The translations under genes and the position numbers were made by a program. Below, piece by piece: positions 1-64,000 of a stretch of 64,000 bases of DNA. Source of the stretch: a candidate division WOR-3 bacterium (GTDB lineage: Bacteria; Hydrothermota; Hydrothermia; B15-G9); contig WGAI01000067.1 of assembly GCA_015489175.1 (NCBI GenBank), forward strand, positions 1,799 to 65,798, written 5' to 3'. A model generated the notes under the pieces. It ran no database searches. It worked only from the letters and a program-made list of their open reading frames with translations, and was not told where the DNA came from. The number at the start of each line of letters is the position of its first letter. Position 1 is the first letter of the stretch.

Positions 1-555
1 CGATGTCGCCTGAATTTCATCGGAATTAAGGACGAGTGAGCGCAGGAGCTCGGCTCTATCCTGACTCACTATGACAGGGGATTGCGGAATCTCTATCTCA
101 AATTTTCGGTTGAAGATTACCTTGCCATCCATGGGGTTATACTGGATTGGATACAGCGTCAGGCCTACGACATCCACCCCGATGAAACGACCCCGTTTCT
201 CCTCGTAAGGATTGCGCGGGTAGAATGCGTTTTTTGCATAGTATTCTGGCGCAGGCGAGCTCAGACGGACGGTTGTGGATGATGAGTCTGTCGGCAGCTG
301 GACGGGCGACGGTGAGATTTTGAGGTTCTCGACCGTGTCGGCCTCGACCACCCTGACAGTTATGTTTGTGTTTTCTGTCGGAAGCGCTACCAGAATCGTT
401 TTAAACGGTATCCATGGCGCCCCGTCGATCGCCAGCATGGGCAGGCTGTCCACCCTCACGAAGCTTGCAGGCCCCTTCTGCTCGATGTTGAACTCGTGAA
501 ATGTCACGGTATGAGTGAGTTGAATTAGCAGGATAGACATGAAAAATCCATTCAT
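1..555 (-). CDS. Partial (runs off window): secreted protein with peptidase C25 (gingipain-type) propeptide-like N-terminus
   Basis: Manual translation from ATG 555 (RBS GAGAGGTG), open to base 1: MNGFFMSILLIQ...GAPWIPFKTILVALP...FYP...LTLYPIQYNPMDGK. GxPxxP and YPxQYNP motifs are typical of C25 propeptides. Confidence 0.65.
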   Translation of the reverse strand, partial: MNGFFMSILLIQLTHTVTFHEFNIEQKGPASFVRVDSLPMLAIDGAPWIPFKTILVALPTENTNITVRVVEADTVENLKISPSPVQLPTDSSSTTVRLSSPAPEYYAKNAFYPRNPYEEKRGRFIGVDVVGLTLYPIQYNPMDGKVIFNRKFEIEIPQSPVIVSQDRAELLRSLVLNSDEIQATS

Positions 556-615
556 TCTGATGACACCTCTCAAGTTTTGTGGTGGGATATTATAAACCGG
601 CGGGAAATAAAAAGA

Positions 616-690
616 TCGGGGCGAGTGGATTCGAACCACCGACCTCTTGGTCCCGAACCAAGCGCGCTAACCAAACTGCGCTACGCCCCG
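616..690 (-). tRNA. tRNA-Pro (anticodon CGG), CCA not encoded
   Basis: Reverse complement CGGGGCGTAGCGCAGTTTGGTTAGCGCGCTTGGTTCGGGACCAAGAGGTCGGTGGTTCGAATCCACTCGCCCCGA; anticodon stem CTTGG/CCAAG, loop TT-CGG-GA, T-loop GTTCGAATC. Confidence 0.97.
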
Positions 691-704
691 ATCGTCGAGT
701 GGAT

Positions 705-733
705 ATTATATCCGTGCGGCAAGTTCCAGTCAA
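705..733 (-). promoter_or_regulatory. Sigma70-type promoter for tRNA-Pro
   Basis: TTGACT-N17-TATAAT on the minus strand, 14 nt before the tRNA 5' end. Confidence 0.75.
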
Positions 734-745
734 CGACGCGATACA

Positions 746-1516
746 TTATCACTCATTTAAAATGTTACCGAAATGAAACCGATCACCAAATGATAATGTT
801 ACCAAAACGGAGGTGAAGTATGCATAAAAATCTACCTATGAACTTCCCTGAAAGGCGCAAATACTCGCTCATGATGAAATCTCGCTACAAAAAGGCCCCT
901 AAGAAAAAAATATATCATCCTCGATGAGATGCAGAAGGTCACAGCCTCCATCGTAAATCAATCATGTATGCCCCATCTCTCACTACTGAGCGCAGACTTC
1001 ATGAAAGAAGTCCGATCTATGGTGCAATGGTTAAAGATGCCCTCTGCATAGTAGCCAAAGTTCTCGATTACCCGGCCGCAGAACGGTAAAAACCCGCTCT
1101 CCTCTCCACCGCTCGCTATCTCACAAGCTTCGGAGATCTTCAGCTTAATCAGAAGTTGTCACAAAAGCTGGCCAAAATCGACCTCTCCACACTCAGGCGC
1201 ATGCTCGCTTCCATCCCGAGGGATAAACCTCGCCCAAAAGCAAAAGCTCCAAATCGCAGCAACAAAAGGATTCTCCTGATAAAAATTCCAATAGAATGCA
1301 TTGAGGCTGACCTTGTGCATCACTCTGGTTATTGTTGATGTAGCCACTGGTTGGGTAGAACTTTGGGCTGTGTTAGAGAGGTTATGTATAACGATTTCAA
1401 TCACATCCTGCTCCGTCTCACTTCCCAACCGGAGCTACTCTCTGTTCAGTGAGGTTTAGTAACGAAATCAAATGGAGGCTAACATTTTCTCGGCAACATT
1501 TTCATTTGACTTTACA
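746..1516 (+). mobile_element. Decayed, internally deleted IS with imperfect subterminal inverted repeats
   Basis: CAAATGATAATGTTACC (787-803) versus reverse complement of 1492-1508 CAAATGAAAATGTTGCC; a second related motif at each end about 34 bp away; encloses transposase fragments. Exact ends approximate. Confidence 0.7.
820..1380 (+). pseudogene. Frameshifted integrase-core (ISNCY-like) transposase
   Basis: Fragments in shifting frames: RRKYSLMMKSRYKKAPKKK / ILDEMQKVT / LHRKS / YGAMVKDAL..VAKVLDYPAAER* / QKLAKIDLSTLRRML / IEADLVHHSG / DVATGWVELWAVL; RBS GGAGGTG before ATG 820. Confidence 0.75.
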
Positions 1517-1749
1517 CTTAGGGCAAGGTGCATAACAAAAATGCACTCGATACACTCTAAATGCGTCAGGATAAAACGCCAACTTACAGAGAAGAAAAGA
1601 TGTTGGTGATCTTGCTCTCTGCCTTTTTCCCAGAACTTCACAGGGTTGAATTTTGAATTAAAAAAACTCGATAATCTCACTCAGGTTGAAGGAAAAGCTC
1701 CTTTCAACCGCCATATTTTTTCAAAATCCATCAGGGGAGGTAGAACGAT

Positions 1750-3573
1750 ATGTGTGGTATTGTCGGATACATAGGGAATAAGGATGTTGGTTCAGTTGTG
1801 CTTGTTGGTCTGGAAAAACTTGAGTATCGAGGCTACGATTCCGCAGGGATAGCTGCGATCCATGACGGTAATCTGTTTTTGAGGAAACGAGTCGGCCGTT
1901 TGAGCAACCTTTACAGCCTCGTGAACGGTCGTTCTATCAACGGAAACATAGCCATAGGCCACACTCGATGGGCAACTCATGGCCAGCCGACGGAGGAGAA
2001 CGCCCATCCACACACGGATTGCAAAAATCGCGTCGCAGTAGCACATAATGGGATAATAGAGAATTTCCATGAGCTCAGGGATGAACTCGTCCGCAAGGGA
2101 CATCGGTTCGTCTCCGAAACGGATTCCGAGGTCATACCGCATCTGATCGAGGAGTATTACAAAGGCGATCTTGTGGATGCAGTCATCAAGGCAATATCGA
2201 GGCTTAAAGGCTCCTTTGCGCTCGCCATCTTCTCAGTTGACCACCCTGACATGTTGATAGGGGTGAGGAAAGACAGCCCGCTCATCGTCGGAGTCGGGGA
2301 CGGCGAGATGCTCCTTGCATCCGACATACCTGCGATACTGTCTCACACCCACAAGGTCATCATATTGGACAACGGAGAGATAGCGATTTTGAAGAGATCT
2401 AGCTACGAGATCATAGATTTTGATGGAAATCACCGCGAGAAAACCGTCACGAATGTGGACTGGGATGTGCGCGATGTCGAATTAGAGGGATTTGAGCACT
2501 ACATGTTGAAGGAAATTTACGAACAACCTGAAGTCATAGAGCGCAATCTCAGGAACTACCTTCGAAACAACGAATTCCTCCTTCTGAAAGACACCAACTT
2601 GAGGCGTTTGTTGCTGACCAAGAGTTCGATCCTCATTCAGGCCTGTGGCACATCGAAACATGCGGGCATGGTTGGCAAATACCTGCTCGAGCGGTTTGCG
2701 AGGATCCCCACGCGTGTCGAGTTCGCATCGGAATTTAGATACATGCACCCAGTTGTGCCGCCCGACACGCTCGTCATCGCCATCAGCCAATCTGGCGAAA
2801 CGGCTGACACGCTTGCCGGCCTGAGGATGGCACATGAGATGGGGCTTGAGGTGCTGTCGATAGTGAATGTCAGGGATAGTTCCATCGCGCGCGAATCCGA
2901 TTATGTAATCTACACGGAAGCCGGGCCAGAGATAGGCGTAGCTTCGACAAAAGCTTATACCGCTCAAGTGCTTATACTCACTTTGCTCGCCTTTGAGCTC
3001 AGCTCTCTCAGAGGAATCATATCCAACGATGAGACCATCCACTACATCGAGGAGCTTAGGAAGCTGCCGGGCAGAATTAGACGCGTGCTCGACATGGACG
3101 ATGACATCAAATCGATCGCCGCACATTATCACGGTTACAATGACTTCATGTTTTTGGGACGCGGAATCAATTACCCGACCGCCCTCGAAGGCGCGCTTAA
3201 ACTCAAAGAGATCTCCTACATCCACGCCACAGGTTATGCTGCTGGTGAGATGAAACACGGCCCTATCGCACTTATAGACAAGAACATGCCTGTTATTTTC
3301 GTAAATCCTAACACCAGCGTGTTCGAGAAATCCATATCCAACATGAAAGAGGTGGAGGCGCGAGGTGGCATCATCATCGCACTGACAACGGAAGGCGTGG
3401 AACTGCCGCACGGGATTGCCAGAGAGACGATACGCATCCCTGAGATCGACGAGCCTCTCGTTCCCATCCTGTCAATAGTCCCGCTTCAGCTCCTTGCCTA
3501 TCACATAGCGGTTATGAGGGGTTGCGATGTGGACAAGCCGAGAAACCTTGCCAAAAGCGTGACCGTGGAATAG
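1750..3573 (+). CDS. glmS: Glutamine--fructose-6-phosphate aminotransferase
   Basis: MCGIVG N-terminus, LEYRGYDSAG, GHTRWATHG, SQSGETADT, C-terminal DKPRNLAKSVTVE. Confidence 0.98.
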   Translation: MCGIVGYIGNKDVGSVVLVGLEKLEYRGYDSAGIAAIHDGNLFLRKRVGRLSNLYSLVNGRSINGNIAIGHTRWATHGQPTEENAHPHTDCKNRVAVAHNGIIENFHELRDELVRKGHRFVSETDSEVIPHLIEEYYKGDLVDAVIKAISRLKGSFALAIFSVDHPDMLIGVRKDSPLIVGVGDGEMLLASDIPAILSHTHKVIILDNGEIAILKRSSYEIIDFDGNHREKTVTNVDWDVRDVELEGFEHYMLKEIYEQPEVIERNLRNYLRNNEFLLLKDTNLRRLLLTKSSILIQACGTSKHAGMVGKYLLERFARIPTRVEFASEFRYMHPVVPPDTLVIAISQSGETADTLAGLRMAHEMGLEVLSIVNVRDSSIARESDYVIYTEAGPEIGVASTKAYTAQVLILTLLAFELSSLRGIISNDETIHYIEELRKLPGRIRRVLDMDDDIKSIAAHYHGYNDFMFLGRGINYPTALEGALKLKEISYIHATGYAAGEMKHGPIALIDKNMPVIFVNPNTSVFEKSISNMKEVEARGGIIIALTTEGVELPHGIARETIRIPEIDEPLVPILSIVPLQLLAYHIAVMRGCDVDKPRNLAKSVTVE

Positions 3574-3581
3574 GAGCACGC

Positions 3582-5747
3582 TCAGCTCAAGAAGTCCTTT
3601 ATGTTCAGGCTTCTGACGAGCAGCACTGTTCCGAGCGGCTCCAATAGTTTGTCCATTCTGCTGATAAAAACGCCCTCCTCGCCCTTGCGCGGCACCCCCA
3701 TGCCCACGATAGTGAGGTCTGAAATGCTTGAAAATTCGGACATTATGTCGATTATCCTGTCCATTGGGTTTTCTTTGATCAAAATCACAGGTTCGGCCTC
3801 AATCCTGGCGTCCTGCATGATCTCCCGTATCTTTTTCTCCGATCGCTCTTTTTCCTCTTCGTTCGAGACGACCTCTATGAGCCTGATCTTGGCATCGCGC
3901 CACTCGCTGTTGAGTTTTATTATGTGTGCGAGTAGAACCATCAGCGGTGCGTTACCGCCTTTGCCGCGCCAGAAGATGTCTATCGTAAGCCTGTTGCCAA
4001 ACCCTCTCTCAGGATCGTATTTGAGCGCAAGAATGTCCTTCTTAAGAAAGATTAGCTTGCGAATTATGCGGGCAAGCTCCACTTTGCGTTCAAAATTGTT
4101 GCTCCAGCCGAACATCGCGACATCGGATGTCAGTTTCCCGATACCATGCGCCTGAACGATAGTGGTGAACCCGTCCTCAGCGGTTCTGGCGATCTCAACT
4201 TCGGGGAAAATCGCCCACCTGTTCTGCCTGATGTATCGCCTGAGCTCTGCCAGCCGCTTCTCTCGCTCGGTTGCAAGGTCTTCAACATCTCCCACCAAAA
4301 GGTTGAACAGCGTGACAATCCCGTTGCCCCTGCTGAGCCATCGAGCCATTTTGACAAGGTGCGGCCTTTCGCCGGGCCCGCCACTGAAGACCATGATGTT
4401 CGGCCTCCAGTTAACCGTTCCGGGCTCGTAATCCTCCAGTTTCAGCAATGCGAACCGCGCAAGGCTTATCCAGACGCCGCTCCGAATGTCGCCCCATGTC
4501 TGGTTCAACTGCCTGTGTTGCAATATGATATAGATAGCAAAGAGGATGAGGGTTGCGATGATCGTGTAAATTGGGCTGATGAGAAACATCACGATGTAGG
4601 CGCCAATGACCCCGTAAAAAGAGATCGCCCAATGGACTCTAAACCGCGGCCTGTAACTCGGGTTTCCTATCAGAGATGAAAGGCCCGCCGCAAGGTTCGT
4701 CACGCCGTAAGTCGTCAGGAAGAACATGGTGATGATCGTCGCCACCATGTTCAGGTTTCCCATCAGAATGAAGGTCTCGGCTATGAGGAATGTCACGATG
4801 ATGCCAGCTCTGGGCTCATTCTTCTTTGATCCGAGTGTCGCTGCAAGGAATTTTGGCACAACATGATCCCACGCAAGCGCCTGAAGCGTGCGCGGAGCGC
4901 CGACGATGAATGTCAGAGCTGATGAAATAGTTGCCATCCAGATGCCGAGATAGACGAGTGCGGGCACAAGCGCTCTTTTTACCATTATCAGGTTGTCGCT
5001 CAACAGGATCTCGTATGGAGCGACCGCTGTGAGTTTGACCGCCACCAGAAGATAAACGAGGTAACTGACGCCAAGAGCCATCAATGTGCCGCGAGGAATG
5101 TTCTTTGCGGGATCTTTGAGCTCACCCGACATGCTTACACCGGCAGTAACGCCCGTAACTGCCGGGAAAAATATCGCAAACACGCTCCAGAAGTTTTCCT
5201 CAGGGAGGTAATGCGGCGTCAGATTTATCGACATCGGCACCCATTGTTTTGTCAGGAAGAAAGACAGGATGCCCGCGATAAGTGACACGAAAATGCCGAT
5301 CTGAACTTTGACGGCAAGGTCGGCGCCTATGAATGCGATCACCGTAAAGATAATCAGCACGATAGAGGCCACCAGTTTGAAGTTGAGATGAGGAAACAGC
5401 CCCAAAAGCGATTCCGTGAAACCTATCACATAGAAGGCTACCGATATGGATTGGGACAAAAAGAGCGGGATGCCGATCGCTCCGCCGATGTTGAGGCCAA
5501 GACTCCTTGAGATTATGTAGTAAACGCCGCCAACGCCGACCTCCGTATTCGTTGAAATAGCTGATAACGATAGACTTGTAGCAAATGAGATCGACATCGC
5601 CAGCGTTATGAGGATTACACCAACGAACAGGCCGGTGTTCCCGATGACCCATCCCGTCCTAAGAAACAGGATGACGCCGAAAATCGACAGAATTGTGGGC
5701 ACGAACACGCCGTTGAAGGTGCCGAACCGCCTGACATTGTTTTCCAT
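3582..5747 (-). CDS. Cation-chloride cotransporter (SLC12-like) / APC-family permease
   Basis: FGTFNGVFVPTILSIFGVILFLR, FAIFFPAVTG, NWRPNIMVF and a large cytoplasmic C-terminal domain. Confidence 0.85.
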   Translation of the reverse strand: MENNVRRFGTFNGVFVPTILSIFGVILFLRTGWVIGNTGLFVGVILITLAMSISFATSLSLSAISTNTEVGVGGVYYIISRSLGLNIGGAIGIPLFLSQSISVAFYVIGFTESLLGLFPHLNFKLVASIVLIIFTVIAFIGADLAVKVQIGIFVSLIAGILSFFLTKQWVPMSINLTPHYLPEENFWSVFAIFFPAVTGVTAGVSMSGELKDPAKNIPRGTLMALGVSYLVYLLVAVKLTAVAPYEILLSDNLIMVKRALVPALVYLGIWMATISSALTFIVGAPRTLQALAWDHVVPKFLAATLGSKKNEPRAGIIVTFLIAETFILMGNLNMVATIITMFFLTTYGVTNLAAGLSSLIGNPSYRPRFRVHWAISFYGVIGAYIVMFLISPIYTIIATLILFAIYIILQHRQLNQTWGDIRSGVWISLARFALLKLEDYEPGTVNWRPNIMVFSGGPGERPHLVKMARWLSRGNGIVTLFNLLVGDVEDLATEREKRLAELRRYIRQNRWAIFPEVEIARTAEDGFTTIVQAHGIGKLTSDVAMFGWSNNFERKVELARIIRKLIFLKKDILALKYDPERGFGNRLTIDIFWRGKGGNAPLMVLLAHIIKLNSEWRDAKIRLIEVVSNEEEKERSEKKIREIMQDARIEAEPVILIKENPMDRIIDIMSEFSSISDLTIVGMGVPRKGEEGVFISRMDKLLEPLGTVLLVRSLNIKDFLS

Positions 5748-5834
5748 TAAGAGCTCCTTGTGTCAGATTTGCCCCACGCCGAGTGGCTTCAGAATTTTAT
5801 TGGTGTTTCACGAGTGTGCAAGCATCTGCCTGAT
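5681..5834. repeat. Direct repeat copy 1 (154 bp) flanking the R-M cassette
   Basis: Matches 9123-9275 except for about 2 substitutions and a 1-nt indel. Confidence 0.97.
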
Positions 5835-5926
5835 GTCATAAATAATTTTTCTCAAAATTTTATAGGACGCGTTTACTACGCTTAGCTTTTTTCTAGTTTT
5901 CATCTACGATAGAGAAGGTTCTCATC

Positions 5927-8266
5927 CTAAAAGAGCTTATCTTGAAATTCCTTTTTCTTATCATTCTTATCATCTTGCTGAAATTTAGCCATTATTGTGG
6001 GGATAATCGCATTTGCTATCTTAAATGACCTTGGTATAAGTTCGGAATAACAGTGCCTAATTGGTTCATTTTCAAGGGGAGCAATTGTCACGCTACTCAT
6101 AACTGCTGCATGTAGAAATGTTTTAAGTTCTCCAGTTGAAGTCCCTATTTCTTTCAAAGCGTCAGCAATCTCATAAGCCAATTTTTTAGCATGTTCTTCC
6201 ATGCCAATTCTTGTGTTAAATTTTTTCCTCGCGATGATTATTAGCGTTCTATCAAGGACATTATTGTTTTTTCTGGCTACAAGTCTGGTAAGAAGTTCAG
6301 TTGTTACAGGCCATATTCTCGTTATGTAAAAATTGCTTCCGTAAAGCGCACTTATTATTGATTTCCACGCGTTTAAACTTCTATGTGTAAACCACACAAC
6401 TAAAATGCCATCATCTTTCAGTGCATTATAAGCTTCTTTAAAGAATTCCAACATCCGTTTAGCATACCATATCTCATCAAATTCGTTTTGACTTTTAGCA
6501 TAATTCTTGCTTTTTCTTACTATTAGCTCCCCTTTTCTCGGGACAGTTTGAGAATCTGTATCCCATTTAGCTATTTCTTTGTTATCGAATATAAATCCAT
6601 CATCTATAAGTTGTTTGAGGGATAATCTCAGCACCTGCCAGAAATACTCGCTGATATCACTGTAGATATGCGTATCAAAATAAGGTGGGTCAACATTTAT
6701 TAAATCAAATTTTTCGTTGATATAGGATGTCAGTTTTCTCGCATCTCCATGAATTATGTTAATTCTATCGCCTACTCCCTCTAATCTTTTGCAAACTTCG
6801 TGCAATACTGGCACAATACCACCTTGAGTTCTCTTATCCACATCTGTTTCAAAAATCCATCGTAAATTTCGACGGGGAACGATAGCTTCACAATATGCTT
6901 CGCCATAGGATACTTTTCTGTTTCTTGCGTATTGACCGAGTGTGTCTCTTATTGTCCCCTTTTTCCATGTTGTTACAATTGAATTGTAATCTATAACTCT
7001 GCTTACTCCTAAAGCAAGATACAGCATTGACGCTTTTCCAATATCGTCGGTAGGCTCTATTGTAAGAATCCGTTTATTGATGTAGCTTATGATGTGTGCA
7101 ATCGAAAGTAATTGGCGTGGATTGAACAATTGATACCAGTGCTTAATTCCATATTTTTTGACTGGATTAAATACTTCATTGTCTTCAGGGATCTCCTTCA
7201 CGGGGAGGTGTTGCTTAATCTCTGCAAATGATTCAGAGAACTGTTTGCAAGCTTTCAGAAAAGCATTAAAGTCTTCATTGTTGGCTATCCTATAGCCATC
7301 TTTTGTTTGTCTAATCAAAATCCTATGCGTAAAAAGGATTTCCTCTTCTTTAAATTGCCCATCCGCAAGGTCATCCAGAATTTTAATGTGGTCTTCCGTC
7401 CATATTTTATAAGCCTCATATTTTTTAATTTTATGTCCGCAATAGGGACACACAACTTCTCCTCTTTTGATGTGAGGTAGTTCAGTTCTGAATTTAGAGA
7501 TATACGGTTTGAATGTCTTTTCATCTTTATTAAAACGAAACCCCAAATGGTATTTAGCCGTAATTTCTGAACTGTGAACTAATGGTATATGTCCGCCACA
7601 TTTTGGGCATTTGATTCCTCTCGCAAATATATAACCTTCAGCATCTTCAGGATATAAACCATCAAGCTTCTTTTCAATATGGAAAATCAGCTTTTTTGCT
7701 TCCTCTTTCACCCTTTTAGCGAGCTCGTTACCGTATTGGGCAGGATATTTGATCGTAGCTTTCAGGATAATATAAGCTACCGGGCTATAATCAACTGCCA
7801 CCGTCCTAAAGCCCAATCTCAGGCTCTCAAAAGGGATTGTTCCTCCACCAGCCATTGGATCACAAACAATAATCTCATCCGGATTTTTCCCTTCCTCATG
7901 CAACAAATTCGCAATTATATCTTTTTTAGGGTCTGTATAGAATAGAAGCGGAGGATATTTATTTTGAATGTATGCGTCTTTTTTCATATTCCATCCAAGA
8001 ATGTCCATGAATGTACTTTTATCAACACCATCATTTAAAATAGATGCAAGGGTTATTGCTCGGGCTGCGGAACATGGCCTTCGAGCAAACCAAGGATGCA
8101 AATTTCTTATTTTAGGGTCAAAGAACTCCCTACCTATTTTTCCGGCTATTCCAAGTTCTCTCGCATGTTTTATATAGGCAGGTGCGGACTTATATGCCAT
8201 TTCGATTCCAGCATCTCTACTTATCTCCTTTACCGGGAACCACATTTCAATAAGTTTTTTATCCAT
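5927..8266 (-). CDS. DUF1156/COG1743-type amino DNA methyltransferase with Zn ribbon
   Basis: LHPWFARRP, motif I DPMAGGGTIP, CPKC...CPYC, catalytic VDPPY. Confidence 0.85.
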   Translation of the reverse strand: MDKKLIEMWFPVKEISRDAGIEMAYKSAPAYIKHARELGIAGKIGREFFDPKIRNLHPWFARRPCSAARAITLASILNDGVDKSTFMDILGWNMKKDAYIQNKYPPLLFYTDPKKDIIANLLHEEGKNPDEIIVCDPMAGGGTIPFESLRLGFRTVAVDYSPVAYIILKATIKYPAQYGNELAKRVKEEAKKLIFHIEKKLDGLYPEDAEGYIFARGIKCPKCGGHIPLVHSSEITAKYHLGFRFNKDEKTFKPYISKFRTELPHIKRGEVVCPYCGHKIKKYEAYKIWTEDHIKILDDLADGQFKEEEILFTHRILIRQTKDGYRIANNEDFNAFLKACKQFSESFAEIKQHLPVKEIPEDNEVFNPVKKYGIKHWYQLFNPRQLLSIAHIISYINKRILTIEPTDDIGKASMLYLALGVSRVIDYNSIVTTWKKGTIRDTLGQYARNRKVSYGEAYCEAIVPRRNLRWIFETDVDKRTQGGIVPVLHEVCKRLEGVGDRINIIHGDARKLTSYINEKFDLINVDPPYFDTHIYSDISEYFWQVLRLSLKQLIDDGFIFDNKEIAKWDTDSQTVPRKGELIVRKSKNYAKSQNEFDEIWYAKRMLEFFKEAYNALKDDGILVVWFTHRSLNAWKSIISALYGSNFYITRIWPVTTELLTRLVARKNNNVLDRTLIIIARKKFNTRIGMEEHAKKLAYEIADALKEIGTSTGELKTFLHAAVMSSVTIAPLENEPIRHCYSELIPRSFKIANAIIPTIMAKFQQDDKNDKKKEFQDKLF

Positions 8267-8270
8267 CGCT

Positions 8271-9059
8271 TCAAATGCTCCTATTTTTAAATTCAGCGAA
8301 TTTTCTGTCTATTTCATCCCTTAATCCCTCTCCTGCTTCCTGAAATACATCTAACAACTCATCGTATATGTCATCGCCTGTAACAAAATTCCAAAATTCC
8401 TCTCCAACCAGGATCTCTCCTCTATCCAGGTCATATAAGCCTTTCAAAGTCCACCGTTCATAAGGCCGGGGATGGTAAGGGTTGTAAGGAATTGCGAGCC
8501 TCGTAAATACCTCAACATTTTTATCCTGGCTCAATCTCAACGCCGTCCATCTTAAGAGCTTCAGCTTTAATGCTGAGAACTCTTTCATGTTGGGTTTTGC
8601 ACTGGTTATGTCAAAGTAATTTTCAACATCGCCGATTTTTACAAATAAATCCACTCTCGAATCGGGATCTTTCCTGGGAGTTCCTTTCCTGATGCTTTTT
8701 CTTATAAGCTCAATTTCCTCTAATTTACTTACCTGTCTTACACCTGCCCTTAAATCATAGTGTATGGTTTGGATAAGTTTTTCGGTTTCAGGGTCTATGT
8801 TACCCAGTAAATCATATTGTCTTTTGGCTTGAAACCCGGCGCTTTCAGCAAGAATTACAGCAACCTGTTCCCATATAGAAATTCCAAATGTAGTATTCAT
8901 TGATTGGATGAACGAGAACATAGCATATCTATCCCTCCCTAACAACCTAAAATGAAACGGCATCTGTTTTGTTTCCGGTTTATACTTCCTTAGTTTAGTT
9001 TTTACAATGTTTACCAAGAGATTGCGTATTTTATCGCGAGTTTGCCGTTTTAAACTCAT
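8271..9059 (-). CDS. TdeIII-family type II restriction endonuclease
   Basis: MPFHFRLLG...SFIQSMNTTFGISIWEQ, VDLF...FDITSAKPN (PD-(D/E)xK-like), AIPYNPY, GEEFWNF. Confidence 0.8.
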   Translation of the reverse strand: MSLKRQTRDKIRNLLVNIVKTKLRKYKPETKQMPFHFRLLGRDRYAMFSFIQSMNTTFGISIWEQVAVILAESAGFQAKRQYDLLGNIDPETEKLIQTIHYDLRAGVRQVSKLEEIELIRKSIRKGTPRKDPDSRVDLFVKIGDVENYFDITSAKPNMKEFSALKLKLLRWTALRLSQDKNVEVFTRLAIPYNPYHPRPYERWTLKGLYDLDRGEILVGEEFWNFVTGDDIYDELLDVFQEAGEGLRDEIDRKFAEFKNRSI

Positions 9060-9122
9060 GTTTTACCTCCTATTTGATCATATTTTACAGCCACAGAGAG
9101 AAATTTCGGCAATTCCCACCTC

Positions 9123-9275
9123 AAATCGACAGAATTGTGGGCACGAACACGCCGTTGAAGGTGCCGAACCGCCTGACATTGTTTTCCATTAAGAACTCCT
9201 TGTGTCAGATTTGCCCACGCGGAGTGGCTTCAGAATTTTATTGGTGTTTCACGAGTGTGCAAGCATCTGCCTGAT
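9123..9275. repeat. Direct repeat copy 2 (153 bp); carries a truncated 22-codon copy of the SLC12 start (9189-9121)
   Basis: Near-identical to 5681-5834; minus-strand MENNVRRFGTFNGVFVPTILSI ends in TGA at the junction. Confidence 0.97.
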
Positions 9276-9929
9276 CCGTTCAACTGTGTCTTTTGCCCTA
9301 TCTGATATTGATGTCAAACACCTTGTCATGCTCAAAATGAAGATGGCATCGCCGTAGCTGAGTTTGTCCTCGTTATCAAACACGAACTGCATTATCTCGC
9401 CGCTGATCACATCGATCGAATGCTCTATCTCTTCGACCTCTCTGATAAGCTGGTATTCCCTCTCAATCTCGTCATCTCTGAAACCGCTTTCGATCACGAT
9501 ATCGAGCTGTGAGATGGCGTTGTGCAGGTTGCGGGCCACTTTGATGCTCTCTTTGCCGATGCTTATCACTTTTTCCTTGAGTTCGTCTGGTATTGACCTC
9601 TCCTTGCACACCTTCAGCCATTTGGTAACATCCTGAGCCGCATCTGCGACTTTATCCTGAAAATACAGACAGAGAAGCACATCTGCGCGGCTCACAGGCA
9701 TGAAAATGCGCGATGTTAGCGTGTCCCTTATGGACTCTTTGACCTTATCCGCCTCCTGCTCAAGGCTATCGACGGCGTCGCAGAGTTTCAACATCTCATC
9801 TTTGCGCCCTTCGCTCCATGCGACCAGCGCTTCCTCAAGCTTTTCAACAGCCTTGAGGACTATCTCGGAATGCTTTATCAAAGGCTTGAAAGGGCTCTTT
9901 GCGAAAAGTTTAAGCCATGCGCTCACCAT
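9249..9929 (-). CDS. DUF47/TIGR00153 PhoU-like phosphate transport regulator
   Basis: LFAKSPFKPL, LEQEADKVK, FMPVSRAD, QDKVAD, ISDRAKD; directly downstream of pit. Confidence 0.9.
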   Translation of the reverse strand: MVSAWLKLFAKSPFKPLIKHSEIVLKAVEKLEEALVAWSEGRKDEMLKLCDAVDSLEQEADKVKESIRDTLTSRIFMPVSRADVLLCLYFQDKVADAAQDVTKWLKVCKERSIPDELKEKVISIGKESIKVARNLHNAISQLDIVIESGFRDDEIEREYQLIREVEEIEHSIDVISGEIMQFVFDNEDKLSYGDAIFILSMTRCLTSISDRAKDTVERIRQMLAHS

Positions 9930-9932
9930 GAT

Positions 9933-11165
9933 TTAACCTCCTATGAAGATGAGAAAAAGTTTAAAAATTCCAGCCGCCATAACAGCAGCAATTGGGACGG
10001 TGACGAACCATGAAATTACAATGTCCTTGAGGACATCGGTGTTTATAGCGCGCAACCCCCTTGCCAGCCCCACACCTACAACGGCGCCGACCACGGTGTG
10101 GGTGGTGGAGATCGGCATGCCCAGTCTTGATGCAACAAGGACTGTTGTCGCTGTGGCAAAATCTATGCTAAATCCCCTCGTATTTGTTAGCTGCGTGATC
10201 CCATGGCCGACTGTTTGCATCACGCGATAGCCCCATGTGGCGACGCCAATCGCTATGCCAAGCCCTCCGAGTGCAAGTATCCATCTCGGCACAGGCACCT
10301 TTGCGCCGGCTGAGCCGAACATGATTGCAGTATAGACCGCAGCAACAGGTCCGATCGCATTCGCGACATCGTTGGCGCCGTGGGATAGAGCTACATAGCA
10401 TGATGTCACAACCTGGACATTGCGGAAAATGCGCTCCACAGATTTGTATGGGTTGCCGCTTCCGGTGTAATGCCTTAGCACTAATTTGCTTACGCCGACT
10501 GCTAAAAGTCCAACGGCCAAACCGACCAGAAGGGAGCGAATCATATCGTTACCATGCAATGTCTTGAGGTAGAACATAATTCCCACAATGAAAAAGGCCA
10601 ATCCTATCCAGAATGGGGCATATTTCCTTGCGTTCTGGAGTGGGTCTTCGGCGCTCAAAATGGTCTTCCTGATGAGCCAGAACAGAGTGAACCCGACTAT
10701 TCCCCCTACAATCGGAGACAGTATCCAGCTCAACACCACCATTATCAGCTTACTCCAGTTGACGATTTTCACTCCGGCATAAGCTATTCCGTAACCAACA
10801 AGTCCACCGATTATCGAATGGGTCGTTGACACGGGAAGTCCCCAATAACTTGCCGCAAGCAGCCAGATAGCAGCCGATAGCAGGGCGGAGAGCGAGCCAT
10901 AAATCAGGATGTTGATGTTCTGGATGTGGCTTGGATCGATTATGCCCTTGCGGATTGTCTCTGTGACATGCTTTCCGAAGTAGTAAGCGCCTATAAATTC
11001 GAGAGAAGCCGCAATGATGACAGCCTGGGCCGGCGTTATTGCACCAGCACCGACCGCGGTGCTCATGGAGTTGGCCGTGTCATTGGCCCCAATCCCCCAC
11101 GCCATGAAAAGCCCAACGGCGAGGGTTACTAAAAGCAAGGGATGGGTTGTTATGAGATGTATCAT
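9933..11165 (-). CDS. pit: Inorganic phosphate transporter, PiT family
   Basis: GANDTANSM and HGANDVANAIGP signatures, PVSTTH and PISTTH; ATG 11165 chosen for RBS GGGAGG. Confidence 0.95.
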   Translation of the reverse strand: MIHLITTHPLLLVTLAVGLFMAWGIGANDTANSMSTAVGAGAITPAQAVIIAASLEFIGAYYFGKHVTETIRKGIIDPSHIQNINILIYGSLSALLSAAIWLLAASYWGLPVSTTHSIIGGLVGYGIAYAGVKIVNWSKLIMVVLSWILSPIVGGIVGFTLFWLIRKTILSAEDPLQNARKYAPFWIGLAFFIVGIMFYLKTLHGNDMIRSLLVGLAVGLLAVGVSKLVLRHYTGSGNPYKSVERIFRNVQVVTSCYVALSHGANDVANAIGPVAAVYTAIMFGSAGAKVPVPRWILALGGLGIAIGVATWGYRVMQTVGHGITQLTNTRGFSIDFATATTVLVASRLGMPISTTHTVVGAVVGVGLARGLRAINTDVLKDIVISWFVTVPIAAVMAAGIFKLFLIFIGG

Positions 11166-11228
11166 CGCCTCCCTTCCGTTTTGTTTGGGTTTCAATTAGA
11201 AGTGCAAGAAGGCGAACAGCACGGAATT

Positions 11229-11336
11229 TCGAGTTTCCCCTCGATTGTGAGAAGGGGTTAAGTCCTGAACAGAGGGAACCTCGAGGAGCATCTTTCATTG
11301 GGCTTAAATTATACCCGACTGCCTGATGTCACACAA
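11229..11336 (-). promoter_or_regulatory. Putative pit promoter and long leader hairpin
   Basis: TTGTGT-N17-TATAAT (11336-11308); inverted repeat TCGAGGTTCCCTC...GAGGGGAAACTCGA (11284-11229). Confidence 0.5.
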
Positions 11337-11466
11337 TCTAACCCCAATGCATCATTTGACGGGAAAGCAACATTGTTCGTGCATTTCGTTGACATGTATA
11401 TAGCAAAGGTAAATAATCGACCTGAATTCACGGAGCCTTAAAAACAAAGGGGAAGGAGGTCCTTAA

Positions 11467-13644
11467 ATGTTAGCCCTCATCATTGCCTCACTCATTTCAG
11501 TGGGACAACATGCGTCATCTCCTGTGGAAGCTGATTCCATGGGGTTTAGAGAAGTCGCAAGCTGGCCGTTCGGGCCCGCCCACGCGATCGCTGAAGACAC
11601 GGTAAACAACAGAATTTTCCTCGCATCCGGCGCCGGTGTGATGATACTGCGGCCTGAGGAAAGCGGGGAATTCACACTCGTCTCGGATGCCATCAGGACA
11701 CACGGTGGCAACATAAATGTTCTAATCTACGACTATGCGCTGCAGACGCTCTTTATGGGCGGGGACAATGCGTGGCTCGAAATATGGTCGGTGCATGATA
11801 ACTCAACCCCGGTAAGGATAATGAGTTATCAGGATGCATCATCTTATGCTTTTTCGGATAGTTACATCATGGATATGCTTTTAGAAGGCAACAACCTATT
11901 GGTCGGCTATGAGAATGTATATAGTTCCTCACATTATGTGAAAGTTTTTAACATAAGCAATCTGCCCGATCTGCAAGAAGTTACGACGATACCAGTATCT
12001 TTTCCAATCAATAACTTCTCGAAGGATGGAAACAGATTATTCATAAACACAAACGGCAGCACTTCCGTATTTGATGTTTCAGACATATCCGCACCTGATT
12101 CGATCGGCTACCTTCCGGTAGGCAACTGTTTCGGGATTGCTGAAGATACCGTTTTTTATGCCGTATGGGGCTCGTGGAATGGTATTTACGGAATTGACAT
12201 CTACAACATCTCGGACATCTCCAATCCCGTTTTGATTGCTCAAAACAATGTCTCGCTTTCCAGAACTTATCACAAAGTGAGGAAATACGGAAATAGGATC
12301 TACGCATGCGGCGAACTTCTGGATGTATGGGATGTCTCTGATTTGACAGATCCTGTCGTTCTGTGGAGTTTCTGGCCGATTAGCGACGGTATTTTCGACT
12401 TCTCACCGGAAAACGGCCTATTGCTGACAGCATCGGGATATGCCGGCATGAGTTCGATCGATTTCGATTCGCTTGGTAACCCCTTCGAGGCGGAATTCTT
12501 CAGGACACCCGGCATCAACAAGGGCATCACAACAGGCGACGGCTATGCTTTTTACATAACTCGCATCAAGGGAGGTCTTCGTCTGGACATCCTGAGATAC
12601 GATCAGCATCAAGGAGACTTAAACTTTAACATATTGGCCAGCAGTGAGTATTCAATGGCATATTATGGTGAAAACCTTTACATCACAAGCGACAGCTTCT
12701 TGACCAGAATTGATGTGTCCGATCCGACTGACCCTGTTTTAGCAAACATGTTGAGGCTGCCACGCGCTATCACCAACAAACGGGACATCGCAATTGGCAA
12801 CGGTTATGCCTTTGTCGGTTCAGATTCAGGATTTTATGTTGTCTCCCTTGACAGCATGCAGGTTGTAAGCAGTCTGGCCGATACAGCGTTTGCCCACGGA
12901 CATAACCAACTCTATATTCACGGAAACCACCTCTATATGGTTTCCGGAAGTCAGAAGATAGGAGTTATTGACATATCGGATCCTCCATCTCCTCATCTGC
13001 TGTCTGTAACCTATTTTCCACAGTTATATGGGTTCATACAGGCCATGGCTTTCTACAACCATTACGCTTACATGTCAACCGATGTGAGTCAAATTGCGAT
13101 AATAGATATAAGCGTTCCTTCCAGTCCGACATATTTCTCAGATGTGCCGCCGAACGAACGAAATTACGGGCTCAGGGAGCTATCCGTTCACGGAAACTAC
13201 ATGTTCGGGACACATGGAAGTTACACAGCCATGGTCGCCTATGACATGTCAAATCCCACAACTCCTGAAATCGCTGGGTATTACGACAATTATTACGAAT
13301 ACACTGATTATTCGATGGACGGCGACGACATTTATCTTTCTGACTGGACGATCGGTGTCCATATCCTCCATTTCACGCCAACGAGCATCTCCGAAGGAGC
13401 CGAACGCCCTGCATTGAACAACGTTATGGTGGTGTCCGATGAAATGGCATTTCAGCTGCCTCGGTCAGGAGAGCTTCAGCTGCGGATTTACGACGCCTCT
13501 GGCCGCATCGTCAGAAATATTGACGGATGGTTCTACAGCGGCTCGCATCGCGTGAGCCTGAAAGGCCTGCGAAATGGCGTTTATTTCTATGTGATGCAGA
13601 CCGCTACCTCGAAATCAACCGGCAGATTTATCCTCATAAAGTGA
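11467..13644 (+). CDS. Secreted LVIVD-repeat beta-propeller protein with T9SS/FlgD-like C-terminal domain
   Basis: Signal peptide; repeated (F/W/I)D(V/I)SDxxxP; C-terminal LRIYDASGRIVR...GLRNGVYF...RFILIK. Confidence 0.8.
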   Translation: MLALIIASLISVGQHASSPVEADSMGFREVASWPFGPAHAIAEDTVNNRIFLASGAGVMILRPEESGEFTLVSDAIRTHGGNINVLIYDYALQTLFMGGDNAWLEIWSVHDNSTPVRIMSYQDASSYAFSDSYIMDMLLEGNNLLVGYENVYSSSHYVKVFNISNLPDLQEVTTIPVSFPINNFSKDGNRLFINTNGSTSVFDVSDISAPDSIGYLPVGNCFGIAEDTVFYAVWGSWNGIYGIDIYNISDISNPVLIAQNNVSLSRTYHKVRKYGNRIYACGELLDVWDVSDLTDPVVLWSFWPISDGIFDFSPENGLLLTASGYAGMSSIDFDSLGNPFEAEFFRTPGINKGITTGDGYAFYITRIKGGLRLDILRYDQHQGDLNFNILASSEYSMAYYGENLYITSDSFLTRIDVSDPTDPVLANMLRLPRAITNKRDIAIGNGYAFVGSDSGFYVVSLDSMQVVSSLADTAFAHGHNQLYIHGNHLYMVSGSQKIGVIDISDPPSPHLLSVTYFPQLYGFIQAMAFYNHYAYMSTDVSQIAIIDISVPSSPTYFSDVPPNERNYGLRELSVHGNYMFGTHGSYTAMVAYDMSNPTTPEIAGYYDNYYEYTDYSMDGDDIYLSDWTIGVHILHFTPTSISEGAERPALNNVMVVSDEMAFQLPRSGELQLRIYDASGRIVRNIDGWFYSGSHRVSLKGLRNGVYFYVMQTATSKSTGRFILIK

Positions 13645-13654
13645 CATTCCATGA

Positions 13655-13686
13655 TCGAGGGGCTGCGGTAAGCCACAGCCCCTCGA
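13655..13686 (+). terminator. Hairpin, probable terminator
   Basis: TCGAGGGGCTG...CAGCCCCTCGA, 11 nt after the stop; T-tail is weak. Confidence 0.6.
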
Positions 13687-13750
13687 CTTTGCCTTATTCG
13701 ATTTCCTATGTTAATATTTGAGCCTGCTTTACGCACTGGAGGGGAATAAA

Positions 13751-14041
13751 TTGAAGCCATATAAGCGATCCGAAAGGGTAAGTCAGGAAATAAAGCGAAT
13801 TCTTGCAGAAACTTTAACTTATGAGGCGCACGATCCGGTTCTCAGGCGCATAACTATACTTCGCGTCGAGGTGACGGATGACCTGAGAAAGGCAAAGGTG
13901 TTCTATTCCGTGATACTCAATACTGAGGGGGTCGAGAGCCATCTTGAGCGTGCCAGAGGCTACCTCAGGACGACGCTTGCCCACAAGATGAGGATAAAAT
14001 TTGTGCCGGAGATCGAATTCAAGAAGCTGGAGATTTTATGA
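13751..14041 (+). CDS. rbfA: Ribosome-binding factor A
   Basis: KRSERVSQEIKR, VEVTDDLRKAKVF, FVPEIEF; TTG start after GGAGGGG; precedes truB. Confidence 0.92.
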   Translation: MKPYKRSERVSQEIKRILAETLTYEAHDPVLRRITILRVEVTDDLRKAKVFYSVILNTEGVESHLERARGYLRTTLAHKMRIKFVPEIEFKKLEIL

Positions 14042-14937
14042 TGCACGGGTTCATCAACATCGATAAACCTCGTGGTATCACATCGTTCGGCGTGGTTGAG
14101 AGACTGCGCGACATCCTCGGAATTAAAAAGGTCGGCCATGCCGGAACACTTGACCCAGATGCAACCGGCGTGCTCGTCGTCGGCGTAGGGAAGGGCACTC
14201 GGTTCCTCGAATTTTTGATGGATCTGGAAAAAGAGTATCTCGCCACCATCGCACTCGGTGTCCTGACTGATACGCTCGACATGAGCGGTCAGGTCATGGC
14301 ACGTAAGGATGTGCCTGAGCTGACGGAGGACAAACTCAAAGAGGTTTTAAAGGGTTTTCTCGGCGAGATAATGCAAACTCCACCTGCCTATTCCGCAATT
14401 CGGGTTGAGGGCAAAAGGCTTTATGAACTTGCCCGAGAAGGGATACTTGTCAACCCCAAGCCCCGCAAGGTCAGGATTTACAAACTTGAACTTATAGGCC
14501 TTGCCGATGACGAGTTTATGATACGGGTTGTCTGCTCCCGCGGCACTTATGTTCGCTCTCTTGCAAGGGATATAGGCGAAAAATTGGGCACTTACGGCGT
14601 GGTAAAGGAGATGCGTCGCACCAGAATTGGACATTTCCGTATAGAAAACTCCATCCCTCTGGATGTTGAGCCTGAGAAGATAAAAAATGCGATTATCCCG
14701 ATCGATAAAGGTCTATCTCACCTCAAAGAAGTAGTGCTGAAGGAGAAAGCGGCGTTCTATTTCCAGAACGGGACACAGGTCGGCTCGGCAGGGATATTGA
14801 GAAAATCAAAGGATGCAAGGAGCTTCGAGCATGTCAGAGTTTACAGGACCGATGGCGGATTTCTTGGAGTTGGGTATCTGAGATGGGACAGCATATCCCC
14901 GGTCAAAGTGCTGCCGCCCAATATAAACAACGCTTAA
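14038..14937 (+). CDS. truB: tRNA pseudouridine(55) synthase
   Basis: KVGHAGTLDPDATGVL, PPAYSA, CSRGTYVRSL. Confidence 0.97.
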   Translation: MMHGFINIDKPRGITSFGVVERLRDILGIKKVGHAGTLDPDATGVLVVGVGKGTRFLEFLMDLEKEYLATIALGVLTDTLDMSGQVMARKDVPELTEDKLKEVLKGFLGEIMQTPPAYSAIRVEGKRLYELAREGILVNPKPRKVRIYKLELIGLADDEFMIRVVCSRGTYVRSLARDIGEKLGTYGVVKEMRRTRIGHFRIENSIPLDVEPEKIKNAIIPIDKGLSHLKEVVLKEKAAFYFQNGTQVGSAGILRKSKDARSFEHVRVYRTDGGFLGVGYLRWDSISPVKVLPPNINNA

Positions 14938-15614
14938 CCGGATTTCCTTGAAAACGGATTCCACATCCTTGGCCCTACATCCAGAATTGGCCATCCCATC
15001 TCTTTCGCCTTTTGGCGCAACCTTTTAGATGGGTTCACAGCCACAGGATGTCCAACCGCCTTAAGGAGAGGCAAATCCGCTGGGCTGTCCCCGAAAGCCC
15101 AGATTTTGCCCCAATCCCATCCTTCCTTCTCGACAACCTCCCTGAGCACGGCAACTTTGCCCTCACGATACGGGTAAATTCCAACGACTTTGCCCGTGAA
15201 GATACCGTTGACTACTTCTAACTTAGATGAGAGCACGTAATCCGAATTGATGAAGTCCCTTACGCGCTCGGCTATTATGTCGATTGTGCCGCTTAGCAAC
15301 ACAATCGGTGTGCCACTTTCGCGAAACAACTCAATTATCTCTATCATCGACCGAAAAAAGCGGTTCTTTATCTCTGTCCAGCATTTGCTGTCTATTATCT
15401 CATGAACCCTCTGAGCTTCAAGGCCCTCAATGTAAAACTTATTCCTCAGGAACTTGACTACTCCGCCTTTCTCAAAGGCAATCGCTAAAAGTTCCCTGAA
15501 AAGGTGGGATAAAGAAATCGCCCTGTTCGACAACATGCAGGCTATCAACATTCTTTCGAGCGACATCGGCAGGAGCGTGCCGTCTATGTCGAAAACGGCT
15601 GCATCATACTTCAT
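14934..15614 (-). CDS. HAD-IB family phosphatase
   Basis: FDIDGTL, LLSG, GK, AFGDSPADLPLL...AVNP; ATGA overlap with the upstream gene. Confidence 0.88.
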   Translation of the reverse strand: MKYDAAVFDIDGTLLPMSLERMLIACMLSNRAISLSHLFRELLAIAFEKGGVVKFLRNKFYIEGLEAQRVHEIIDSKCWTEIKNRFFRSMIEIIELFRESGTPIVLLSGTIDIIAERVRDFINSDYVLSSKLEVVNGIFTGKVVGIYPYREGKVAVLREVVEKEGWDWGKIWAFGDSPADLPLLKAVGHPVAVNPSKRLRQKAKEMGWPILDVGPRMWNPFSRKSG

Positions 15615-16276
15615 CTTTCCTGGTCTTCCATCTCTTTGATAAAGGCAAATCCCTCGATTATCACGGGGATGCCTCGTATCAAGCACATGACAGCTGTCAA
15701 AACGGCAAGGATGAGGCCCAACATGTGGACGGTCGGCGTGTAGCGCGAAAGCTCAGGATGCCCTATGAACGACCAGAACTGATCGAGCACGGAGACCAAA
15801 ATCAGCAGAGTAAATGTAACCCCTTTCATAACCGCATAGGATGTCCTCATAATCGGCGAACCCGTGAGGAATTTTCCGAGTCTGGTGCGCATCATCGTAG
15901 TCGAGCCGAACGCTGTTTTCCCGTATTTCAGGGCATAGTTTCTTACCGAGTCTGTCATTATGCCCCGTGAGACCACAACAATCGGAATCCAGACAGGGAT
16001 AAGCCTCAGGTCGGACAGGACGATCCAGAGCACATTTTCGACAATTCTGTCGCCAGTGATGTCAAGCACGCTGCCGAGTGTCGTTGATATGTGGAGCTTT
16101 CTGGCAAGGAACCCGTCAAGCCAATCCATAACTATCACGATCGTGGCCAACAACGCCGCTCCTATCCGCGCCCAAATGGAGTTCGCATACACAAGGACAA
16201 CCAACAGAAAAAGCAATGCTATCCTTAACAATGTCACACCATTTGCAATGTTTGCGATGCCGGATTTCTTTTTCAT
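15611..16276 (-). CDS. CDP-alcohol phosphatidyltransferase (PgsA-like)
   Basis: ANGVTLLR and DWLDGFLAR...GSVLDITGD signature; RBS GGAGGAG. Confidence 0.9.
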   Translation of the reverse strand: MKKKSGIANIANGVTLLRIALLFLLVVLVYANSIWARIGAALLATIVIVMDWLDGFLARKLHISTTLGSVLDITGDRIVENVLWIVLSDLRLIPVWIPIVVVSRGIMTDSVRNYALKYGKTAFGSTTMMRTRLGKFLTGSPIMRTSYAVMKGVTFTLLILVSVLDQFWSFIGHPELSRYTPTVHMLGLILAVLTAVMCLIRGIPVIIEGFAFIKEMEDQER

Positions 16277-16434
16277 CAGGCTCCTCCGTTGGTTCCAATT
16301 TTGTCCCAAAACAATCGTTGAAGCAATGGTGGGGCCGTATGGTATCGTTTGGGCGCTTTAATGAAGCTCAATCTGAAAAAAACGATGTCCAGGACTGGGA
16401 CTTACTTTATAATTCCCAACATCGAAAAATACCC

Positions 16435-17844
16435 ATGAACTCAACAGAAATTGAAAAAAACGGAGAGGCAAAAGTTTTATCGTGGTTGGCGTTAGGACTA
16501 CTCATGTTAATAGAGCTTTTAGGCGTGTATCTTATTGCAATCAAAGAAATTAAATGGGGCATTTTCCTGTTCACTTTGCCGTTTGTGATAGGGATTATGC
16601 TTTATCTCTTCCTTAATCCCAAAATAGTTATGTTGTTTCTGGTCACAGTGGTTGCTGCTCTTCCTGTTCAGCGAGCTTTTTTCCCGATAGTCGTGCCCTC
16701 ACAACTTGTTTTCTTGCTGCTGTTGATGGCCACAGGGTCAATATTGTTGACATCATATCAGGAAATAATCGACGCCGGTTTCGGACGGAGTGTCGAGGAT
16801 AAGCTTTTCATTTTGTTAGGTATAGTGTTGATTTTTTCCATCATAGTTAGCATAAGCAACGGCGATGATCCCAAAAACATCATGGTCATGGGGGTGCTCC
16901 AGTTTAATTACATCGGATATTTATGGGGAAGGGTTTATCTCAATGCGGAAAAGGACTGGAAAATCATCAAATACATCCTGCTTCTCTCCACATTCGCAGC
17001 CGGGTTTGAGCTTGCCTATCAGATGCCTGCCGCAAAATTTCACAATGTAGGCCGACTGCTCTTCCTTCAATCCTTTACGGTCTTCATTGCGTTCGTCATA
17101 GCTCTCAATGAGCTCGCTTTCGGAGTTAAAGGAACCCTCAAAACCATCTTCTATAATCTCGTTGCAATAGCAGCAATAGTCACCATCGTTATCTCGCTCA
17201 ACCGCACCATGTGGGTTATATTTGCGCTGTCCCTGTTTTGGCTCTATCTCCTGTGGAACTTTCTGTTAAAAATCTCCCTGAAACCGATAGTCAACAGTCT
17301 GGTTATGTGGACTCTGGCTATAATCATAACCGTTGCAGTGGGGCAGCTTGTATTCGGCTTCGACTTCCTGTTTTCACTGGTCAAACGAGTCTATACTTTT
17401 TCCAATCTCCAGCGCGATACTTCATTGATGGTCAGGAAGATAGACATAGGGCTTGTCAAGGATATAGTGCTCAGATCCCCGATATGGGGGCACGGCATTG
17501 GCAATGCTATGTGGCGCTACTGGCGGCATGCGGAGACATTTTTCATAGACAACGACTACATGGTTCTTTTGTGGCACTACGGCCTGTTTGGCACGCTGAT
17601 ATTCCTGATCTTCTGGGTTTACAACCTGACAGTCATATTCAAGGGAATAAGATACGCCAGAGAAAGGGACATCAAGGTGCTCCTTTTGACGACATTCGCC
17701 GTCGGATCTTTGCTTATGATAAACGCTTTGACTGAAACAATTTACACGACACGCCCTCACATGCTCATCTACATGCTAATGGTCGGCATGTCGGTTTCGG
17801 TTGTCCGTAAAATGCAAATTCCTGCCAGCAAAGATGAGCATTGA
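16435..17844 (+). CDS. O-antigen ligase/polymerase (Wzy_C)-like membrane protein
   Basis: Many hydrophobic segments; SLNRT, R...PIWGHGIG...IDNDY..LLWHYGLFG. Start codon uncertain. Confidence 0.75.
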   Translation: MNSTEIEKNGEAKVLSWLALGLLMLIELLGVYLIAIKEIKWGIFLFTLPFVIGIMLYLFLNPKIVMLFLVTVVAALPVQRAFFPIVVPSQLVFLLLLMATGSILLTSYQEIIDAGFGRSVEDKLFILLGIVLIFSIIVSISNGDDPKNIMVMGVLQFNYIGYLWGRVYLNAEKDWKIIKYILLLSTFAAGFELAYQMPAAKFHNVGRLLFLQSFTVFIAFVIALNELAFGVKGTLKTIFYNLVAIAAIVTIVISLNRTMWVIFALSLFWLYLLWNFLLKISLKPIVNSLVMWTLAIIITVAVGQLVFGFDFLFSLVKRVYTFSNLQRDTSLMVRKIDIGLVKDIVLRSPIWGHGIGNAMWRYWRHAETFFIDNDYMVLLWHYGLFGTLIFLIFWVYNLTVIFKGIRYARERDIKVLLLTTFAVGSLLMINALTETIYTTRPHMLIYMLMVGMSVSVVRKMQIPASKDEH

Positions 17845-19029
17845 AAGTGTCACGATCAGCATGATTGTGTAGCTGATGAAAGAGGCGACAGCCGCCCCCA
17901 GTATCCCCATCCGAGGGATGAGAATGAAGTTAAGCACGATGTTTGTCATAAACCCTGTAGCTGATGATATGGTGTTCACCCACGGCTTGCCCACCGCTAT
18001 GAAATAGTGCGCCAGAAAGCTGTTTGTCGAAAGCACCATCGTCGCCCACACGATCACGACTATAGACGGAATTGAGGGTATGTATTTTCTGCCGAATGTT
18101 ATGACCGTGAACGGATTTGCAATCAGCGTAAAGATCACCCCGCCGATTATGAGTATCAACATGGATGGAGCGCCGTATATGAAAACGGTTTTGAGACTCC
18201 TTGTCTTGACCAGAATGGGCAATAGCGCTTGGTTGATGCTGTTCGTGAATATCTTGATGCCGTCACCTACGAGCGAGGCTATCGAATAGTATCCCACTGC
18301 CTTTTTATCTAACAGGTAGCCGATTATCAATATATCACTTTTGAGCACCATGAACCACAGAATGTTATGCAGGTGTAACCAAAAGGTGTATGAGACCATC
18401 GACTTGAGGAGTTTCCAATCCAATTTGATTTTGATGGTTAGCCACTTCCTCACAATCCAGATGGCTGCGACCGATATCAGAAACATGGCTGTCGTGCCGC
18501 TCGACAGTGCTGCGAGAGGAGTTTTCAAGCTGAAGATGCCCATAAGTATCACTATGAGCAGGAGTTTGACGAAGGTGCCGGATGTGTTTAGGAGCGCAAA
18601 CTTATCAACGCTGCCTATGGCCTGAAGGTATGCCGAGTTTATGTAGAAAAGGATTAACAAAAACAGCTGTAAAGCAGCCACGAGGGAGATTGCATACGGC
18701 AGATGATAAATGCCCCTCAACGCTATGGCATTCACAACACCACCTGAAACGCCCAACAGGATGGACAGCCAGAACATGGAGTCCAACAGATTTTTCCTGT
18801 CAACTTTGCCGTAGAAATACACAACCGATACTGCGAGGCTGAGGTGAAAAAACCTGCTCAATGTGTCCGTCATGCTGCGTGCGAGCGAATAAAGTCCTTG
18901 ATCCCTGACGCTCATAAATCTCGCAATCAATATCAGGGACAGGAAACCGGCTGCCACCCGCGCATAGTTAAGAACTACCACCGAGGCAAAGTATTTCAAC
19001 TTTTTCGATTTTATTTTCGGCAGCGACAT
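17776..19029 (-). CDS. Oligosaccharide flippase (Wzx/MOP family)
   Basis: Polytopic membrane protein; SDILIIGYLL...VGYYSIA, FGRKY, NIVLNFILIPRMGILGAAVA. Confidence 0.85.
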   Translation of the reverse strand: MSLPKIKSKKLKYFASVVVLNYARVAAGFLSLILIARFMSVRDQGLYSLARSMTDTLSRFFHLSLAVSVVYFYGKVDRKNLLDSMFWLSILLGVSGGVVNAIALRGIYHLPYAISLVAALQLFLLILFYINSAYLQAIGSVDKFALLNTSGTFVKLLLIVILMGIFSLKTPLAALSSGTTAMFLISVAAIWIVRKWLTIKIKLDWKLLKSMVSYTFWLHLHNILWFMVLKSDILIIGYLLDKKAVGYYSIASLVGDGIKIFTNSINQALLPILVKTRSLKTVFIYGAPSMLILIIGGVIFTLIANPFTVITFGRKYIPSIPSIVVIVWATMVLSTNSFLAHYFIAVGKPWVNTISSATGFMTNIVLNFILIPRMGILGAAVASFISYTIMLIVTLSMLIFAGRNLHFTDNRNRHADH

Positions 19030-19240
19030 CCTCTTATCCTTAGGCAAAGTCGGACTCCCAAAGCCATATTAAAGGGAAAACATCAACTCACTGTTTGCTG
19101 TTTCAGCCTGAAATTATACTGTGAAGGTAAGTATGCAGGCTTTCACTATATCGCAATGAAAAATTCACCGATAGATCCACATGCGTGGCACATGATGTAT
19201 CATTTAAAGGATACTTGAAATTTTAATCCTTCCTTATTTG

Positions 19241-19465
19241 CTAACCTCCTTTTTGCTGGACTATATAACTTCCTTGTAAGCGGGATTTGGGGCCGCTTGA
19301 TGTGTATATCTGCAATCGCCTCATTAGATACGACCTGTTAAAACCGGTTATCTGCACGAGAGAGTCCAATATGGTGCTCTTCTCCTTCTTCGTAGCGTTA
19401 GGATACTTCCTTGCCATCTTTGCCGTTATAATCTTCTAACATACATTTGGAAGCTATCTTTTCAT
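19241..19465 (-). pseudogene. N-terminal remnant of an ISNCY-like transposase
   Basis: RBS AAGGAGGT, then MKR*LPNVC*KIITAKMARKYPNATKKEKSTILDSLVQITGFNRSYLMRRL with two in-frame stops; same N-terminal pattern as the 820-1380 remnant. Confidence 0.65.
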
Positions 19466-19665
19466 AGGTGGGACCTCCTTCCTTTGGGTTTTTGGAGTGG
19501 ATTTTTCCGGCCCGAAGGAATGGGGTTCAACATATTCAAGCCTCTTTCGAGTTCCACAATTCGTGGTTCTTCCTTTTCATTTTGCATACTTTTTGTGATG
19601 TTTCTCGGCCTATGGAAATTAGCTTGCCTAAGGGTTAAAATTTTAAAAAACAAGGAGAATGGGAT

Positions 19666-20100
19666 ATGCAAGGTGTAGGTCAAAAATTAGAGCAAATTTT
19701 GAGAAGCCTCGAGGAGATGGTTCCCGATGTTGAGGCTATAGTTGTTATAAATGACGAAGGATTGGTCCTTGCTTCATCGGTGCCCCTTGGTTTGGATGAG
19801 GACCGAATAGCTGCAATGGCCACCGTTGCACTCTCTTTAAGTGAGAGGACGATGCGCGAGCTTGATAGGGGCAATTGGGATCATGTTATCATAAGTGGCG
19901 AGAAAGGTATGCTTGTGGTCTATGCTCTTAGCGGTTCACCTGGTGCAATAGCTGTGCTTGCGTCCAGAGAGGCTAAGACTGGAATGATTTTATACCTCCT
20001 GAGGAAGATCGGGGTTGAAATCGTCAATGTGCTTGAAGGGAGAGAGGAAGCAGGAGCCTCTGGGATAGAAGGCACTAATGTAAATCTTCCACCGCTGTAA
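19666..20100 (+). CDS. Roadblock/LC7 (MglB-like) protein
   Basis: VVINDEGLVLASS...EDRIAAM...LSLSER...ELDRG...G.KG...KTGMI. Confidence 0.88.
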   Translation: MQGVGQKLEQILRSLEEMVPDVEAIVVINDEGLVLASSVPLGLDEDRIAAMATVALSLSERTMRELDRGNWDHVIISGEKGMLVVYALSGSPGAIAVLASREAKTGMILYLLRKIGVEIVNVLEGREEAGASGIEGTNVNLPPL

Positions 20101-20116
20101 CATAGGCAAGATTTAA

Positions 20117-20875
20117 ATGAAGTTTATCTGTGGAATCATCTCTTTCGTATTAGGTGCAATTTTTGGCAGTTTCGCGAATGTCCTTATCTACCGTATTCCG
20201 CGCGGAGAATCCATCGTCTTCCCCGGCTCCCATTGTCCCGTTTGTGGGCATCCCCTATCTTGGAAAGACAATATCCCTTTGATTTCGTATATTCTTTTGA
20301 GAGGTAGATGTAGGTATTGTGGAGCTAAAATCTCGTTGCGTTACCCGTTAGTCGAGTTCACGATGGCGGTTCTCTTCACGATCGGCTTTTTGATCACGGG
20401 CCTGCATGTGCAGCTCCTATTCGTATGGACAGCTTTCTTCTTGTTACTGGTTATCTCATGGATAGATGTGGATCATGGGATTGTCCCCGACGAGCTCACC
20501 ATTGCCGGTGTCGTCATAGGATTGGTTGGACATGCATTGCTTGGCGTTCCGAGTTTGTTGACATCGCTCTGGGGATTGGCTGTTGCCCTTGTGCTGGGAT
20601 TTAGTGTTAGATTCCTGGGCAGGGTGTTATCAGGGAGGGAGGCCTTTGGAGAGGGGGATATAACCACCCTTTCTATGATCGGTGCACTTCTCGGAGCTGA
20701 TTATGTATTTGCCGGGATATTCCTTGGTTCCATCGTAGGCCTTATTTTTATTGCAGGTTACTATCTTGTGAGGCGGGAACTGAGCAGGGAAGTGAAGTTT
20801 TGCCCATTTATCTTTGCGAGCGTTGTGATTTACTTCCTTGTAAGCTGGTGCTGCAACATATTTTATATAATCTGA
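20117..20875 (+). CDS. pilD: Prepilin peptidase (A24A)
   Basis: GSFANVLIYRIP, SHCPVC, GRCRYC, ISLRYPLVE, IDVDH..VPD, FGEGD. Confidence 0.93.
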   Translation: MKFICGIISFVLGAIFGSFANVLIYRIPRGESIVFPGSHCPVCGHPLSWKDNIPLISYILLRGRCRYCGAKISLRYPLVEFTMAVLFTIGFLITGLHVQLLFVWTAFFLLLVISWIDVDHGIVPDELTIAGVVIGLVGHALLGVPSLLTSLWGLAVALVLGFSVRFLGRVLSGREAFGEGDITTLSMIGALLGADYVFAGIFLGSIVGLIFIAGYYLVRRELSREVKFCPFIFASVVIYFLVSWCCNIFYII

Positions 20876-20890
20876 ATTCGTTGAATTAGC

Positions 20891-20919
20891 TTGACTTTTA
20901 CAAATTGTTGAGATATCAT
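20891..20919 (+). promoter_or_regulatory. Sigma70-type promoter immediately upstream of the TPR gene
   Basis: TTGACT-N17-TATCAT, 10 nt before ATG 20930. Confidence 0.6.
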
Positions 20920-20929
20920 AGCAAAGGAA

Positions 20930-22744
20930 ATGTGGACACAAGCAGAGAGAAGGGCTCTAAGATATATAGCAACAGGGGAATACGATAAGGCCATCTCCGA
21001 ATATCAGAAATTGCTGTCTGAGGTCGGAGATGACCCGGATATTTATAATGCCATAGGGGATCTGTATATCAAGAAAAAGGATACGCAGAAAGCTGTTGAA
21101 GCCTACCAGAAAGCAATTGAACTATATGAGAAAGATAACCTTGTAGAGAACGCCATTGCAGTAGCTCGAAAGGCTCTCCGTTACGACGAATCCAACAAAT
21201 ACCTCTACCTTACGCTGTCTGAACTCTATGCACAGGTGGGAAGACATGACGAGGCTCTCGGTTACCTCTCGGCGTTCCTCGATAAAGGGGTTGAGCAACA
21301 GGATGTGCAGAGACTGCAGCTGGTTTTTAAGGATATTGCTTCCTCCATTTCCAAGGATATGGAGCGTCAGAAGAGGTTTGAGAGGCTGTTCGAGAAGTTT
21401 CGTAAAATTATAGAAGAGTTAGGTGAGCTGAGTCTTGAGGAAGCCCAAAAGTCAGGTGGCGAGAGCATTAAATTTGACAAAGAAACTGGAAAGTTCAGAA
21501 AGACAGATGGTAAGGTGGTGCAGTTCGAGCAGCCTTCGGAAGAAGTGCCTGAACCCAAACAGGAAACGCCGGCTGAGTTGTCCGAAGAAGAGCTTGGGAA
21601 ACTCGCCGAATGGCCTTCTGAGGAAGTTGAGCAAAAGGTGTGGCAGGAAAGCGAAACACCGACCCAGCCCGCTCAAACTGGCAGTCAGGCCGCGGAACCA
21701 TGGGAATACGGCAGCGAGGGCATGGAGTTAGCTCAACAGGAGGTTAAGCCGCCGAAACATGAGGCTGTTCAGGAACCCCTTGTTGAAGTCCCTGAACATA
21801 TCGAGGAGGTAACATCAGCCGCCAAAGAGAAACCCTCTGTCGAGTTTCCTGAATTGGAGGAGGCTCTGGAGATCGGGGATCAGTTTGGAGCTGAGGAAAC
21901 TCCGCAGCAACAGGCTGCCGCAGTTCAAGAGCCTTCCGAAAAATCTGTCAGCGAAGATCTGGATGCCATCCTTGACAATCTCAACGAAATTCTGGAAGAA
22001 GACATGAGCAAGCCTCAGGAGCAGCCAACTGCCACACAGGGGGGGGCGGAAATCGGCGATGTAGAGATGCCTTTTGAAGAGCTGCTGGCGCCACCTGCCG
22101 AACAGACGCCAATAATTGAACAAACTCAGGCTATCCAGCCCGAACCGACGCCTCAGGAACAACCGATATTTCAGGAACCTGTGACCGAACCTGTCGAAAA
22201 ACTGTCACCGGTTGAGGCCTTCCTGAGATCAACCAAAGAGAAGGAGGTAAAACGCAAGAAGGCCTTCCTTGAGGAGATCAGAAAAGTCCCATCAGCAGGG
22301 TATTCCCTTCTGTCTATTCTTCAGGATATAAGCTCATATTTGTCATCGTCGTCTCCGTTGTATTATCCCAATCTTGATCCTGCTGAATTTGGCCGCATCC
22401 TTATGAATATGAAGCTCTACGATGAAGCTTTCCGCCAGTTCCAGAAAGCTTTGCTATATATGAAGCCTTCTGACAAGGCATCGAACATACTGGAAATAAC
22501 TAAGTTCGCCGGCATGGCACTTTTTTATGCCCGAAAATACAGGCTGGCCATTAAACAGTTCGAGAGAGCACTAAAGTTGAACAGTCGCGATCCGGAATTG
22601 CATTATCTGGTCGGCGTGTGTTATGAGCATCTCGGAGATTACAGAAAAGCGCTTGAGGCTTACGAAAACGCATATCTCATAGATGTTGATTTTCGAGATG
22701 TGGCTGAACGGATAAAATCGCTTTCACTCATAGAAAGGAGATGA
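20930..22744 (+). CDS. TPR protein with two TPR blocks and an acidic Glu/Pro/Gln-rich linker
   Basis: N-terminal IYNAIGDLY...AVEAYQKA; C-terminal LHYLVGVCYEHLG...AY..DVDFRDVAERI. Confidence 0.85.
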   Translation: MWTQAERRALRYIATGEYDKAISEYQKLLSEVGDDPDIYNAIGDLYIKKKDTQKAVEAYQKAIELYEKDNLVENAIAVARKALRYDESNKYLYLTLSELYAQVGRHDEALGYLSAFLDKGVEQQDVQRLQLVFKDIASSISKDMERQKRFERLFEKFRKIIEELGELSLEEAQKSGGESIKFDKETGKFRKTDGKVVQFEQPSEEVPEPKQETPAELSEEELGKLAEWPSEEVEQKVWQESETPTQPAQTGSQAAEPWEYGSEGMELAQQEVKPPKHEAVQEPLVEVPEHIEEVTSAAKEKPSVEFPELEEALEIGDQFGAEETPQQQAAAVQEPSEKSVSEDLDAILDNLNEILEEDMSKPQEQPTATQGGAEIGDVEMPFEELLAPPAEQTPIIEQTQAIQPEPTPQEQPIFQEPVTEPVEKLSPVEAFLRSTKEKEVKRKKAFLEEIRKVPSAGYSLLSILQDISSYLSSSSPLYYPNLDPAEFGRILMNMKLYDEAFRQFQKALLYMKPSDKASNILEITKFAGMALFYARKYRLAIKQFERALKLNSRDPELHYLVGVCYEHLGDYRKALEAYENAYLIDVDFRDVAERIKSLSLIERR

Positions 22745-22747
22745 GAC

Positions 22748-23887
22748 ATGCCGTCTCTGGCAGAAGTCCTTATAGGTAAGGGTATTTTTACAAAGGAACA
22801 GTTGACCGAAACCCTTAAGGCATTTAGAGGTTCAGGTAAGTCATTTGAAGAGATACTTGTTGAATCGGGACTTATGGACGATAGGAAATTGGTGGAACTC
22901 ATACTTGCGGTTACTCCTTACAAGTATGTGAACCTCAAAGAATTGGAGATAGATCGCTCAGCCATTAAGCTGATACCTGTGGATATTGCTGAAAGGTTTC
23001 TGGTTTTCCCGATAGCGAAGTCCGGAGATTACCTCTCCTTAGCCATGGCAAATCCCATCGGTAAAGAGGTCTATGATGTTGTGACAAGACTTTCTAACTT
23101 GAAAATCATCCCGTTTGTGGCGAGCATAAGCGATATAAAGTGGGCCGTTGAGCGTTATTACCGCGGAAAAGAAGATGTTGAAAAGGAAGTTGAGCCTGCC
23201 TTTGAAGGGCTTATCATCCATGAAGGGAACAAATTTGCTGTCTCAGTCGCCCGTGATGTGTTAAACCATAAGAAAAAGGGCATCATCATTTTCTATGGGC
23301 CCGAAGGTGTCGGTAAAACATCGCTTTTGAGGGCAGTTTACGACGCACTCGAAAAGTCCGACATGAAAGGCAGGTTTTACAATCCGACCACATTCAAAGC
23401 TTCATACAACGACGCAAAAGTTGATGGGGCTCTTAGATTTTTCTTGAGAGAGTTAGGCATCGTTGATATTTTGCTTTTTGATGACATCGATGGCCTTTAC
23501 GGAGAGAAGGAGGTCTGCCAATCAGTCGGTTATGTTGTTGAAGAGCTTGTTGATAGCGGCAGAAGTGTGTTTTTGACGCTTTCCGGAGGGCTTGAGAGCA
23601 TTCAGATGGCCGGAAACATAAAACTGAGAAACTTGATGGAGGGTGGGCTTTTAGTGCCTATAACGCCTCCTGACAAGAATGTGATGCTGAAAATACTCGT
23701 TAAGATATCAAAAGAAGAAAATGTGAATATTTCAGATGAAGTTTTAAAATTTATAGTCGATAAAGCAGGCTCCAATTTGAGGCGGCTGAGAGGGGCCATT
23801 GTGCAGCTGAAATCTCTTGAGGAATATGCAGGAAAAAGGATACCCGATGAAGTTGCTAAAAGCATAGTGAGGAGGTATTTAACCTGA
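22748..23887 (+). CDS. Fusion: MshEN/T2SSE_N (PilB N-domain) plus DnaA/Hda-like AAA+ domain
   Basis: LAEVLIGKGIFTKEQL..., AIKLIP..IAERFLVFP...LAMANP; then FEGLII.EGNKFA, YGPEGVGKTSLL, ILLFDDID, GGLLVPITPPD, SNLRRLRGAI. Confidence 0.85.
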   Translation: MPSLAEVLIGKGIFTKEQLTETLKAFRGSGKSFEEILVESGLMDDRKLVELILAVTPYKYVNLKELEIDRSAIKLIPVDIAERFLVFPIAKSGDYLSLAMANPIGKEVYDVVTRLSNLKIIPFVASISDIKWAVERYYRGKEDVEKEVEPAFEGLIIHEGNKFAVSVARDVLNHKKKGIIIFYGPEGVGKTSLLRAVYDALEKSDMKGRFYNPTTFKASYNDAKVDGALRFFLRELGIVDILLFDDIDGLYGEKEVCQSVGYVVEELVDSGRSVFLTLSGGLESIQMAGNIKLRNLMEGGLLVPITPPDKNVMLKILVKISKEENVNISDEVLKFIVDKAGSNLRRLRGAIVQLKSLEEYAGKRIPDEVAKSIVRRYLT

Positions 23888-23888
23888 T

Positions 23889-25535
23889 ATGCTTGGTCTA
23901 TCGCTAAAGAGAAGGAAGAAAAATAAGGCAGGAGTTGGGCTCGATCTGGGCAGCAGATTTATAAAACTTGCTGTCCTGGAGAAACGGGGGTCCAGCTTTG
24001 AGTTAAAGAAATATGCTATCGAGGAGATACCTGCTGAGAGCATAGTTGGTAAGGAAATCATGGACAGGCAGGCAGTTGTGGAAACACTTGCTTCACTTGT
24101 GGAGCAGCACGGCCTTGAGGGCGAATTTGTAACTTTCAACATGGCTGGCAAAGGCGTGATGTTGCGTAGAATCACGGTCCCGAAACAGGATCCGAAAGCG
24201 CTTGCTGAATCCATCGAGAGGTATTTGACAGAGAACATACCGTTCGATCTCGCTGATGTGATATGGGATTACAAAATCCTACCCTCAACGGGAACCGAGG
24301 AGGAGATGGACCTTCTGCTTGCCGCTGTCAGAAACGACACGGTTTACTCCATGATCGACATCGTCAAGGAAGCAGGACTTCAGATAGGCGGTATCGACCT
24401 CGATCCTATTGCCATAGAACATACTATGGCAATAAACGAGTATCTCAACGGGGAAGGCGACATATTCGTTTTCCACATAGGTTATGAGAACACGGAGGTG
24501 ATCCTTTTCCGGGATGGCCTTTTTTACGCTTACCGTGACATACCAATTGCCACAAAGATTTACACAGAGGCCATTATGAGATATCTCGATCTCACATTTG
24601 AGCGTGCAATACCCGTTCTGATAGGGACCGAGATCGAAGGGGCTGAATATGAGGAAGCGATGGGGGTTGTGAGATCTATCAACGAAAGACTTGTCGATCA
24701 GATAGATAGGCTGTTCCCGACATTGATTTCGCCGGATGAACTTGAAAAACCGCGCGCCATATACCTGACAGGCGGAGGTGCATGGATCATCGGACTCAGG
24801 GATTTCTTGCAGGATCACTATCAGCTTGCTGTTGACATAGTCGATCCGCTCTTGCAGTTGTCCTATGATACTGAGCTTTTCGGTGAGGAAGACACTCAAC
24901 ATATCTCCCCTATTCTCACAGTTGCAATCGGACTTGCGCTCAAACAGCTTGGTAACGCCACCATCGACCTCGCTCTGTCTCCCGTAGAGGAGAGAAGGGT
25001 TGAGGAAAAGAAGAAAATAAAGATAGGCCTTGAACCGATAGTCGGTGTTTTGAGTGCGGCCGGTCTGGCTGCTTACATTGGCCTGACTTACATGGGACAG
25101 GTATCCAGAATTAAAGAGCTTAACCGGGAAATCGCTGAGACAAGGGGTAAAATACAGGCTCTTAAACAAAAGGTTGATGAGTTGCAGCAATATGAGGAAA
25201 AGAAAAAAGAGGTGGAGGCCAAGCTTGGAGTGATTGAGGAAGTTGCAAAAGGTAGGTTTTTTCAGGTTAGGATAATGGATGAGCTGAATCGTGTCATGCC
25301 GGACGGTGTGTGGATAACAGAACTTTCGGAAACTGGCGGCGGATCTGATCAAGTTACCATAACGCTTAAAGGAGGAGCAGTGCAGCCATTTGATGTCACG
25401 GAGTTTATGAGGAGTCTCGAGGATTCTCCGATTTTCAGCAATGTTGAACTTGTCTCAGTGGAACAGTCACATACAGAAACTGAAGTCTATACATCTTTTC
25501 AATTGAAGTTCACCGCTTCTAACATAGGGAAATAG
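23889..25535 (+). CDS. pilM: PilM-PilN fusion protein
   Basis: VGLDLGSRFIK, IPFDLADVIWDY, LLAAV, YLTGGGA, VAIGLAL; then one TM segment, coiled coil and PilN-like ELNRVMPDGVWITEL...LEDSPIFSNVEL. Confidence 0.88.
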   Translation: MLGLSLKRRKKNKAGVGLDLGSRFIKLAVLEKRGSSFELKKYAIEEIPAESIVGKEIMDRQAVVETLASLVEQHGLEGEFVTFNMAGKGVMLRRITVPKQDPKALAESIERYLTENIPFDLADVIWDYKILPSTGTEEEMDLLLAAVRNDTVYSMIDIVKEAGLQIGGIDLDPIAIEHTMAINEYLNGEGDIFVFHIGYENTEVILFRDGLFYAYRDIPIATKIYTEAIMRYLDLTFERAIPVLIGTEIEGAEYEEAMGVVRSINERLVDQIDRLFPTLISPDELEKPRAIYLTGGGAWIIGLRDFLQDHYQLAVDIVDPLLQLSYDTELFGEEDTQHISPILTVAIGLALKQLGNATIDLALSPVEERRVEEKKKIKIGLEPIVGVLSAAGLAAYIGLTYMGQVSRIKELNREIAETRGKIQALKQKVDELQQYEEKKKEVEAKLGVIEEVAKGRFFQVRIMDELNRVMPDGVWITELSETGGGSDQVTITLKGGAVQPFDVTEFMRSLEDSPIFSNVELVSVEQSHTETEVYTSFQLKFTASNIGK

Positions 25536-25545
25536 GGGGGAAACC

Positions 25546-25971
25546 ATGAAAATTAAAGCGATTGGTTCGTTGATGTTAGCTATTTTTCTAGGAACAATCA
25601 TCTTTACAACATCTTGTAATATGATAGATTACAGAGCTACTGTGTATGGTTATGTGCTATCGGATCCGGATTACAGGAACCCGGTGCCAGATGTAACCGT
25701 TATCCTCAGAGTTACAAGTGTAAACGATGTGCCTGACTACAACACAATTACCGACGATAATGGCTATTACTCGATAAACTTTGAGGTGGGCTTTAAGGAC
25801 GAAAACGGACATTTCATCCCGAACGAAGTCGTAGATGTAATGCTGAGATTCCAGTATGGCGGCTCCACATACACTTTGACCGATTTCAGGGTCTCGGCTG
25901 GCAGCATGGTGATGGCACCTGTCGTTTACCTGTCTCAGTTTGGTAGTGGAGGCGGCGGAGGAGGTAAATGA
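25546..25971 (+). CDS. Putative lipoprotein with a small beta-sandwich (carboxypeptidase-regulatory-like) domain
   Basis: Lipobox-like FTTS-C at residue 24; VYGYV...PVPDVTV...TDDNGYY. Confidence 0.65.
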   Translation: MKIKAIGSLMLAIFLGTIIFTTSCNMIDYRATVYGYVLSDPDYRNPVPDVTVILRVTSVNDVPDYNTITDDNGYYSINFEVGFKDENGHFIPNEVVDVMLRFQYGGSTYTLTDFRVSAGSMVMAPVVYLSQFGSGGGGGGK

Positions 25972-25972
25972 C

Positions 25973-26614
25973 ATGGCACTCGATCTGAAGAGCCTCAAAC
26001 TACCGTCCAATCTCCCGATAAACACGAAATTCCTGCTTGTTCTGGTAATTAGCTTCAGCGCAATAATTTATGTTTACATAAAGTATTCTTATAACCCCAA
26101 AAAGAAGGAAATTGAGGACTTACATCAGCAACTTATCGACCTTAAAAACGATTATGCTGCCCTTCAAGTGCAAGTTCAGAACTTGCAGGAGACAAAGAGG
26201 AAGCTCGATTCTCTGAAAGTTATATGGAGTCGAATCCAGGTCCTGTTGCCGGACAAAAAGGACATTCCGGGGTGGTTTGATGACATAGTTGCGGCTTCCC
26301 GCAGTGCCGGCATCGATGTCATGCAGTTTAAGCCCGCCCCCCCGAAACAGTCCGACAAATATACAGAGTATCCTTTTGATGTAACTTTTCGTGGCACATA
26401 TCACAGTTTTGGCGCCTATCTTGCAGCGATAGCCAACCATCCTCGGATAACAAGGGTTAGCGATGTGAAACTATCATCCATGGACAGGCAGGAGGGCGAA
26501 CCGTGGACGCTTCAAGGGTCGATGACGATCTCCACATTTGTATTCAACCCCGGTTTTCTTGAAAAGCAACAACAGCAGCAGAAAGGAAAGGCCGGCAGCG
26601 GCCAGAAGCGATAG
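25973..26614 (+). CDS. pilO: Type IV pilus assembly protein PilO
   Basis: TM segment, coiled coil, LLPDKKDIP, F.P, GTYHSFGAYL..IANHPRI. Confidence 0.9.
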   Translation: MALDLKSLKLPSNLPINTKFLLVLVISFSAIIYVYIKYSYNPKKKEIEDLHQQLIDLKNDYAALQVQVQNLQETKRKLDSLKVIWSRIQVLLPDKKDIPGWFDDIVAASRSAGIDVMQFKPAPPKQSDKYTEYPFDVTFRGTYHSFGAYLAAIANHPRITRVSDVKLSSMDRQEGEPWTLQGSMTISTFVFNPGFLEKQQQQQKGKAGSGQKR

Positions 26615-26626
26615 GGAGGTGGGTGC

Positions 26627-27331
26627 ATGACAGGTTTACTTGTAATGTTTCTCGTGTCTGCGAGCATAAAAGAAATTAGAACTCAGCAGGTTGGAAAAGA
26701 GGCCGTCGAGATTTCGATTGTGGCGGATGCTCCGATCGACAACTTTGACCATGTGCTTTTGATGCGCCCATCGCTCCGCATAGTCATAAGCATACCCGGA
26801 TTGAGTTACGACCTGCCATCCGACACGGTGAATGTAGGCAAAGGCCCGGTTGACAAGGTAGTCGGATTTGTCAAGTCAAGACGCCCTCTCGAATCCAGAG
26901 TCGTCATATACCTCAGAAAGAGCGTTCAATACAGGGCTACACTGAGCGCCGATAAGAGCGAGTTGATTTTGTTTATTGGTGAGGTCGATACTACCTCCAT
27001 CTCGACCGAAGGCCTGCTTTATTATCCCAGAAGGGCGCCTTTTCTTTACTCCGCTCGATACAAAAGGGATCCGTTCTCCATGCCTAGCCTCAAATCGATA
27101 AGCGATACCCTTCTTGAGGTTAACGGGGCGAAACTCGTGGGGGTTCTTGAGACACCTACGGGCAGAGTGGCCGTTGTAAGAGCATACAATGGCAGGGGGT
27201 TTGTTCTTCATGAACACGATATCGTAAAGAACGGGATCGTGAGCGAGATAGGCAAGGATTATGTCATTTTTACGATAAGCGATTATGGTTTTACAAGGAC
27301 GGTAGTCCTCAGACTTAAGGAGGAGGAATAA
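26627..27331 (+). CDS. AMIN-like domain fused to PilP-like domain
   Basis: P.LRIVISIP...SRVVIYL (AMIN-like); YSARYKRDPF...KLVGVL...AVV...G.V.EIGKD (PilP-like); position between pilO and pilQ. Confidence 0.7.
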   Translation: MTGLLVMFLVSASIKEIRTQQVGKEAVEISIVADAPIDNFDHVLLMRPSLRIVISIPGLSYDLPSDTVNVGKGPVDKVVGFVKSRRPLESRVVIYLRKSVQYRATLSADKSELILFIGEVDTTSISTEGLLYYPRRAPFLYSARYKRDPFSMPSLKSISDTLLEVNGAKLVGVLETPTGRVAVVRAYNGRGFVLHEHDIVKNGIVSEIGKDYVIFTISDYGFTRTVVLRLKEEE

Positions 27332-27333
27332 CT

Positions 27334-28548
27334 ATGAGAAACAAAATAATTTATATTTTGTTGACACTTTTTCTATTGGCTGGCAATGTGGCCTCGCAGA
27401 ACGCTGGACGCGTGAGCGTGGACTTCCAAAATGCTGACATCTCGCTTGTGCTTAAAACATTCTCCGATATAAGCGGCAAAAACATCGTGGCCACCAAGAA
27501 TGTGAAAGCAAAAGTGACGGTTACACTTAAAAATCTGCCATGGCAGCAGGCATTTCAGACGATACTCGACATGTATGGCCTTACTTACATCGAGGATAAC
27601 GGAATTATAAAGGTCATGACCGTGGAGGAATCCAAGCGATTTCGGGAAACAAGGCAGCCTCAAACGCATATTTTCCAGATCAAATATGCGAAAGCTGATG
27701 AATTGCAGGGTGTTGTGTCGCCGCTACTTTCATCGAGCGGAAAAATTGTGGTGGATAAGCGCACCAATTCGCTTGTTATCACGGATGTGCCAAGCGCAAT
27801 AAGGGAGATAGATTCTCTGATACAGCAGCTTGACACACCTACACCTCAAGTCCTGATTCAGGCCAGGGTTGTGGAGATCAATCACAGTGTTGCAAAGGCA
27901 CTTGGAATAGATTGGTCGGCTATCCATCCTGACAACCCGGCGACTGGACTTCCGTTCAATGTCAAAGTTCCACTTGGCACGGCAGCAACAGGAAGCATAA
28001 GATTTGGCAAGTTCATAGCTGGCATGGGCATAGATGCGACCATCGACATGCTTGAGAGCGAGAGTAAGGCTAATGTGCTGTCTCAGCCAAGCATAATCGT
28101 TGCAGATAACCAGCAGGCTGAGATACTTTCTGGTAAACAGATACCGATCATAACGAGGGATATGGCTGGCAATCAGGTTATTCAGTTCTACAATGTTGCA
28201 CTTAGGTTGACCGTAACGCCTCACATAAGCCCTGACAGCACGATAACGCTTGAGCTTAACCCCGAGGTTAGCGATATAGCCGGTGAGGCGCCGGGCGGTG
28301 CAGGTGTGATGATATCCACGCAGCAGGCGAAGACCCAGTTGACCGTCAAAAATGGCGAGACTGTCGTTATCGGTGGCATTATGAGGTCGCACAAGAAAGA
28401 AGGCGAGTCGAGAGTTCCTTTCTTTTCCCGTATCCCGTTGATCGGAATGCTATTTAAATCCAGAAGAGAAGATTCTGAGAAATCGGAACTTATGATTTTC
28501 GTTACCCCAAGAATTATCTCTTATGCAGGAGTTAGTTCCTCTGAATGA
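27334..28548 (+). CDS. pilQ: Secretin, short PilQ type (no AMIN domains)
   Basis: VSVDFQNADI, PWQQAF, IKYAKA, VDKRTNSL, LDTPTPQVLIQARVVE, LTVTPHI, GETVVIGG, IPLIGMLFKS, ELMIFVTPRII. Confidence 0.93.
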   Translation: MRNKIIYILLTLFLLAGNVASQNAGRVSVDFQNADISLVLKTFSDISGKNIVATKNVKAKVTVTLKNLPWQQAFQTILDMYGLTYIEDNGIIKVMTVEESKRFRETRQPQTHIFQIKYAKADELQGVVSPLLSSSGKIVVDKRTNSLVITDVPSAIREIDSLIQQLDTPTPQVLIQARVVEINHSVAKALGIDWSAIHPDNPATGLPFNVKVPLGTAATGSIRFGKFIAGMGIDATIDMLESESKANVLSQPSIIVADNQQAEILSGKQIPIITRDMAGNQVIQFYNVALRLTVTPHISPDSTITLELNPEVSDIAGEAPGGAGVMISTQQAKTQLTVKNGETVVIGGIMRSHKKEGESRVPFFSRIPLIGMLFKSRREDSEKSELMIFVTPRIISYAGVSSSE

Positions 28549-28580
28549 TGGGGCCCCAATAAAATAAGGGAGGATAGGAT

Positions 28581-31500
28581 ATGAAGAAGATTTTGTCTAT
28601 TTTTATATTGGTGATGGCGGTATCCAATGCAGCTGCGTCTCCGGTTTACATTACGAATGTCGAAGTGGAGCCCAATCCATTCAGTCCTAACGGTGATGGG
28701 AGGGCGGATACAACAACTTTCTCATTCATACTTAGTGGCTATGTGGATACTGTCTATCTAAGGATATTCCGCGATTCGCTTAACACGAGCACAGGGCTCA
28801 GAGACACTGTAATCGACTCTATCGTCGCTGTCCTTACTCCTGGAATTCAGGGTGCCAATGTGATGGCATGGACTAATGTCGAGACCGATCCATCCATATT
28901 GCCGGATGGGCCGTATCACTATTTCATTTACGGTAGCGATACGACGGACACGGCCACAGGTATCGTCTATATAGATAGACAGCCACCTACAATTTACAAT
29001 GTCTCTGTGACACCCAACCCATTCAGCCCAAATGGAGACGGTATCAACGACTATGCTCACATTGCGTTTTCGGTCACAGGCAGTTACCGCCCTGAGGACA
29101 GCCTGTTTTTCCGTAAGCCACCTCTGGGCATTGGTTATCTTCAGCTGTGGTATCAGAACGGTGCAGGTCATGGCGTGTTTGTGGCCAATGCAAAGGTAGA
29201 TTCAGCGGATGGACATGTCGATAACATCATCGAATTCCCTTATCCGGTGTATCTCGCTCTGGCTGTCGGTGGACTTCAGGGGCTTGAGCAGGTCGATCTT
29301 AGGTTCTTCGATTACGCCAACAGGGCCATCGACATTACGGCTCAGCCAAATGAGGACATAAGAATTGGAATACCAGAAACTTACCTGTTGAACAAATTTA
29401 TGTATTTCTCCTCAAGTTCGTTCATCGTGACGAACATGGACTCTCTTGATCCAGGAGTTTCAATCCTGATACCTGTTTACGCATTTACTGGTAACGCATC
29501 GATAACGATCACTGACATCAACAATCAGGTTGTAAGTGTTGTTGATTTCGTGGATGTTTACAGAGGAGATGGTAATTACTTCACGGATTGGGGGCCTGAC
29601 AACATACCCGACGGCCTTTACACATTCAGCATTCAGGCACAGGATGAGTCCTACAATGTGGAGCTTTACACGGGCAATGTGATAGCCAATTCGATACCGA
29701 CAAATGTCGATTCCCTGACCGTTTCACCGTCAGTTATCTCTCCAGCTAACCTTGATGGGCGAGCTGACGCAGCGCTCGTGCAGTTCTCCATCTCCGAAGA
29801 AGCCCATGTGACTGTCAGGGTTTATAACTCTGCTACACAGTGGGATACAACGACGCTTGTCAGGACTTTGATAGGCGATTCTGTCATGCAGGGCGGCAGC
29901 CACTCCTTGACATTCGACGGAAGGGACAACAATGGGAATTTCCTCGCACAGAACAGTGACAGCACATACACCGTCGTCGTCACAGCTTACGATCCATATA
30001 CCCTCGATTCGGATGTCAAATCGGCGCCGATAGTTGTGGACAATCTTTCGCCGTCCTTTGACACACTTTACATCAACACTCTGGTCAACAACACCATCGA
30101 TACCCTTTACGGAAAGGTAAACGAGCCGGGTAGTGAAATTCGCGTCTTTCGCAACGGATATCCCATAGGCATAGCCATCGCCGATTCCATAACGGGTAAC
30201 TTCTCGCTTGTTGTCACCTATGTTGAGGGCATAAACACATTTACAGCAATCGCTTACGATGCAGCATACAACAGTGACACGGCGTCCGTCACGGCTCTCT
30301 GCGACCTTCATGCCCCGACACTGGCCTCAAGTTCGCCTTTCGACGGCGAAGCATTCCAGACTTTCACGATCGCAAACGGCAAAGCTGTTTTGATCGATAG
30401 CATCTATCATGACAGTGCATCTGGTATCGATTGGGCCACCGCATCGGTTCATCTCTACTACGAAAATTATCTCAGAGACACATATCTTGGTTCCCCGATA
30501 ACGCATCTCGGGGATACGCTTTTCATCCCGTTCATCACGGATTCAATAAACGCCCACAGCGGCCATTACAGGCTTATCGTTTCGGTTCAGGACAGGGCAG
30601 GCAACACGATGTTCGATACCGTGAGATTTACGGTCGATAGAGTTGCTCCGACTATTGTCACGATTCCAGATTCCGGTTCACCTACGAACATGCTGGATAC
30701 GGTGATGGCAGTAATTCGGGACTCGATATCTGGCGTTGACACGATCAGCACTACCGTGTCACTTGAGAAACGCAATGTGAGAACGATCGAGGGAACCACT
30801 TTCTGGCGTGGAGATACGGTATTTTTCGTGCCACTTTCTCCGATACCGCGCGATGGCTCTGATGACGGCGAGTATATCTTTGCCGTCGATGCCGTGGATA
30901 AGGCCGGAAACTACACTCCAAAGCGCTCTTTGATTATTTACGACACAAGGCCGCCGCACATAACGACATTCTGGCCGCCTGACAGCTCAACTTTTCAGGA
31001 TTCTGTGACAGGGATCGACACCATATTTGCAGTTGTCAACGACAGCTTTGGCAGTTTCGCCGGCTCAGGCCTTGATGTCAACTTCTCGCTCATAAGGCTT
31101 GTGAACACAAATAACGGGCAGGGTGTGATCGGAAATCAGATCTATCATGGCGATACTCTGAAATGGGCGATCGACCCAACGCTCTACGATCCGGCATACG
31201 GGTTCAATGAAGAGGGCACATACATGATAACCGTCACGGCTACGGACAGCGCTGGCAACTCTGCAGACACATCATCGACATTTATCATCGACCTGAGCAG
31301 CCCGATCGTGACCGAGGTCTATCCAGCTGACAGCGCTTATGTGAATGCGAGCCCTGAAAACATCCACGCCATCGTCGTTGAGAGGGGAAGCGGGATAAAC
31401 AAATCCGCATCTTACATCCACATTTACAGGCCTGACGGTGGCGAGGTGCCCGGAACATACACTTTTGTGGGCGATACCCTGCTGTTCTCACTCGAAAATC

Positions 31501-34500
31501 CGTTCCCTGAGGACGGGACATGGGACGGCCAGTTCACCATAGTCGTTCATGTGGAGGACAATGTCGGCAAGACGGTCGAGGACACATTCCACTTCATTTA
31601 TGACACGCAACCGCCTCAGGTTGTGTGGTCCACGCCGTCTGACAGTTCCTACCTCAACCGCAATTTCGAGACCGATTACAACAGGACCATTAAAGTGCGG
31701 TTGAGCGATGCAACATCCGGACTTGATTTCGGGACAAGCGGACTTAGCATCCTCGTGAACTGGGAAAACTACAACGCCTCACCGTCCAACTACCTGAGGT
31801 TGCCGCCAGATACGCTTGGCTTCCACTTCGATAGCCTAATTGAAGGCGAGATTGAAGTTGTCGTCTGGGGCTACGATCACGCTAACAACCTGTTGAACGA
31901 TACTCTGATCCTCATTGTGGATACCACAAAGCCGAGCGTGGTCTTTGTTCCGGACAGCGGGACTATGACAAATTCGCTCAGCACATTCTCGGCCTACATT
32001 CGTGACCTGTTTGCCGGACCTGACACGGCCAGCACACACCTTGCGGTTTACCGGCTGGACAGCCCGTCCGACACCACTTCGATCGGCCTTGACCATTACG
32101 AATGGCTCGGTGACACCATCGTGTTCTACCCGTATCCTCCGATCGCAACCGATGGGTCAAACGATGGCGAATATCTCATAAGGGCCTATGCTTACGATAA
32201 GTCTGGCAATGTCGATTCAAGCCGAATTTCAACGATTTTCTACGATTCAAAGCCGCCTTATGTCGTTTCTCACTCGCAATCGAGCGGTGCAGATACGCTC
32301 ATAACCGATACGCTGAGCGAGATCTGGGTTCTGCCGTCTGATGCCAACGGATTGAGGTGGGTGTCCGGGATTGATACCAACGGCACTCAGGTCTCAGTTG
32401 TTAACCAGTTCGGCGCTGCGATTGCGGGACACCGTGAATGGCGCGGCGATACGCTCTTTTTCGTGTTCGATAACCCTATATCGGCCGATGGCCGCTACAC
32501 GGCGAGGGTCTATATGGCCGACCTCGTCGGCAACACATCCACGGATAGCTTCAGGTTTGTGGTTGACCTGAATTCACCTCAGATCACATGGAGCGACCCG
32601 GCAGACAGCTCCTATGTCAACTCACCGCCGAACGAGATCAGGATCTTCATTCAAGACCTTGGAAGTGGTGTCAACTTCAATGCGTGCTCGGTCGTGGTTT
32701 ACACGCCCAACATGGGCACGGTCCTCGGTCACACCGAGGTCAGGAACGACACCATCGTCTTCGTGCTTGAGGAGACACTGCCGACGGACGGCTCCGCCGA
32801 CGGCGTTTACACCGTTTTGGTATGGGGTCAGGACAACAACAACAGGCCGTTGTCACCTTCCAATCCCGATACGCTGATGTTCACATTTGACACGCAGGTG
32901 CCTCAGCTCGTGAGCTACTATCCGACTCGCGATACGGCACTTAACCAGTTCAATTCGCCCGAATTCGGGCCTGACACCATATTCGCAAGGCTTAGAGATG
33001 CGACAGCCGGCGTGGATCTCACGACAAGCGACCTGACCCTTCTCAAATACGGGTTGCCTATAAGCGGTGTGGCAGTCACGCGGCGTTCAGCCGATACCAC
33101 TTTGATAATGGCCCTGCCATCAGGTCTTGAGGAGGGCAGATATTCGTTCGTCGTCAAAGAGGTCGATTTCGCTCACAACCTCAAGCGCGATAGCATAAAC
33201 TTCGTCTATGACCTCACAGGTCCGGTGATTTCGGCGCTGATGCCAGACAGCGAAAAACTTAACATGATCGATTCGATCGACATCTCGGTCATCGACACGC
33301 TCGCAGGCACTGACACCATGCAGACGAACCTGACTGTCAGACTGTTAGATGCAGGCCGCACGATCGGCGGTGATATAGTCTGGCTGGATCCTTCAACTGT
33401 CAGGTTCGTCCCTGATCCGCCGCTTGCCACAGACGGCTCCGATGACGGACTTGTTGAAGTGGAAACGCATGGATTTGACATGGCAGGGAACGGCTCTGTC
33501 GATACTTCATACCTGATTTACGACACGAGGCCGCCTCGCATTGTGGACGACAGAATCGATTTCTTCCGCGATACGCTAACGCACACGCCTGTCGGCAGTC
33601 TGGTCATGCCGACGGACACCGTAATCGAGGACAGTTTCTTCGGGCTCAGGGTCGCTCTCGATGACAGCTATTTCGGCCGCACCGTTTCCGGGATTGACCC
33701 CGTCAGGAGCACTGCATCGCTCACCTATCAAGGAGGTGCAGCTATACCCGGCATAACGATGGTCAGCAACGATACGCTCTACCTCACGCTTTCCGATACC
33801 ATTCGTGAGGATGACAGGTTCACCGCACGGTTCAACATCGCGGACGAAGCGGGCAACAGCAGCGAATACGAACATAACTTTATCGTTGACCTTTATCCGC
33901 CGGTTCTCGCCGGCACTGTGCCGCCAGATGGCGGATTTATCAATTCACCTCCAACCTATGTGGCGGCCAGCATCTTCGATAACGGGAGCGGTGTCCTTAT
34001 GGACACTTCAGTTACGAAGATCACATTGATCGCTCCCGACAACCATATCGTGCTTGGCTATAACGAATTTGTGAACGATACGCTTTATTTCAGGATCCAG
34101 GAGAACATCGATTCCACGGGCATTGCGGATGGCACATACACGATGATCGTTCGGAGCATGGACAACAGCGGCAAGGGATTTGTTGATACGCTTAGCTTTG
34201 TGCTCGACACGCAGCTGCCGTCCCTCGATTCATCGCTGGCTGTCGTGAACGGAAACGAGTATCCGCTTGAGGATGGGTATTTCAATCAGGCGCCTGATAC
34301 ATTGTGGTTCTACCTCAGCGACAGAACGTCCGGAGCCAACCTCCTTTCGAGCGGAGTTTCGCTCCACAGATACGGCCAGCTTCTTGAGACATCCATTGTT
34401 AGGGATACGGTCAATGATAGGCTTGGCATCGTGCCACTCTCACCGCTTGATGATGGGCGATATTTCGCACGAGTAAGCGTTGTTGACCGTGCTCTCAATT

Positions 34501-37500
34501 TCCTCGTCGATACAGTTTCTTTTGTGATCGACCGTGTGGCACCAAGCATCGATGTGCAGCCCGAAAACGGCGTTGCAGTTAATCGACTCGACACGATAAC
34601 GGTTTACCTCAACGATACGCTTGCAGGAATTGATACGATTACAACCACCGTGTCGCTCACAGGCCCGAACGGCGATGTGCCTCTGAATGTCAACTGGATA
34701 GATGGCGTTCAGGCCATTTGCACCCCTGTTCAGCCGCTTGCCACCAACGGCTCGGACGACGCAGACGACTATGTGATCTATGTTGAGGCCTACGACAAAG
34801 CTAACAATGTATCCGTGTCAAGTGTGCATATAACTTATGATACACGGCCGCCTTATGTTACCGAGAGGTTCCCGGATTCACTCTCACTTGGCGATGTCAA
34901 TTCTGTCTGGGTCAGGTTTGCCGACTCGTTGAGCAGCTCAGTTCACGGCTCAGGAGTGGATTCTGTGCTCTCGATCATCCGCCTGACTCGTGCTGAGACG
35001 GGCGAGGCGATACCGGGTCAGAAGATTGTGCGCGGCGATACTCTGATTTTCAACATAGATGCCGCTTATGCACCGCTTGCAGATGGAAGATACAAGTTCT
35101 ATTCAATCCTTTACGACAAGGCTGGCAACATGGATAGCCTTGAGTATGAGTTCGTCGTTGACACGCGCGGCCCATCGCTTGTTTGGAGCATGCCGCGCGA
35201 CAGTGGATTTATAAACTACCAGCCGCAGGCCATTTACGCATTAATCGCCGATGAGGGCACAGGCCTGAATTACGACACCGCACTTACAAACATTCGGGTT
35301 CAGGGGCCGGATGGCAGATATCTGATAGGTTACAACGAGTTCATCGGCGACACGCTTGTCTTCCACATAACGGATTCGTCCCTCATTGATGGCTACTACA
35401 ATGTAGAAGTCAGGGCGCACGATATGATAGGAAGGCCTTTGAACTACGCGCCTTCCGGAAGCTACGATTCTGTTCAGGTGCTGACATTTGCGATAGACCG
35501 CAGGCCGCCAACTCTCGCATGGAGTTATCCCGCACACGACACGGCAATTCAGAGGCCGGAGGGGCCGTATGTGGTTGAATTCAACGATCTTCTTGCGGGC
35601 ATAAACCTCTCATCAAGTGGCGCGGATCTGATGCATTACGGCGTGCCCGTTGAGATAAACATCACTCGTGTGGATTCCGGCGATGTGGTGATCGGCAACG
35701 ATACGGTGCATGTGACGAACGCACTGGTTATCCAGCCTGTTGATAGCGGCAGTTTCGATGTGGAAGGCCGCTATAAACTCGCGGTTATCGGCGTCGATAA
35801 GGCTTTGAATGTCGTGCAGGATACGATACAGTTCATAGTTGACAGGCAACCGCCTGAGCTGACATTTTATCCTGCCGATAGCAGCTACCTCGATTCTATC
35901 GATAGAATTTATGTGATTGTCAGCGATACGCTTGCAGGTGCGAACAATTCGTCAATCGATTTCGCACTGGTCGGCCCGAACGGTGACATGAGTGGCACCT
36001 TGAGCTGGTATGGCGATACTGCTGAGTTTGTGCCCACCAACCCGTTCCAGCCCGGCGGATATTACGATGGGAAATACAACATTATCGTTTCGGCTTACGA
36101 CCGCGCCATGAACATGGCTTATGGCAGGTCCGATTTCATCTACGACACCAGGCCACCCTATCCGACGATGTTCTATCCGTCTCAGGATTCCGTCGTGCCT
36201 CGTCCTGTGTATTACGCATGGATGAGGCTGACAGATGTGTATGACACCATGCGCGAGGTGTCCGGTGTGGACATAGGCGCGTGCCAGATCGGTGTCCTCG
36301 ATCCGGATGGTGTTACCGTGCCAGGCAACATGGTGTTCGAGGGCGATACTGCGATAAGATGGAGCTTCAGAAACGCAATCATCAGGGATGGAAGATACAC
36401 GGTCTGGGCGAAGTATTACGACCGCGCTGGCAACTTCGATAGCACATCTTACGAGTTCACGCTCGATTTGAACCCGCCTGTGGTCGTTTGGAGCTCGCCT
36501 GAGGACAGCAGTTACATAAATCACTCAATTCAGGATGTGCAGGTGGTGCTTGACGATCGCGGCGGCTCAGGAGTGAATCCGGATTCATCTCGCCTATATC
36601 TCGTTGGACCGAACGGAGATACGCTTTTGGGATCCTTCAGCATAAGCAACGACACGCTCAACTACCACCTCGTTAGCCCGCTGCCGGCCGACGGCTCAGC
36701 GGATGGAGTTTACAGGATGCTGGTGCACGGCAGGGACTATGTGAACGACCCAGCAGTCATCGGCGACCACACCATAGATGATACCCTGATGTTCGTTTAC
36801 GATACCCGTGCGCCATACCTTGTAGCATCTTATCCAATTGACAACGCAATGCTTAACACGGCGCCAGAGACCCTTTGGGTGCAGCTTGGAGATCAGCTCT
36901 CAGGCGTCTCGCTTGGAACGAGCAACCTGACGCTGTTCGTCAACGGCCTCATCGTGCCGGGCACGGTCTATCGCGATGTTGTTCACTCAAGGCTGATGTT
37001 TGTGCCCGATAATCCGCTTACGGACAACGAATACAGCCTTCTCGTCTTTGCAAGGGATACTGCCACCAACGAGTTTGTCGATACGGTAAACTTCATCGTG
37101 GACACTCAGGAGCCGGATGTCGTTATAACGCCCAATGATGGTGCGACCGTCAACCAGCTTACGGAAATCACGATGTCCGTTGAGGACAACATGTCAGGTG
37201 TGGATACGACATTGAGTTACATAAATGTCACAGGGCCTAACGGCGTGGTTGCCGCTCAGAGATATTGGACGGGCGACACGCTTCATTTTGTGCCGACGCC
37301 TCCGCTCAGAACGGATGGCAGCGATGATGGCAGATACACTGCTGCTGGCGTTGGTTATGACATGGCAGGCAACATAGATGTGAACACGATCAGCTTCATT
37401 TACGATACCAGACCTCCGTTCGTTCAGGAATTTTATCCTCAGGACATCCAGATAATGCCGCTGAGAGCGGTCTGGGCAGTTGTGTCCGATACGCTGCCCG

Positions 37501-39908
37501 GCAGGGCTGTGTCAGGCGTGAACTTCAGCGCTTCGAGAATTAGGCTCTACACAGAAAGCGGTGCGATTATACCCGGCTCGCAAGTGTATCGCGGCGACAC
37601 TCTAATATGGCAACTCACGGATTCGCTTGTGACAGAGGGGAGATACAGAATCTGGGTGTATCTCGAGGACAATGCCGGCAATGTGGATAGTGCCGAGCAT
37701 TACTTCACGATCGACCTCGCAAATCCGGTGGTTCAGGTAACATATCCTGATTCTGCGGGCTATGTGAAGGATACACTTGCAAGTGTTTGGGCCGCATTTG
37801 GAAATGCGTTCTCAGGCATGAACTGGGATTCCAGCGTCACGCGCATAGAGGTGCTCAACCCGATGGGCGACCAGTTGCCCGGATACCACACACACAGCGG
37901 AGACACGCTGACCTTCAACCTCTCCGTGCCGATACTCCCGAACGGCATCCGCGATGGATTTTACACGATGCGCATCTTCGCTCAAGACAACGCTGGTAAC
38001 TCGCTCTCGCCGCTCAACCCGTGGGTCGGCTATTTCATCTACGATTCGAGAGCGCCGCGCGTCGATTCCACGGTTCCACGCAACGGCGCAGTCGATTACC
38101 TGCTGCGTGACAGCGTTTGGGCCTCGATATCCGATGAATACCCCGGAATTGATTCGGTGTCAGGTGTTAACACAGCAACATCGACGATCGAGCTGTTCTA
38201 TCCCGACGGTTCAGGTGTGCCGGGCTACGGAGGAGTGTTCAGGAGTCGCGCCGTGTTCTACATCTATCAGGGCACGAACTTGCCGCCCGGCGACTACATG
38301 ATGGTGCTGCACTTAGAGGACCGCGCTGGCAACATCACAGACGACACGGTCAGGTTCAATGTCGGCGAAAGGCTCGTGATCACGGACATTGAGCCGGATT
38401 CCGGCGCATTCGTCAATCGGCTTGACACGGTCAGGGTCACCATCTGCGATAGGCTCGGCGTCGGAGTTGATACGCTGTCGAGCGTCAGGGTTTACGATCA
38501 GGGCGGTAACATGCTGCCCGGCCACTTCGAATACATGGGACCCGATACCGAGCTGACATTCATCTATGTGCTCGATTCGACGGTTACCAGATCCGGCCGC
38601 TACTTCATAAATGTTACGCCGCTGTCAGTTGACGGCGTCGTCGGCCAATCGAGGACTTACGATTTCATGCTTGACGCTGTTCCGCCTCAGCTTATCACAT
38701 CCTCAGTGGAAGACGGCGACACGCTTATCCGTTCACCTCAGGAACTGTTCGTTACTGTCGGCGACATAAGCGGAATTGACACCACCAACACATTCCTCAG
38801 GCTGTTCGATCCATCGTGGCGACCGGTTGGCGGCCATGTTGAGTTCAGGTTCGGAGGCAAAGACGGTTTCAACAAACTGCTTGGAATTGACGATGGCAAG
38901 CTCGGCGACACCATCGTCTTCGTGCTTGATAGCACATTGAAGGTGGAGGGAACATATTATTTCTACAGCTACATCACCGACATAGCGGGCAACACGAAGA
39001 TCGACACCATAAGTTTCGACTATCTGCTCCCGATAGAGGTGCGGACAAATCCGCGCTCAGGCGAAGTCGTAACCACTCAGCTTACGGCGGTTTACGCCTA
39101 TGTCAAAGACAGGACAGGACTTGGGTTGCAATCCGTTTCTGTCTGGCTGTCCCACGCAAACCTCAACGACACGATTCCCGGTACTCAGAGCATGTTGAAC
39201 GATACGACATTTGCGTGGACGCTCGATCAACCGCTTGCAGTCGATGGTTCCGATAACGGAGGTTACAGGGTCAATGTTGTGGCATCCAACGGCGGCGGTG
39301 ATGTTGTGACTGGAACGGCGCTGTTTACCTACATCGTGGATCAGGTTCCGCCGCCAAGGCCGATCATATCTCCGGATGTGCCGACCGATGTGTGGTATGA
39401 TACCCTGACGGTCATCGGCAAGACCGAGCCCTATGCCCTTGTCACAGTCGTGATTAACGATTCGACGACGCGAATAACTCAGGCGGGACCGGACAGCATC
39501 TTTGTGTTCGATACGCTCAGACTGGTGTTTGACACTACGAATGTCCTGAAATTTGTTGCGGCAGATGCATTTGGCAACATAAGCGATACGACGGAATTAG
39601 AAGTTAAAGCGGCACCGCCATCGTTCAGCGTTGCGCCTTCCATGCCGTTTACAGATGCTGACCATGTGTTCAGGTTCTCTCTGCCGCAGAGCGCACATGT
39701 TACCGTCACGATTTACAACCTGAGAGGCGACAAGCTCGCCACACTGGAGGCCGACTTGCCGATGGGCAAATACCTGACCCTTAACTGGGATATGAAGAAC
39801 AACGATGGACAGGATGTCAACAATGGGCCATTGCTTTATGTTGCTGAGGTTGAGTATGCGGATGGCACGAAAGACAGGAAGAAGGACATCATAATTGTGG
39901 CAAGGTAA
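28581..39908 (+). CDS. Giant (3775 aa) secreted Ig-like repeat protein with FlgD/T9SS-like domains; putative adhesin or surface protein
   Basis: Signal peptide; N-terminal PNPFSPNGDG motifs; roughly 30 modules of ~105-115 aa ending in DxxPP with DxAGN; C-terminal VTIYNLRGD...WDMKNNDG..VNNG. Confidence 0.88.
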   Translation: MKKILSIFILVMAVSNAAASPVYITNVEVEPNPFSPNGDGRADTTTFSFILSGYVDTVYLRIFRDSLNTSTGLRDTVIDSIVAVLTPGIQGANVMAWTNVETDPSILPDGPYHYFIYGSDTTDTATGIVYIDRQPPTIYNVSVTPNPFSPNGDGINDYAHIAFSVTGSYRPEDSLFFRKPPLGIGYLQLWYQNGAGHGVFVANAKVDSADGHVDNIIEFPYPVYLALAVGGLQGLEQVDLRFFDYANRAIDITAQPNEDIRIGIPETYLLNKFMYFSSSSFIVTNMDSLDPGVSILIPVYAFTGNASITITDINNQVVSVVDFVDVYRGDGNYFTDWGPDNIPDGLYTFSIQAQDESYNVELYTGNVIANSIPTNVDSLTVSPSVISPANLDGRADAALVQFSISEEAHVTVRVYNSATQWDTTTLVRTLIGDSVMQGGSHSLTFDGRDNNGNFLAQNSDSTYTVVVTAYDPYTLDSDVKSAPIVVDNLSPSFDTLYINTLVNNTIDTLYGKVNEPGSEIRVFRNGYPIGIAIADSITGNFSLVVTYVEGINTFTAIAYDAAYNSDTASVTALCDLHAPTLASSSPFDGEAFQTFTIANGKAVLIDSIYHDSASGIDWATASVHLYYENYLRDTYLGSPITHLGDTLFIPFITDSINAHSGHYRLIVSVQDRAGNTMFDTVRFTVDRVAPTIVTIPDSGSPTNMLDTVMAVIRDSISGVDTISTTVSLEKRNVRTIEGTTFWRGDTVFFVPLSPIPRDGSDDGEYIFAVDAVDKAGNYTPKRSLIIYDTRPPHITTFWPPDSSTFQDSVTGIDTIFAVVNDSFGSFAGSGLDVNFSLIRLVNTNNGQGVIGNQIYHGDTLKWAIDPTLYDPAYGFNEEGTYMITVTATDSAGNSADTSSTFIIDLSSPIVTEVYPADSAYVNASPENIHAIVVERGSGINKSASYIHIYRPDGGEVPGTYTFVGDTLLFSLENPFPEDGTWDGQFTIVVHVEDNVGKTVEDTFHFIYDTQPPQVVWSTPSDSSYLNRNFETDYNRTIKVRLSDATSGLDFGTSGLSILVNWENYNASPSNYLRLPPDTLGFHFDSLIEGEIEVVVWGYDHANNLLNDTLILIVDTTKPSVVFVPDSGTMTNSLSTFSAYIRDLFAGPDTASTHLAVYRLDSPSDTTSIGLDHYEWLGDTIVFYPYPPIATDGSNDGEYLIRAYAYDKSGNVDSSRISTIFYDSKPPYVVSHSQSSGADTLITDTLSEIWVLPSDANGLRWVSGIDTNGTQVSVVNQFGAAIAGHREWRGDTLFFVFDNPISADGRYTARVYMADLVGNTSTDSFRFVVDLNSPQITWSDPADSSYVNSPPNEIRIFIQDLGSGVNFNACSVVVYTPNMGTVLGHTEVRNDTIVFVLEETLPTDGSADGVYTVLVWGQDNNNRPLSPSNPDTLMFTFDTQVPQLVSYYPTRDTALNQFNSPEFGPDTIFARLRDATAGVDLTTSDLTLLKYGLPISGVAVTRRSADTTLIMALPSGLEEGRYSFVVKEVDFAHNLKRDSINFVYDLTGPVISALMPDSEKLNMIDSIDISVIDTLAGTDTMQTNLTVRLLDAGRTIGGDIVWLDPSTVRFVPDPPLATDGSDDGLVEVETHGFDMAGNGSVDTSYLIYDTRPPRIVDDRIDFFRDTLTHTPVGSLVMPTDTVIEDSFFGLRVALDDSYFGRTVSGIDPVRSTASLTYQGGAAIPGITMVSNDTLYLTLSDTIREDDRFTARFNIADEAGNSSEYEHNFIVDLYPPVLAGTVPPDGGFINSPPTYVAASIFDNGSGVLMDTSVTKITLIAPDNHIVLGYNEFVNDTLYFRIQENIDSTGIADGTYTMIVRSMDNSGKGFVDTLSFVLDTQLPSLDSSLAVVNGNEYPLEDGYFNQAPDTLWFYLSDRTSGANLLSSGVSLHRYGQLLETSIVRDTVNDRLGIVPLSPLDDGRYFARVSVVDRALNFLVDTVSFVIDRVAPSIDVQPENGVAVNRLDTITVYLNDTLAGIDTITTTVSLTGPNGDVPLNVNWIDGVQAICTPVQPLATNGSDDADDYVIYVEAYDKANNVSVSSVHITYDTRPPYVTERFPDSLSLGDVNSVWVRFADSLSSSVHGSGVDSVLSIIRLTRAETGEAIPGQKIVRGDTLIFNIDAAYAPLADGRYKFYSILYDKAGNMDSLEYEFVVDTRGPSLVWSMPRDSGFINYQPQAIYALIADEGTGLNYDTALTNIRVQGPDGRYLIGYNEFIGDTLVFHITDSSLIDGYYNVEVRAHDMIGRPLNYAPSGSYDSVQVLTFAIDRRPPTLAWSYPAHDTAIQRPEGPYVVEFNDLLAGINLSSSGADLMHYGVPVEINITRVDSGDVVIGNDTVHVTNALVIQPVDSGSFDVEGRYKLAVIGVDKALNVVQDTIQFIVDRQPPELTFYPADSSYLDSIDRIYVIVSDTLAGANNSSIDFALVGPNGDMSGTLSWYGDTAEFVPTNPFQPGGYYDGKYNIIVSAYDRAMNMAYGRSDFIYDTRPPYPTMFYPSQDSVVPRPVYYAWMRLTDVYDTMREVSGVDIGACQIGVLDPDGVTVPGNMVFEGDTAIRWSFRNAIIRDGRYTVWAKYYDRAGNFDSTSYEFTLDLNPPVVVWSSPEDSSYINHSIQDVQVVLDDRGGSGVNPDSSRLYLVGPNGDTLLGSFSISNDTLNYHLVSPLPADGSADGVYRMLVHGRDYVNDPAVIGDHTIDDTLMFVYDTRAPYLVASYPIDNAMLNTAPETLWVQLGDQLSGVSLGTSNLTLFVNGLIVPGTVYRDVVHSRLMFVPDNPLTDNEYSLLVFARDTATNEFVDTVNFIVDTQEPDVVITPNDGATVNQLTEITMSVEDNMSGVDTTLSYINVTGPNGVVAAQRYWTGDTLHFVPTPPLRTDGSDDGRYTAAGVGYDMAGNIDVNTISFIYDTRPPFVQEFYPQDIQIMPLRAVWAVVSDTLPGRAVSGVNFSASRIRLYTESGAIIPGSQVYRGDTLIWQLTDSLVTEGRYRIWVYLEDNAGNVDSAEHYFTIDLANPVVQVTYPDSAGYVKDTLASVWAAFGNAFSGMNWDSSVTRIEVLNPMGDQLPGYHTHSGDTLTFNLSVPILPNGIRDGFYTMRIFAQDNAGNSLSPLNPWVGYFIYDSRAPRVDSTVPRNGAVDYLLRDSVWASISDEYPGIDSVSGVNTATSTIELFYPDGSGVPGYGGVFRSRAVFYIYQGTNLPPGDYMMVLHLEDRAGNITDDTVRFNVGERLVITDIEPDSGAFVNRLDTVRVTICDRLGVGVDTLSSVRVYDQGGNMLPGHFEYMGPDTELTFIYVLDSTVTRSGRYFINVTPLSVDGVVGQSRTYDFMLDAVPPQLITSSVEDGDTLIRSPQELFVTVGDISGIDTTNTFLRLFDPSWRPVGGHVEFRFGGKDGFNKLLGIDDGKLGDTIVFVLDSTLKVEGTYYFYSYITDIAGNTKIDTISFDYLLPIEVRTNPRSGEVVTTQLTAVYAYVKDRTGLGLQSVSVWLSHANLNDTIPGTQSMLNDTTFAWTLDQPLAVDGSDNGGYRVNVVASNGGGDVVTGTALFTYIVDQVPPPRPIISPDVPTDVWYDTLTVIGKTEPYALVTVVINDSTTRITQAGPDSIFVFDTLRLVFDTTNVLKFVAADAFGNISDTTELEVKAAPPSFSVAPSMPFTDADHVFRFSLPQSAHVTVTIYNLRGDKLATLEADLPMGKYLTLNWDMKNNDGQDVNNGPLLYVAEVEYADGTKDRKKDIIIVAR

Positions 39909-39919
39909 GGAGGCAAGAC

Positions 39920-40819
39920 ATGAAGATGAAAAGGATTTTGATTGTTATCGGGCTTTTTGCGACCAGCACCTGGGGGCAGGGAGCGAGCTTCAGGTCGGCT
40001 TTCCCTGATTTCCCACCTGAGCCTTACGGCGCCGCCATAGGTGGCGCCGCAGTCGCCCTTACGGGCACGCCATCAGCACCATTCTGGAATCCGGCAGGCG
40101 CAGCTTTCATGGACGGCAGAGCTATCATGGCTGGCGGCTCAAAATTCCAGAACTGGCCCATCTACACGGCCAATCTGATTTACACACAGGGCGACCAGGG
40201 ATTTGGGGCCGCAGCACTCATCATCAACCATCTTGGACTTAAGGCATACGACGAGCAGGTCAAGTATCAGGAAAACAGCATATCATACACATGGGCGACG
40301 AAGCTCAGCGGAAGCATCGGTATCGGAGTCAAGGGCAAATACATCATGGCATCGTCAGACTTACAGGATGTTCAGGCAAGTGGTCTTTCGATCGATGCAG
40401 GCGTGCTGTTTAACCTTCAGGGGTTTGCCAACATCGGATTTACCGCAAAGGACATTCTTTCGACGCTGAAATGGAAGACGGGCAGGGTTGAGCACCTTCC
40501 CATCGTCTTTGAAGGTGGCATCGGCACGGCACCCCTGTTCCAGAGACTATCGCTTTTCGTGTCGTTCAGGGGAGAGCAAGGGATGGGCATATCTGACATC
40601 GGAGTTGGCACCGAAGCGTGGATAATGCCCGGCCGACTATCTCTGCGGCTTGGACTTGATAATAGGATCCTGAACAACATGATGTCGATATCCGGCGGAC
40701 TTGGCCTGATAATCCCGCTCGACATCTTCAGCAGCTACTTCATTAACTACTCTTTCGAGATGGGACAGAATATCGTCGGTGTGCAGCATCGGTTCTCGAT
40801 AGGGCTTAACTGGGAATGA
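39920..40819 (+). CDS. PorV/PorQ-like outer-membrane beta-barrel
   Basis: Signal peptide; AAIGGA.VA...APFWNPAG, SIGIGVKGKYI, SIDAG, LSLRLG, Y...G..HRFSIGLNW. Confidence 0.75.
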   Translation: MKMKRILIVIGLFATSTWGQGASFRSAFPDFPPEPYGAAIGGAAVALTGTPSAPFWNPAGAAFMDGRAIMAGGSKFQNWPIYTANLIYTQGDQGFGAAALIINHLGLKAYDEQVKYQENSISYTWATKLSGSIGIGVKGKYIMASSDLQDVQASGLSIDAGVLFNLQGFANIGFTAKDILSTLKWKTGRVEHLPIVFEGGIGTAPLFQRLSLFVSFRGEQGMGISDIGVGTEAWIMPGRLSLRLGLDNRILNNMMSISGGLGLIIPLDIFSSYFINYSFEMGQNIVGVQHRFSIGLNWE

Positions 40820-40823
40820 TGGG

Positions 40824-41348
40824 ATGAAAGTTAATTCATCGAAGAAGATCTATCAGGGCAGGATTTTGAACCTGAGGGTTGACGAGATAACACTCGATAA
40901 CGGCCGAAGGACCACGCGCGAGGTTGTTGAATACCGCGGCGCAGTGGCAATCGTGCCGATCATAGAAGATAAGATCCTGTTCGTCCGCCAGTTCAGATAT
41001 CCGGTCGGTGAGGAGCTTATCGAGATACCCGCCGGTAAGATCGAGGAAGGCGAGCATCCGGACGATACTGCTTACAGAGAGCTGATCGAGGAGACGGGTT
41101 ACAGGGCGGCTGAACTGAAATTGCTCTCGAGATTTTACACGGCTCCCGGTTACTCAACCGAAGAGCTCTACCTGTTTCTTGCCCCGAAACTCGAACCATC
41201 TGAGATGAGCCCTGACTTCGACGAGATCATTGAACCCGTTGAAATTCCGATGGATGAAGTGTATCGCATGCTTAAAAACGACGAGTTCCACGACGCCAAA
41301 ACCATACTCGGACTGCTCTGGTTCTTCAATTTCGTCAAAAACGATTGA
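40824..41348 (+). CDS. nudF: NUDIX hydrolase, ADP-ribose pyrophosphatase-like
   Basis: QFRYPV, EIPAG...AYRELIEETG, DAKT. Confidence 0.88.
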   Translation: MKVNSSKKIYQGRILNLRVDEITLDNGRRTTREVVEYRGAVAIVPIIEDKILFVRQFRYPVGEELIEIPAGKIEEGEHPDDTAYRELIEETGYRAAELKLLSRFYTAPGYSTEELYLFLAPKLEPSEMSPDFDEIIEPVEIPMDEVYRMLKNDEFHDAKTILGLLWFFNFVKND

Positions 41349-41437
41349 ATATCTCAATTATCTGGGACAGCCTTATTCCGCTTAATTCGGATTTGAAGCA
41401 GGGGAGGGTAGGGGGTAGATTTGTGGAGGTAGGTGGA

Positions 41438-43333
41438 ATGAACCAGAACGGATTTGTCAAGAAACTTACATCGTTTGTCTCCGTTGACAGGATACTCGAC
41501 AACATAGCATGGATTACGAGGTTCCACAGGATGCAGGCATCACCTGACCTGTTGAGGGCAGTGGAATATGCTGTCGAGCAATTTGAGAGTTACGGACTTG
41601 AAGCGGAACTTGTGAGGATACCCATCGGCGATTGGGTCGGCGGAGTGGCGGGTTTTGATGGCTGGGAGTGCACGGACGCCGAGCTCTGGCTCGAGGAGCC
41701 GGAAATGCGAAAGCTCGCTGATTGGCATGAAAATAAATTCAGTTTAATTCAGCGTTCAGCTGCAATTGATGGAGTTTTTGAGGTGACAGCTGACAAAGAT
41801 GGCGATCTCAGGGGCAAATTCCTGCTTACGGATGACATGAAGGACATCACCCGTGTCCACAAATACATCGACAAAGGCATTGTCGGCATCATTTTCTACG
41901 GTATCGGAGATAGATCAATCGACCTGCCCGACGCGCGGAGATACCTGTCTTTCTGGTGGACAAGGGGCTATCAGCGTAAAATTTCGGGTTTTACCCTGAC
42001 TTACAGGCAGGGGCTTTACCTCAAAGGACTTCTGGCGCAGGGGAAACAGGTCAAGATCCGCGCCAGAGTTAACAGCCGGTTTTACGATGGTACTTTCGAC
42101 ATTGCCACTGCAGTGCTGAGGGGCGAGTCACCTGAGGAGATCGTCCTGACTGCCCATATCTGCCATCCCAAGAACGAAGCCAACGATAATGCGTCAGGTG
42201 CTGGCGTCGTGATGGAGGTCGCCCGCGTGCTCAGCCATCTTGTGTCGAACGGCACCATAAAGCGTCCCGTAAGGAGCATCAGGTTCATCCTTGTGCCTGA
42301 GATCAACGGCTCCAATGCGTTCTACCTTGAACAACCTGATGTGGCCCGCAACGGGTTGATGGGCTTGAATTTTGACATGGTCGGCTCAAACCTGAAGCTG
42401 TCGAGGGGCGTTATGCTGTTAGACAAACATCCGGCCGTGCTCGGCGGCTATTCATCTGCACTTGTGAACAGGCTCAGGCGGAGGTTTGTTGACGGGGTGA
42501 AGAACTGGCTGGGGACAGCATACTTCAACGATGTGGCCATGGAGACCGTGCCTTTCGGAGATGGGACCGACCACCTTGTGCTGTCTGACCCGCATTTTGG
42601 CATACCTGCTCCCACGATGATAAACTGGCCTGACCGGTATTACCACACGGATCACGATACTATCGATAAACTTTCTGGGCACTCGCTGCGGATGGCTGCT
42701 GCAACCGGCGTCGCATTCGCCTTTATGACAGCTAATCCTGAGGGCGAGCACTTGAGATGCGCTGCAGATAGCGTGTTGCTGGATACCATCGAGGATATAC
42801 AAAGGGTTTTGAACGACGAGCTCGACCGCCTTGATGCAGGCATGAGCTCATCGATGCGGTTTATGGCCATGTTGAAACGGATTGCACAGCAGGGTTATGA
42901 TAACCTCAGGGCTGTCAAAAACGAAGGATTTGATGTTGCCGGGCACGAGACCCTCATATCCAACTATGTGACCGATCTCATCAAGATATACGAAAACCAA
43001 TTCGATGCGGACAGGGTGTTTCTCGATAAGGCGCTGTATCCGAATGATAAAACCCCGGTGAGGAAGGTCAAAGGCGTCTATTATCCGTGGTCGTGGATTC
43101 GGGAGAACAGGCCGGATCTGGCCGAAAAGTGGGATGAGCTCTCGGATGAAGCGGCCAGAGATGAGAATTTCATGAGCGTTCCGCATTTCGCTTATCTTTG
43201 GTTCGACGGCAACAAAAACACGCGCGAGGTGGCGTTCGACCTCGCATCAGTTTACGGAAAGCCAATTCACCCTGAGCAATACAGGTTTTATCTGGAATTG
43301 CTCGCTGATATCGATTTCATTGAGCTCAAGTGA
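41438..43333 (+). CDS. DUF4910/M28-type aminopeptidase-like protein
   Basis: TAHICHP, ANDNASG, VPEING, NFDMVG, TDH, WPDRYYHTDHD; ATG after GGAGGT. Confidence 0.8.
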   Translation: MNQNGFVKKLTSFVSVDRILDNIAWITRFHRMQASPDLLRAVEYAVEQFESYGLEAELVRIPIGDWVGGVAGFDGWECTDAELWLEEPEMRKLADWHENKFSLIQRSAAIDGVFEVTADKDGDLRGKFLLTDDMKDITRVHKYIDKGIVGIIFYGIGDRSIDLPDARRYLSFWWTRGYQRKISGFTLTYRQGLYLKGLLAQGKQVKIRARVNSRFYDGTFDIATAVLRGESPEEIVLTAHICHPKNEANDNASGAGVVMEVARVLSHLVSNGTIKRPVRSIRFILVPEINGSNAFYLEQPDVARNGLMGLNFDMVGSNLKLSRGVMLLDKHPAVLGGYSSALVNRLRRRFVDGVKNWLGTAYFNDVAMETVPFGDGTDHLVLSDPHFGIPAPTMINWPDRYYHTDHDTIDKLSGHSLRMAAATGVAFAFMTANPEGEHLRCAADSVLLDTIEDIQRVLNDELDRLDAGMSSSMRFMAMLKRIAQQGYDNLRAVKNEGFDVAGHETLISNYVTDLIKIYENQFDADRVFLDKALYPNDKTPVRKVKGVYYPWSWIRENRPDLAEKWDELSDEAARDENFMSVPHFAYLWFDGNKNTREVAFDLASVYGKPIHPEQYRFYLELLADIDFIELK

Positions 43334-43406
43334 TCATGTCCCCCGCTATGGACATGATTTGAATATGCCTGTTGAATATACCCCATAAACAATAGAGGAG
43401 GTAAAG

Positions 43407-44624
43407 ATGGCGTTGTGGATGGCTTTTCTCGCTTTTTCTTTTTATTCGGTCCCGTCGGGAAAGCTTAACTCTGTCAAAAGTTACATCTACTATCGCGGCG
43501 AAAAATTTGACAAAAAGCTCAAAAATTACGATCTCGTGATAGTCCCGCCAGATTTTAAAAGGAAATTCGTAAAAAAACTGCACAGATACGGCAAAAAGGT
43601 GGTAGTCTCCGTCAAAAAAGAGGACAATTTTGCGCCTTACCACATTCTGGAGAGTGAGAAGCCTGAAGAGAATTTCGACGGTTTTTTTATCATACTCCAG
43701 CCGTCCGATACCGATTTCGTCAGGATGCTGCACGACACATTTCCGGATAAGGCGATCATAATTTCGACAGATGTGATTCACATTGAGCCGTTTTTGGACT
43801 ACATCGATGGGTATATGTGGAGGTTTTTCTCCACTGAATTCAAAAATGTCCGATACACGGTCAAGACCGATGTAGATGAAATTCATAGGGAGAACTACCT
43901 TGCGATCAACATCCTAAACAGGCTGAGGAAATATCGTAAGAATTTCAAGGTGTTTTCCCTCGATGTGCTGACGATACCTGATACGCAATCCATTGTCGCG
44001 TGCTATTACCGGGCCAGAAGGCTCGATTTCATAGAGTATGTTGGTACTCCGGCGCTTAACTTCGTGATTTACATACCCGACACCTTCCATGTCGATTCCG
44101 CTTACGCCTATGGCTCGTTCGACCCTGTTTTCAAACTGCCATCGCAGATTGTGCGCGACACGAGCCCTGAGAACATAGCCCTTGCCATTAACGGAGCTGA
44201 GGCTTACTGCGATTCAAAGGCTCCGTGGGCCGACATCTCGGTTGTGAACGACGGATACATAAACGATCCGGCCATCGAATGGCTTATTCCTATCAATTGG
44301 GCGAGCGGCTCAGATTCCGCAGCCCATTATGTGGAAATTCGGTTTGCGGACGAGTATTACCTCGATTCGGTCAAAATTTACTGGCCTATCGTGAACGGCG
44401 TTCCTTTGTCTCCGAAACGCTATCGGTTGGAGGCATGGAGCTCAGAGCGCCAGTTCTGGTGGCCAATGGTGATTGCGACCGATTCCAGACCTCGAAAGAT
44501 GGATAAGTTTGTGTTTACGGATGCGTATGCTGGCAGAATCAGGATTTACATCGCCCCCGGAGACGGGCCGAAAATGTATCCGTTTCAGCTGTGGGTGAGT
44601 GAAATAAAAGCCTATGGAGAGTAA
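43407..44624 (+). CDS. Secreted protein: degenerate GH114/PelA-like region plus discoidin-like (F5/8 C) domain
   Basis: SYIYYRG...YDLVIV.P...FDGFF...KVFSLD...ARRLDFIEYV; C-terminal NIALAING...WASG...HYVEI.F...VKIYW...RIRI...SEIKAY. Confidence 0.45.
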   Translation: MALWMAFLAFSFYSVPSGKLNSVKSYIYYRGEKFDKKLKNYDLVIVPPDFKRKFVKKLHRYGKKVVVSVKKEDNFAPYHILESEKPEENFDGFFIILQPSDTDFVRMLHDTFPDKAIIISTDVIHIEPFLDYIDGYMWRFFSTEFKNVRYTVKTDVDEIHRENYLAINILNRLRKYRKNFKVFSLDVLTIPDTQSIVACYYRARRLDFIEYVGTPALNFVIYIPDTFHVDSAYAYGSFDPVFKLPSQIVRDTSPENIALAINGAEAYCDSKAPWADISVVNDGYINDPAIEWLIPINWASGSDSAAHYVEIRFADEYYLDSVKIYWPIVNGVPLSPKRYRLEAWSSERQFWWPMVIATDSRPRKMDKFVFTDAYAGRIRIYIAPGDGPKMYPFQLWVSEIKAYGE

Positions 44625-44659
44625 AATAAACATCCAAAATCAAAGGAGAGTGATATAAC

Positions 44660-47600
44660 ATGAGAAAAACGATTGCTTTGTTGCTTATGCTGGGATACGG
44701 TTATGGCTCGGTCGGCATCCTGCATCGCGGATCCGCCGATGTAATGCTTCAGGACAGCCTTTTTGACCGTGCCCTGATGGAGCGAACCATCCGCGTCAAG
44801 CAGGCGATCAACCCATACTGGCGCCAGAGGCCCCCTCTTTTTACTGTTCCAGCCTTCAAAAATGGGCTTGGCGGGAGCAAGGGCGACACGGTGGTGATCA
44901 GGATTTTAGCGATACGCGTGGATTTCCCGCTTGAAGACCCTGATGACCCCGCAACCACCGGAAACGGAAAATTCAGGCTCACCGACAACGGCAGGAACCC
45001 AATTCTCAGGGTGGATGCCAACGGCGACACGGTGTTTAACCCACTCTACGACCCGCCTCACGATAAACGCTATTTTGAGCATCTGCTGGAATATGTTGCG
45101 GACTACTATCGCAATGTGACCTATGGGAAAGTCAAGGTGGAGTTCGTTGTCATACCGCAGGAGGATGATTCAGCTTATCACCTGCCACACTCGATCAGAT
45201 ATTATGGCGACACCAGCAACTGGATCTACGGATTGGCATCGATCATCAGAGATGCGTTCAAAGTTGCGGATCGCGATGTGAATTTGCCGTTCACTTTCAC
45301 AGATCTGGATGGAAATGGTGTCAAGGACGCCATGGAAGGCGTGTTGGACAGATATGTCATCTTCCACGCTGGCAGTGCGTGGCAGACGGACATCATGAAC
45401 AACACACCTTTTGACATACCCGCCGTCTATGTCCCGCCGGCAGTTATGGAGTATGCGTTTGGAAGGCCTTTCATCGTGCTGAACGAGGGAGCGGATACCG
45501 TCTGGGACGCCGCTGTAATGCCGGAACAGATGACGCAGGACGGCGTTGAGTCGAGACTTCAGGCCACGCTTGTCCATGAATCCATGCATAACTTCTTTTC
45601 TGCGCCGGATTTATACGATGTGTCCTATCATGGTGCTGGGATCGGCGCATGGGGCATCATGGCGACGGGGGGCTATCTCAGCTATGAATCTCCAGACGGC
45701 GACACGATACCCGAAGGCCTGATCGCGCCCCTCCCGTGTGCTTTCATGAGGTGGTGGGCGAGCTGGGTTGTTGACCTGATCTGGGGACAGGGTGGCACAT
45801 TGGGAAATGAATTTCAAACCGTGCAGCCGTCCGCCGATTTCGATACGCTTTCGGTTTATCCATCAGCTGTGCTGACCGACAGCAGCGGTAACTTTCTGGA
45901 AGATCCGCATGGCAGACCGCGTTTTTACAAAATCCCGATCAACGACCACGAGTATTACCTCCTGGAATACCGCCAAAAGGATCTCAATGGCGATTCGACA
46001 GTCAAAGGGTTGTGGCGGGACGGCGTTTTTGTGTCCTTTTTCGGTGAAAACGATTATCTTCTGCCCGGAAAGGGACTTTTGATATGGCACATCGACGAGA
46101 ACATACTGTGGGATAACTATGCTTACAACGAAATTCAGGTGCCTCGCCCGATGGCAGTTGACCTTGAAGAGGCCGATCATGTGCAGGATCTCGAAAGTTT
46201 CATGCCGCCAGACATGCATCCATATCAGTATGTCTGGTTTGGCTGCCCCTACGATCCTTATTTTGAAGGAAACAACACCGAATTTTCCGATACTTCGAGG
46301 CCATCATCGCTGGACAACGAGGGTGGACACACGGGAATCAAGATCTTCGACATCTCTCGACCTGAAAGTTTGATGACTTTCGTGTTCGGATACCAGAACA
46401 GCATAAGCGGATTCCCGATTTTGCTAATACCTGAGCATCAGACGATAGATTCTGGCAGGACATTCCTCCGTTACAGGTCAAACTCGATCGTTTCCACCTA
46501 TCTAAAATATGATTCGCTGTCCGACATCATCTGGGCAGTGGCCGATGTGGTTGTCGATACCGTGCGCGAGAACTTCATAAACGGTTCGGTCGATACGCTC
46601 TCACACTTCCGAGAGATAGACATCTTTGCTGTTGACGGGCAGGGCAATGTAGTTGCCAGCTCGAAGATGGCGAATGCGGGCTTCACTTACGGGATTGCGC
46701 TTTCCGATATCGACGGAGACAGCGCGATGGAGCTCATCTTCGGGACAACCAACCAGAAACTTTACGCCCTTGCGCTTGAGAACAATTCCATAATTTCGAG
46801 GTGGTTCAGGCCAGCGCCGTCGCCGGACGCCATAATGGTTGCCCCTGTCGTGACAAATTCCGCGATATTCGTCGGGAACGAAAATCAGGAGCTTGCGAAA
46901 TACGAGCTCAACGGGGCTGTCGGGTCATCGATCTTCTTCGGCACACCTGTCAGGACGTCTCCGGCTTTTGCCGACGGAAAGCTCTGGTTCCTCTCGACCG
47001 ACGGCAGGTTCTTCAAGATAGATCCAGATGGATTTACGGTGATGGATTCTGCGCTTAACGAACTTGTGATTGAGTCAAAGCTTCCACCTGCCGCGTCCAA
47101 TTTGAAAGACGATGGGAAGCTCTATGTCGCTGTCGCAAGGGTTGATAGCGAGCTTGTGGTGCTGGATTCATCGCTTTCGGTAGTGTGGCACCGTGCGTTG
47201 AGCGGCGTTCCGATTGCGGGGCCAGCTGTGGGCGATATAGATGGCGATGGGCGTGGCGAGGTCGTAGTCCTTACTGACAAAAAGCTGTTTGCTTTCAACC
47301 ACAACGGCTCCCTTATGTCCGGATTCCCGATCAATATTGAGACGGACACCATTCGGGATGCTGGCGCTATTGTCCTTGCCGATGTGAACGGCGACGGCAA
47401 GCCCGATATCCTCTTTCAGAACGGCAGAAAGGGGATTCAGGCATACGATTATCGCGGCACGCCTGTGGACGGATACCCCCTCCAGCTCGCAGGTGATGCG
47501 GATTTCATCGCAGCCAATGTTGTTAGCTCTACGGACAACACCGAGCTCATTGCATTTGATAGCAAGGGCTATCTGCGCGGCTATCAGCTTGATGGGAGCG

Positions 47601-47965
47601 AGATCGCATGGTCACAGTTCGGGGCAGATGAGCGAAATAACTCCTTTGTGGAAATTCAGGGCGATTCGTCGAACGGCAACGGCACGGGCATCGACCGGGT
47701 TTATTTCTACCCTAACCCTACACACGACGGCATGGTCAGGCTCAGGTTCAACGCTCAGGAGCCCGGTCATGTCAGTGTCCTGCTGGTAACCCAATCTGGC
47801 CTGATAATTGGGCAGTATGGGCCTTTCGATGTGGAGGGCGGTGGCTACGAGGAGGTGCCACTCGACCTGTCCAGTATGGCAAGCGGACTTTACATCGTTC
47901 GGGTGAAATTCGACTTAGAAAGCGGGACATACATCAGATTTTTGAAGCTTGCTATTGAGAGGTGA
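44660..47965 (+). CDS. M6 (immune inhibitor A-like) metalloprotease with FG-GAP repeats and T9SS-type C-terminal domain
   Basis: IFHAG, HESMH...PDLYD, WGIMATG, EYYLLEYR, GLLIWHIDE; D(I/V)(D/N)GDG repeats; FYPNP...MASGLYIVRV...KLAIER. Confidence 0.88.
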   Translation: MRKTIALLLMLGYGYGSVGILHRGSADVMLQDSLFDRALMERTIRVKQAINPYWRQRPPLFTVPAFKNGLGGSKGDTVVIRILAIRVDFPLEDPDDPATTGNGKFRLTDNGRNPILRVDANGDTVFNPLYDPPHDKRYFEHLLEYVADYYRNVTYGKVKVEFVVIPQEDDSAYHLPHSIRYYGDTSNWIYGLASIIRDAFKVADRDVNLPFTFTDLDGNGVKDAMEGVLDRYVIFHAGSAWQTDIMNNTPFDIPAVYVPPAVMEYAFGRPFIVLNEGADTVWDAAVMPEQMTQDGVESRLQATLVHESMHNFFSAPDLYDVSYHGAGIGAWGIMATGGYLSYESPDGDTIPEGLIAPLPCAFMRWWASWVVDLIWGQGGTLGNEFQTVQPSADFDTLSVYPSAVLTDSSGNFLEDPHGRPRFYKIPINDHEYYLLEYRQKDLNGDSTVKGLWRDGVFVSFFGENDYLLPGKGLLIWHIDENILWDNYAYNEIQVPRPMAVDLEEADHVQDLESFMPPDMHPYQYVWFGCPYDPYFEGNNTEFSDTSRPSSLDNEGGHTGIKIFDISRPESLMTFVFGYQNSISGFPILLIPEHQTIDSGRTFLRYRSNSIVSTYLKYDSLSDIIWAVADVVVDTVRENFINGSVDTLSHFREIDIFAVDGQGNVVASSKMANAGFTYGIALSDIDGDSAMELIFGTTNQKLYALALENNSIISRWFRPAPSPDAIMVAPVVTNSAIFVGNENQELAKYELNGAVGSSIFFGTPVRTSPAFADGKLWFLSTDGRFFKIDPDGFTVMDSALNELVIESKLPPAASNLKDDGKLYVAVARVDSELVVLDSSLSVVWHRALSGVPIAGPAVGDIDGDGRGEVVVLTDKKLFAFNHNGSLMSGFPINIETDTIRDAGAIVLADVNGDGKPDILFQNGRKGIQAYDYRGTPVDGYPLQLAGDADFIAANVVSSTDNTELIAFDSKGYLRGYQLDGSEIAWSQFGADERNNSFVEIQGDSSNGNGTGIDRVYFYPNPTHDGMVRLRFNAQEPGHVSVLLVTQSGLIIGQYGPFDVEGGGYEEVPLDLSSMASGLYIVRVKFDLESGTYIRFLKLAIER

Positions 47966-48013
47966 TCGGTCGTAGCAGGCTGCTGTGATTGCAGGCTTTG
48001 GTTCTGACATCGA

Positions 48014-48038
48014 CCCCGCCGCCCGAAGGGCGGCGGGG
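48014..48038. terminator. GC-rich hairpin between convergent genes
   Basis: CCCCGCCGCCC-GAA-GGGCGGCGGGG. Confidence 0.7.
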
Positions 48039-48124
48039 CGTCCTGTTCCGCTTAGAACTCAGCTTTGTCCTGACCTTATCGCCACCAAGCTTTTGGTTGT
48101 TCGCAGGCTGTTTTGAGCCTGTGT

Positions 48125-49957
48125 TTAAGTTTCGCTCCTGCCTCCAAGGTATTTTGCAAGGAACCTGTCTGCCCGCCTGAAGAAGTCGAGCCGATTTTTC
48201 GCCTTCATGAAACCGTGTCCCTCATCCGGGTATTCGACATATTCGACAGGTATGTCGCGCTTCTTCAGAGCTTCAAATATCTGTATGCTCTCCGTGCGTT
48301 TCACGCGCGGGTCGTTTTTCCCCTGACCGATGAGCAGCGGAACATTTATCCTGTCGGCGCTGAACAGCGGTGACCTCGATTTCAGGAATTCTTCATCTTT
48401 TTCGGGATGGCCTATCCTTTTGTAAAGCATGTTGAGATAAGGCTTCCAGTAAGGTGGGATGGAGTTTATGAATGTTATCAGGTTTGACGGACCGACGATG
48501 TCAACTCCACAGCAATAGAGCTCAGGCGTGAACGCAACTCCCGCGAGTGTGGCATATCCGCCGTAAGAACCTCCCATTATCGCTATCCTTTCTGGATCAG
48601 CAATTCCCTGTTCTATCAGCCATTTGACGCCATCCGTGATGTCATCCTGCATCTTGCCGCCCCATTCCCTATCACCTGCATTTATGAAAGCCTTACCGTA
48701 TCCGGTCGAGCCCCTGTAATTCACCTGCAAAACAGCATAGCCCCTGTTTGCAAGCCATTGAACCATAGGATTGTAACCCCATGTATCGCGCCACCATGGC
48801 CCACCGTGAATAAGCACCACCGTCGGCAATTTCCTCGGCTCTTTACCGGGCGGTAATGTCAGGTAGCCGTGGATTGTGAGGCCGTCCCGCGCCGTGTATT
48901 TGATAGGCTTCATCTCCGCAAGCGTGTATTTTTCAAGTTCAGGCCGCGATACGAAAAGCAGTTTGCCTTTGCCACTGTTGCGGTCGTAGATGTAATAGTG
49001 GACGGATTGCCTGTCACCTTGAAACTCTACAAGCCACAGGCTGTTGTCCTTGTTCCTTGATGTTACAGTGAAGTATCCGGATTCGAGCTCACCGATGCGT
49101 TTGAAGTCCTCCTCAAGCTCCGAATCCAGCACGATCCATTCCAGTTTGTCCCTGATTACCCCAACCGCTTCCGGTTTTCGGGCATAGGGATGGAAAAGGA
49201 GCATCGGGGAAAGGTCAAACTCATCGTCGGACGCAAGAGTCCTTTCTTCGAGTGTTGATGGGTCTATCTCCACAAGGGCGTTGGTGTTGCGGTTTACGCT
49301 GCTGAGCATATAGAGCTTCCCGTTTCGGGCTTTAAGAAGATAGGTCGCGAGTTCATCTTCCTGAGAGACATCCATAAGATGTTCAAACTGCCCGTTTCGT
49401 CTGGCGTAGATACTGAGGCCTCCCGTCTCAAGAGGTGCCGCGTAGGCCACAAGGTCGAGCTTTTCGTCACCGACAAATGAGAGAGCGCTGACATCGTTAC
49501 GGAACACCATATTGAGCTCGCCCGTGCGCGTGTTGAGCCGATAGATATCCATAAATCTGCGGTCCCTTTTGTTCATCTGAATTAGCATCTCATCGGGGAA
49601 ATCGGGGTGATTCTTGACCATCAACGCCTGCACATCAGTCTCTGGCGTAAGGAGTTTGGGCTCCTCTTTACCGCGAAAATCAACGGCAAAGATCCTGAAG
49701 TTTTCATCCCCGTTGATGTCCTGATAATAGATAATCTGCTCCCCGTTCCACATCCAGTTATACCATGCTACCTCACGCTCCCTATCCCTTGTGACAGGCC
49801 ATTTCTCGCCGCTTTCCAGATCTTGAACCCAGATGTTTTTCAGGCCTTCAAATGGGGCTACATAGGAAACAGACCGCCCGTCAGGCGATATCTTCACATT
49901 GGCGATTTGGGCATCGCCGAACAGAACTTCGAGCGGTATAAGCGGGACATTTCTCAT
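48125..49957 (-). CDS. S9 family peptidase (acylaminoacyl/dipeptidyl peptidase)
   Basis: HGGP, NYRGSTGYG, GGSYGGY, NDPRV, DEGHG; ATG 49957 after GGAGG. Confidence 0.93.
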   Translation of the reverse strand: MRNVPLIPLEVLFGDAQIANVKISPDGRSVSYVAPFEGLKNIWVQDLESGEKWPVTRDREREVAWYNWMWNGEQIIYYQDINGDENFRIFAVDFRGKEEPKLLTPETDVQALMVKNHPDFPDEMLIQMNKRDRRFMDIYRLNTRTGELNMVFRNDVSALSFVGDEKLDLVAYAAPLETGGLSIYARRNGQFEHLMDVSQEDELATYLLKARNGKLYMLSSVNRNTNALVEIDPSTLEERTLASDDEFDLSPMLLFHPYARKPEAVGVIRDKLEWIVLDSELEEDFKRIGELESGYFTVTSRNKDNSLWLVEFQGDRQSVHYYIYDRNSGKGKLLFVSRPELEKYTLAEMKPIKYTARDGLTIHGYLTLPPGKEPRKLPTVVLIHGGPWWRDTWGYNPMVQWLANRGYAVLQVNYRGSTGYGKAFINAGDREWGGKMQDDITDGVKWLIEQGIADPERIAIMGGSYGGYATLAGVAFTPELYCCGVDIVGPSNLITFINSIPPYWKPYLNMLYKRIGHPEKDEEFLKSRSPLFSADRINVPLLIGQGKNDPRVKRTESIQIFEALKKRDIPVEYVEYPDEGHGFMKAKNRLDFFRRADRFLAKYLGGRSET

Positions 49958-50419
49958 GACTGACCTCCGCATTTTGTTCAGGCTATTATACAACAGCCAA
50001 TTTTCAATTTCTCAAGCGGATAAGTTGGTTAGGTTGGCGGTGAGGCTAATTCCCCCCCCTAACCGGGCAACGATTGAAAAAAGAGAGGGCATTCATCAAG
50101 CGGATGATGGAATTACGGTTGAGACCCTGATTGAAAAGATTCCAATACCTTGATAATTAAAGGCATACGAAATATGAAAAGAACTCTCTCCATGGAATAC
50201 TTGAAGAATATGGGCTTGTATGAGCGCCACTCAGGGTGCAAGAATTGGTTCTGTTACCAATATGTTGGATTTAATTTCGACTATGGAACATATACGGAGA
50301 TTTTTAAGCATGTCTTGAAAGAAACACAGAGAAATTACCTGATAAGTAAGAATTAGATTTGAGTTCTTAATTGAAGCCTGTAAATTATTGCATGGAAAAT
50401 ATAGAAAGGAGGTGTAATT

Positions 50420-50812
50420 ATGGCAGATGAAAAAATATTTTACAGTGACAATAAAGGGGTAAAGGTTACAAACACGAGATTTATTGTGGGACGAACAACT
50501 TATCCTATCGCAGCGATTACTTCCATCACAACTTTAAAGATCCCGGCTAAAAGGGACACTGCCATCTGGATGATTGCCATAGGAGCTTTGGTTGTAATTT
50601 TTGGATTCCCGCTTAATTACATTGCAGGTGTCCTGGGAATTGCTGTTCTGACTATGGGAGTGATGCAATTTTTCAAGATTAAAGATACTCACATCCTGAA
50701 AATTTCTACTGCTGCCGGTGAAATTGAAGTAGTGAAGTCAACGGGAGATCCAGATCGTATTCAGAATATTGCGCGTGCCCTTAATGAAGCTATTGCTCAG
50801 AGAGGTTACTGA
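50420..50812 (+). CDS. Small membrane protein, DUF6232-like
   Basis: VKVTNTRFIV...TYPIAAITS, two TM segments, IARALNEAI; RBS AAGGAGGTG. Confidence 0.7.
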   Translation: MADEKIFYSDNKGVKVTNTRFIVGRTTYPIAAITSITTLKIPAKRDTAIWMIAIGALVVIFGFPLNYIAGVLGIAVLTMGVMQFFKIKDTHILKISTAAGEIEVVKSTGDPDRIQNIARALNEAIAQRGY

Positions 50813-51068
50813 TGTATTTTAAATGCTTAGTAAAATTTAACTTCACTTTACATAAGGCCAAGTTACGGGGTAAGGCCGTTGGCGCTTGTTTCTGCTGTGT
50901 TTAAGCCTCTTGAAATAGGATAGCAAGCGGAGTTGGTTTGTTGAGGATAATCAAATGCTTCACTATGTTTTGAGCGGTATTTCCAACGCTTGCCTAAATA
51001 AAAAGCCTTTCCAGCTAAAGATTAACCTGGGCAGTGTCCTGCAATTCCACGGTCAGAACAAGCACCTC

Positions 51069-52184
51069 TCACACCGTCAAATTCATCTCAGTTTCGTGGT
51101 CGAAGATGTGGATTTTGTCCATGTTGAAGTGGAGTTCCAGCACATCTCCCGATTGCGGCGGATTGTATGGGGGGATTCTCGATATAAATGCGTTTCCGTG
51201 CTCGGTGTTGTAGTAAACCAAAATCTCATTTCCGAGCGTCTCAACGAAGTCCACCCTGGCCTTCACGGAATGGATGTTGTTCTCCTTCGGAGAGATATCC
51301 GGCAGGTATATATCCTCAGGCCTTATTCCGAGATAGACTTCCTTGCCAGTAGCATCTTTCTCCTTCAATTTCTGAGCTTTCGAGTCAGGAATTGGCAGTT
51401 TGAAATCGTCGTTCACGAAATAGATGGTTCCGCCCTCTTCTTGCAATTTGCCCTCAAAGAAGTTCATGGGCGGAGAACCGATAAAGCCAGCGACGAATTT
51501 GTTAACCGGTCTGTGATAGAGGTTGAGCGGGTCATCGATCTGCTGTATCTCGCCGGCCCTCATGAGAATGATCTTGTCGCCAAGCGTCATCGCCTCAACC
51601 TGATCATGGGTGACATAGATGGATGTAGCATTGAGCCGTTGATGGAGTTTTGCGATCTCAGCGCGCATCTTGACCCTCATTTTGGCGTCCAGGTTGGAAA
51701 GCGGCTCATCGAAAAGGAAGACTTTTGGGTGACGGACGATCGCCCTGCCGAGTGCCACACGCTGGCGCTGACCACCGGATAGCTCGCGCGGCTTGCGGTC
51801 TAACAGATGCTCAATTCCAAGAATTTTGGCTGCCTCCTCGACGCGCTTCTTGATCTCATCCTTGGGCACTTTGCGCATTTTTAGCCCGAACGCCATGTTG
51901 TCGAACACACTCATGTGAGGGTAAAGAGCATAGTTCTGAAAGACCATGGCAATGTCGCGATCCTTCGGAGGAATGTCGTTTACGAGTTTGCCTCCGATGT
52001 AAATCTCTCCGGAAGTGACTTTCTCGAGGCCAGCAATCAACCTTAGCGTTGTGGTCTTACCGCAACCGGATGGGCCGAGAATGACTGCAAATTCACCATC
52101 TTCCACCGTGAAAGTCGCATCTTTTACGCCTACATTGCCTCTTTCAAATATCTTTGTTACCTTAACGAGATCAACTTTGGCCAT
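51069..52184 (-). CDS. Sugar ABC transporter ATP-binding protein (MalK/UgpC type)
   Basis: GPSGCGKTT, VFQNYALYPHM, LSGGQRQR, DEPLSNLD, FIGSPPMN, GIRPED. Confidence 0.95.
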   Translation of the reverse strand: MAKVDLVKVTKIFERGNVGVKDATFTVEDGEFAVILGPSGCGKTTTLRLIAGLEKVTSGEIYIGGKLVNDIPPKDRDIAMVFQNYALYPHMSVFDNMAFGLKMRKVPKDEIKKRVEEAAKILGIEHLLDRKPRELSGGQRQRVALGRAIVRHPKVFLFDEPLSNLDAKMRVKMRAEIAKLHQRLNATSIYVTHDQVEAMTLGDKIILMRAGEIQQIDDPLNLYHRPVNKFVAGFIGSPPMNFFEGKLQEEGGTIYFVNDDFKLPIPDSKAQKLKEKDATGKEVYLGIRPEDIYLPDISPKENNIHSVKARVDFVETLGNEILVYYNTEHGNAFISRIPPYNPPQSGDVLELHFNMDKIHIFDHETEMNLTV

Positions 52185-53028
52185 TTTCTTTATTCCCCTC
52201 CAGAATGTCCAGTATTTTCACAATGTTTTCCTTCAACTCTGTTCTTGGAACGACCATATCGATCATTCCATGTTCGAGCAAAAATTCGGAACGCTGGAAC
52301 CCTTTTGGAAGTTCCTGGCGGATTGTGTCCCTGATCACGCGTGGCCCGGCGAATCCGAGCAACGCCTCTGGCTCTGCGATTAACACATCTCCCAGAGACG
52401 CAAATGAGGCCATAACGCCGCCCATCGTGGGGTGCGTAAGGACGACGATGTAAGGAATGCCGGCCTCTTCAAGCTCAAGGGCAGCGAGGCTGGTTTTAAC
52501 CATCTGCATCAGCGAGATTATGCCCTCGTGCATCCTTGCGCCGCCACCGGAAGCCGTTATCGCCACAAGAGGAATGCCCAGCTCAATGGCTTTCTGTGCA
52601 GCACGATAGAACTTTTCACCAACAACCGAGCCCATCGAACCGCCCATAAACCCGAAGTCGGTAATGAACATAACTACTTTTTTGCCGCCCATGTGTCCTA
52701 CGCCGGCGATAGCAGCCTCTTTCAAACCGGTTTTGCGCTGCGACTTCTCTATTTTGGCTTTGTAATCGGGGAAATCGAGAGGGTCAAGAGACTCCAGATT
52801 GGGTGCAATTTCCTCGTCGAAATCGCCATTGTCCAGCATGATTTCCTTGTATTTGAGCGCGCCGATGCGAAAGTGATAACCACACTTGGGACAGACCCAC
52901 AGGTTGCGCTCAAGTTGTGCCCGATAGAGTATCTCTCCGCACTTATCGCATTTATACCAGAGTCCATCGGGGAGCTGTTTCCTTTCGCTCTCAAGGCCGA
53001 GCGACTTCCGTTTCCTGAATAGAAGCAT
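52171..53028 (-). CDS. accD: Acetyl-CoA carboxylase carboxyltransferase beta subunit
   Basis: LWYKCDKC...CPKC zinc finger, FMGGSMG, GGARMHEG, FAGPRVI, FQRSEFLLEHG. Confidence 0.96.
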   Translation of the reverse strand: MLLFRKRKSLGLESERKQLPDGLWYKCDKCGEILYRAQLERNLWVCPKCGYHFRIGALKYKEIMLDNGDFDEEIAPNLESLDPLDFPDYKAKIEKSQRKTGLKEAAIAGVGHMGGKKVVMFITDFGFMGGSMGSVVGEKFYRAAQKAIELGIPLVAITASGGGARMHEGIISLMQMVKTSLAALELEEAGIPYIVVLTHPTMGGVMASFASLGDVLIAEPEALLGFAGPRVIRDTIRQELPKGFQRSEFLLEHGMIDMVVPRTELKENIVKILDILEGNKENGQS

Positions 53029-53034
53029 GCGCTT

Positions 53035-53064
53035 ATTATACCCGTGCTCAGGATAATGTGTCAA
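53035..53064 (-). promoter_or_regulatory. Consensus sigma70 promoter for accD
   Basis: TTGACA-N18-TATAAT, 6 nt before ATG 53028. Confidence 0.75.
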
Positions 53065-53135
53065 ATGGGATGTAAGTTCTTTATTTTTCGAGAGATGAGG
53101 TTATTTTTAGATGATTTTAGGATTGTGGTGTATCC

Positions 53136-54218
53136 TTATCTTGGAGATAATGATTTGATGGAGAAATTGGCTCCTCGCTTTTCTATGCGAAACGACTTGC
53201 CCATAAATAGCTCGGTGATCCAGATATTGGTTTTGATGTGGTTTGTGACCTCTCGGACAATGATGCTGCCACCGACGAGCCCCATTAGCGGGATGAGGTT
53301 ATCTGCAAGGTTTACATCCACGCTCGAACCTACTTTTATGTCCGACAGCAACTTTTGGGCTGCTTCCTGCCCGATTTTCTCAGATGGCACGCCTCGCTTG
53401 CCTATGGCATCCGCCCCAAGGATGCCGTTGCCGGTGAATTCAGCTACGAGCGTGATCGCCGAGCCCGGTGAAAGCGCCCTTTCGTAACTGATGTGCCTAT
53501 CGATGGGACAATTCGCTTCTTTCATGACCGACTCTGCGGCCATAAGCTGGCGATGAGCTACTTTTCTTTCCTTGAGATGATGGGATGCCATGGAATAGAT
53601 GTTGATTTTTCTCAATTTCCCTCTGTCCATGAAGTCCAACGGGCCGACCATATCGTGAACGGTTTTTCTGAAATCGTCGAAATCGCCATGTTGAGACACA
53701 GCTGCGCCCGGCCTTATCAGAAATTCGACCTCCCCTCCACCTCTCGGGTAAAACCCTCTCCGAATGAGCCTTATCTCTATGCCGTGTGTAAAACGCGCGA
53801 CGATCGGGACGATCACATGTCTGAAATAGTCAAATGTCATGCTCATAGGCACATCTGTGCCGCCTCTCACCTTTATCGACACTCTGGAGCTTGCAAAAGC
53901 TGAAACCGGCAGGATGGTCTGCATGAAAAGTGTGATCGATCCTGCCGTTTGGAAATCAATTTCTATCCTTCCGCCGCGGATCTTGCCCGGCACAAATGTT
54001 ATCTCCGTGGAACCTTGCACTGCTCCTTCGATGTGGCTGGATGTGAGTTTTCTGAGTGCTTTGAGGATGTTTAGATGCTGAGGCTTGAGCCCCGGTTTCT
54101 TGCGCCCCTTCCTGATGTTAAAAGCGTGAAAAGGTTTGCCCGTCAGAAGGGACAGAAGGAGAGCTGTTCGGACTATCTGACCGCCTCCCTCGCCGTAGGA
54201 ACCGTCAATCTGAAGCAT
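53136..54218 (-). CDS. rtcA: RNA 3'-terminal phosphate cyclase
   Basis: IDGSYGEGGGQIVR, PGLKPQH, GGTDV, RGFYPRGGG, VDVNLADNL, TNHIKTN. Confidence 0.92.
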   Translation of the reverse strand: MLQIDGSYGEGGGQIVRTALLLSLLTGKPFHAFNIRKGRKKPGLKPQHLNILKALRKLTSSHIEGAVQGSTEITFVPGKIRGGRIEIDFQTAGSITLFMQTILPVSAFASSRVSIKVRGGTDVPMSMTFDYFRHVIVPIVARFTHGIEIRLIRRGFYPRGGGEVEFLIRPGAAVSQHGDFDDFRKTVHDMVGPLDFMDRGKLRKINIYSMASHHLKERKVAHRQLMAAESVMKEANCPIDRHISYERALSPGSAITLVAEFTGNGILGADAIGKRGVPSEKIGQEAAQKLLSDIKVGSSVDVNLADNLIPLMGLVGGSIIVREVTNHIKTNIWITELFMGKSFRIEKRGANFSIKSLSPR

Positions 54219-55566
54219 CTTCTTTTTTCTTGACCTTGATTTTCAATCCTTTAACGGCTTCCACAACGACAATTGTTCCCACAGGCAGCGGTTCGTCACT
54301 GTAAGCCTGCCACAGCTCGCCGTGGACGAGGACCATGCCTCCGCGAGGCGTTACATCCTGTTTAACTACTCCCTCTTCGCCTATCAGGCCTTCCATTCCG
54401 GTGACAGGTTTTCGCCTCATGACCTGAACAGCCTTGAAAATGACGAGGAAGAAAAGCGCTGCTGTAAGCGCAACGAACAGGGCGATCGTGCTGTAAGAAA
54501 CCCTGAATATCGGGTTTAAGTTTTTGTTAAACAATAAAATAGACCCCATAGTCAACGATATAAGCCCTCCTATGGCCAGCACACCATGCGATTGTATGTA
54601 AATCTCAGCGATGAAAAGCGCGAGTGCGAAAACCATGAGTGCGACGCCTGCGTAGTTGACGGGCAGTGTCTGAAAGGCGTAAAGCGCTAAAATCATGGAA
54701 ATTCCGCCGATCACGCCCGGAAAGATAGCGCCTGGGTGCGACAGCTCGAATATCAGCCCGTAGATGCCGATCATAAAGAGGATGTATGCGATGGATGGGT
54801 TCGCCAGGACCATCAAGAGCCTTTCCCTGAACGACATCGGCATATCGATTGTGTTTGCTGATGCGGTGTGAAGCCTGACATACCGGTTTTTTGTCTTTAC
54901 GACTTTGTTGTCAACAGAATCCAAAAGCTCATAGACATCTGTGGCTATCAGGTCGATAACATTCATCTGAAGCGCTTCATCTGCGGTCAGTGTTTCCGAG
55001 CTGCGGACGGCTTTTTCAGCCCATTTGATGTTGCGGCCGCGCTCCTTCGCAATCGATTTTATGAATGCAACGGCGTCGTTCTCGATCTTTTTCATCATCA
55101 CCGGATCGACCTTTGTGCTGTCCGAACCACCCTGAAACACTGGATGAGCCGCGCCAATATGTGTGCCGGGTGCCATTGCCGCTATGTTGGCCGCCATCGT
55201 GATGAATACGCCTGCCGACGCCGCCCGCGCACCTCGTGGATAGACGAACACGGCTATCGGCACGGTTGAGTTGAGCATGGATTCGACCATGATATGGGTG
55301 CTTTCATAAAGCCCGCCCGGCGTGTCCATCTTGAATATCACCAATTGGGCGTCACTGCGCTCGGCTTCCTCTATGACTCTTTGCATGTATTCGGACACGA
55401 CCGGGTTTATAACCCCGTTGATCTCGCCCACGAACACCGGACCGTCTAAATCAACTGTATCCTGAACTATAAAAAGATCAGTATCACCCTGAATCAGGAA
55501 AAAATTGGTATCACCAAAAGCGAAAAAGCTGAGTGCCAAATAAGTGATTAAATGCAAGTGCAGCAT
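54205..55566 (-). CDS. nfeD: NfeD long form (membrane-bound ClpP-class protease)
   Basis: MDTPGG, ARAASAG, IGAAHPV, TM bundle, TGMEGLIG...VHGELWQA. Confidence 0.92.
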   Translation of the reverse strand: MLHLHLITYLALSFFAFGDTNFFLIQGDTDLFIVQDTVDLDGPVFVGEINGVINPVVSEYMQRVIEEAERSDAQLVIFKMDTPGGLYESTHIMVESMLNSTVPIAVFVYPRGARAASAGVFITMAANIAAMAPGTHIGAAHPVFQGGSDSTKVDPVMMKKIENDAVAFIKSIAKERGRNIKWAEKAVRSSETLTADEALQMNVIDLIATDVYELLDSVDNKVVKTKNRYVRLHTASANTIDMPMSFRERLLMVLANPSIAYILFMIGIYGLIFELSHPGAIFPGVIGGISMILALYAFQTLPVNYAGVALMVFALALFIAEIYIQSHGVLAIGGLISLTMGSILLFNKNLNPIFRVSYSTIALFVALTAALFFLVIFKAVQVMRRKPVTGMEGLIGEEGVVKQDVTPRGGMVLVHGELWQAYSDEPLPVGTIVVVEAVKGLKIKVKKKEDASD

Positions 55567-55567
55567 C

Positions 55568-56761
55568 TCATTTTTCTTTTTGTTTCAGGTTGAATACATA
55601 TTCGGCGGCCTTCACGATCTTTTGGGCGCCCTTACGCAGGTTTTCCTCAGAAGTTGCATAGGAGATTCTTATATAACCCTCGCCGTAAAGCCCGAACGCC
55701 GATCCCGGCAGAACGGACACGCCATATCTGTCGAGGAGGATGTCGGTGAATTCGTAAGATGAAATTCCAAGCTTTTTGATGTTGGGAAACAGGTAAAATG
55801 CTCCTCTTGGCTGCTTGACGGTTATGTGCTTGGATTCTTCAAGTATTGAGATAAGCAAATCTCTGCGTTGCCTAAATTTTTCCACCATCCACCTCACAGG
55901 CTCCTGATCGCCCTTGAGAGCGGCTATGCCTGCCATCTGGACGAAAGGCGCAACGCAGGACACCGTTTCAGTTTGGAGTTTGATGATCTTGGGAATAATC
56001 TCGTCGGGAACGATGCCGTATCCAAGACGCCATCCGGTCATGGCATACGCCTTTGAAAAGCCATCGACGACGACGGTCCTTTCCTTCATCTTCGGGAGCG
56101 TGGCGATCGAAACATGCTCTCCTTCATAGAGCTGTCTTGAGTAGATTTCGTCGGATATGATGACGAGGTTGTATTTCTCAGCGATTTCGGCCACAGCCTC
56201 AAAATCTTTCATTGTGAGGATCGAGCCAGTGGGGTTGTGCGGCGTGTTCAGGATAATTATCCGCGTTCTGGATGATATGATGGATTCCAATTTATCGACA
56301 TCGAGCGCAAAGTCATTTTCCTCTTTGAGCTCAAGTGGAACCGGTTTGGCACCAGCGAGTTTGATCATTGAGCGATATGAAGTATAGCCCGGATCCGGAT
56401 AGATGACCTCATCGCCTTTCTGAGAGAGAACCATGATCGTGAAGAAAATCATCGGTTTGGCGCCCGGCGTAACGACGATGTTGTCGGGTGACGCGTCGAT
56501 ACCTTTCCTTGTTTTCTCATCCTCTGCGATTGCCTCTCTCAATTCGAGAAGGCCCTGTGGAGGCGCGTAATGGGTCAGGTTATCGTCGAGGGCCTTCTTA
56601 GCTGCCTCTTTGATATGTTCCGGAGTGTCGAAATCAGGCTCTCCGACTTCGAGGTGTATGATCTCTCTACCGCTTCGCTCCAGTTCTTTTGCCTTTCTGA
56701 GCATGTCAAATGACGACTTGGAGAGCCCCTTCATCCTGTCAGCTGTATGAAAATGGCTCAT
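55568..56761 (-). CDS. PLP-dependent aminotransferase class I/II (aspartate aminotransferase-like)
   Basis: GEPDFDTP, PHNPTG, SDEIY, FSKAYAMTGWRLG. Confidence 0.93.
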   Translation of the reverse strand: MSHFHTADRMKGLSKSSFDMLRKAKELERSGREIIHLEVGEPDFDTPEHIKEAAKKALDDNLTHYAPPQGLLELREAIAEDEKTRKGIDASPDNIVVTPGAKPMIFFTIMVLSQKGDEVIYPDPGYTSYRSMIKLAGAKPVPLELKEENDFALDVDKLESIISSRTRIIILNTPHNPTGSILTMKDFEAVAEIAEKYNLVIISDEIYSRQLYEGEHVSIATLPKMKERTVVVDGFSKAYAMTGWRLGYGIVPDEIIPKIIKLQTETVSCVAPFVQMAGIAALKGDQEPVRWMVEKFRQRRDLLISILEESKHITVKQPRGAFYLFPNIKKLGISSYEFTDILLDRYGVSVLPGSAFGLYGEGYIRISYATSEENLRKGAQKIVKAAEYVFNLKQKEK

Positions 56762-56786
56762 ATCGCCTCCTTGTTTTAGTTCAAAA

Positions 56787-56818
56787 CCCTTTCGGGAGGG
56801 ACAACCTCCGCAAAAGGG
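56787..56818 (-). terminator. Imperfect hairpin downstream of the 804-aa gene
   Basis: CCCTTTCGGGAGG-GACAA-CCTCCGCAAAAGGG; TTTT follows on the minus strand. Confidence 0.5.
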
Positions 56819-56868
56819 CAATCAAATGAACACCAGATAATGCTCGGGGTAACCTTTTGAAAAACAGC

Positions 56869-59283
56869 TTATTCAAGTCTTATTTTGACTCTTGGTTTGC
56901 GTATGATTTCACCGGTTTTCTTTGACCTGAAGCCTCTGGCTATCACATCGATGACAACCTGCCTCGTGCCGAACCCCTCCACATCCCATACTTCTACATT
57001 TTCAGCTTCCTCATCGGTAAGTGGTCTATTCATAGGAACCTCTATCTCTTCAATTCCAAGTAAGTTAAGGAATTCATCAAGCCTCTGTTTCATCTGTGGA
57101 TGAGCTGACATCGCATCGATCAACGGCAAGTAATCTTTGTAGTTCAACTCCTCTTCGATGTATTTTAGTGCTTCTGTAAGATCCTCGATGCTGGCCTCCA
57201 GTGCTTCAAATTCCATTCTGAGCTCTGCAGTCTCCGGTACCTGACCTGAGGCCACATCCTTTAAGACGCGCACTTGATTTTTGATCCTGTCCCATCCCTC
57301 GGCTATGTCAAGGAATTTCTGATAAGTATGCTGAAGTGCGAGTTTTTTGCTGGGCTCCGTTTCGCTCTCAATCATGCTTCTCGCAAGTATAGCGGCTTTG
57401 AGCATCGGGTTATCTTGCAACTTCTTGAGTTTCTGAGCAATTTCTGCCAGCATAGCCCGTATATTCTCAGGTTTCCTCTCAGGTGGCCTTGTAATTTCCT
57501 CAGGTTGGGGCGGTATCTGTTCGATTTCTGGCTGCTCGATTCTCGGTTGTTCGACTTCTTGAGGCTGTGCAGGTTCCGTCGGTGAAATCTCGATTATAGG
57601 CTCATTGTTAGGTGACAATGTGGATTCTGTTTCTACAGGTTTTACAGTGCTTGGGCCGAGTTCCTCGAACATCTCAGATGCTTCAGGCGGATTGCCGGCC
57701 AATTCTGTCTCATAAGATGGATAAGACTCTTCTTTTATAGTTCCAGGCTGAACAGGTTGTGGCGCCTGGATAGGAGCGGCTGCCGCATGGGTTGAGATGA
57801 ATTCTTTGACTTCCCGCAATTGGGTTCTTAGCTCCCCATTAAGCCTTGCAATTGCGTCCTCGGTGCTTTCTTTCACATCGTTTGTAGAACTATCGATCTG
57901 CACAGAAAGGGCCTGAACCAGTGTAAGCAGCCTGTTTATATTTTCTGACAATTTGGAGAATTGCGTGTCGAGTTGGGGCGAAACAGAGCTTTCAGTCGGC
58001 TTGTTGCTCAGCTCCTGAATAGTGCCCTTCAGGTCGTCGATAATGACATCAAAGTCCCTAATTTTTCTGTTTATCTTCGATACGCGGCTGTATGTGAGAT
58101 ACAGGAAGATGAGGATGGCGAGTAGGGCTATGATGAAGATGATAAGCAACGGTGTGCTGATGCCGCCACCTCCACCGCCACCCGAAGGAGTCCCTTCATC
58201 TATGGTGATAACTTCAGGTGATTCTTCACCGCCACCTCCACCGGTTTCGGTTGGAGTGGCCTCCATACCGCCTTCTGGAGGGGCAGCAGCTTCGCCGGTG
58301 GGTTGCGTTGTGTAGCCGAGTCCAGAGACCGGAGATACCTGAACGACGGACTGCATGCTCTTGCCGCCATTAAAGTAGAGGTAAACACCGACTACCTCTG
58401 ACCCTATCATGTTTTTGATGTCATCGGTGGTGGCGAAGGACAGGCCGATACTGTCAACGCCGTTGATCTCTTTGGGCAGCGGATCGATTACGGAGTAGGC
58501 GCCTTCGTATCCAATTATCTCTATGGAATCGAGTGTAACCTTCTGGTTGCTTTGCAAAACCAGATAGACCATTTCAGATGTAACTGTGAGTCTGAGCGGT
58601 TTTATCAGCGATGTATCAATTCCAGTGCCCATTCCGCCTGGTGTTTCAACTCCTCCTGCCCCCTCAGCAGGTGAAACAACGGCTCCACCGCCGCCTCCTG
58701 TCATGAGAGCAGCAAAGTCCGGGTCGGAAAACGCTTTCCTCAACGACCGTTTTACAGTTTGCGGTTTGACTTTGCTATCAGGTATTACGAAAAATGATTT
58801 AGCTGCAATGTAATAAGGGTCTTTGTCAGTCATTTTTTTGTAATTGACTATCACTATTGTCCCATCGCTATATGGAATTTCGTTTTTCTTTTGGGGAAAG
58901 TTCAAGGCAAGGAGGGTAATGATTTTCTTGGTTGTTTTGTCAAGACCCCTGTATTTTGTTTTATGTTTTGCCTTTGTGTTTAAAAGATTCTCAAAAGAGT
59001 TTACCGTTATTTTCTGGCCATCCGGAACAGTTATGCCCTCAGATGACAGAAGTGCAACCCAGAAGTTATGGTTTTTGGATAGCCAGTTCTGTTTCTCTGG
59101 ATCGAAGAGTCTTGCGCGTGGAGTATTGGAGGGGTTTTCCGACACAATCTTCATCGCTTTCCCAATGCGAACCCAGAAGACTGCTGAATCGCTTCTCACA
59201 ATGAAGGCTTTGTTTATGTCGTAAACTACAAAATAATTTGTAGCATTTACCAAACTTAAGAATATTAAGGTCACCCCGAGCAT
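56869..59283 (-). CDS. Hypothetical single-pass membrane protein with coiled coils and a GrpE-like C-terminus
   Basis: Signal peptide, Gly-rich linkers, TM PLLIIFIIALLAILIFLYL, coiled coil, Pro/Glu linker, LLGIEEIEV...VVIDVIARGFR...IIRKPRVKI. Confidence 0.7.
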   Translation of the reverse strand: MLGVTLIFLSLVNATNYFVVYDINKAFIVRSDSAVFWVRIGKAMKIVSENPSNTPRARLFDPEKQNWLSKNHNFWVALLSSEGITVPDGQKITVNSFENLLNTKAKHKTKYRGLDKTTKKIITLLALNFPQKKNEIPYSDGTIVIVNYKKMTDKDPYYIAAKSFFVIPDSKVKPQTVKRSLRKAFSDPDFAALMTGGGGGAVVSPAEGAGGVETPGGMGTGIDTSLIKPLRLTVTSEMVYLVLQSNQKVTLDSIEIIGYEGAYSVIDPLPKEINGVDSIGLSFATTDDIKNMIGSEVVGVYLYFNGGKSMQSVVQVSPVSGLGYTTQPTGEAAAPPEGGMEATPTETGGGGGEESPEVITIDEGTPSGGGGGGGISTPLLIIFIIALLAILIFLYLTYSRVSKINRKIRDFDVIIDDLKGTIQELSNKPTESSVSPQLDTQFSKLSENINRLLTLVQALSVQIDSSTNDVKESTEDAIARLNGELRTQLREVKEFISTHAAAAPIQAPQPVQPGTIKEESYPSYETELAGNPPEASEMFEELGPSTVKPVETESTLSPNNEPIIEISPTEPAQPQEVEQPRIEQPEIEQIPPQPEEITRPPERKPENIRAMLAEIAQKLKKLQDNPMLKAAILARSMIESETEPSKKLALQHTYQKFLDIAEGWDRIKNQVRVLKDVASGQVPETAELRMEFEALEASIEDLTEALKYIEEELNYKDYLPLIDAMSAHPQMKQRLDEFLNLLGIEEIEVPMNRPLTDEEAENVEVWDVEGFGTRQVVIDVIARGFRSKKTGEIIRKPRVKIRLE

Positions 59284-59411
59284 GAAAGGCCTCCTTTTTG
59301 TTGCTTTATTTTAATGTTTTTTTCTCTGACACTGCAAGGCTTGGAAATCATTATAGGCTATTTGGATATGTTCAGTATTGAGCATGGGCACCTTTAAAAC
59401 GGAACTGGATA

Positions 59412-60749
59412 TTATCTGAGCCAAATGACTTGTGCCAGATACTTTCTGCCTTCTAATTTTCTGTCGCCGTAAACGGCAGCTGTAACCCCCGTTGCGTTCT
59501 CAACACCTAACTTGAAATGGAGGTTGTAGGGAAGTCCCAAAGCCACATAGCCGTTTGCGATGTAGTAAGGTTCTCTTAAATGTTCTTCATCGGTTTTTGT
59601 AGGGCCTATGTAACCACCGTCTATCTCCAGACTTAAAAGCTTATATCGCAAAACAGAGTGGAGTTTGGCAGAATATTCTGGCACGAAGAAAACGCCCTCA
59701 TCAAATACTGTGTAATATGCCGATGCCGAAATTTCTATGTGTTTCATCTTCCAATTCAGCGTCAGGGTGGGACAGAAAAGCCGATAGCCACCTGCGGAAT
59801 AAAGATATGGCACATCATTACCTTTTCGGAAAATTCTGCCTTCGCCATGCTCGTAAACGCCGGATAACCTGATGGAGGCCTCCTTTATAGGTTTCATCTC
59901 AATTACAGCTTCCCCTTTCATCGCAAATTCAGAATCTGAAATCGAATCAAGTTCTGTGGCCATGAAGTCAAAGAATGGAATTGATGGGATGCCCGCGCGA
60001 TAGCCCCACTTGACCTTAACGAACAGGTTCCTTGTGCCGTAGTATTGCATTTCTATTGTTGGTAATATGTTATGTTTTTTGTAAGGCTTGGTAAGTGTAA
60101 AACCAGGAGCCAGCAAAAGGCCGCCCGGCAAGATCCATCTGAGGTTGTAATTGGCCTTGAAATCTGAATTTGAATGATGGAAAGAATACTCGAACTTACT
60201 GGAGAAGACATTTATAAGATGCCTTGTGGCTGGGAGTATCAATTTTGCTGATACGGACGATTTCGGGTATAACAATGAGTTTCGCCTGTCGCCTATCTGT
60301 ATTGCGTGGATGTCGGTGTAAAATCCGATAAACACGCTGTCGCTTCTGAATTCAAATATACCTATGTGTATGTTGCCACCGTAAGCGTATCTGTCGTTTC
60401 TACGCCAGTAATGCAGGTCATAGCCACCTTCAACTCCGCTCGATCTCAACACAAATTTCATTTTTGAGAAAGCAGAGTCAAACTGAGAGAAGTCATAACC
60501 TCTCAGCAAATTAGCCTTTAAAAGGAAAGTCTTTGGGGTGGAAAAGTTGAACGACATCCCCCTGTCTTCCCACAGGTGCAAGCCAACCATGTATTGTGAA
60601 TTGTATTCGGATTTGTATTCGTAAGCCGGAAGCGGTGGAGGAATAATATGCATCAATTTCAATGGAGTTAGTGTGTCAAACGGTATTGGAGGATATTTTG
60701 GGTGGAAAAACATAGCCGTGATAAGCAGATAATATCCAATACTGCTCAT
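59412..60749 (-). CDS. Hypothetical outer-membrane beta-barrel protein
   Basis: Aromatic-rich alternating strands; C-terminal LGVENAT...GRKYLAQVIW; ATGA overlap with lptF/G. Confidence 0.55.
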   Translation of the reverse strand: MSSIGYYLLITAMFFHPKYPPIPFDTLTPLKLMHIIPPPLPAYEYKSEYNSQYMVGLHLWEDRGMSFNFSTPKTFLLKANLLRGYDFSQFDSAFSKMKFVLRSSGVEGGYDLHYWRRNDRYAYGGNIHIGIFEFRSDSVFIGFYTDIHAIQIGDRRNSLLYPKSSVSAKLILPATRHLINVFSSKFEYSFHHSNSDFKANYNLRWILPGGLLLAPGFTLTKPYKKHNILPTIEMQYYGTRNLFVKVKWGYRAGIPSIPFFDFMATELDSISDSEFAMKGEAVIEMKPIKEASIRLSGVYEHGEGRIFRKGNDVPYLYSAGGYRLFCPTLTLNWKMKHIEISASAYYTVFDEGVFFVPEYSAKLHSVLRYKLLSLEIDGGYIGPTKTDEEHLREPYYIANGYVALGLPYNLHFKLGVENATGVTAAVYGDRKLEGRKYLAQVIWLR

Positions 60750-61882
60750 GCCTTTTCCTCCTTAATGGACAAAATTGCACCGATAATGGCTGTTACAATG
60801 TTTGGGAGCCAGCTTGCGATGTAAGGGTTCATCATACCCTTTTTGGCGAAATCCTCACTTGCAATCATTATAATGTAGTAAAAAGTAAACACCAGAAATG
60901 AGATGCCGAAAGCTGTCCCGTAGCCGCCACGTCGTGCAATTGTGGCTATCGGCACGGCTATCAGGACAAAAACAATGCCCGCAAACGCAAGTGAGATCCT
61001 TTTGTTGAACTCTACTATGAGCCTTGATTTTTTTGTCCTGAGCCAATTGGCCTCTACAGTGTCTCTCGCAGTAGCAGGGTTTATCTCGCGGATTTCCTTG
61101 AGAAGCTGTCTCGCCTTGCGTTCGCGCGGACTTCTGTATTTGCTTTTAACGCTTGCCATTTCCTCAGATATAGGAATTTTGACGATGTGGCGTGTGAATT
61201 TAACCGTCCTGTAAAGCTGGAGATCAGGAGAAGTGGGTTCGTGTATCTCTCCGTCTATCATAATCATGATGATGGTGTCCCCCTTTGTGATTAGCCTTCC
61301 GTATTTTGCGATTATTACACGGACTATGCCGTTTTTTAGGGGTTCGTTTAGTTTGATGCCAAACAATTCCGATGTGCGCTCATTCTTGCGCTCCACGAAA
61401 ATTCGATAATCCTTTATCTGGGTGAACCTGCCTGCCTCGATCTGAGAGATGGGCTTCTTGCGTGAGATTTCGGATAGCAGCATTCTGAGCCTGTAATTGG
61501 ACTCCGGTGATACCTCAAGGTTGAACCATGTCATGAAGATGAAAAGCAGGAACGCTGCTGCCAGAGGCGCCAGCGCTAATCGTCTCAAGCTTATGCCTAA
61601 AGATTTGGCCGCAAGGGTCTCGAAGTCCTGAGACATCCTGCCATACACTACAAGCGAGGCAATCAAAACGCTCATGGGTACGCTCATCGTTAAGATGAAT
61701 GCCAATAGGTAAATTACCAGCTTGCCGACCGTCAAAAGCGGCACATTTTTCCTTACCACAAGGTCAGCAAGCCTAATGAAATAGTCCAAAAGCATTATAA
61801 ACGACAGCACACCGATGCCACCGATGAACGGTGATATGTGCTCCTTGAGGATATATCTATCCAGAGTCGTTGGGAATTTCAT
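60746..61882 (-). CDS. LPS export permease, LptF/LptG family
   Basis: TLDRYILKE, PMSVLIA...YGRMSQDFE..AAKSLGIS, ASWLPN. Confidence 0.9.
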   Translation of the reverse strand: MKFPTTLDRYILKEHISPFIGGIGVLSFIMLLDYFIRLADLVVRKNVPLLTVGKLVIYLLAFILTMSVPMSVLIASLVVYGRMSQDFETLAAKSLGISLRRLALAPLAAAFLLFIFMTWFNLEVSPESNYRLRMLLSEISRKKPISQIEAGRFTQIKDYRIFVERKNERTSELFGIKLNEPLKNGIVRVIIAKYGRLITKGDTIIMIMIDGEIHEPTSPDLQLYRTVKFTRHIVKIPISEEMASVKSKYRSPRERKARQLLKEIREINPATARDTVEANWLRTKKSRLIVEFNKRISLAFAGIVFVLIAVPIATIARRGGYGTAFGISFLVFTFYYIIMIASEDFAKKGMMNPYIASWLPNIVTAIIGAILSIKEEKA

Positions 61883-61929
61883 CGAGCCGTTATGATTGGT
61901 CAAACTTCGCCTTTTGTCAATTTGCTATT

Positions 61930-62129
61930 ATACCGAATATAAAATGTTACCAAGAAAATGCTGACTTAGCGTTTGATAATGTCAATGTGAGCTGTATTAA
62001 GAGGGGAGGAAGAGATTTTGTTGTGCAGAGTATTTCATAGAAAGCTTTTAGGGAATGGTTTTTCCTTTATTTTGGCAACACTCATTTAGTTCAAGGTTTC
62101 TTTTCGGCAACATTTTAAATGAGTGATAA
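61930..62129 (-). mobile_element. MITE-like element built from the two ends of the IS at 746-1516
   Basis: Reverse complement of 62104-62129 equals 746-771 with 1 mismatch, with similarity over ~60 bp; 61941-61960 matches the reverse complement of 1483-1502 with 2 mismatches. Confidence 0.7.
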
Positions 62130-62271
62130 CGACATTGTTGGCATCCTGATATCCGCTTTATAATTTAGACCGAACTCATGGATTGTAATAGGATTTGTTA
62201 TTTTGGAAAGATCCTGCTTTGAGCAGGCGTGGCCGGAGGCTATGTTTTTTAACGAATAGATAAACCTTGAA

Positions 62272-63258
62272 ATGAAATTATTAATTCCGGTGGCTGGTAA
62301 AGGTTCGAGGTTATATCCGCATACTCTCACTACCCCAAAGCCGCTTCTTAAGGTCGCAGGTAAACCCATCATAGAACATGTGATTGATAGATTCTCGAAG
62401 TTGGACATAGACGAGATAATTCTGGTAATTTCTCCAGGAAGTGAAGCTATTGTCGATTTCGTGAGGGGAAAGGTGCACGATGTTGAGGTTTCTACGGTAT
62501 ATCAGGATGTTCCTATTGGCCTTGGAGATGCTGTATACCAGGGAATTAAAAACCTTGAAGATGCCCCTTTGATGGTGGCACTTGGCGATACGATATTTGA
62601 TGCCCCGATAAAAGATTTCGTCGATTCAGGAGATGATTTCATTGTAGTCAAAAGTGTCGAGGATCCGCATTCTTTCGGCGTTGTTGAGATAGCGGATGGT
62701 AAAATTATTGATATGGAGGAGAAACCTGCTATACCAAAAACTAATCTCGCAATAATTGGGGTTTATTTTTTTTCCAATCTCAAGCCCTTAAAGGAATCTC
62801 TCGAATACGTCATAAAAAACGACATCAAAGTTAACAATGAATATCAGTTAACAGATGGACTAAGGTACATGTTGAAAAATTATGGATGGGAGCCTAAGCC
62901 TGTAATTGCTGATTTGTGGCTCGATTGTGGAAAATATGAAACTTTATTGCAGGCTAACAAGGTGCTTCTCGATAAGACAATCAACAGGATTGGCGTTGAG
63001 CTTTTGGGCACATCGGTAATTATTCATCCCGTTTATATAGGCAAAGATGTGGTTATCGAAAAATCTGTGATAGGACCTTATGTTTCCATAGATGATGCTT
63101 CAAAGATAGACAACTCTGTTGTTTCTGATTCAATAATCAATGCAGGGGTTGAGGTTACGAACGCCGTTGTGAAAAATTCTATTGTTAGCGATCTGGCATT
63201 GGTTGAAGGGAAGGCTATGCAGATTCAGCTTGGCGGTTTTTCTAAAGTCAAGATGTGA
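62272..63258 (+). CDS. Sugar-1-phosphate nucleotidyltransferase (glucose-1-P thymidylyltransferase long-form type)
   Basis: IPVAGKGSRLYPHT...PKPLL, GLGDAV, EEKP, EYQLTD, WLDCG, hexapeptide-like tail. Confidence 0.88.
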   Translation: MKLLIPVAGKGSRLYPHTLTTPKPLLKVAGKPIIEHVIDRFSKLDIDEIILVISPGSEAIVDFVRGKVHDVEVSTVYQDVPIGLGDAVYQGIKNLEDAPLMVALGDTIFDAPIKDFVDSGDDFIVVKSVEDPHSFGVVEIADGKIIDMEEKPAIPKTNLAIIGVYFFSNLKPLKESLEYVIKNDIKVNNEYQLTDGLRYMLKNYGWEPKPVIADLWLDCGKYETLLQANKVLLDKTINRIGVELLGTSVIIHPVYIGKDVVIEKSVIGPYVSIDDASKIDNSVVSDSIINAGVEVTNAVVKNSIVSDLALVEGKAMQIQLGGFSKVKM

Positions 63259-63271
63259 TGGCTTATAGATT

Positions 63272-64000
63272 ATGGTAAGAAGGATAATCTCTATAGTGGG
63301 TGCGCGGCCTCAATTTATGAAGGCTGCGGTTGTATCCGAGGAGCTGAGGAAAGCAGGGTTTAAAGAAATACTTGTCCATACCGGTCAACACTATGATTTC
63401 AACATGTCTGATGTGTTCTTTCAAGAGTTAAATCTTCCTGATCCCGATTATTATCTTGGTGTTGGATCAGGTTCTCACGGCGAGCAGACGGGCAAAATGC
63501 TCAGTGAGATAGAGAAAGTTTTACTTAAAGAAAATCCTGACCTCGTTATTGTCTATGGTGATACAAATTCCACACTTGCCGGGGCACTTGCTGCAGCAAA
63601 ATTGCACATCCCAGTAGCTCATGTTGAGGCAGGATTGAGGAGTTTCAACCGTGAAATGCCGGAAGAAATAAATCGGGTTCTAACTGACCATGTGTCATCT
63701 CTGCTTTTTGCTCCAACAGAGGCGGCGGTAAAGAATCTTGAGCAAGAAGGAATTAAGGACGGAGTATATCGTGTTGGAGATGTGATGTTCGATCTTGCTT
63801 TGAAGGTCTCAGAGATTGTAAATGACGAGGAGGTTCTCTCAAAATATGGCCTTGAACCGAAAAACTATCTCCTTGTAACAGTGCACAGGGCTGAAAACAC
63901 CGACAAAAGGGAGAACCTTTCAGAAATAGCAAAAGCATTGAATTTTCTTGTGTCCCAGGGGATGAATGTTTTCTTCCCCATCCATCCAAGAACTAAGAAC
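63272..64000 (+). CDS. wecB: Partial UDP-N-acetylglucosamine 2-epimerase (non-hydrolysing)
   Basis: Manual translation: IVGARPQFMK, HTGQHYD, YGDTNSTLAG, HVEAGLRS, MPEEINR, TVHRAENTD, FPIHPRT; runs off the window. Confidence 0.95.
   Translation, partial: MVRRIISIVGARPQFMKAAVVSEELRKAGFKEILVHTGQHYDFNMSDVFFQELNLPDPDYYLGVGSGSHGEQTGKMLSEIEKVLLKENPDLVIVYGDTNSTLAGALAAAKLHIPVAHVEAGLRSFNREMPEEINRVLTDHVSSLLFAPTEAAVKNLEQEGIKDGVYRVGDVMFDLALKVSEIVNDEEVLSKYGLEPKNYLLVTVHRAENTDKRENLSEIAKALNFLVSQGMNVFFPIHPRTKN

Follow-up and report, generated by a model that had tools for sequence, protein, structure and literature searches.

A gene of type IV pilus loci in uncultured bacteria that joins a PilB-type N-terminal domain to a DnaA-type AAA+ module

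A gene of a type IVa pilus locus, here called X, encodes a conserved cytoplasmic protein in which an MshEN/N1 domain of the PilB type is followed by a DnaA domain-III AAA+ module with its lid and by nothing further. The gene was found in the window, that is, the whole stretch of 64,000 nucleotides that we analyzed. As a dedicated accessory gene X belongs to a locus with the order pilD, TPR gene, X, pilMN, pilO, 'pilP' and pilQ (Table 1). The protein is neither a replication initiator nor a pilus motor, and it belongs to a large, unnamed and so far undescribed family of fusion proteins in uncultured bacteria. By analogy with the pilus ATPases we regard X as, on balance, probably a nucleotide-binding accessory adaptor of the pilus which is docked at the PilM platform.

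Table 1. Features of gene X and of the surrounding pilus locus (positions within the window; aa numbers refer to the X protein where so indicated)
Feature	Position	Strand	Evidence or remark
Prepilin peptidase PilD	20117..20875	+	PF06750 E 1.1e-36, PF01478 E 1.6e-15
TPR protein, 604 aa	20930..22744	+	Pfam TPR families
Gene X, MshEN + DnaA-domain-III fusion ORF	22748..23887	+	ATG start, 379 aa, stop TGA 23885-23887
PilB-type MshEN/N1 domain of X (aa 1-148)	22748..23191	+	Pfam PF05157, PilF/PilB/MshE structures
DnaA domain-III AAA+ module with lid of X (aa 151-379)	23198..23884	+	PF00308, TIGR00362, DnaA structures
Walker A GPEGVGKT, X aa 184-191	23297..23320	+	G187, G189, K190 invariant in 93/93 family representatives, 30/30 phylum orthologues
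Walker B LLFDDID, X aa 242-248	23471..23491	+	D245 in 93/93, D246 in 91/93 family representatives
Box VII equivalent KLRNLM, X aa 292-297	23621..23638	+	Aligned with DnaA of T. maritima
Sensor II / box VIII equivalent NLRRLRGA, X aa 343-350	23774..23797	+	Arg345 kept; R in 87/93 family representatives
PilM-PilN fusion, 548 aa	23889..25535	+	PF11104 E 1.8e-42, PF05137 E 1.9e-19, TIGR01175 187.4 vs cut-off 133
PilO	25940..26614	+	PF04350 E 6.4e-27
234-aa protein at PilP position	26627..27331	+	0 Pfam, 0 NCBIfam matches; conserved in orthologous loci
Secretin PilQ	27334..28548	+	PF00263 E 8.2e-50

Both halves of X are matched beyond chance, with E values from 1e-16 to 1e-31, and each is kept in relatives. 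The original prediction of an MshEN-like N-terminus of about 140 residues is borne out by a Pfam match of residues 58-142 to MshEN (PF05157, E = 3.4e-16). Positions 2-147 of the NCBIfam model of PilB (TIGR02538) align with residues 4-149 (E = 2.6e-17), the rest of that model being unmatched. Residues 4-143 also match the N-domains of the solved structures of PilF (6f8l, E = 1.6e-23), PilB (5zfr, E = 1.2e-17) and MshE (5htl, E = 1.7e-9), and the PilF and PilB structure matches lie overall at about 1e-23 to 1e-15. With the N-domain of the PilB of the same genome the N-domain of X is collinear and shares 26.6% identity over 158 residues (E = 3.6e-14).

The remainder of the protein, from about position 23,201, had been assigned to DnaA domain III, and rightly so. 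Residues 151-280 match Bac_DnaA (PF00308, E = 8e-13), an RFC-like lid is recognized by Pfam at residues 315-346, and positions 109-338 of the 437 positions of the NCBIfam model of DnaA (TIGR00362) correspond to residues 151-377 (E = 1.4e-31). The closest solved structures are the DnaA proteins of T. maritima (2z4r, E = 3.2e-23), B. subtilis (8bv3, E = 3.7e-19) and A. aeolicus (1l8q, E = 6.5e-12), and the runner-up family, VCP, reaches merely 3.8e-5. A better match of this half to T2SSE or to another AAA+ family was looked for and is not seen: the similarity to DnaA is far higher, and T2SSE (PF00437), at 13.5 bits, stays below its cut-off of 24.9 and covers the P-loop only (residues 174-206). 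The DnaA score of X, 110 bits, is below the family cut-off of 343.9. Domain IV is missing, as had been noticed; positions 339-437 of TIGR00362 are unmatched, Bac_DnaA_C is not among the Pfam matches, and the protein stops at residue 379. Domains I and II are likewise absent (TIGR00362 positions 1-108 unmatched), and the N-terminus is MshEN instead. A role as an anti-phage defence ATPase was rejected, as PADLOC gave only P-loop matches of 24-65 residues with E values of 2.9e-4 or worse.

The same genome encodes a separate full DnaA (a 458-aa frame on contig C43) and, in a pilB-pilT-pilC-pilS-pilR cluster elsewhere in the genome, on contig C44, a separate PilB. We also considered that X lends its N-domain to a truncated PilB. 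This was rejected because the PilB of the genome is full length and includes its own MshEN domain. In a quick tree of DnaA modules the true DnaA proteins of two phyla form one clade without any fused module (SH-aLRT 93), and in a quick tree of N-domains those of X lie apart from the PilB N-domains of the same lineages; the backbones of both trees are weakly supported.

The fusion is widespread. Among the best 150 representatives at 50% identity, 89 have the layout of MshEN plus DnaA domain III. The family occurs in at least three uncultured lineages, namely the phylum of the window (a relative is labelled Candidatus Hydrothermota), the Hydrogenedentota and a clade with one KSB1-labelled record (A5). 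Compared profile to profile by hhalign, X runs collinear through its two domains with the family from the Hydrogenedentota (probability 100%, E = 3.8e-76) and also with that of the A5 clade (probability 100%, E = 7.3e-75). The members differ in size: Hydrogenedentota proteins have 700-1200 residues with long linkers and A5 proteins about 450 residues, whereas the copy in the window is compact and lacks the linkers of 100-766 residues seen in many members of the other two groups. Like X, these proteins carry the AAA+ module at the extreme C-terminus, where it ends the protein with a tail of at most 8 residues in most family members, and their genes lie within pilus loci. These pilus loci in three lineages, together with the separate DnaA and PilB, fit the idea that a replication-initiator fold was repurposed for the pilus; it may serve as a switch, as was also proposed. 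Two locus searches were uninformative, since alignment A1 retrieved just two irrelevant loci and the mixed alignment A6 true DnaA genes only. We found no published description of the fusion; it could appear in the supplementary architecture tables of Wang et al. 2016. Source annotations label the family members 'hypothetical' or 'ATP-binding protein' or else, mistakenly, 'chromosomal replication initiator protein DnaA'. The misnamed members could therefore appear as false second initiators in genome surveys.

Within the window X is closely packed with its neighbors. The stop codon of the TPR gene lies 3 nt before the start of X, whose ribosome-binding site (AAAGGAG) sits within the 3′ end of the TPR gene. 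On the other side the gene had been placed directly upstream of pilM, and indeed a pilM-pilN fusion gene starts 1 nt past the stop codon of X, with its ribosome-binding site (GAGGAGG) inside X. No signal peptide was seen when the sequence of the TPR protein was read by eye, and its NCBIfam matches are all sub-threshold (PilW, 52 with the cut-off at 154; SgmX, 48.7 with the cut-off at 1800).

This arrangement is conserved in the phylum. X is found directly upstream of pilMN in 20/20 loci, where the stop codon of X often overlaps the start codon of pilMN, and by tblastn 17 of the 20 orthologous loci have the TPR gene upstream of X. Roadblock/LC7 as a further part of the module was rejected, with no match in any of the 20 loci. 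In a sample of 201 genomes of the phylum PilM is present in all 42 genomes with full or partial X. About 117 of the 159 PilM-bearing genomes are without X, so X is no general requirement of the pilus machine. No gene equivalent to this slot was found in the pilMN clusters without X, which have pilin-like or unrelated genes upstream. The divergence of X keeps pace with that of the TPR protein, and both change faster than PilMN (identity to the proteins of genome G184: X 47.5%, TPR 43.5%, PilMN 79.7%).

We suggest that X works at the pilus base as follows. The N-domain of X would dock on the cytoplasmic PilM ring, here PilMN, as is held for the N1 domains of PilB and GspE on PilM and GspL. Docking would put the nucleotide-binding AAA+ module at the motor socket. 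From there X could scaffold or gate the access of PilB and PilT, probably in concert with the TPR protein, which co-evolves with it. The docking is proposed because of the analogy with PilB and GspE: according to a review on PilB cofactors (PMC11656802), PilB docks in the PilM socket and the contacts between N1D and PilM are deduced from the structures 4PHT and 2BH1 of GspE-GspL. Across relatives the AAA+ half decays and the MshEN half persists, which would count for a docking function.

A different partner is suggested by the gene order in the other lineages. Instead of PilM, X could act on the motor ATPases as a chaperone, inhibitor or exchange factor, its MshEN domain pairing with the N-domain of PilB, or X recruiting PilT, which is without an N1 domain. 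In the Hydrogenedentota a full-length pilB is found alongside X in 71 of 78 loci. Of the 70 loci with a located X C-domain, 67 have the start of pilB under 1.2 kb downstream (the three misses are at contig ends), and in most loci pilT follows pilB. One of these loci (L090) was checked by Pfam. With tblastn neither pilM nor a TPR gene was detected within 7 kb of X in any of the 78 loci. A constant pilB neighbor would fit PilB as partner equally well. Of 11 loci of the A5 clade, 9 have pilT upstream of X and 10 have pilMN downstream; in locus L237, the sole one with open reading frames listed and scanned by Pfam, the gap between pilT and X is 3 nt, and a response regulator and a PAS histidine kinase are encoded between X and pilMN. 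Against this stands the phylum of the window itself, where a different contig carries pilB, pilT and pilC, and pilMN is the neighbor that is conserved and translationally coupled. Further, we know of no heteromer of two MshEN domains. We consider an action on the motors to be unlikely, though well worth keeping in mind, and prefer docking at PilM.

How the adaptor would use its nucleotide depends on motifs which are unevenly preserved in the family. Walker A, Walker B and sensor II are all present in X as originally read. The segment RLKSRF of DnaA had been aligned with KLRNLM, and this too is found: the arginine-finger position (DnaA box VII: R-L-x-S-R-F) is Leu296 in X. In the 93 family representatives this position is R in 79 and L in 7, and it is R in 16 of 30 phylum orthologues. 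The orthologue in locus L042 is an example of a canonical copy with the arginine finger. The genus-level clade of the window has Leu at the finger, has lost the 'GKTH' signature and is altered in box VI ('TSDR', residues 274-280). In contrast, most Hydrogenedentota and A5 members retain GKTH, RLxSRF and one c-di-GMP motif of the RLG type. The family thus mostly keeps the DnaA catalytic motifs, and X is one degenerate case, a point which the original prediction had missed. As far as its sequence tells, the copy in the window is a degenerate member of its family which has lost the catalytic arginine. The Walker A lysine and D245 of Walker B are retained even in the most decayed orthologues. We infer that the degenerate module binds ATP; without the arginine finger binding may occur without cycling. 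Most likely the copy in the window holds ATP yet hydrolyses it poorly and would be a static or ligand-held adaptor. For the canonical members the intact DnaA motifs, arginine finger included, point to ATP-dependent self-association and to hydrolysis, as in a timer or switch. A single operon slot thus holds a series from canonical to arginine-finger-less modules and to a barely recognizable P-loop, a natural test of which part of the module the pilus needs.

It is conceivable that the family retains more of the DnaA chemistry. Its members would then be a hitherto unnoticed class of regulators, tethered to the pilus platform by the PilB-like docking domain and capable of ATP-dependent helical assembly and perhaps of binding single-stranded DNA, the copy in the window being catalytically silenced. 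If true, pilus activity would be coupled to DNA uptake, or to replication initiation via mixed oligomers with DnaA. To us this seems quite improbable.

Very doubtful is the more specific proposal that X tethers a DnaA-type AAA+ module which binds single-stranded DNA to the pilus base, where it would handle incoming DNA in natural transformation. Filaments of DnaA domain III bind single-stranded DNA (PDB 3r8f), and many bacteria take up DNA by means of type IV pili. The structure 3r8f is listed together with 1l8q among the matches of the C-terminal domain, and the alignment of X with DnaA passes through the initiator-specific helices without deletion. However, the competence genes comEC, dprA and comF did not come to notice in the loci, which were screened mainly with pilus-gene queries, the arginine for oligomerization is lost in the copy in the window, and the proposal is purely speculative.

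The same kinship with DnaA domain III, and the arginine finger in 79 of the 93 representatives, could be taken for a link between pili and replication, in which X acts like Hda or titrates DnaA by joining DnaA-ATP oligomers. A link of the pilus to the cell cycle had been offered originally, and it finds no support here. An Hda-like action needs the arginine which in X is Leu, and the score of X against Hda (TIGR03420) is 49.8, under the family cut-off of 194.8. Hda carries an N-terminal clamp-binding motif, and none was seen on reading the N-terminus of X by eye. No replication gene was found in the neighborhoods screened by tblastn and Pfam, mainly with pilus-gene queries, and the fused modules fall outside the clade of true DnaA proteins. 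We judge a role in replication to be very improbable.

The MshEN domain further raises the question whether X is a c-di-GMP receptor which couples the level of the second messenger to pilus assembly, as do the MshEN domains of MshE and PilB. According to Wang et al. 2016 the c-di-GMP motif consists of two 24-residue stretches, RLGxx(L/V/I)(L/V/I)xxG..., which are 5 residues apart. X retains this 24+5+24 spacing (residues 3-26 and 32-55), there is at least one clear GGDEF protein in the genome, and 37 of the 93 family representatives have one relaxed motif, typically RLGE...Q. But the two motifs of X start with SLA and SFE, as had been read, and neither fits the relaxed motif, the Arg and Gly positions being S and A in the first and S and E in the second. 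Rows 1-5 of alignment A1 are degenerate at the motif starts in the same way, no RLG start at either motif was seen among the 30 phylum orthologues (alignment read by eye), and none of the 93 representatives has both motifs. The NCBIfam model c-di-GMP_motif (NF053729) gives 29.3 against a cut-off of 38. Going by these residues, X would not sense c-di-GMP in the manner of MshE, and a receptor function is extremely unlikely.

Finally, an assembly chimera or a decaying remnant without function, which the degenerate catalytic motifs in the clade of the window and the even more decayed versions in family f7 might suggest, is practically untenable. The original prediction had allowed for a chimera absent from relatives; an independent study has a contig that spans the junction of the two domains, and the whole fusion is present in 38 of 201 genomes of the phylum. 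The closest homologue (P0001) is 93% identical, and its 90% cluster contains 9 members, which stem from several sources and lie on contigs of up to 212 kb. The dN/dS of X versus the nearest orthologue is 0.071 (N-domain 0.076, C-domain 0.068), which points to a gene that is still functional. The comparison with G184 was saturated and contained a one-indel misalignment; this dN/dS value was discarded.

With respect to known pilus systems, FimX and PilZ are known PilB cofactors, and in the accessible text of the review on such cofactors (PMC11656802) the terms DnaA, AAA+ and TPR have no occurrence. X has an MshEN/N1 domain homologous to that of PilB, PilF, MshE and GspE, but the N2 and RecA-like T2SSE domains which come next in PilB and GspE are missing. 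Other accessory NTPases of pilus-type loci are TadZ/CpaE of Tad pili and GspA/ExeA or MshM of type II secretion and MSHA systems. Pilus accessory proteins regulate, localize or help to assemble the machinery, and some bind nucleotide with weak or no turnover. FimX/PilZ, TadZ/CpaE, GspA/ExeA and MshM resemble X in that they are not motors and are encoded with the filament machinery. To our knowledge neither an AAA+ module of the DnaA type nor an N-domain like that of PilB occurs in any of them. Among relatives in culture, the WOR-3 isolate sy37 has been seen to bear pili (PMC12285271).

With DnaA and Hda, of the initiator clade of AAA+ ATPases, X has in common the AAA+ module with its lid and the aligned Walker A, Walker B and sensor II motifs; with DnaA also the helices between strand 2 and Walker B, which align without deletion; and with Hda the missing DNA-binding domain IV. 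It differs from DnaA in that domains I, II and IV are missing, the finger is Leu, the N-domain of a pilus ATPase is fused and the gene belongs to a pilus locus. The DnaA-type module is known from replication control by DnaA and Hda. Here we find it in a paralogous lineage which is devoid of every origin-related part, has gained the docking domain of pilus motors and is fixed in the type IV pilus loci of at least three uncultured lineages, pointing to an unstudied mode of regulating or scaffolding the pilus machine.

X, the fusion protein of the window, is encoded by a single reading frame and consists of two domains. The N-terminal half matches the Pfam domain MshEN (PF05157, E = 3.4e-16, aa 58-142), and positions 2-147 of the NCBIfam PilB model TIGR02538 correspond to aa 4-149. 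Among solved structures, aa 4-143 retrieve the N-terminal domains of PilF (6f8l, E = 1.6e-23), PilB (5zfr, E = 1.2e-17; also 5tsg and 3jc8) and MshE (5htl, E = 1.7e-9). The C-terminal half matches Bac_DnaA (PF00308, E = 8e-13, aa 151-280) and carries an RFC-like AAA+ lid (Pfam, aa 315-346); positions 109-338 of the 437 positions of the DnaA model TIGR00362 correspond to aa 151-377 (E = 1.4e-31). Its closest solved structure is DnaA of T. maritima (2z4r, E = 3.2e-23), with DnaA of B. subtilis (8bv3, 3.7e-19) and A. aeolicus (1l8q, 6.5e-12) as further relatives. The original prediction of an MshEN-type domain joined to domain III of DnaA is thus borne out, including the lack of domain IV, since X ends at the point where this domain would start, and all quoted motifs are present as quoted. 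A better score to T2SSE or another AAA+ family had been named as a refutation. DnaA is far ahead: the next-best family among the solved structures is VCP with only 3.8e-5, and T2SSE matches in Pfam by the P-loop alone with 13.5 bits, below the cut-off of 24.9.

Both the gene and the fusion are genuine. The nearest homologues (93, 55, 47 and 49% identity) all share the two-domain make-up, and the 90% cluster of the closest one, P0001, has nine members from several sources on contigs of up to 212 kb. In the run that is the likely source, a 20,462-nt Logan contig spans positions 22000-24600 with zero differences. An assembly chimera is contradicted by these homologues with both domains and by a contig of 3,565 nt from another study, which spans 22000-23460, across the domain junction, at about 90% identity. 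A functionless remnant is contradicted as well: against the nearest orthologue (genome G160) dN/dS is 0.071, with 0.076 for the N-domain and 0.068 for the AAA+ half. The gene is tightly packed. The stop codon of the gene for the TPR protein lies 3 nt before the start of X and pilMN, the pilM-pilN fusion, starts 1 nt after its stop, so that pilM is directly downstream as predicted; the ribosome-binding sites of X and pilMN lie inside the preceding genes.

X is neither the DnaA nor the PilB of the cell. Besides X, the genome (2.06 Mb, 95.6% complete) has a Bac_DnaA match in a 458-aa frame with visible domain IV sequence, which is the true DnaA. We note that this DnaA (locus L003) has a very long branch of 1.81 changes per column and scores only 60 bits against the HMM of the X C-domain, compared with 82-102 bits for 12 other DnaAs of the phylum. 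Another contig carries a pilB-pilT-pilC-pilS-pilR cluster whose PilB is full-length and has its own MshEN domain. A quick AAA+ tree, whose backbone is weak, gathers the true DnaAs (17, from two phyla) in one clade without any fused module (SH-aLRT 93) and the 17 rows of the window's group in another, long-branched one (SH-aLRT 97). A quick N-domain tree places the N-domains of X apart from the PilB N-domains of their own lineage. From these placements both halves look like old paralogues and not like recent copies.

The operon runs in the order Roadblock/LC7, pilD, TPR, X, pilM-pilN, small Ig-like, pilO, 234-aa, pilQ, 3775-aa (see the table). The Roadblock/LC7 gene has no counterpart in any of the 20 orthologous loci, and no MglA-like neighbour was noticed. 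The translated 3775-aa ORF shows many repeated Ig-like modules of about 100 aa with a 'D(S/T)..P' periodicity; it could be a very large adhesin or a protein of the cell surface. Elsewhere in the window, the two genes of a low-GC island are probably a restriction-modification pair.

Features of the window and of loci fetched from other genomes (L-numbers)
Feature	Position	Strand	Remarks
Low-GC island	5927-9059	-	GC 0.37-0.43, ~0.48 around
TdeIII-type restriction endonuclease	within 5927-9059	-	PF09520, E = 1.1e-62
779-aa ORF	within 5927-9059	-	beside the endonuclease; weak DUF1156, PF06634, E = 2.5e-6
Roadblock/LC7 (MglB-like)	19666-20100	+	operon head, before pilD
TPR protein			604 aa; between pilD and X
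X	22748-23887	+	379 aa, uninterrupted
pilM-pilN fusion			directly 3' of X; TIGR01175 187, cut-off 133
Small Ig-like protein			between pilM-pilN and pilO
234-aa protein			pilP position, between pilO and pilQ
3775-aa ORF	28581-39908	+	directly after pilQ
Stand-alone MshEN ORF	L037:4246-4746, L039:5645-6076, L040:6042-6530		144-167 aa
Protein in the X slot, family f7	L263:2213-3730, L264:2629-4008		460-506 aa
Response regulator and histidine kinase	L237:8347-9898		single-domain regulator; PAS kinase
DnaA-type ATPase without MshEN	L139:1498-3330, L142:7-1950		N-terminal ATPase; ~450-aa tail without family match

A profile of X was searched against 201 genomes of the window's phylum. Absence of the fusion from all relatives, the other refutation named beforehand, is not what we see: 38 genomes from about ten families have matches over both domains and four further genomes have partial ones, the leftover matches being true DnaA or PilB genes. 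In the 20 loci fetched around the matches, the pilM-pilN fusion is always directly downstream, its start codon often overlapping the stop codon of X. The TPR gene is found upstream by tblastn in 17 (in one of the three misses the contig extends only about 280 nt in that direction) and pilQ downstream in 12, contig edges ending most others. PilM is present in all 42 X-bearing genomes, and about 117 of the 159 PilM-bearing genomes have no X; upstream of pilMN these X-less clusters carry pilin-like or unrelated genes. This makes X an accessory that belongs to a single type of cluster, pilD-TPR-X-pilMN. The TPR protein and X diverge in step and outpace PilMN, the identities being 47.5, 43.5 and 79.7% (X, TPR, PilMN) to the relative G184 and 36.4, 38.3 and 58.5% to G192. 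G184 (locus L013) is assigned to the window's genus; that X and the TPR protein have diverged so much further there than the neighbouring PilMN may be due to rapid co-evolution or to an exchange of the TPR-X pair. In one phylum family a stand-alone MshEN ORF sits between N- and C-terminal TPR segments just 5' of X, which gives two adjoining MshEN proteins.

The family extends beyond the phylum. Among 1.84 billion representatives 114 match the profile at E <= 1e-30. Dissection of the best 150 by one HMM for each domain shows one MshEN followed by one DnaA-III module in 89. The linkers range from 1 to 766 aa; the DnaA-III module ends the protein, in most with a tail of at most 8 aa, and Bac_DnaA scores reach 221 bits. 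The sources name these proteins 'hypothetical protein', 'ATP-binding protein', 'DnaA ATPase domain-containing protein' or 'chromosomal replication initiator protein DnaA', and the labelled taxa include Candidatus Hydrothermota, Hydrogenedentota and Acidobacteriota. Profile-profile comparison aligns both domains of the window's lineage with Hydrogenedentota (E = 3.8e-76) and with a third clade (E = 7.3e-75), at a probability of 100%. Other arrangements were also seen: P0035, P0049, P0072, P0090, P0102, P0113, P0130, P0137, P0152 and P0164, and P0020, P0022 and P0159, are tandem DnaA-III pairs without MshEN or giants, the latter having 1250-1990 aa with MshEN, DnaA-III and a second DnaA-III near the C-terminus.

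Over 93 family representatives, the Walker A Lys and the first Walker B Asp are invariant, and the second Asp (91) and the sensor II Arg (87) nearly so. The arginine finger is Arg in 79 and Leu in 7, and Arg in 16 of 30 phylum orthologues. In the window's clade (alignment rows 1-5) it is Leu, the His after GKT is lost and box VI 'TSDR' is changed; P0016, a relative at family level, retains Arg there. The f7 protein in the X slot has a clear MshEN, Walker A and Walker B, the rest of its AAA+ module being replaced or barely recognisable, with a different C-terminal extension. Thus the nucleotide-binding residues are kept throughout and the trans-subunit hydrolysis element is dispensable. X of the window is a degenerate family member.

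X is a pilus-locus accessory protein with a PilB-type N-domain and with conserved residues for predicted nucleotide binding (Walker A/B, sensor II). According to a review of PilB cofactors (PMC11656802), PilM forms a socket which receives PilB, the contact of the PilB N1 domain with PilM being deduced from GspE-GspL crystal structures; DnaA, AAA+ and TPR do not occur in this review. We suggest that the N-domain could seat X on the PilM(-PilN) ring and that X and the TPR protein might scaffold or gate motor access. Canonical members would cycle ATP via DnaA-like self-association, and X of the window would have ATP bound and be a poor hydrolase.

The main rival explanation is that X acts on PilB or PilT directly, as suggested by gene orders in Hydrogenedentota and in a third clade of about 450-aa fusions. 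In 78 Hydrogenedentota loci full-length pilB is present in 71 and starts less than 1.2 kb downstream of the AAA+ end in 67 of 70 placeable loci, the three exceptions being contig ends; in Ca. Hydrogenedens terephthalaticus a 914-aa fusion is followed by a 575-aa MshEN+T2SSE protein. Five Hydrogenedentota genomes each have a true DnaA besides the fusion, and a third, weak Bac_DnaA match also occurs there (the table gives the two scanned ORFs). In the third clade (11 loci, one record labelled KSB1, the others 'bacterium' or with an automatic label) pilT is upstream in 9 and pilMN downstream in 10. The one Pfam-scanned locus, L237, reads pilX-like, TPR, pilT, X, response regulator, PAS histidine kinase, pilMN, and the regulator start overlaps the stop codon of X.

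A c-di-GMP sensor is contradicted: the 24+5+24 spacing is kept, and neither of the two relaxed motifs is found in X. By reading of their alignment, none of the 30 phylum orthologues has an RLG start at either motif; 37 of the 93 representatives have one relaxed motif and none has two. The genome's own PilB is also without the motif, despite an encoded GGDEF protein. An Hda-like regulator and a defence component are contradicted by the respective tests.

In the literature outside supplementary files we found no description of an MshEN-DnaA-III fusion. We rate X, with the mechanism proposed above, among the pilus accessory or regulatory proteins, and the family is of real interest to those who study pili or DnaA. 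By the defining tests X does not qualify as a DnaA, an Hda, a PilB/GspE or an MshEN c-di-GMP receptor, and both its halves are members of known superfamilies.
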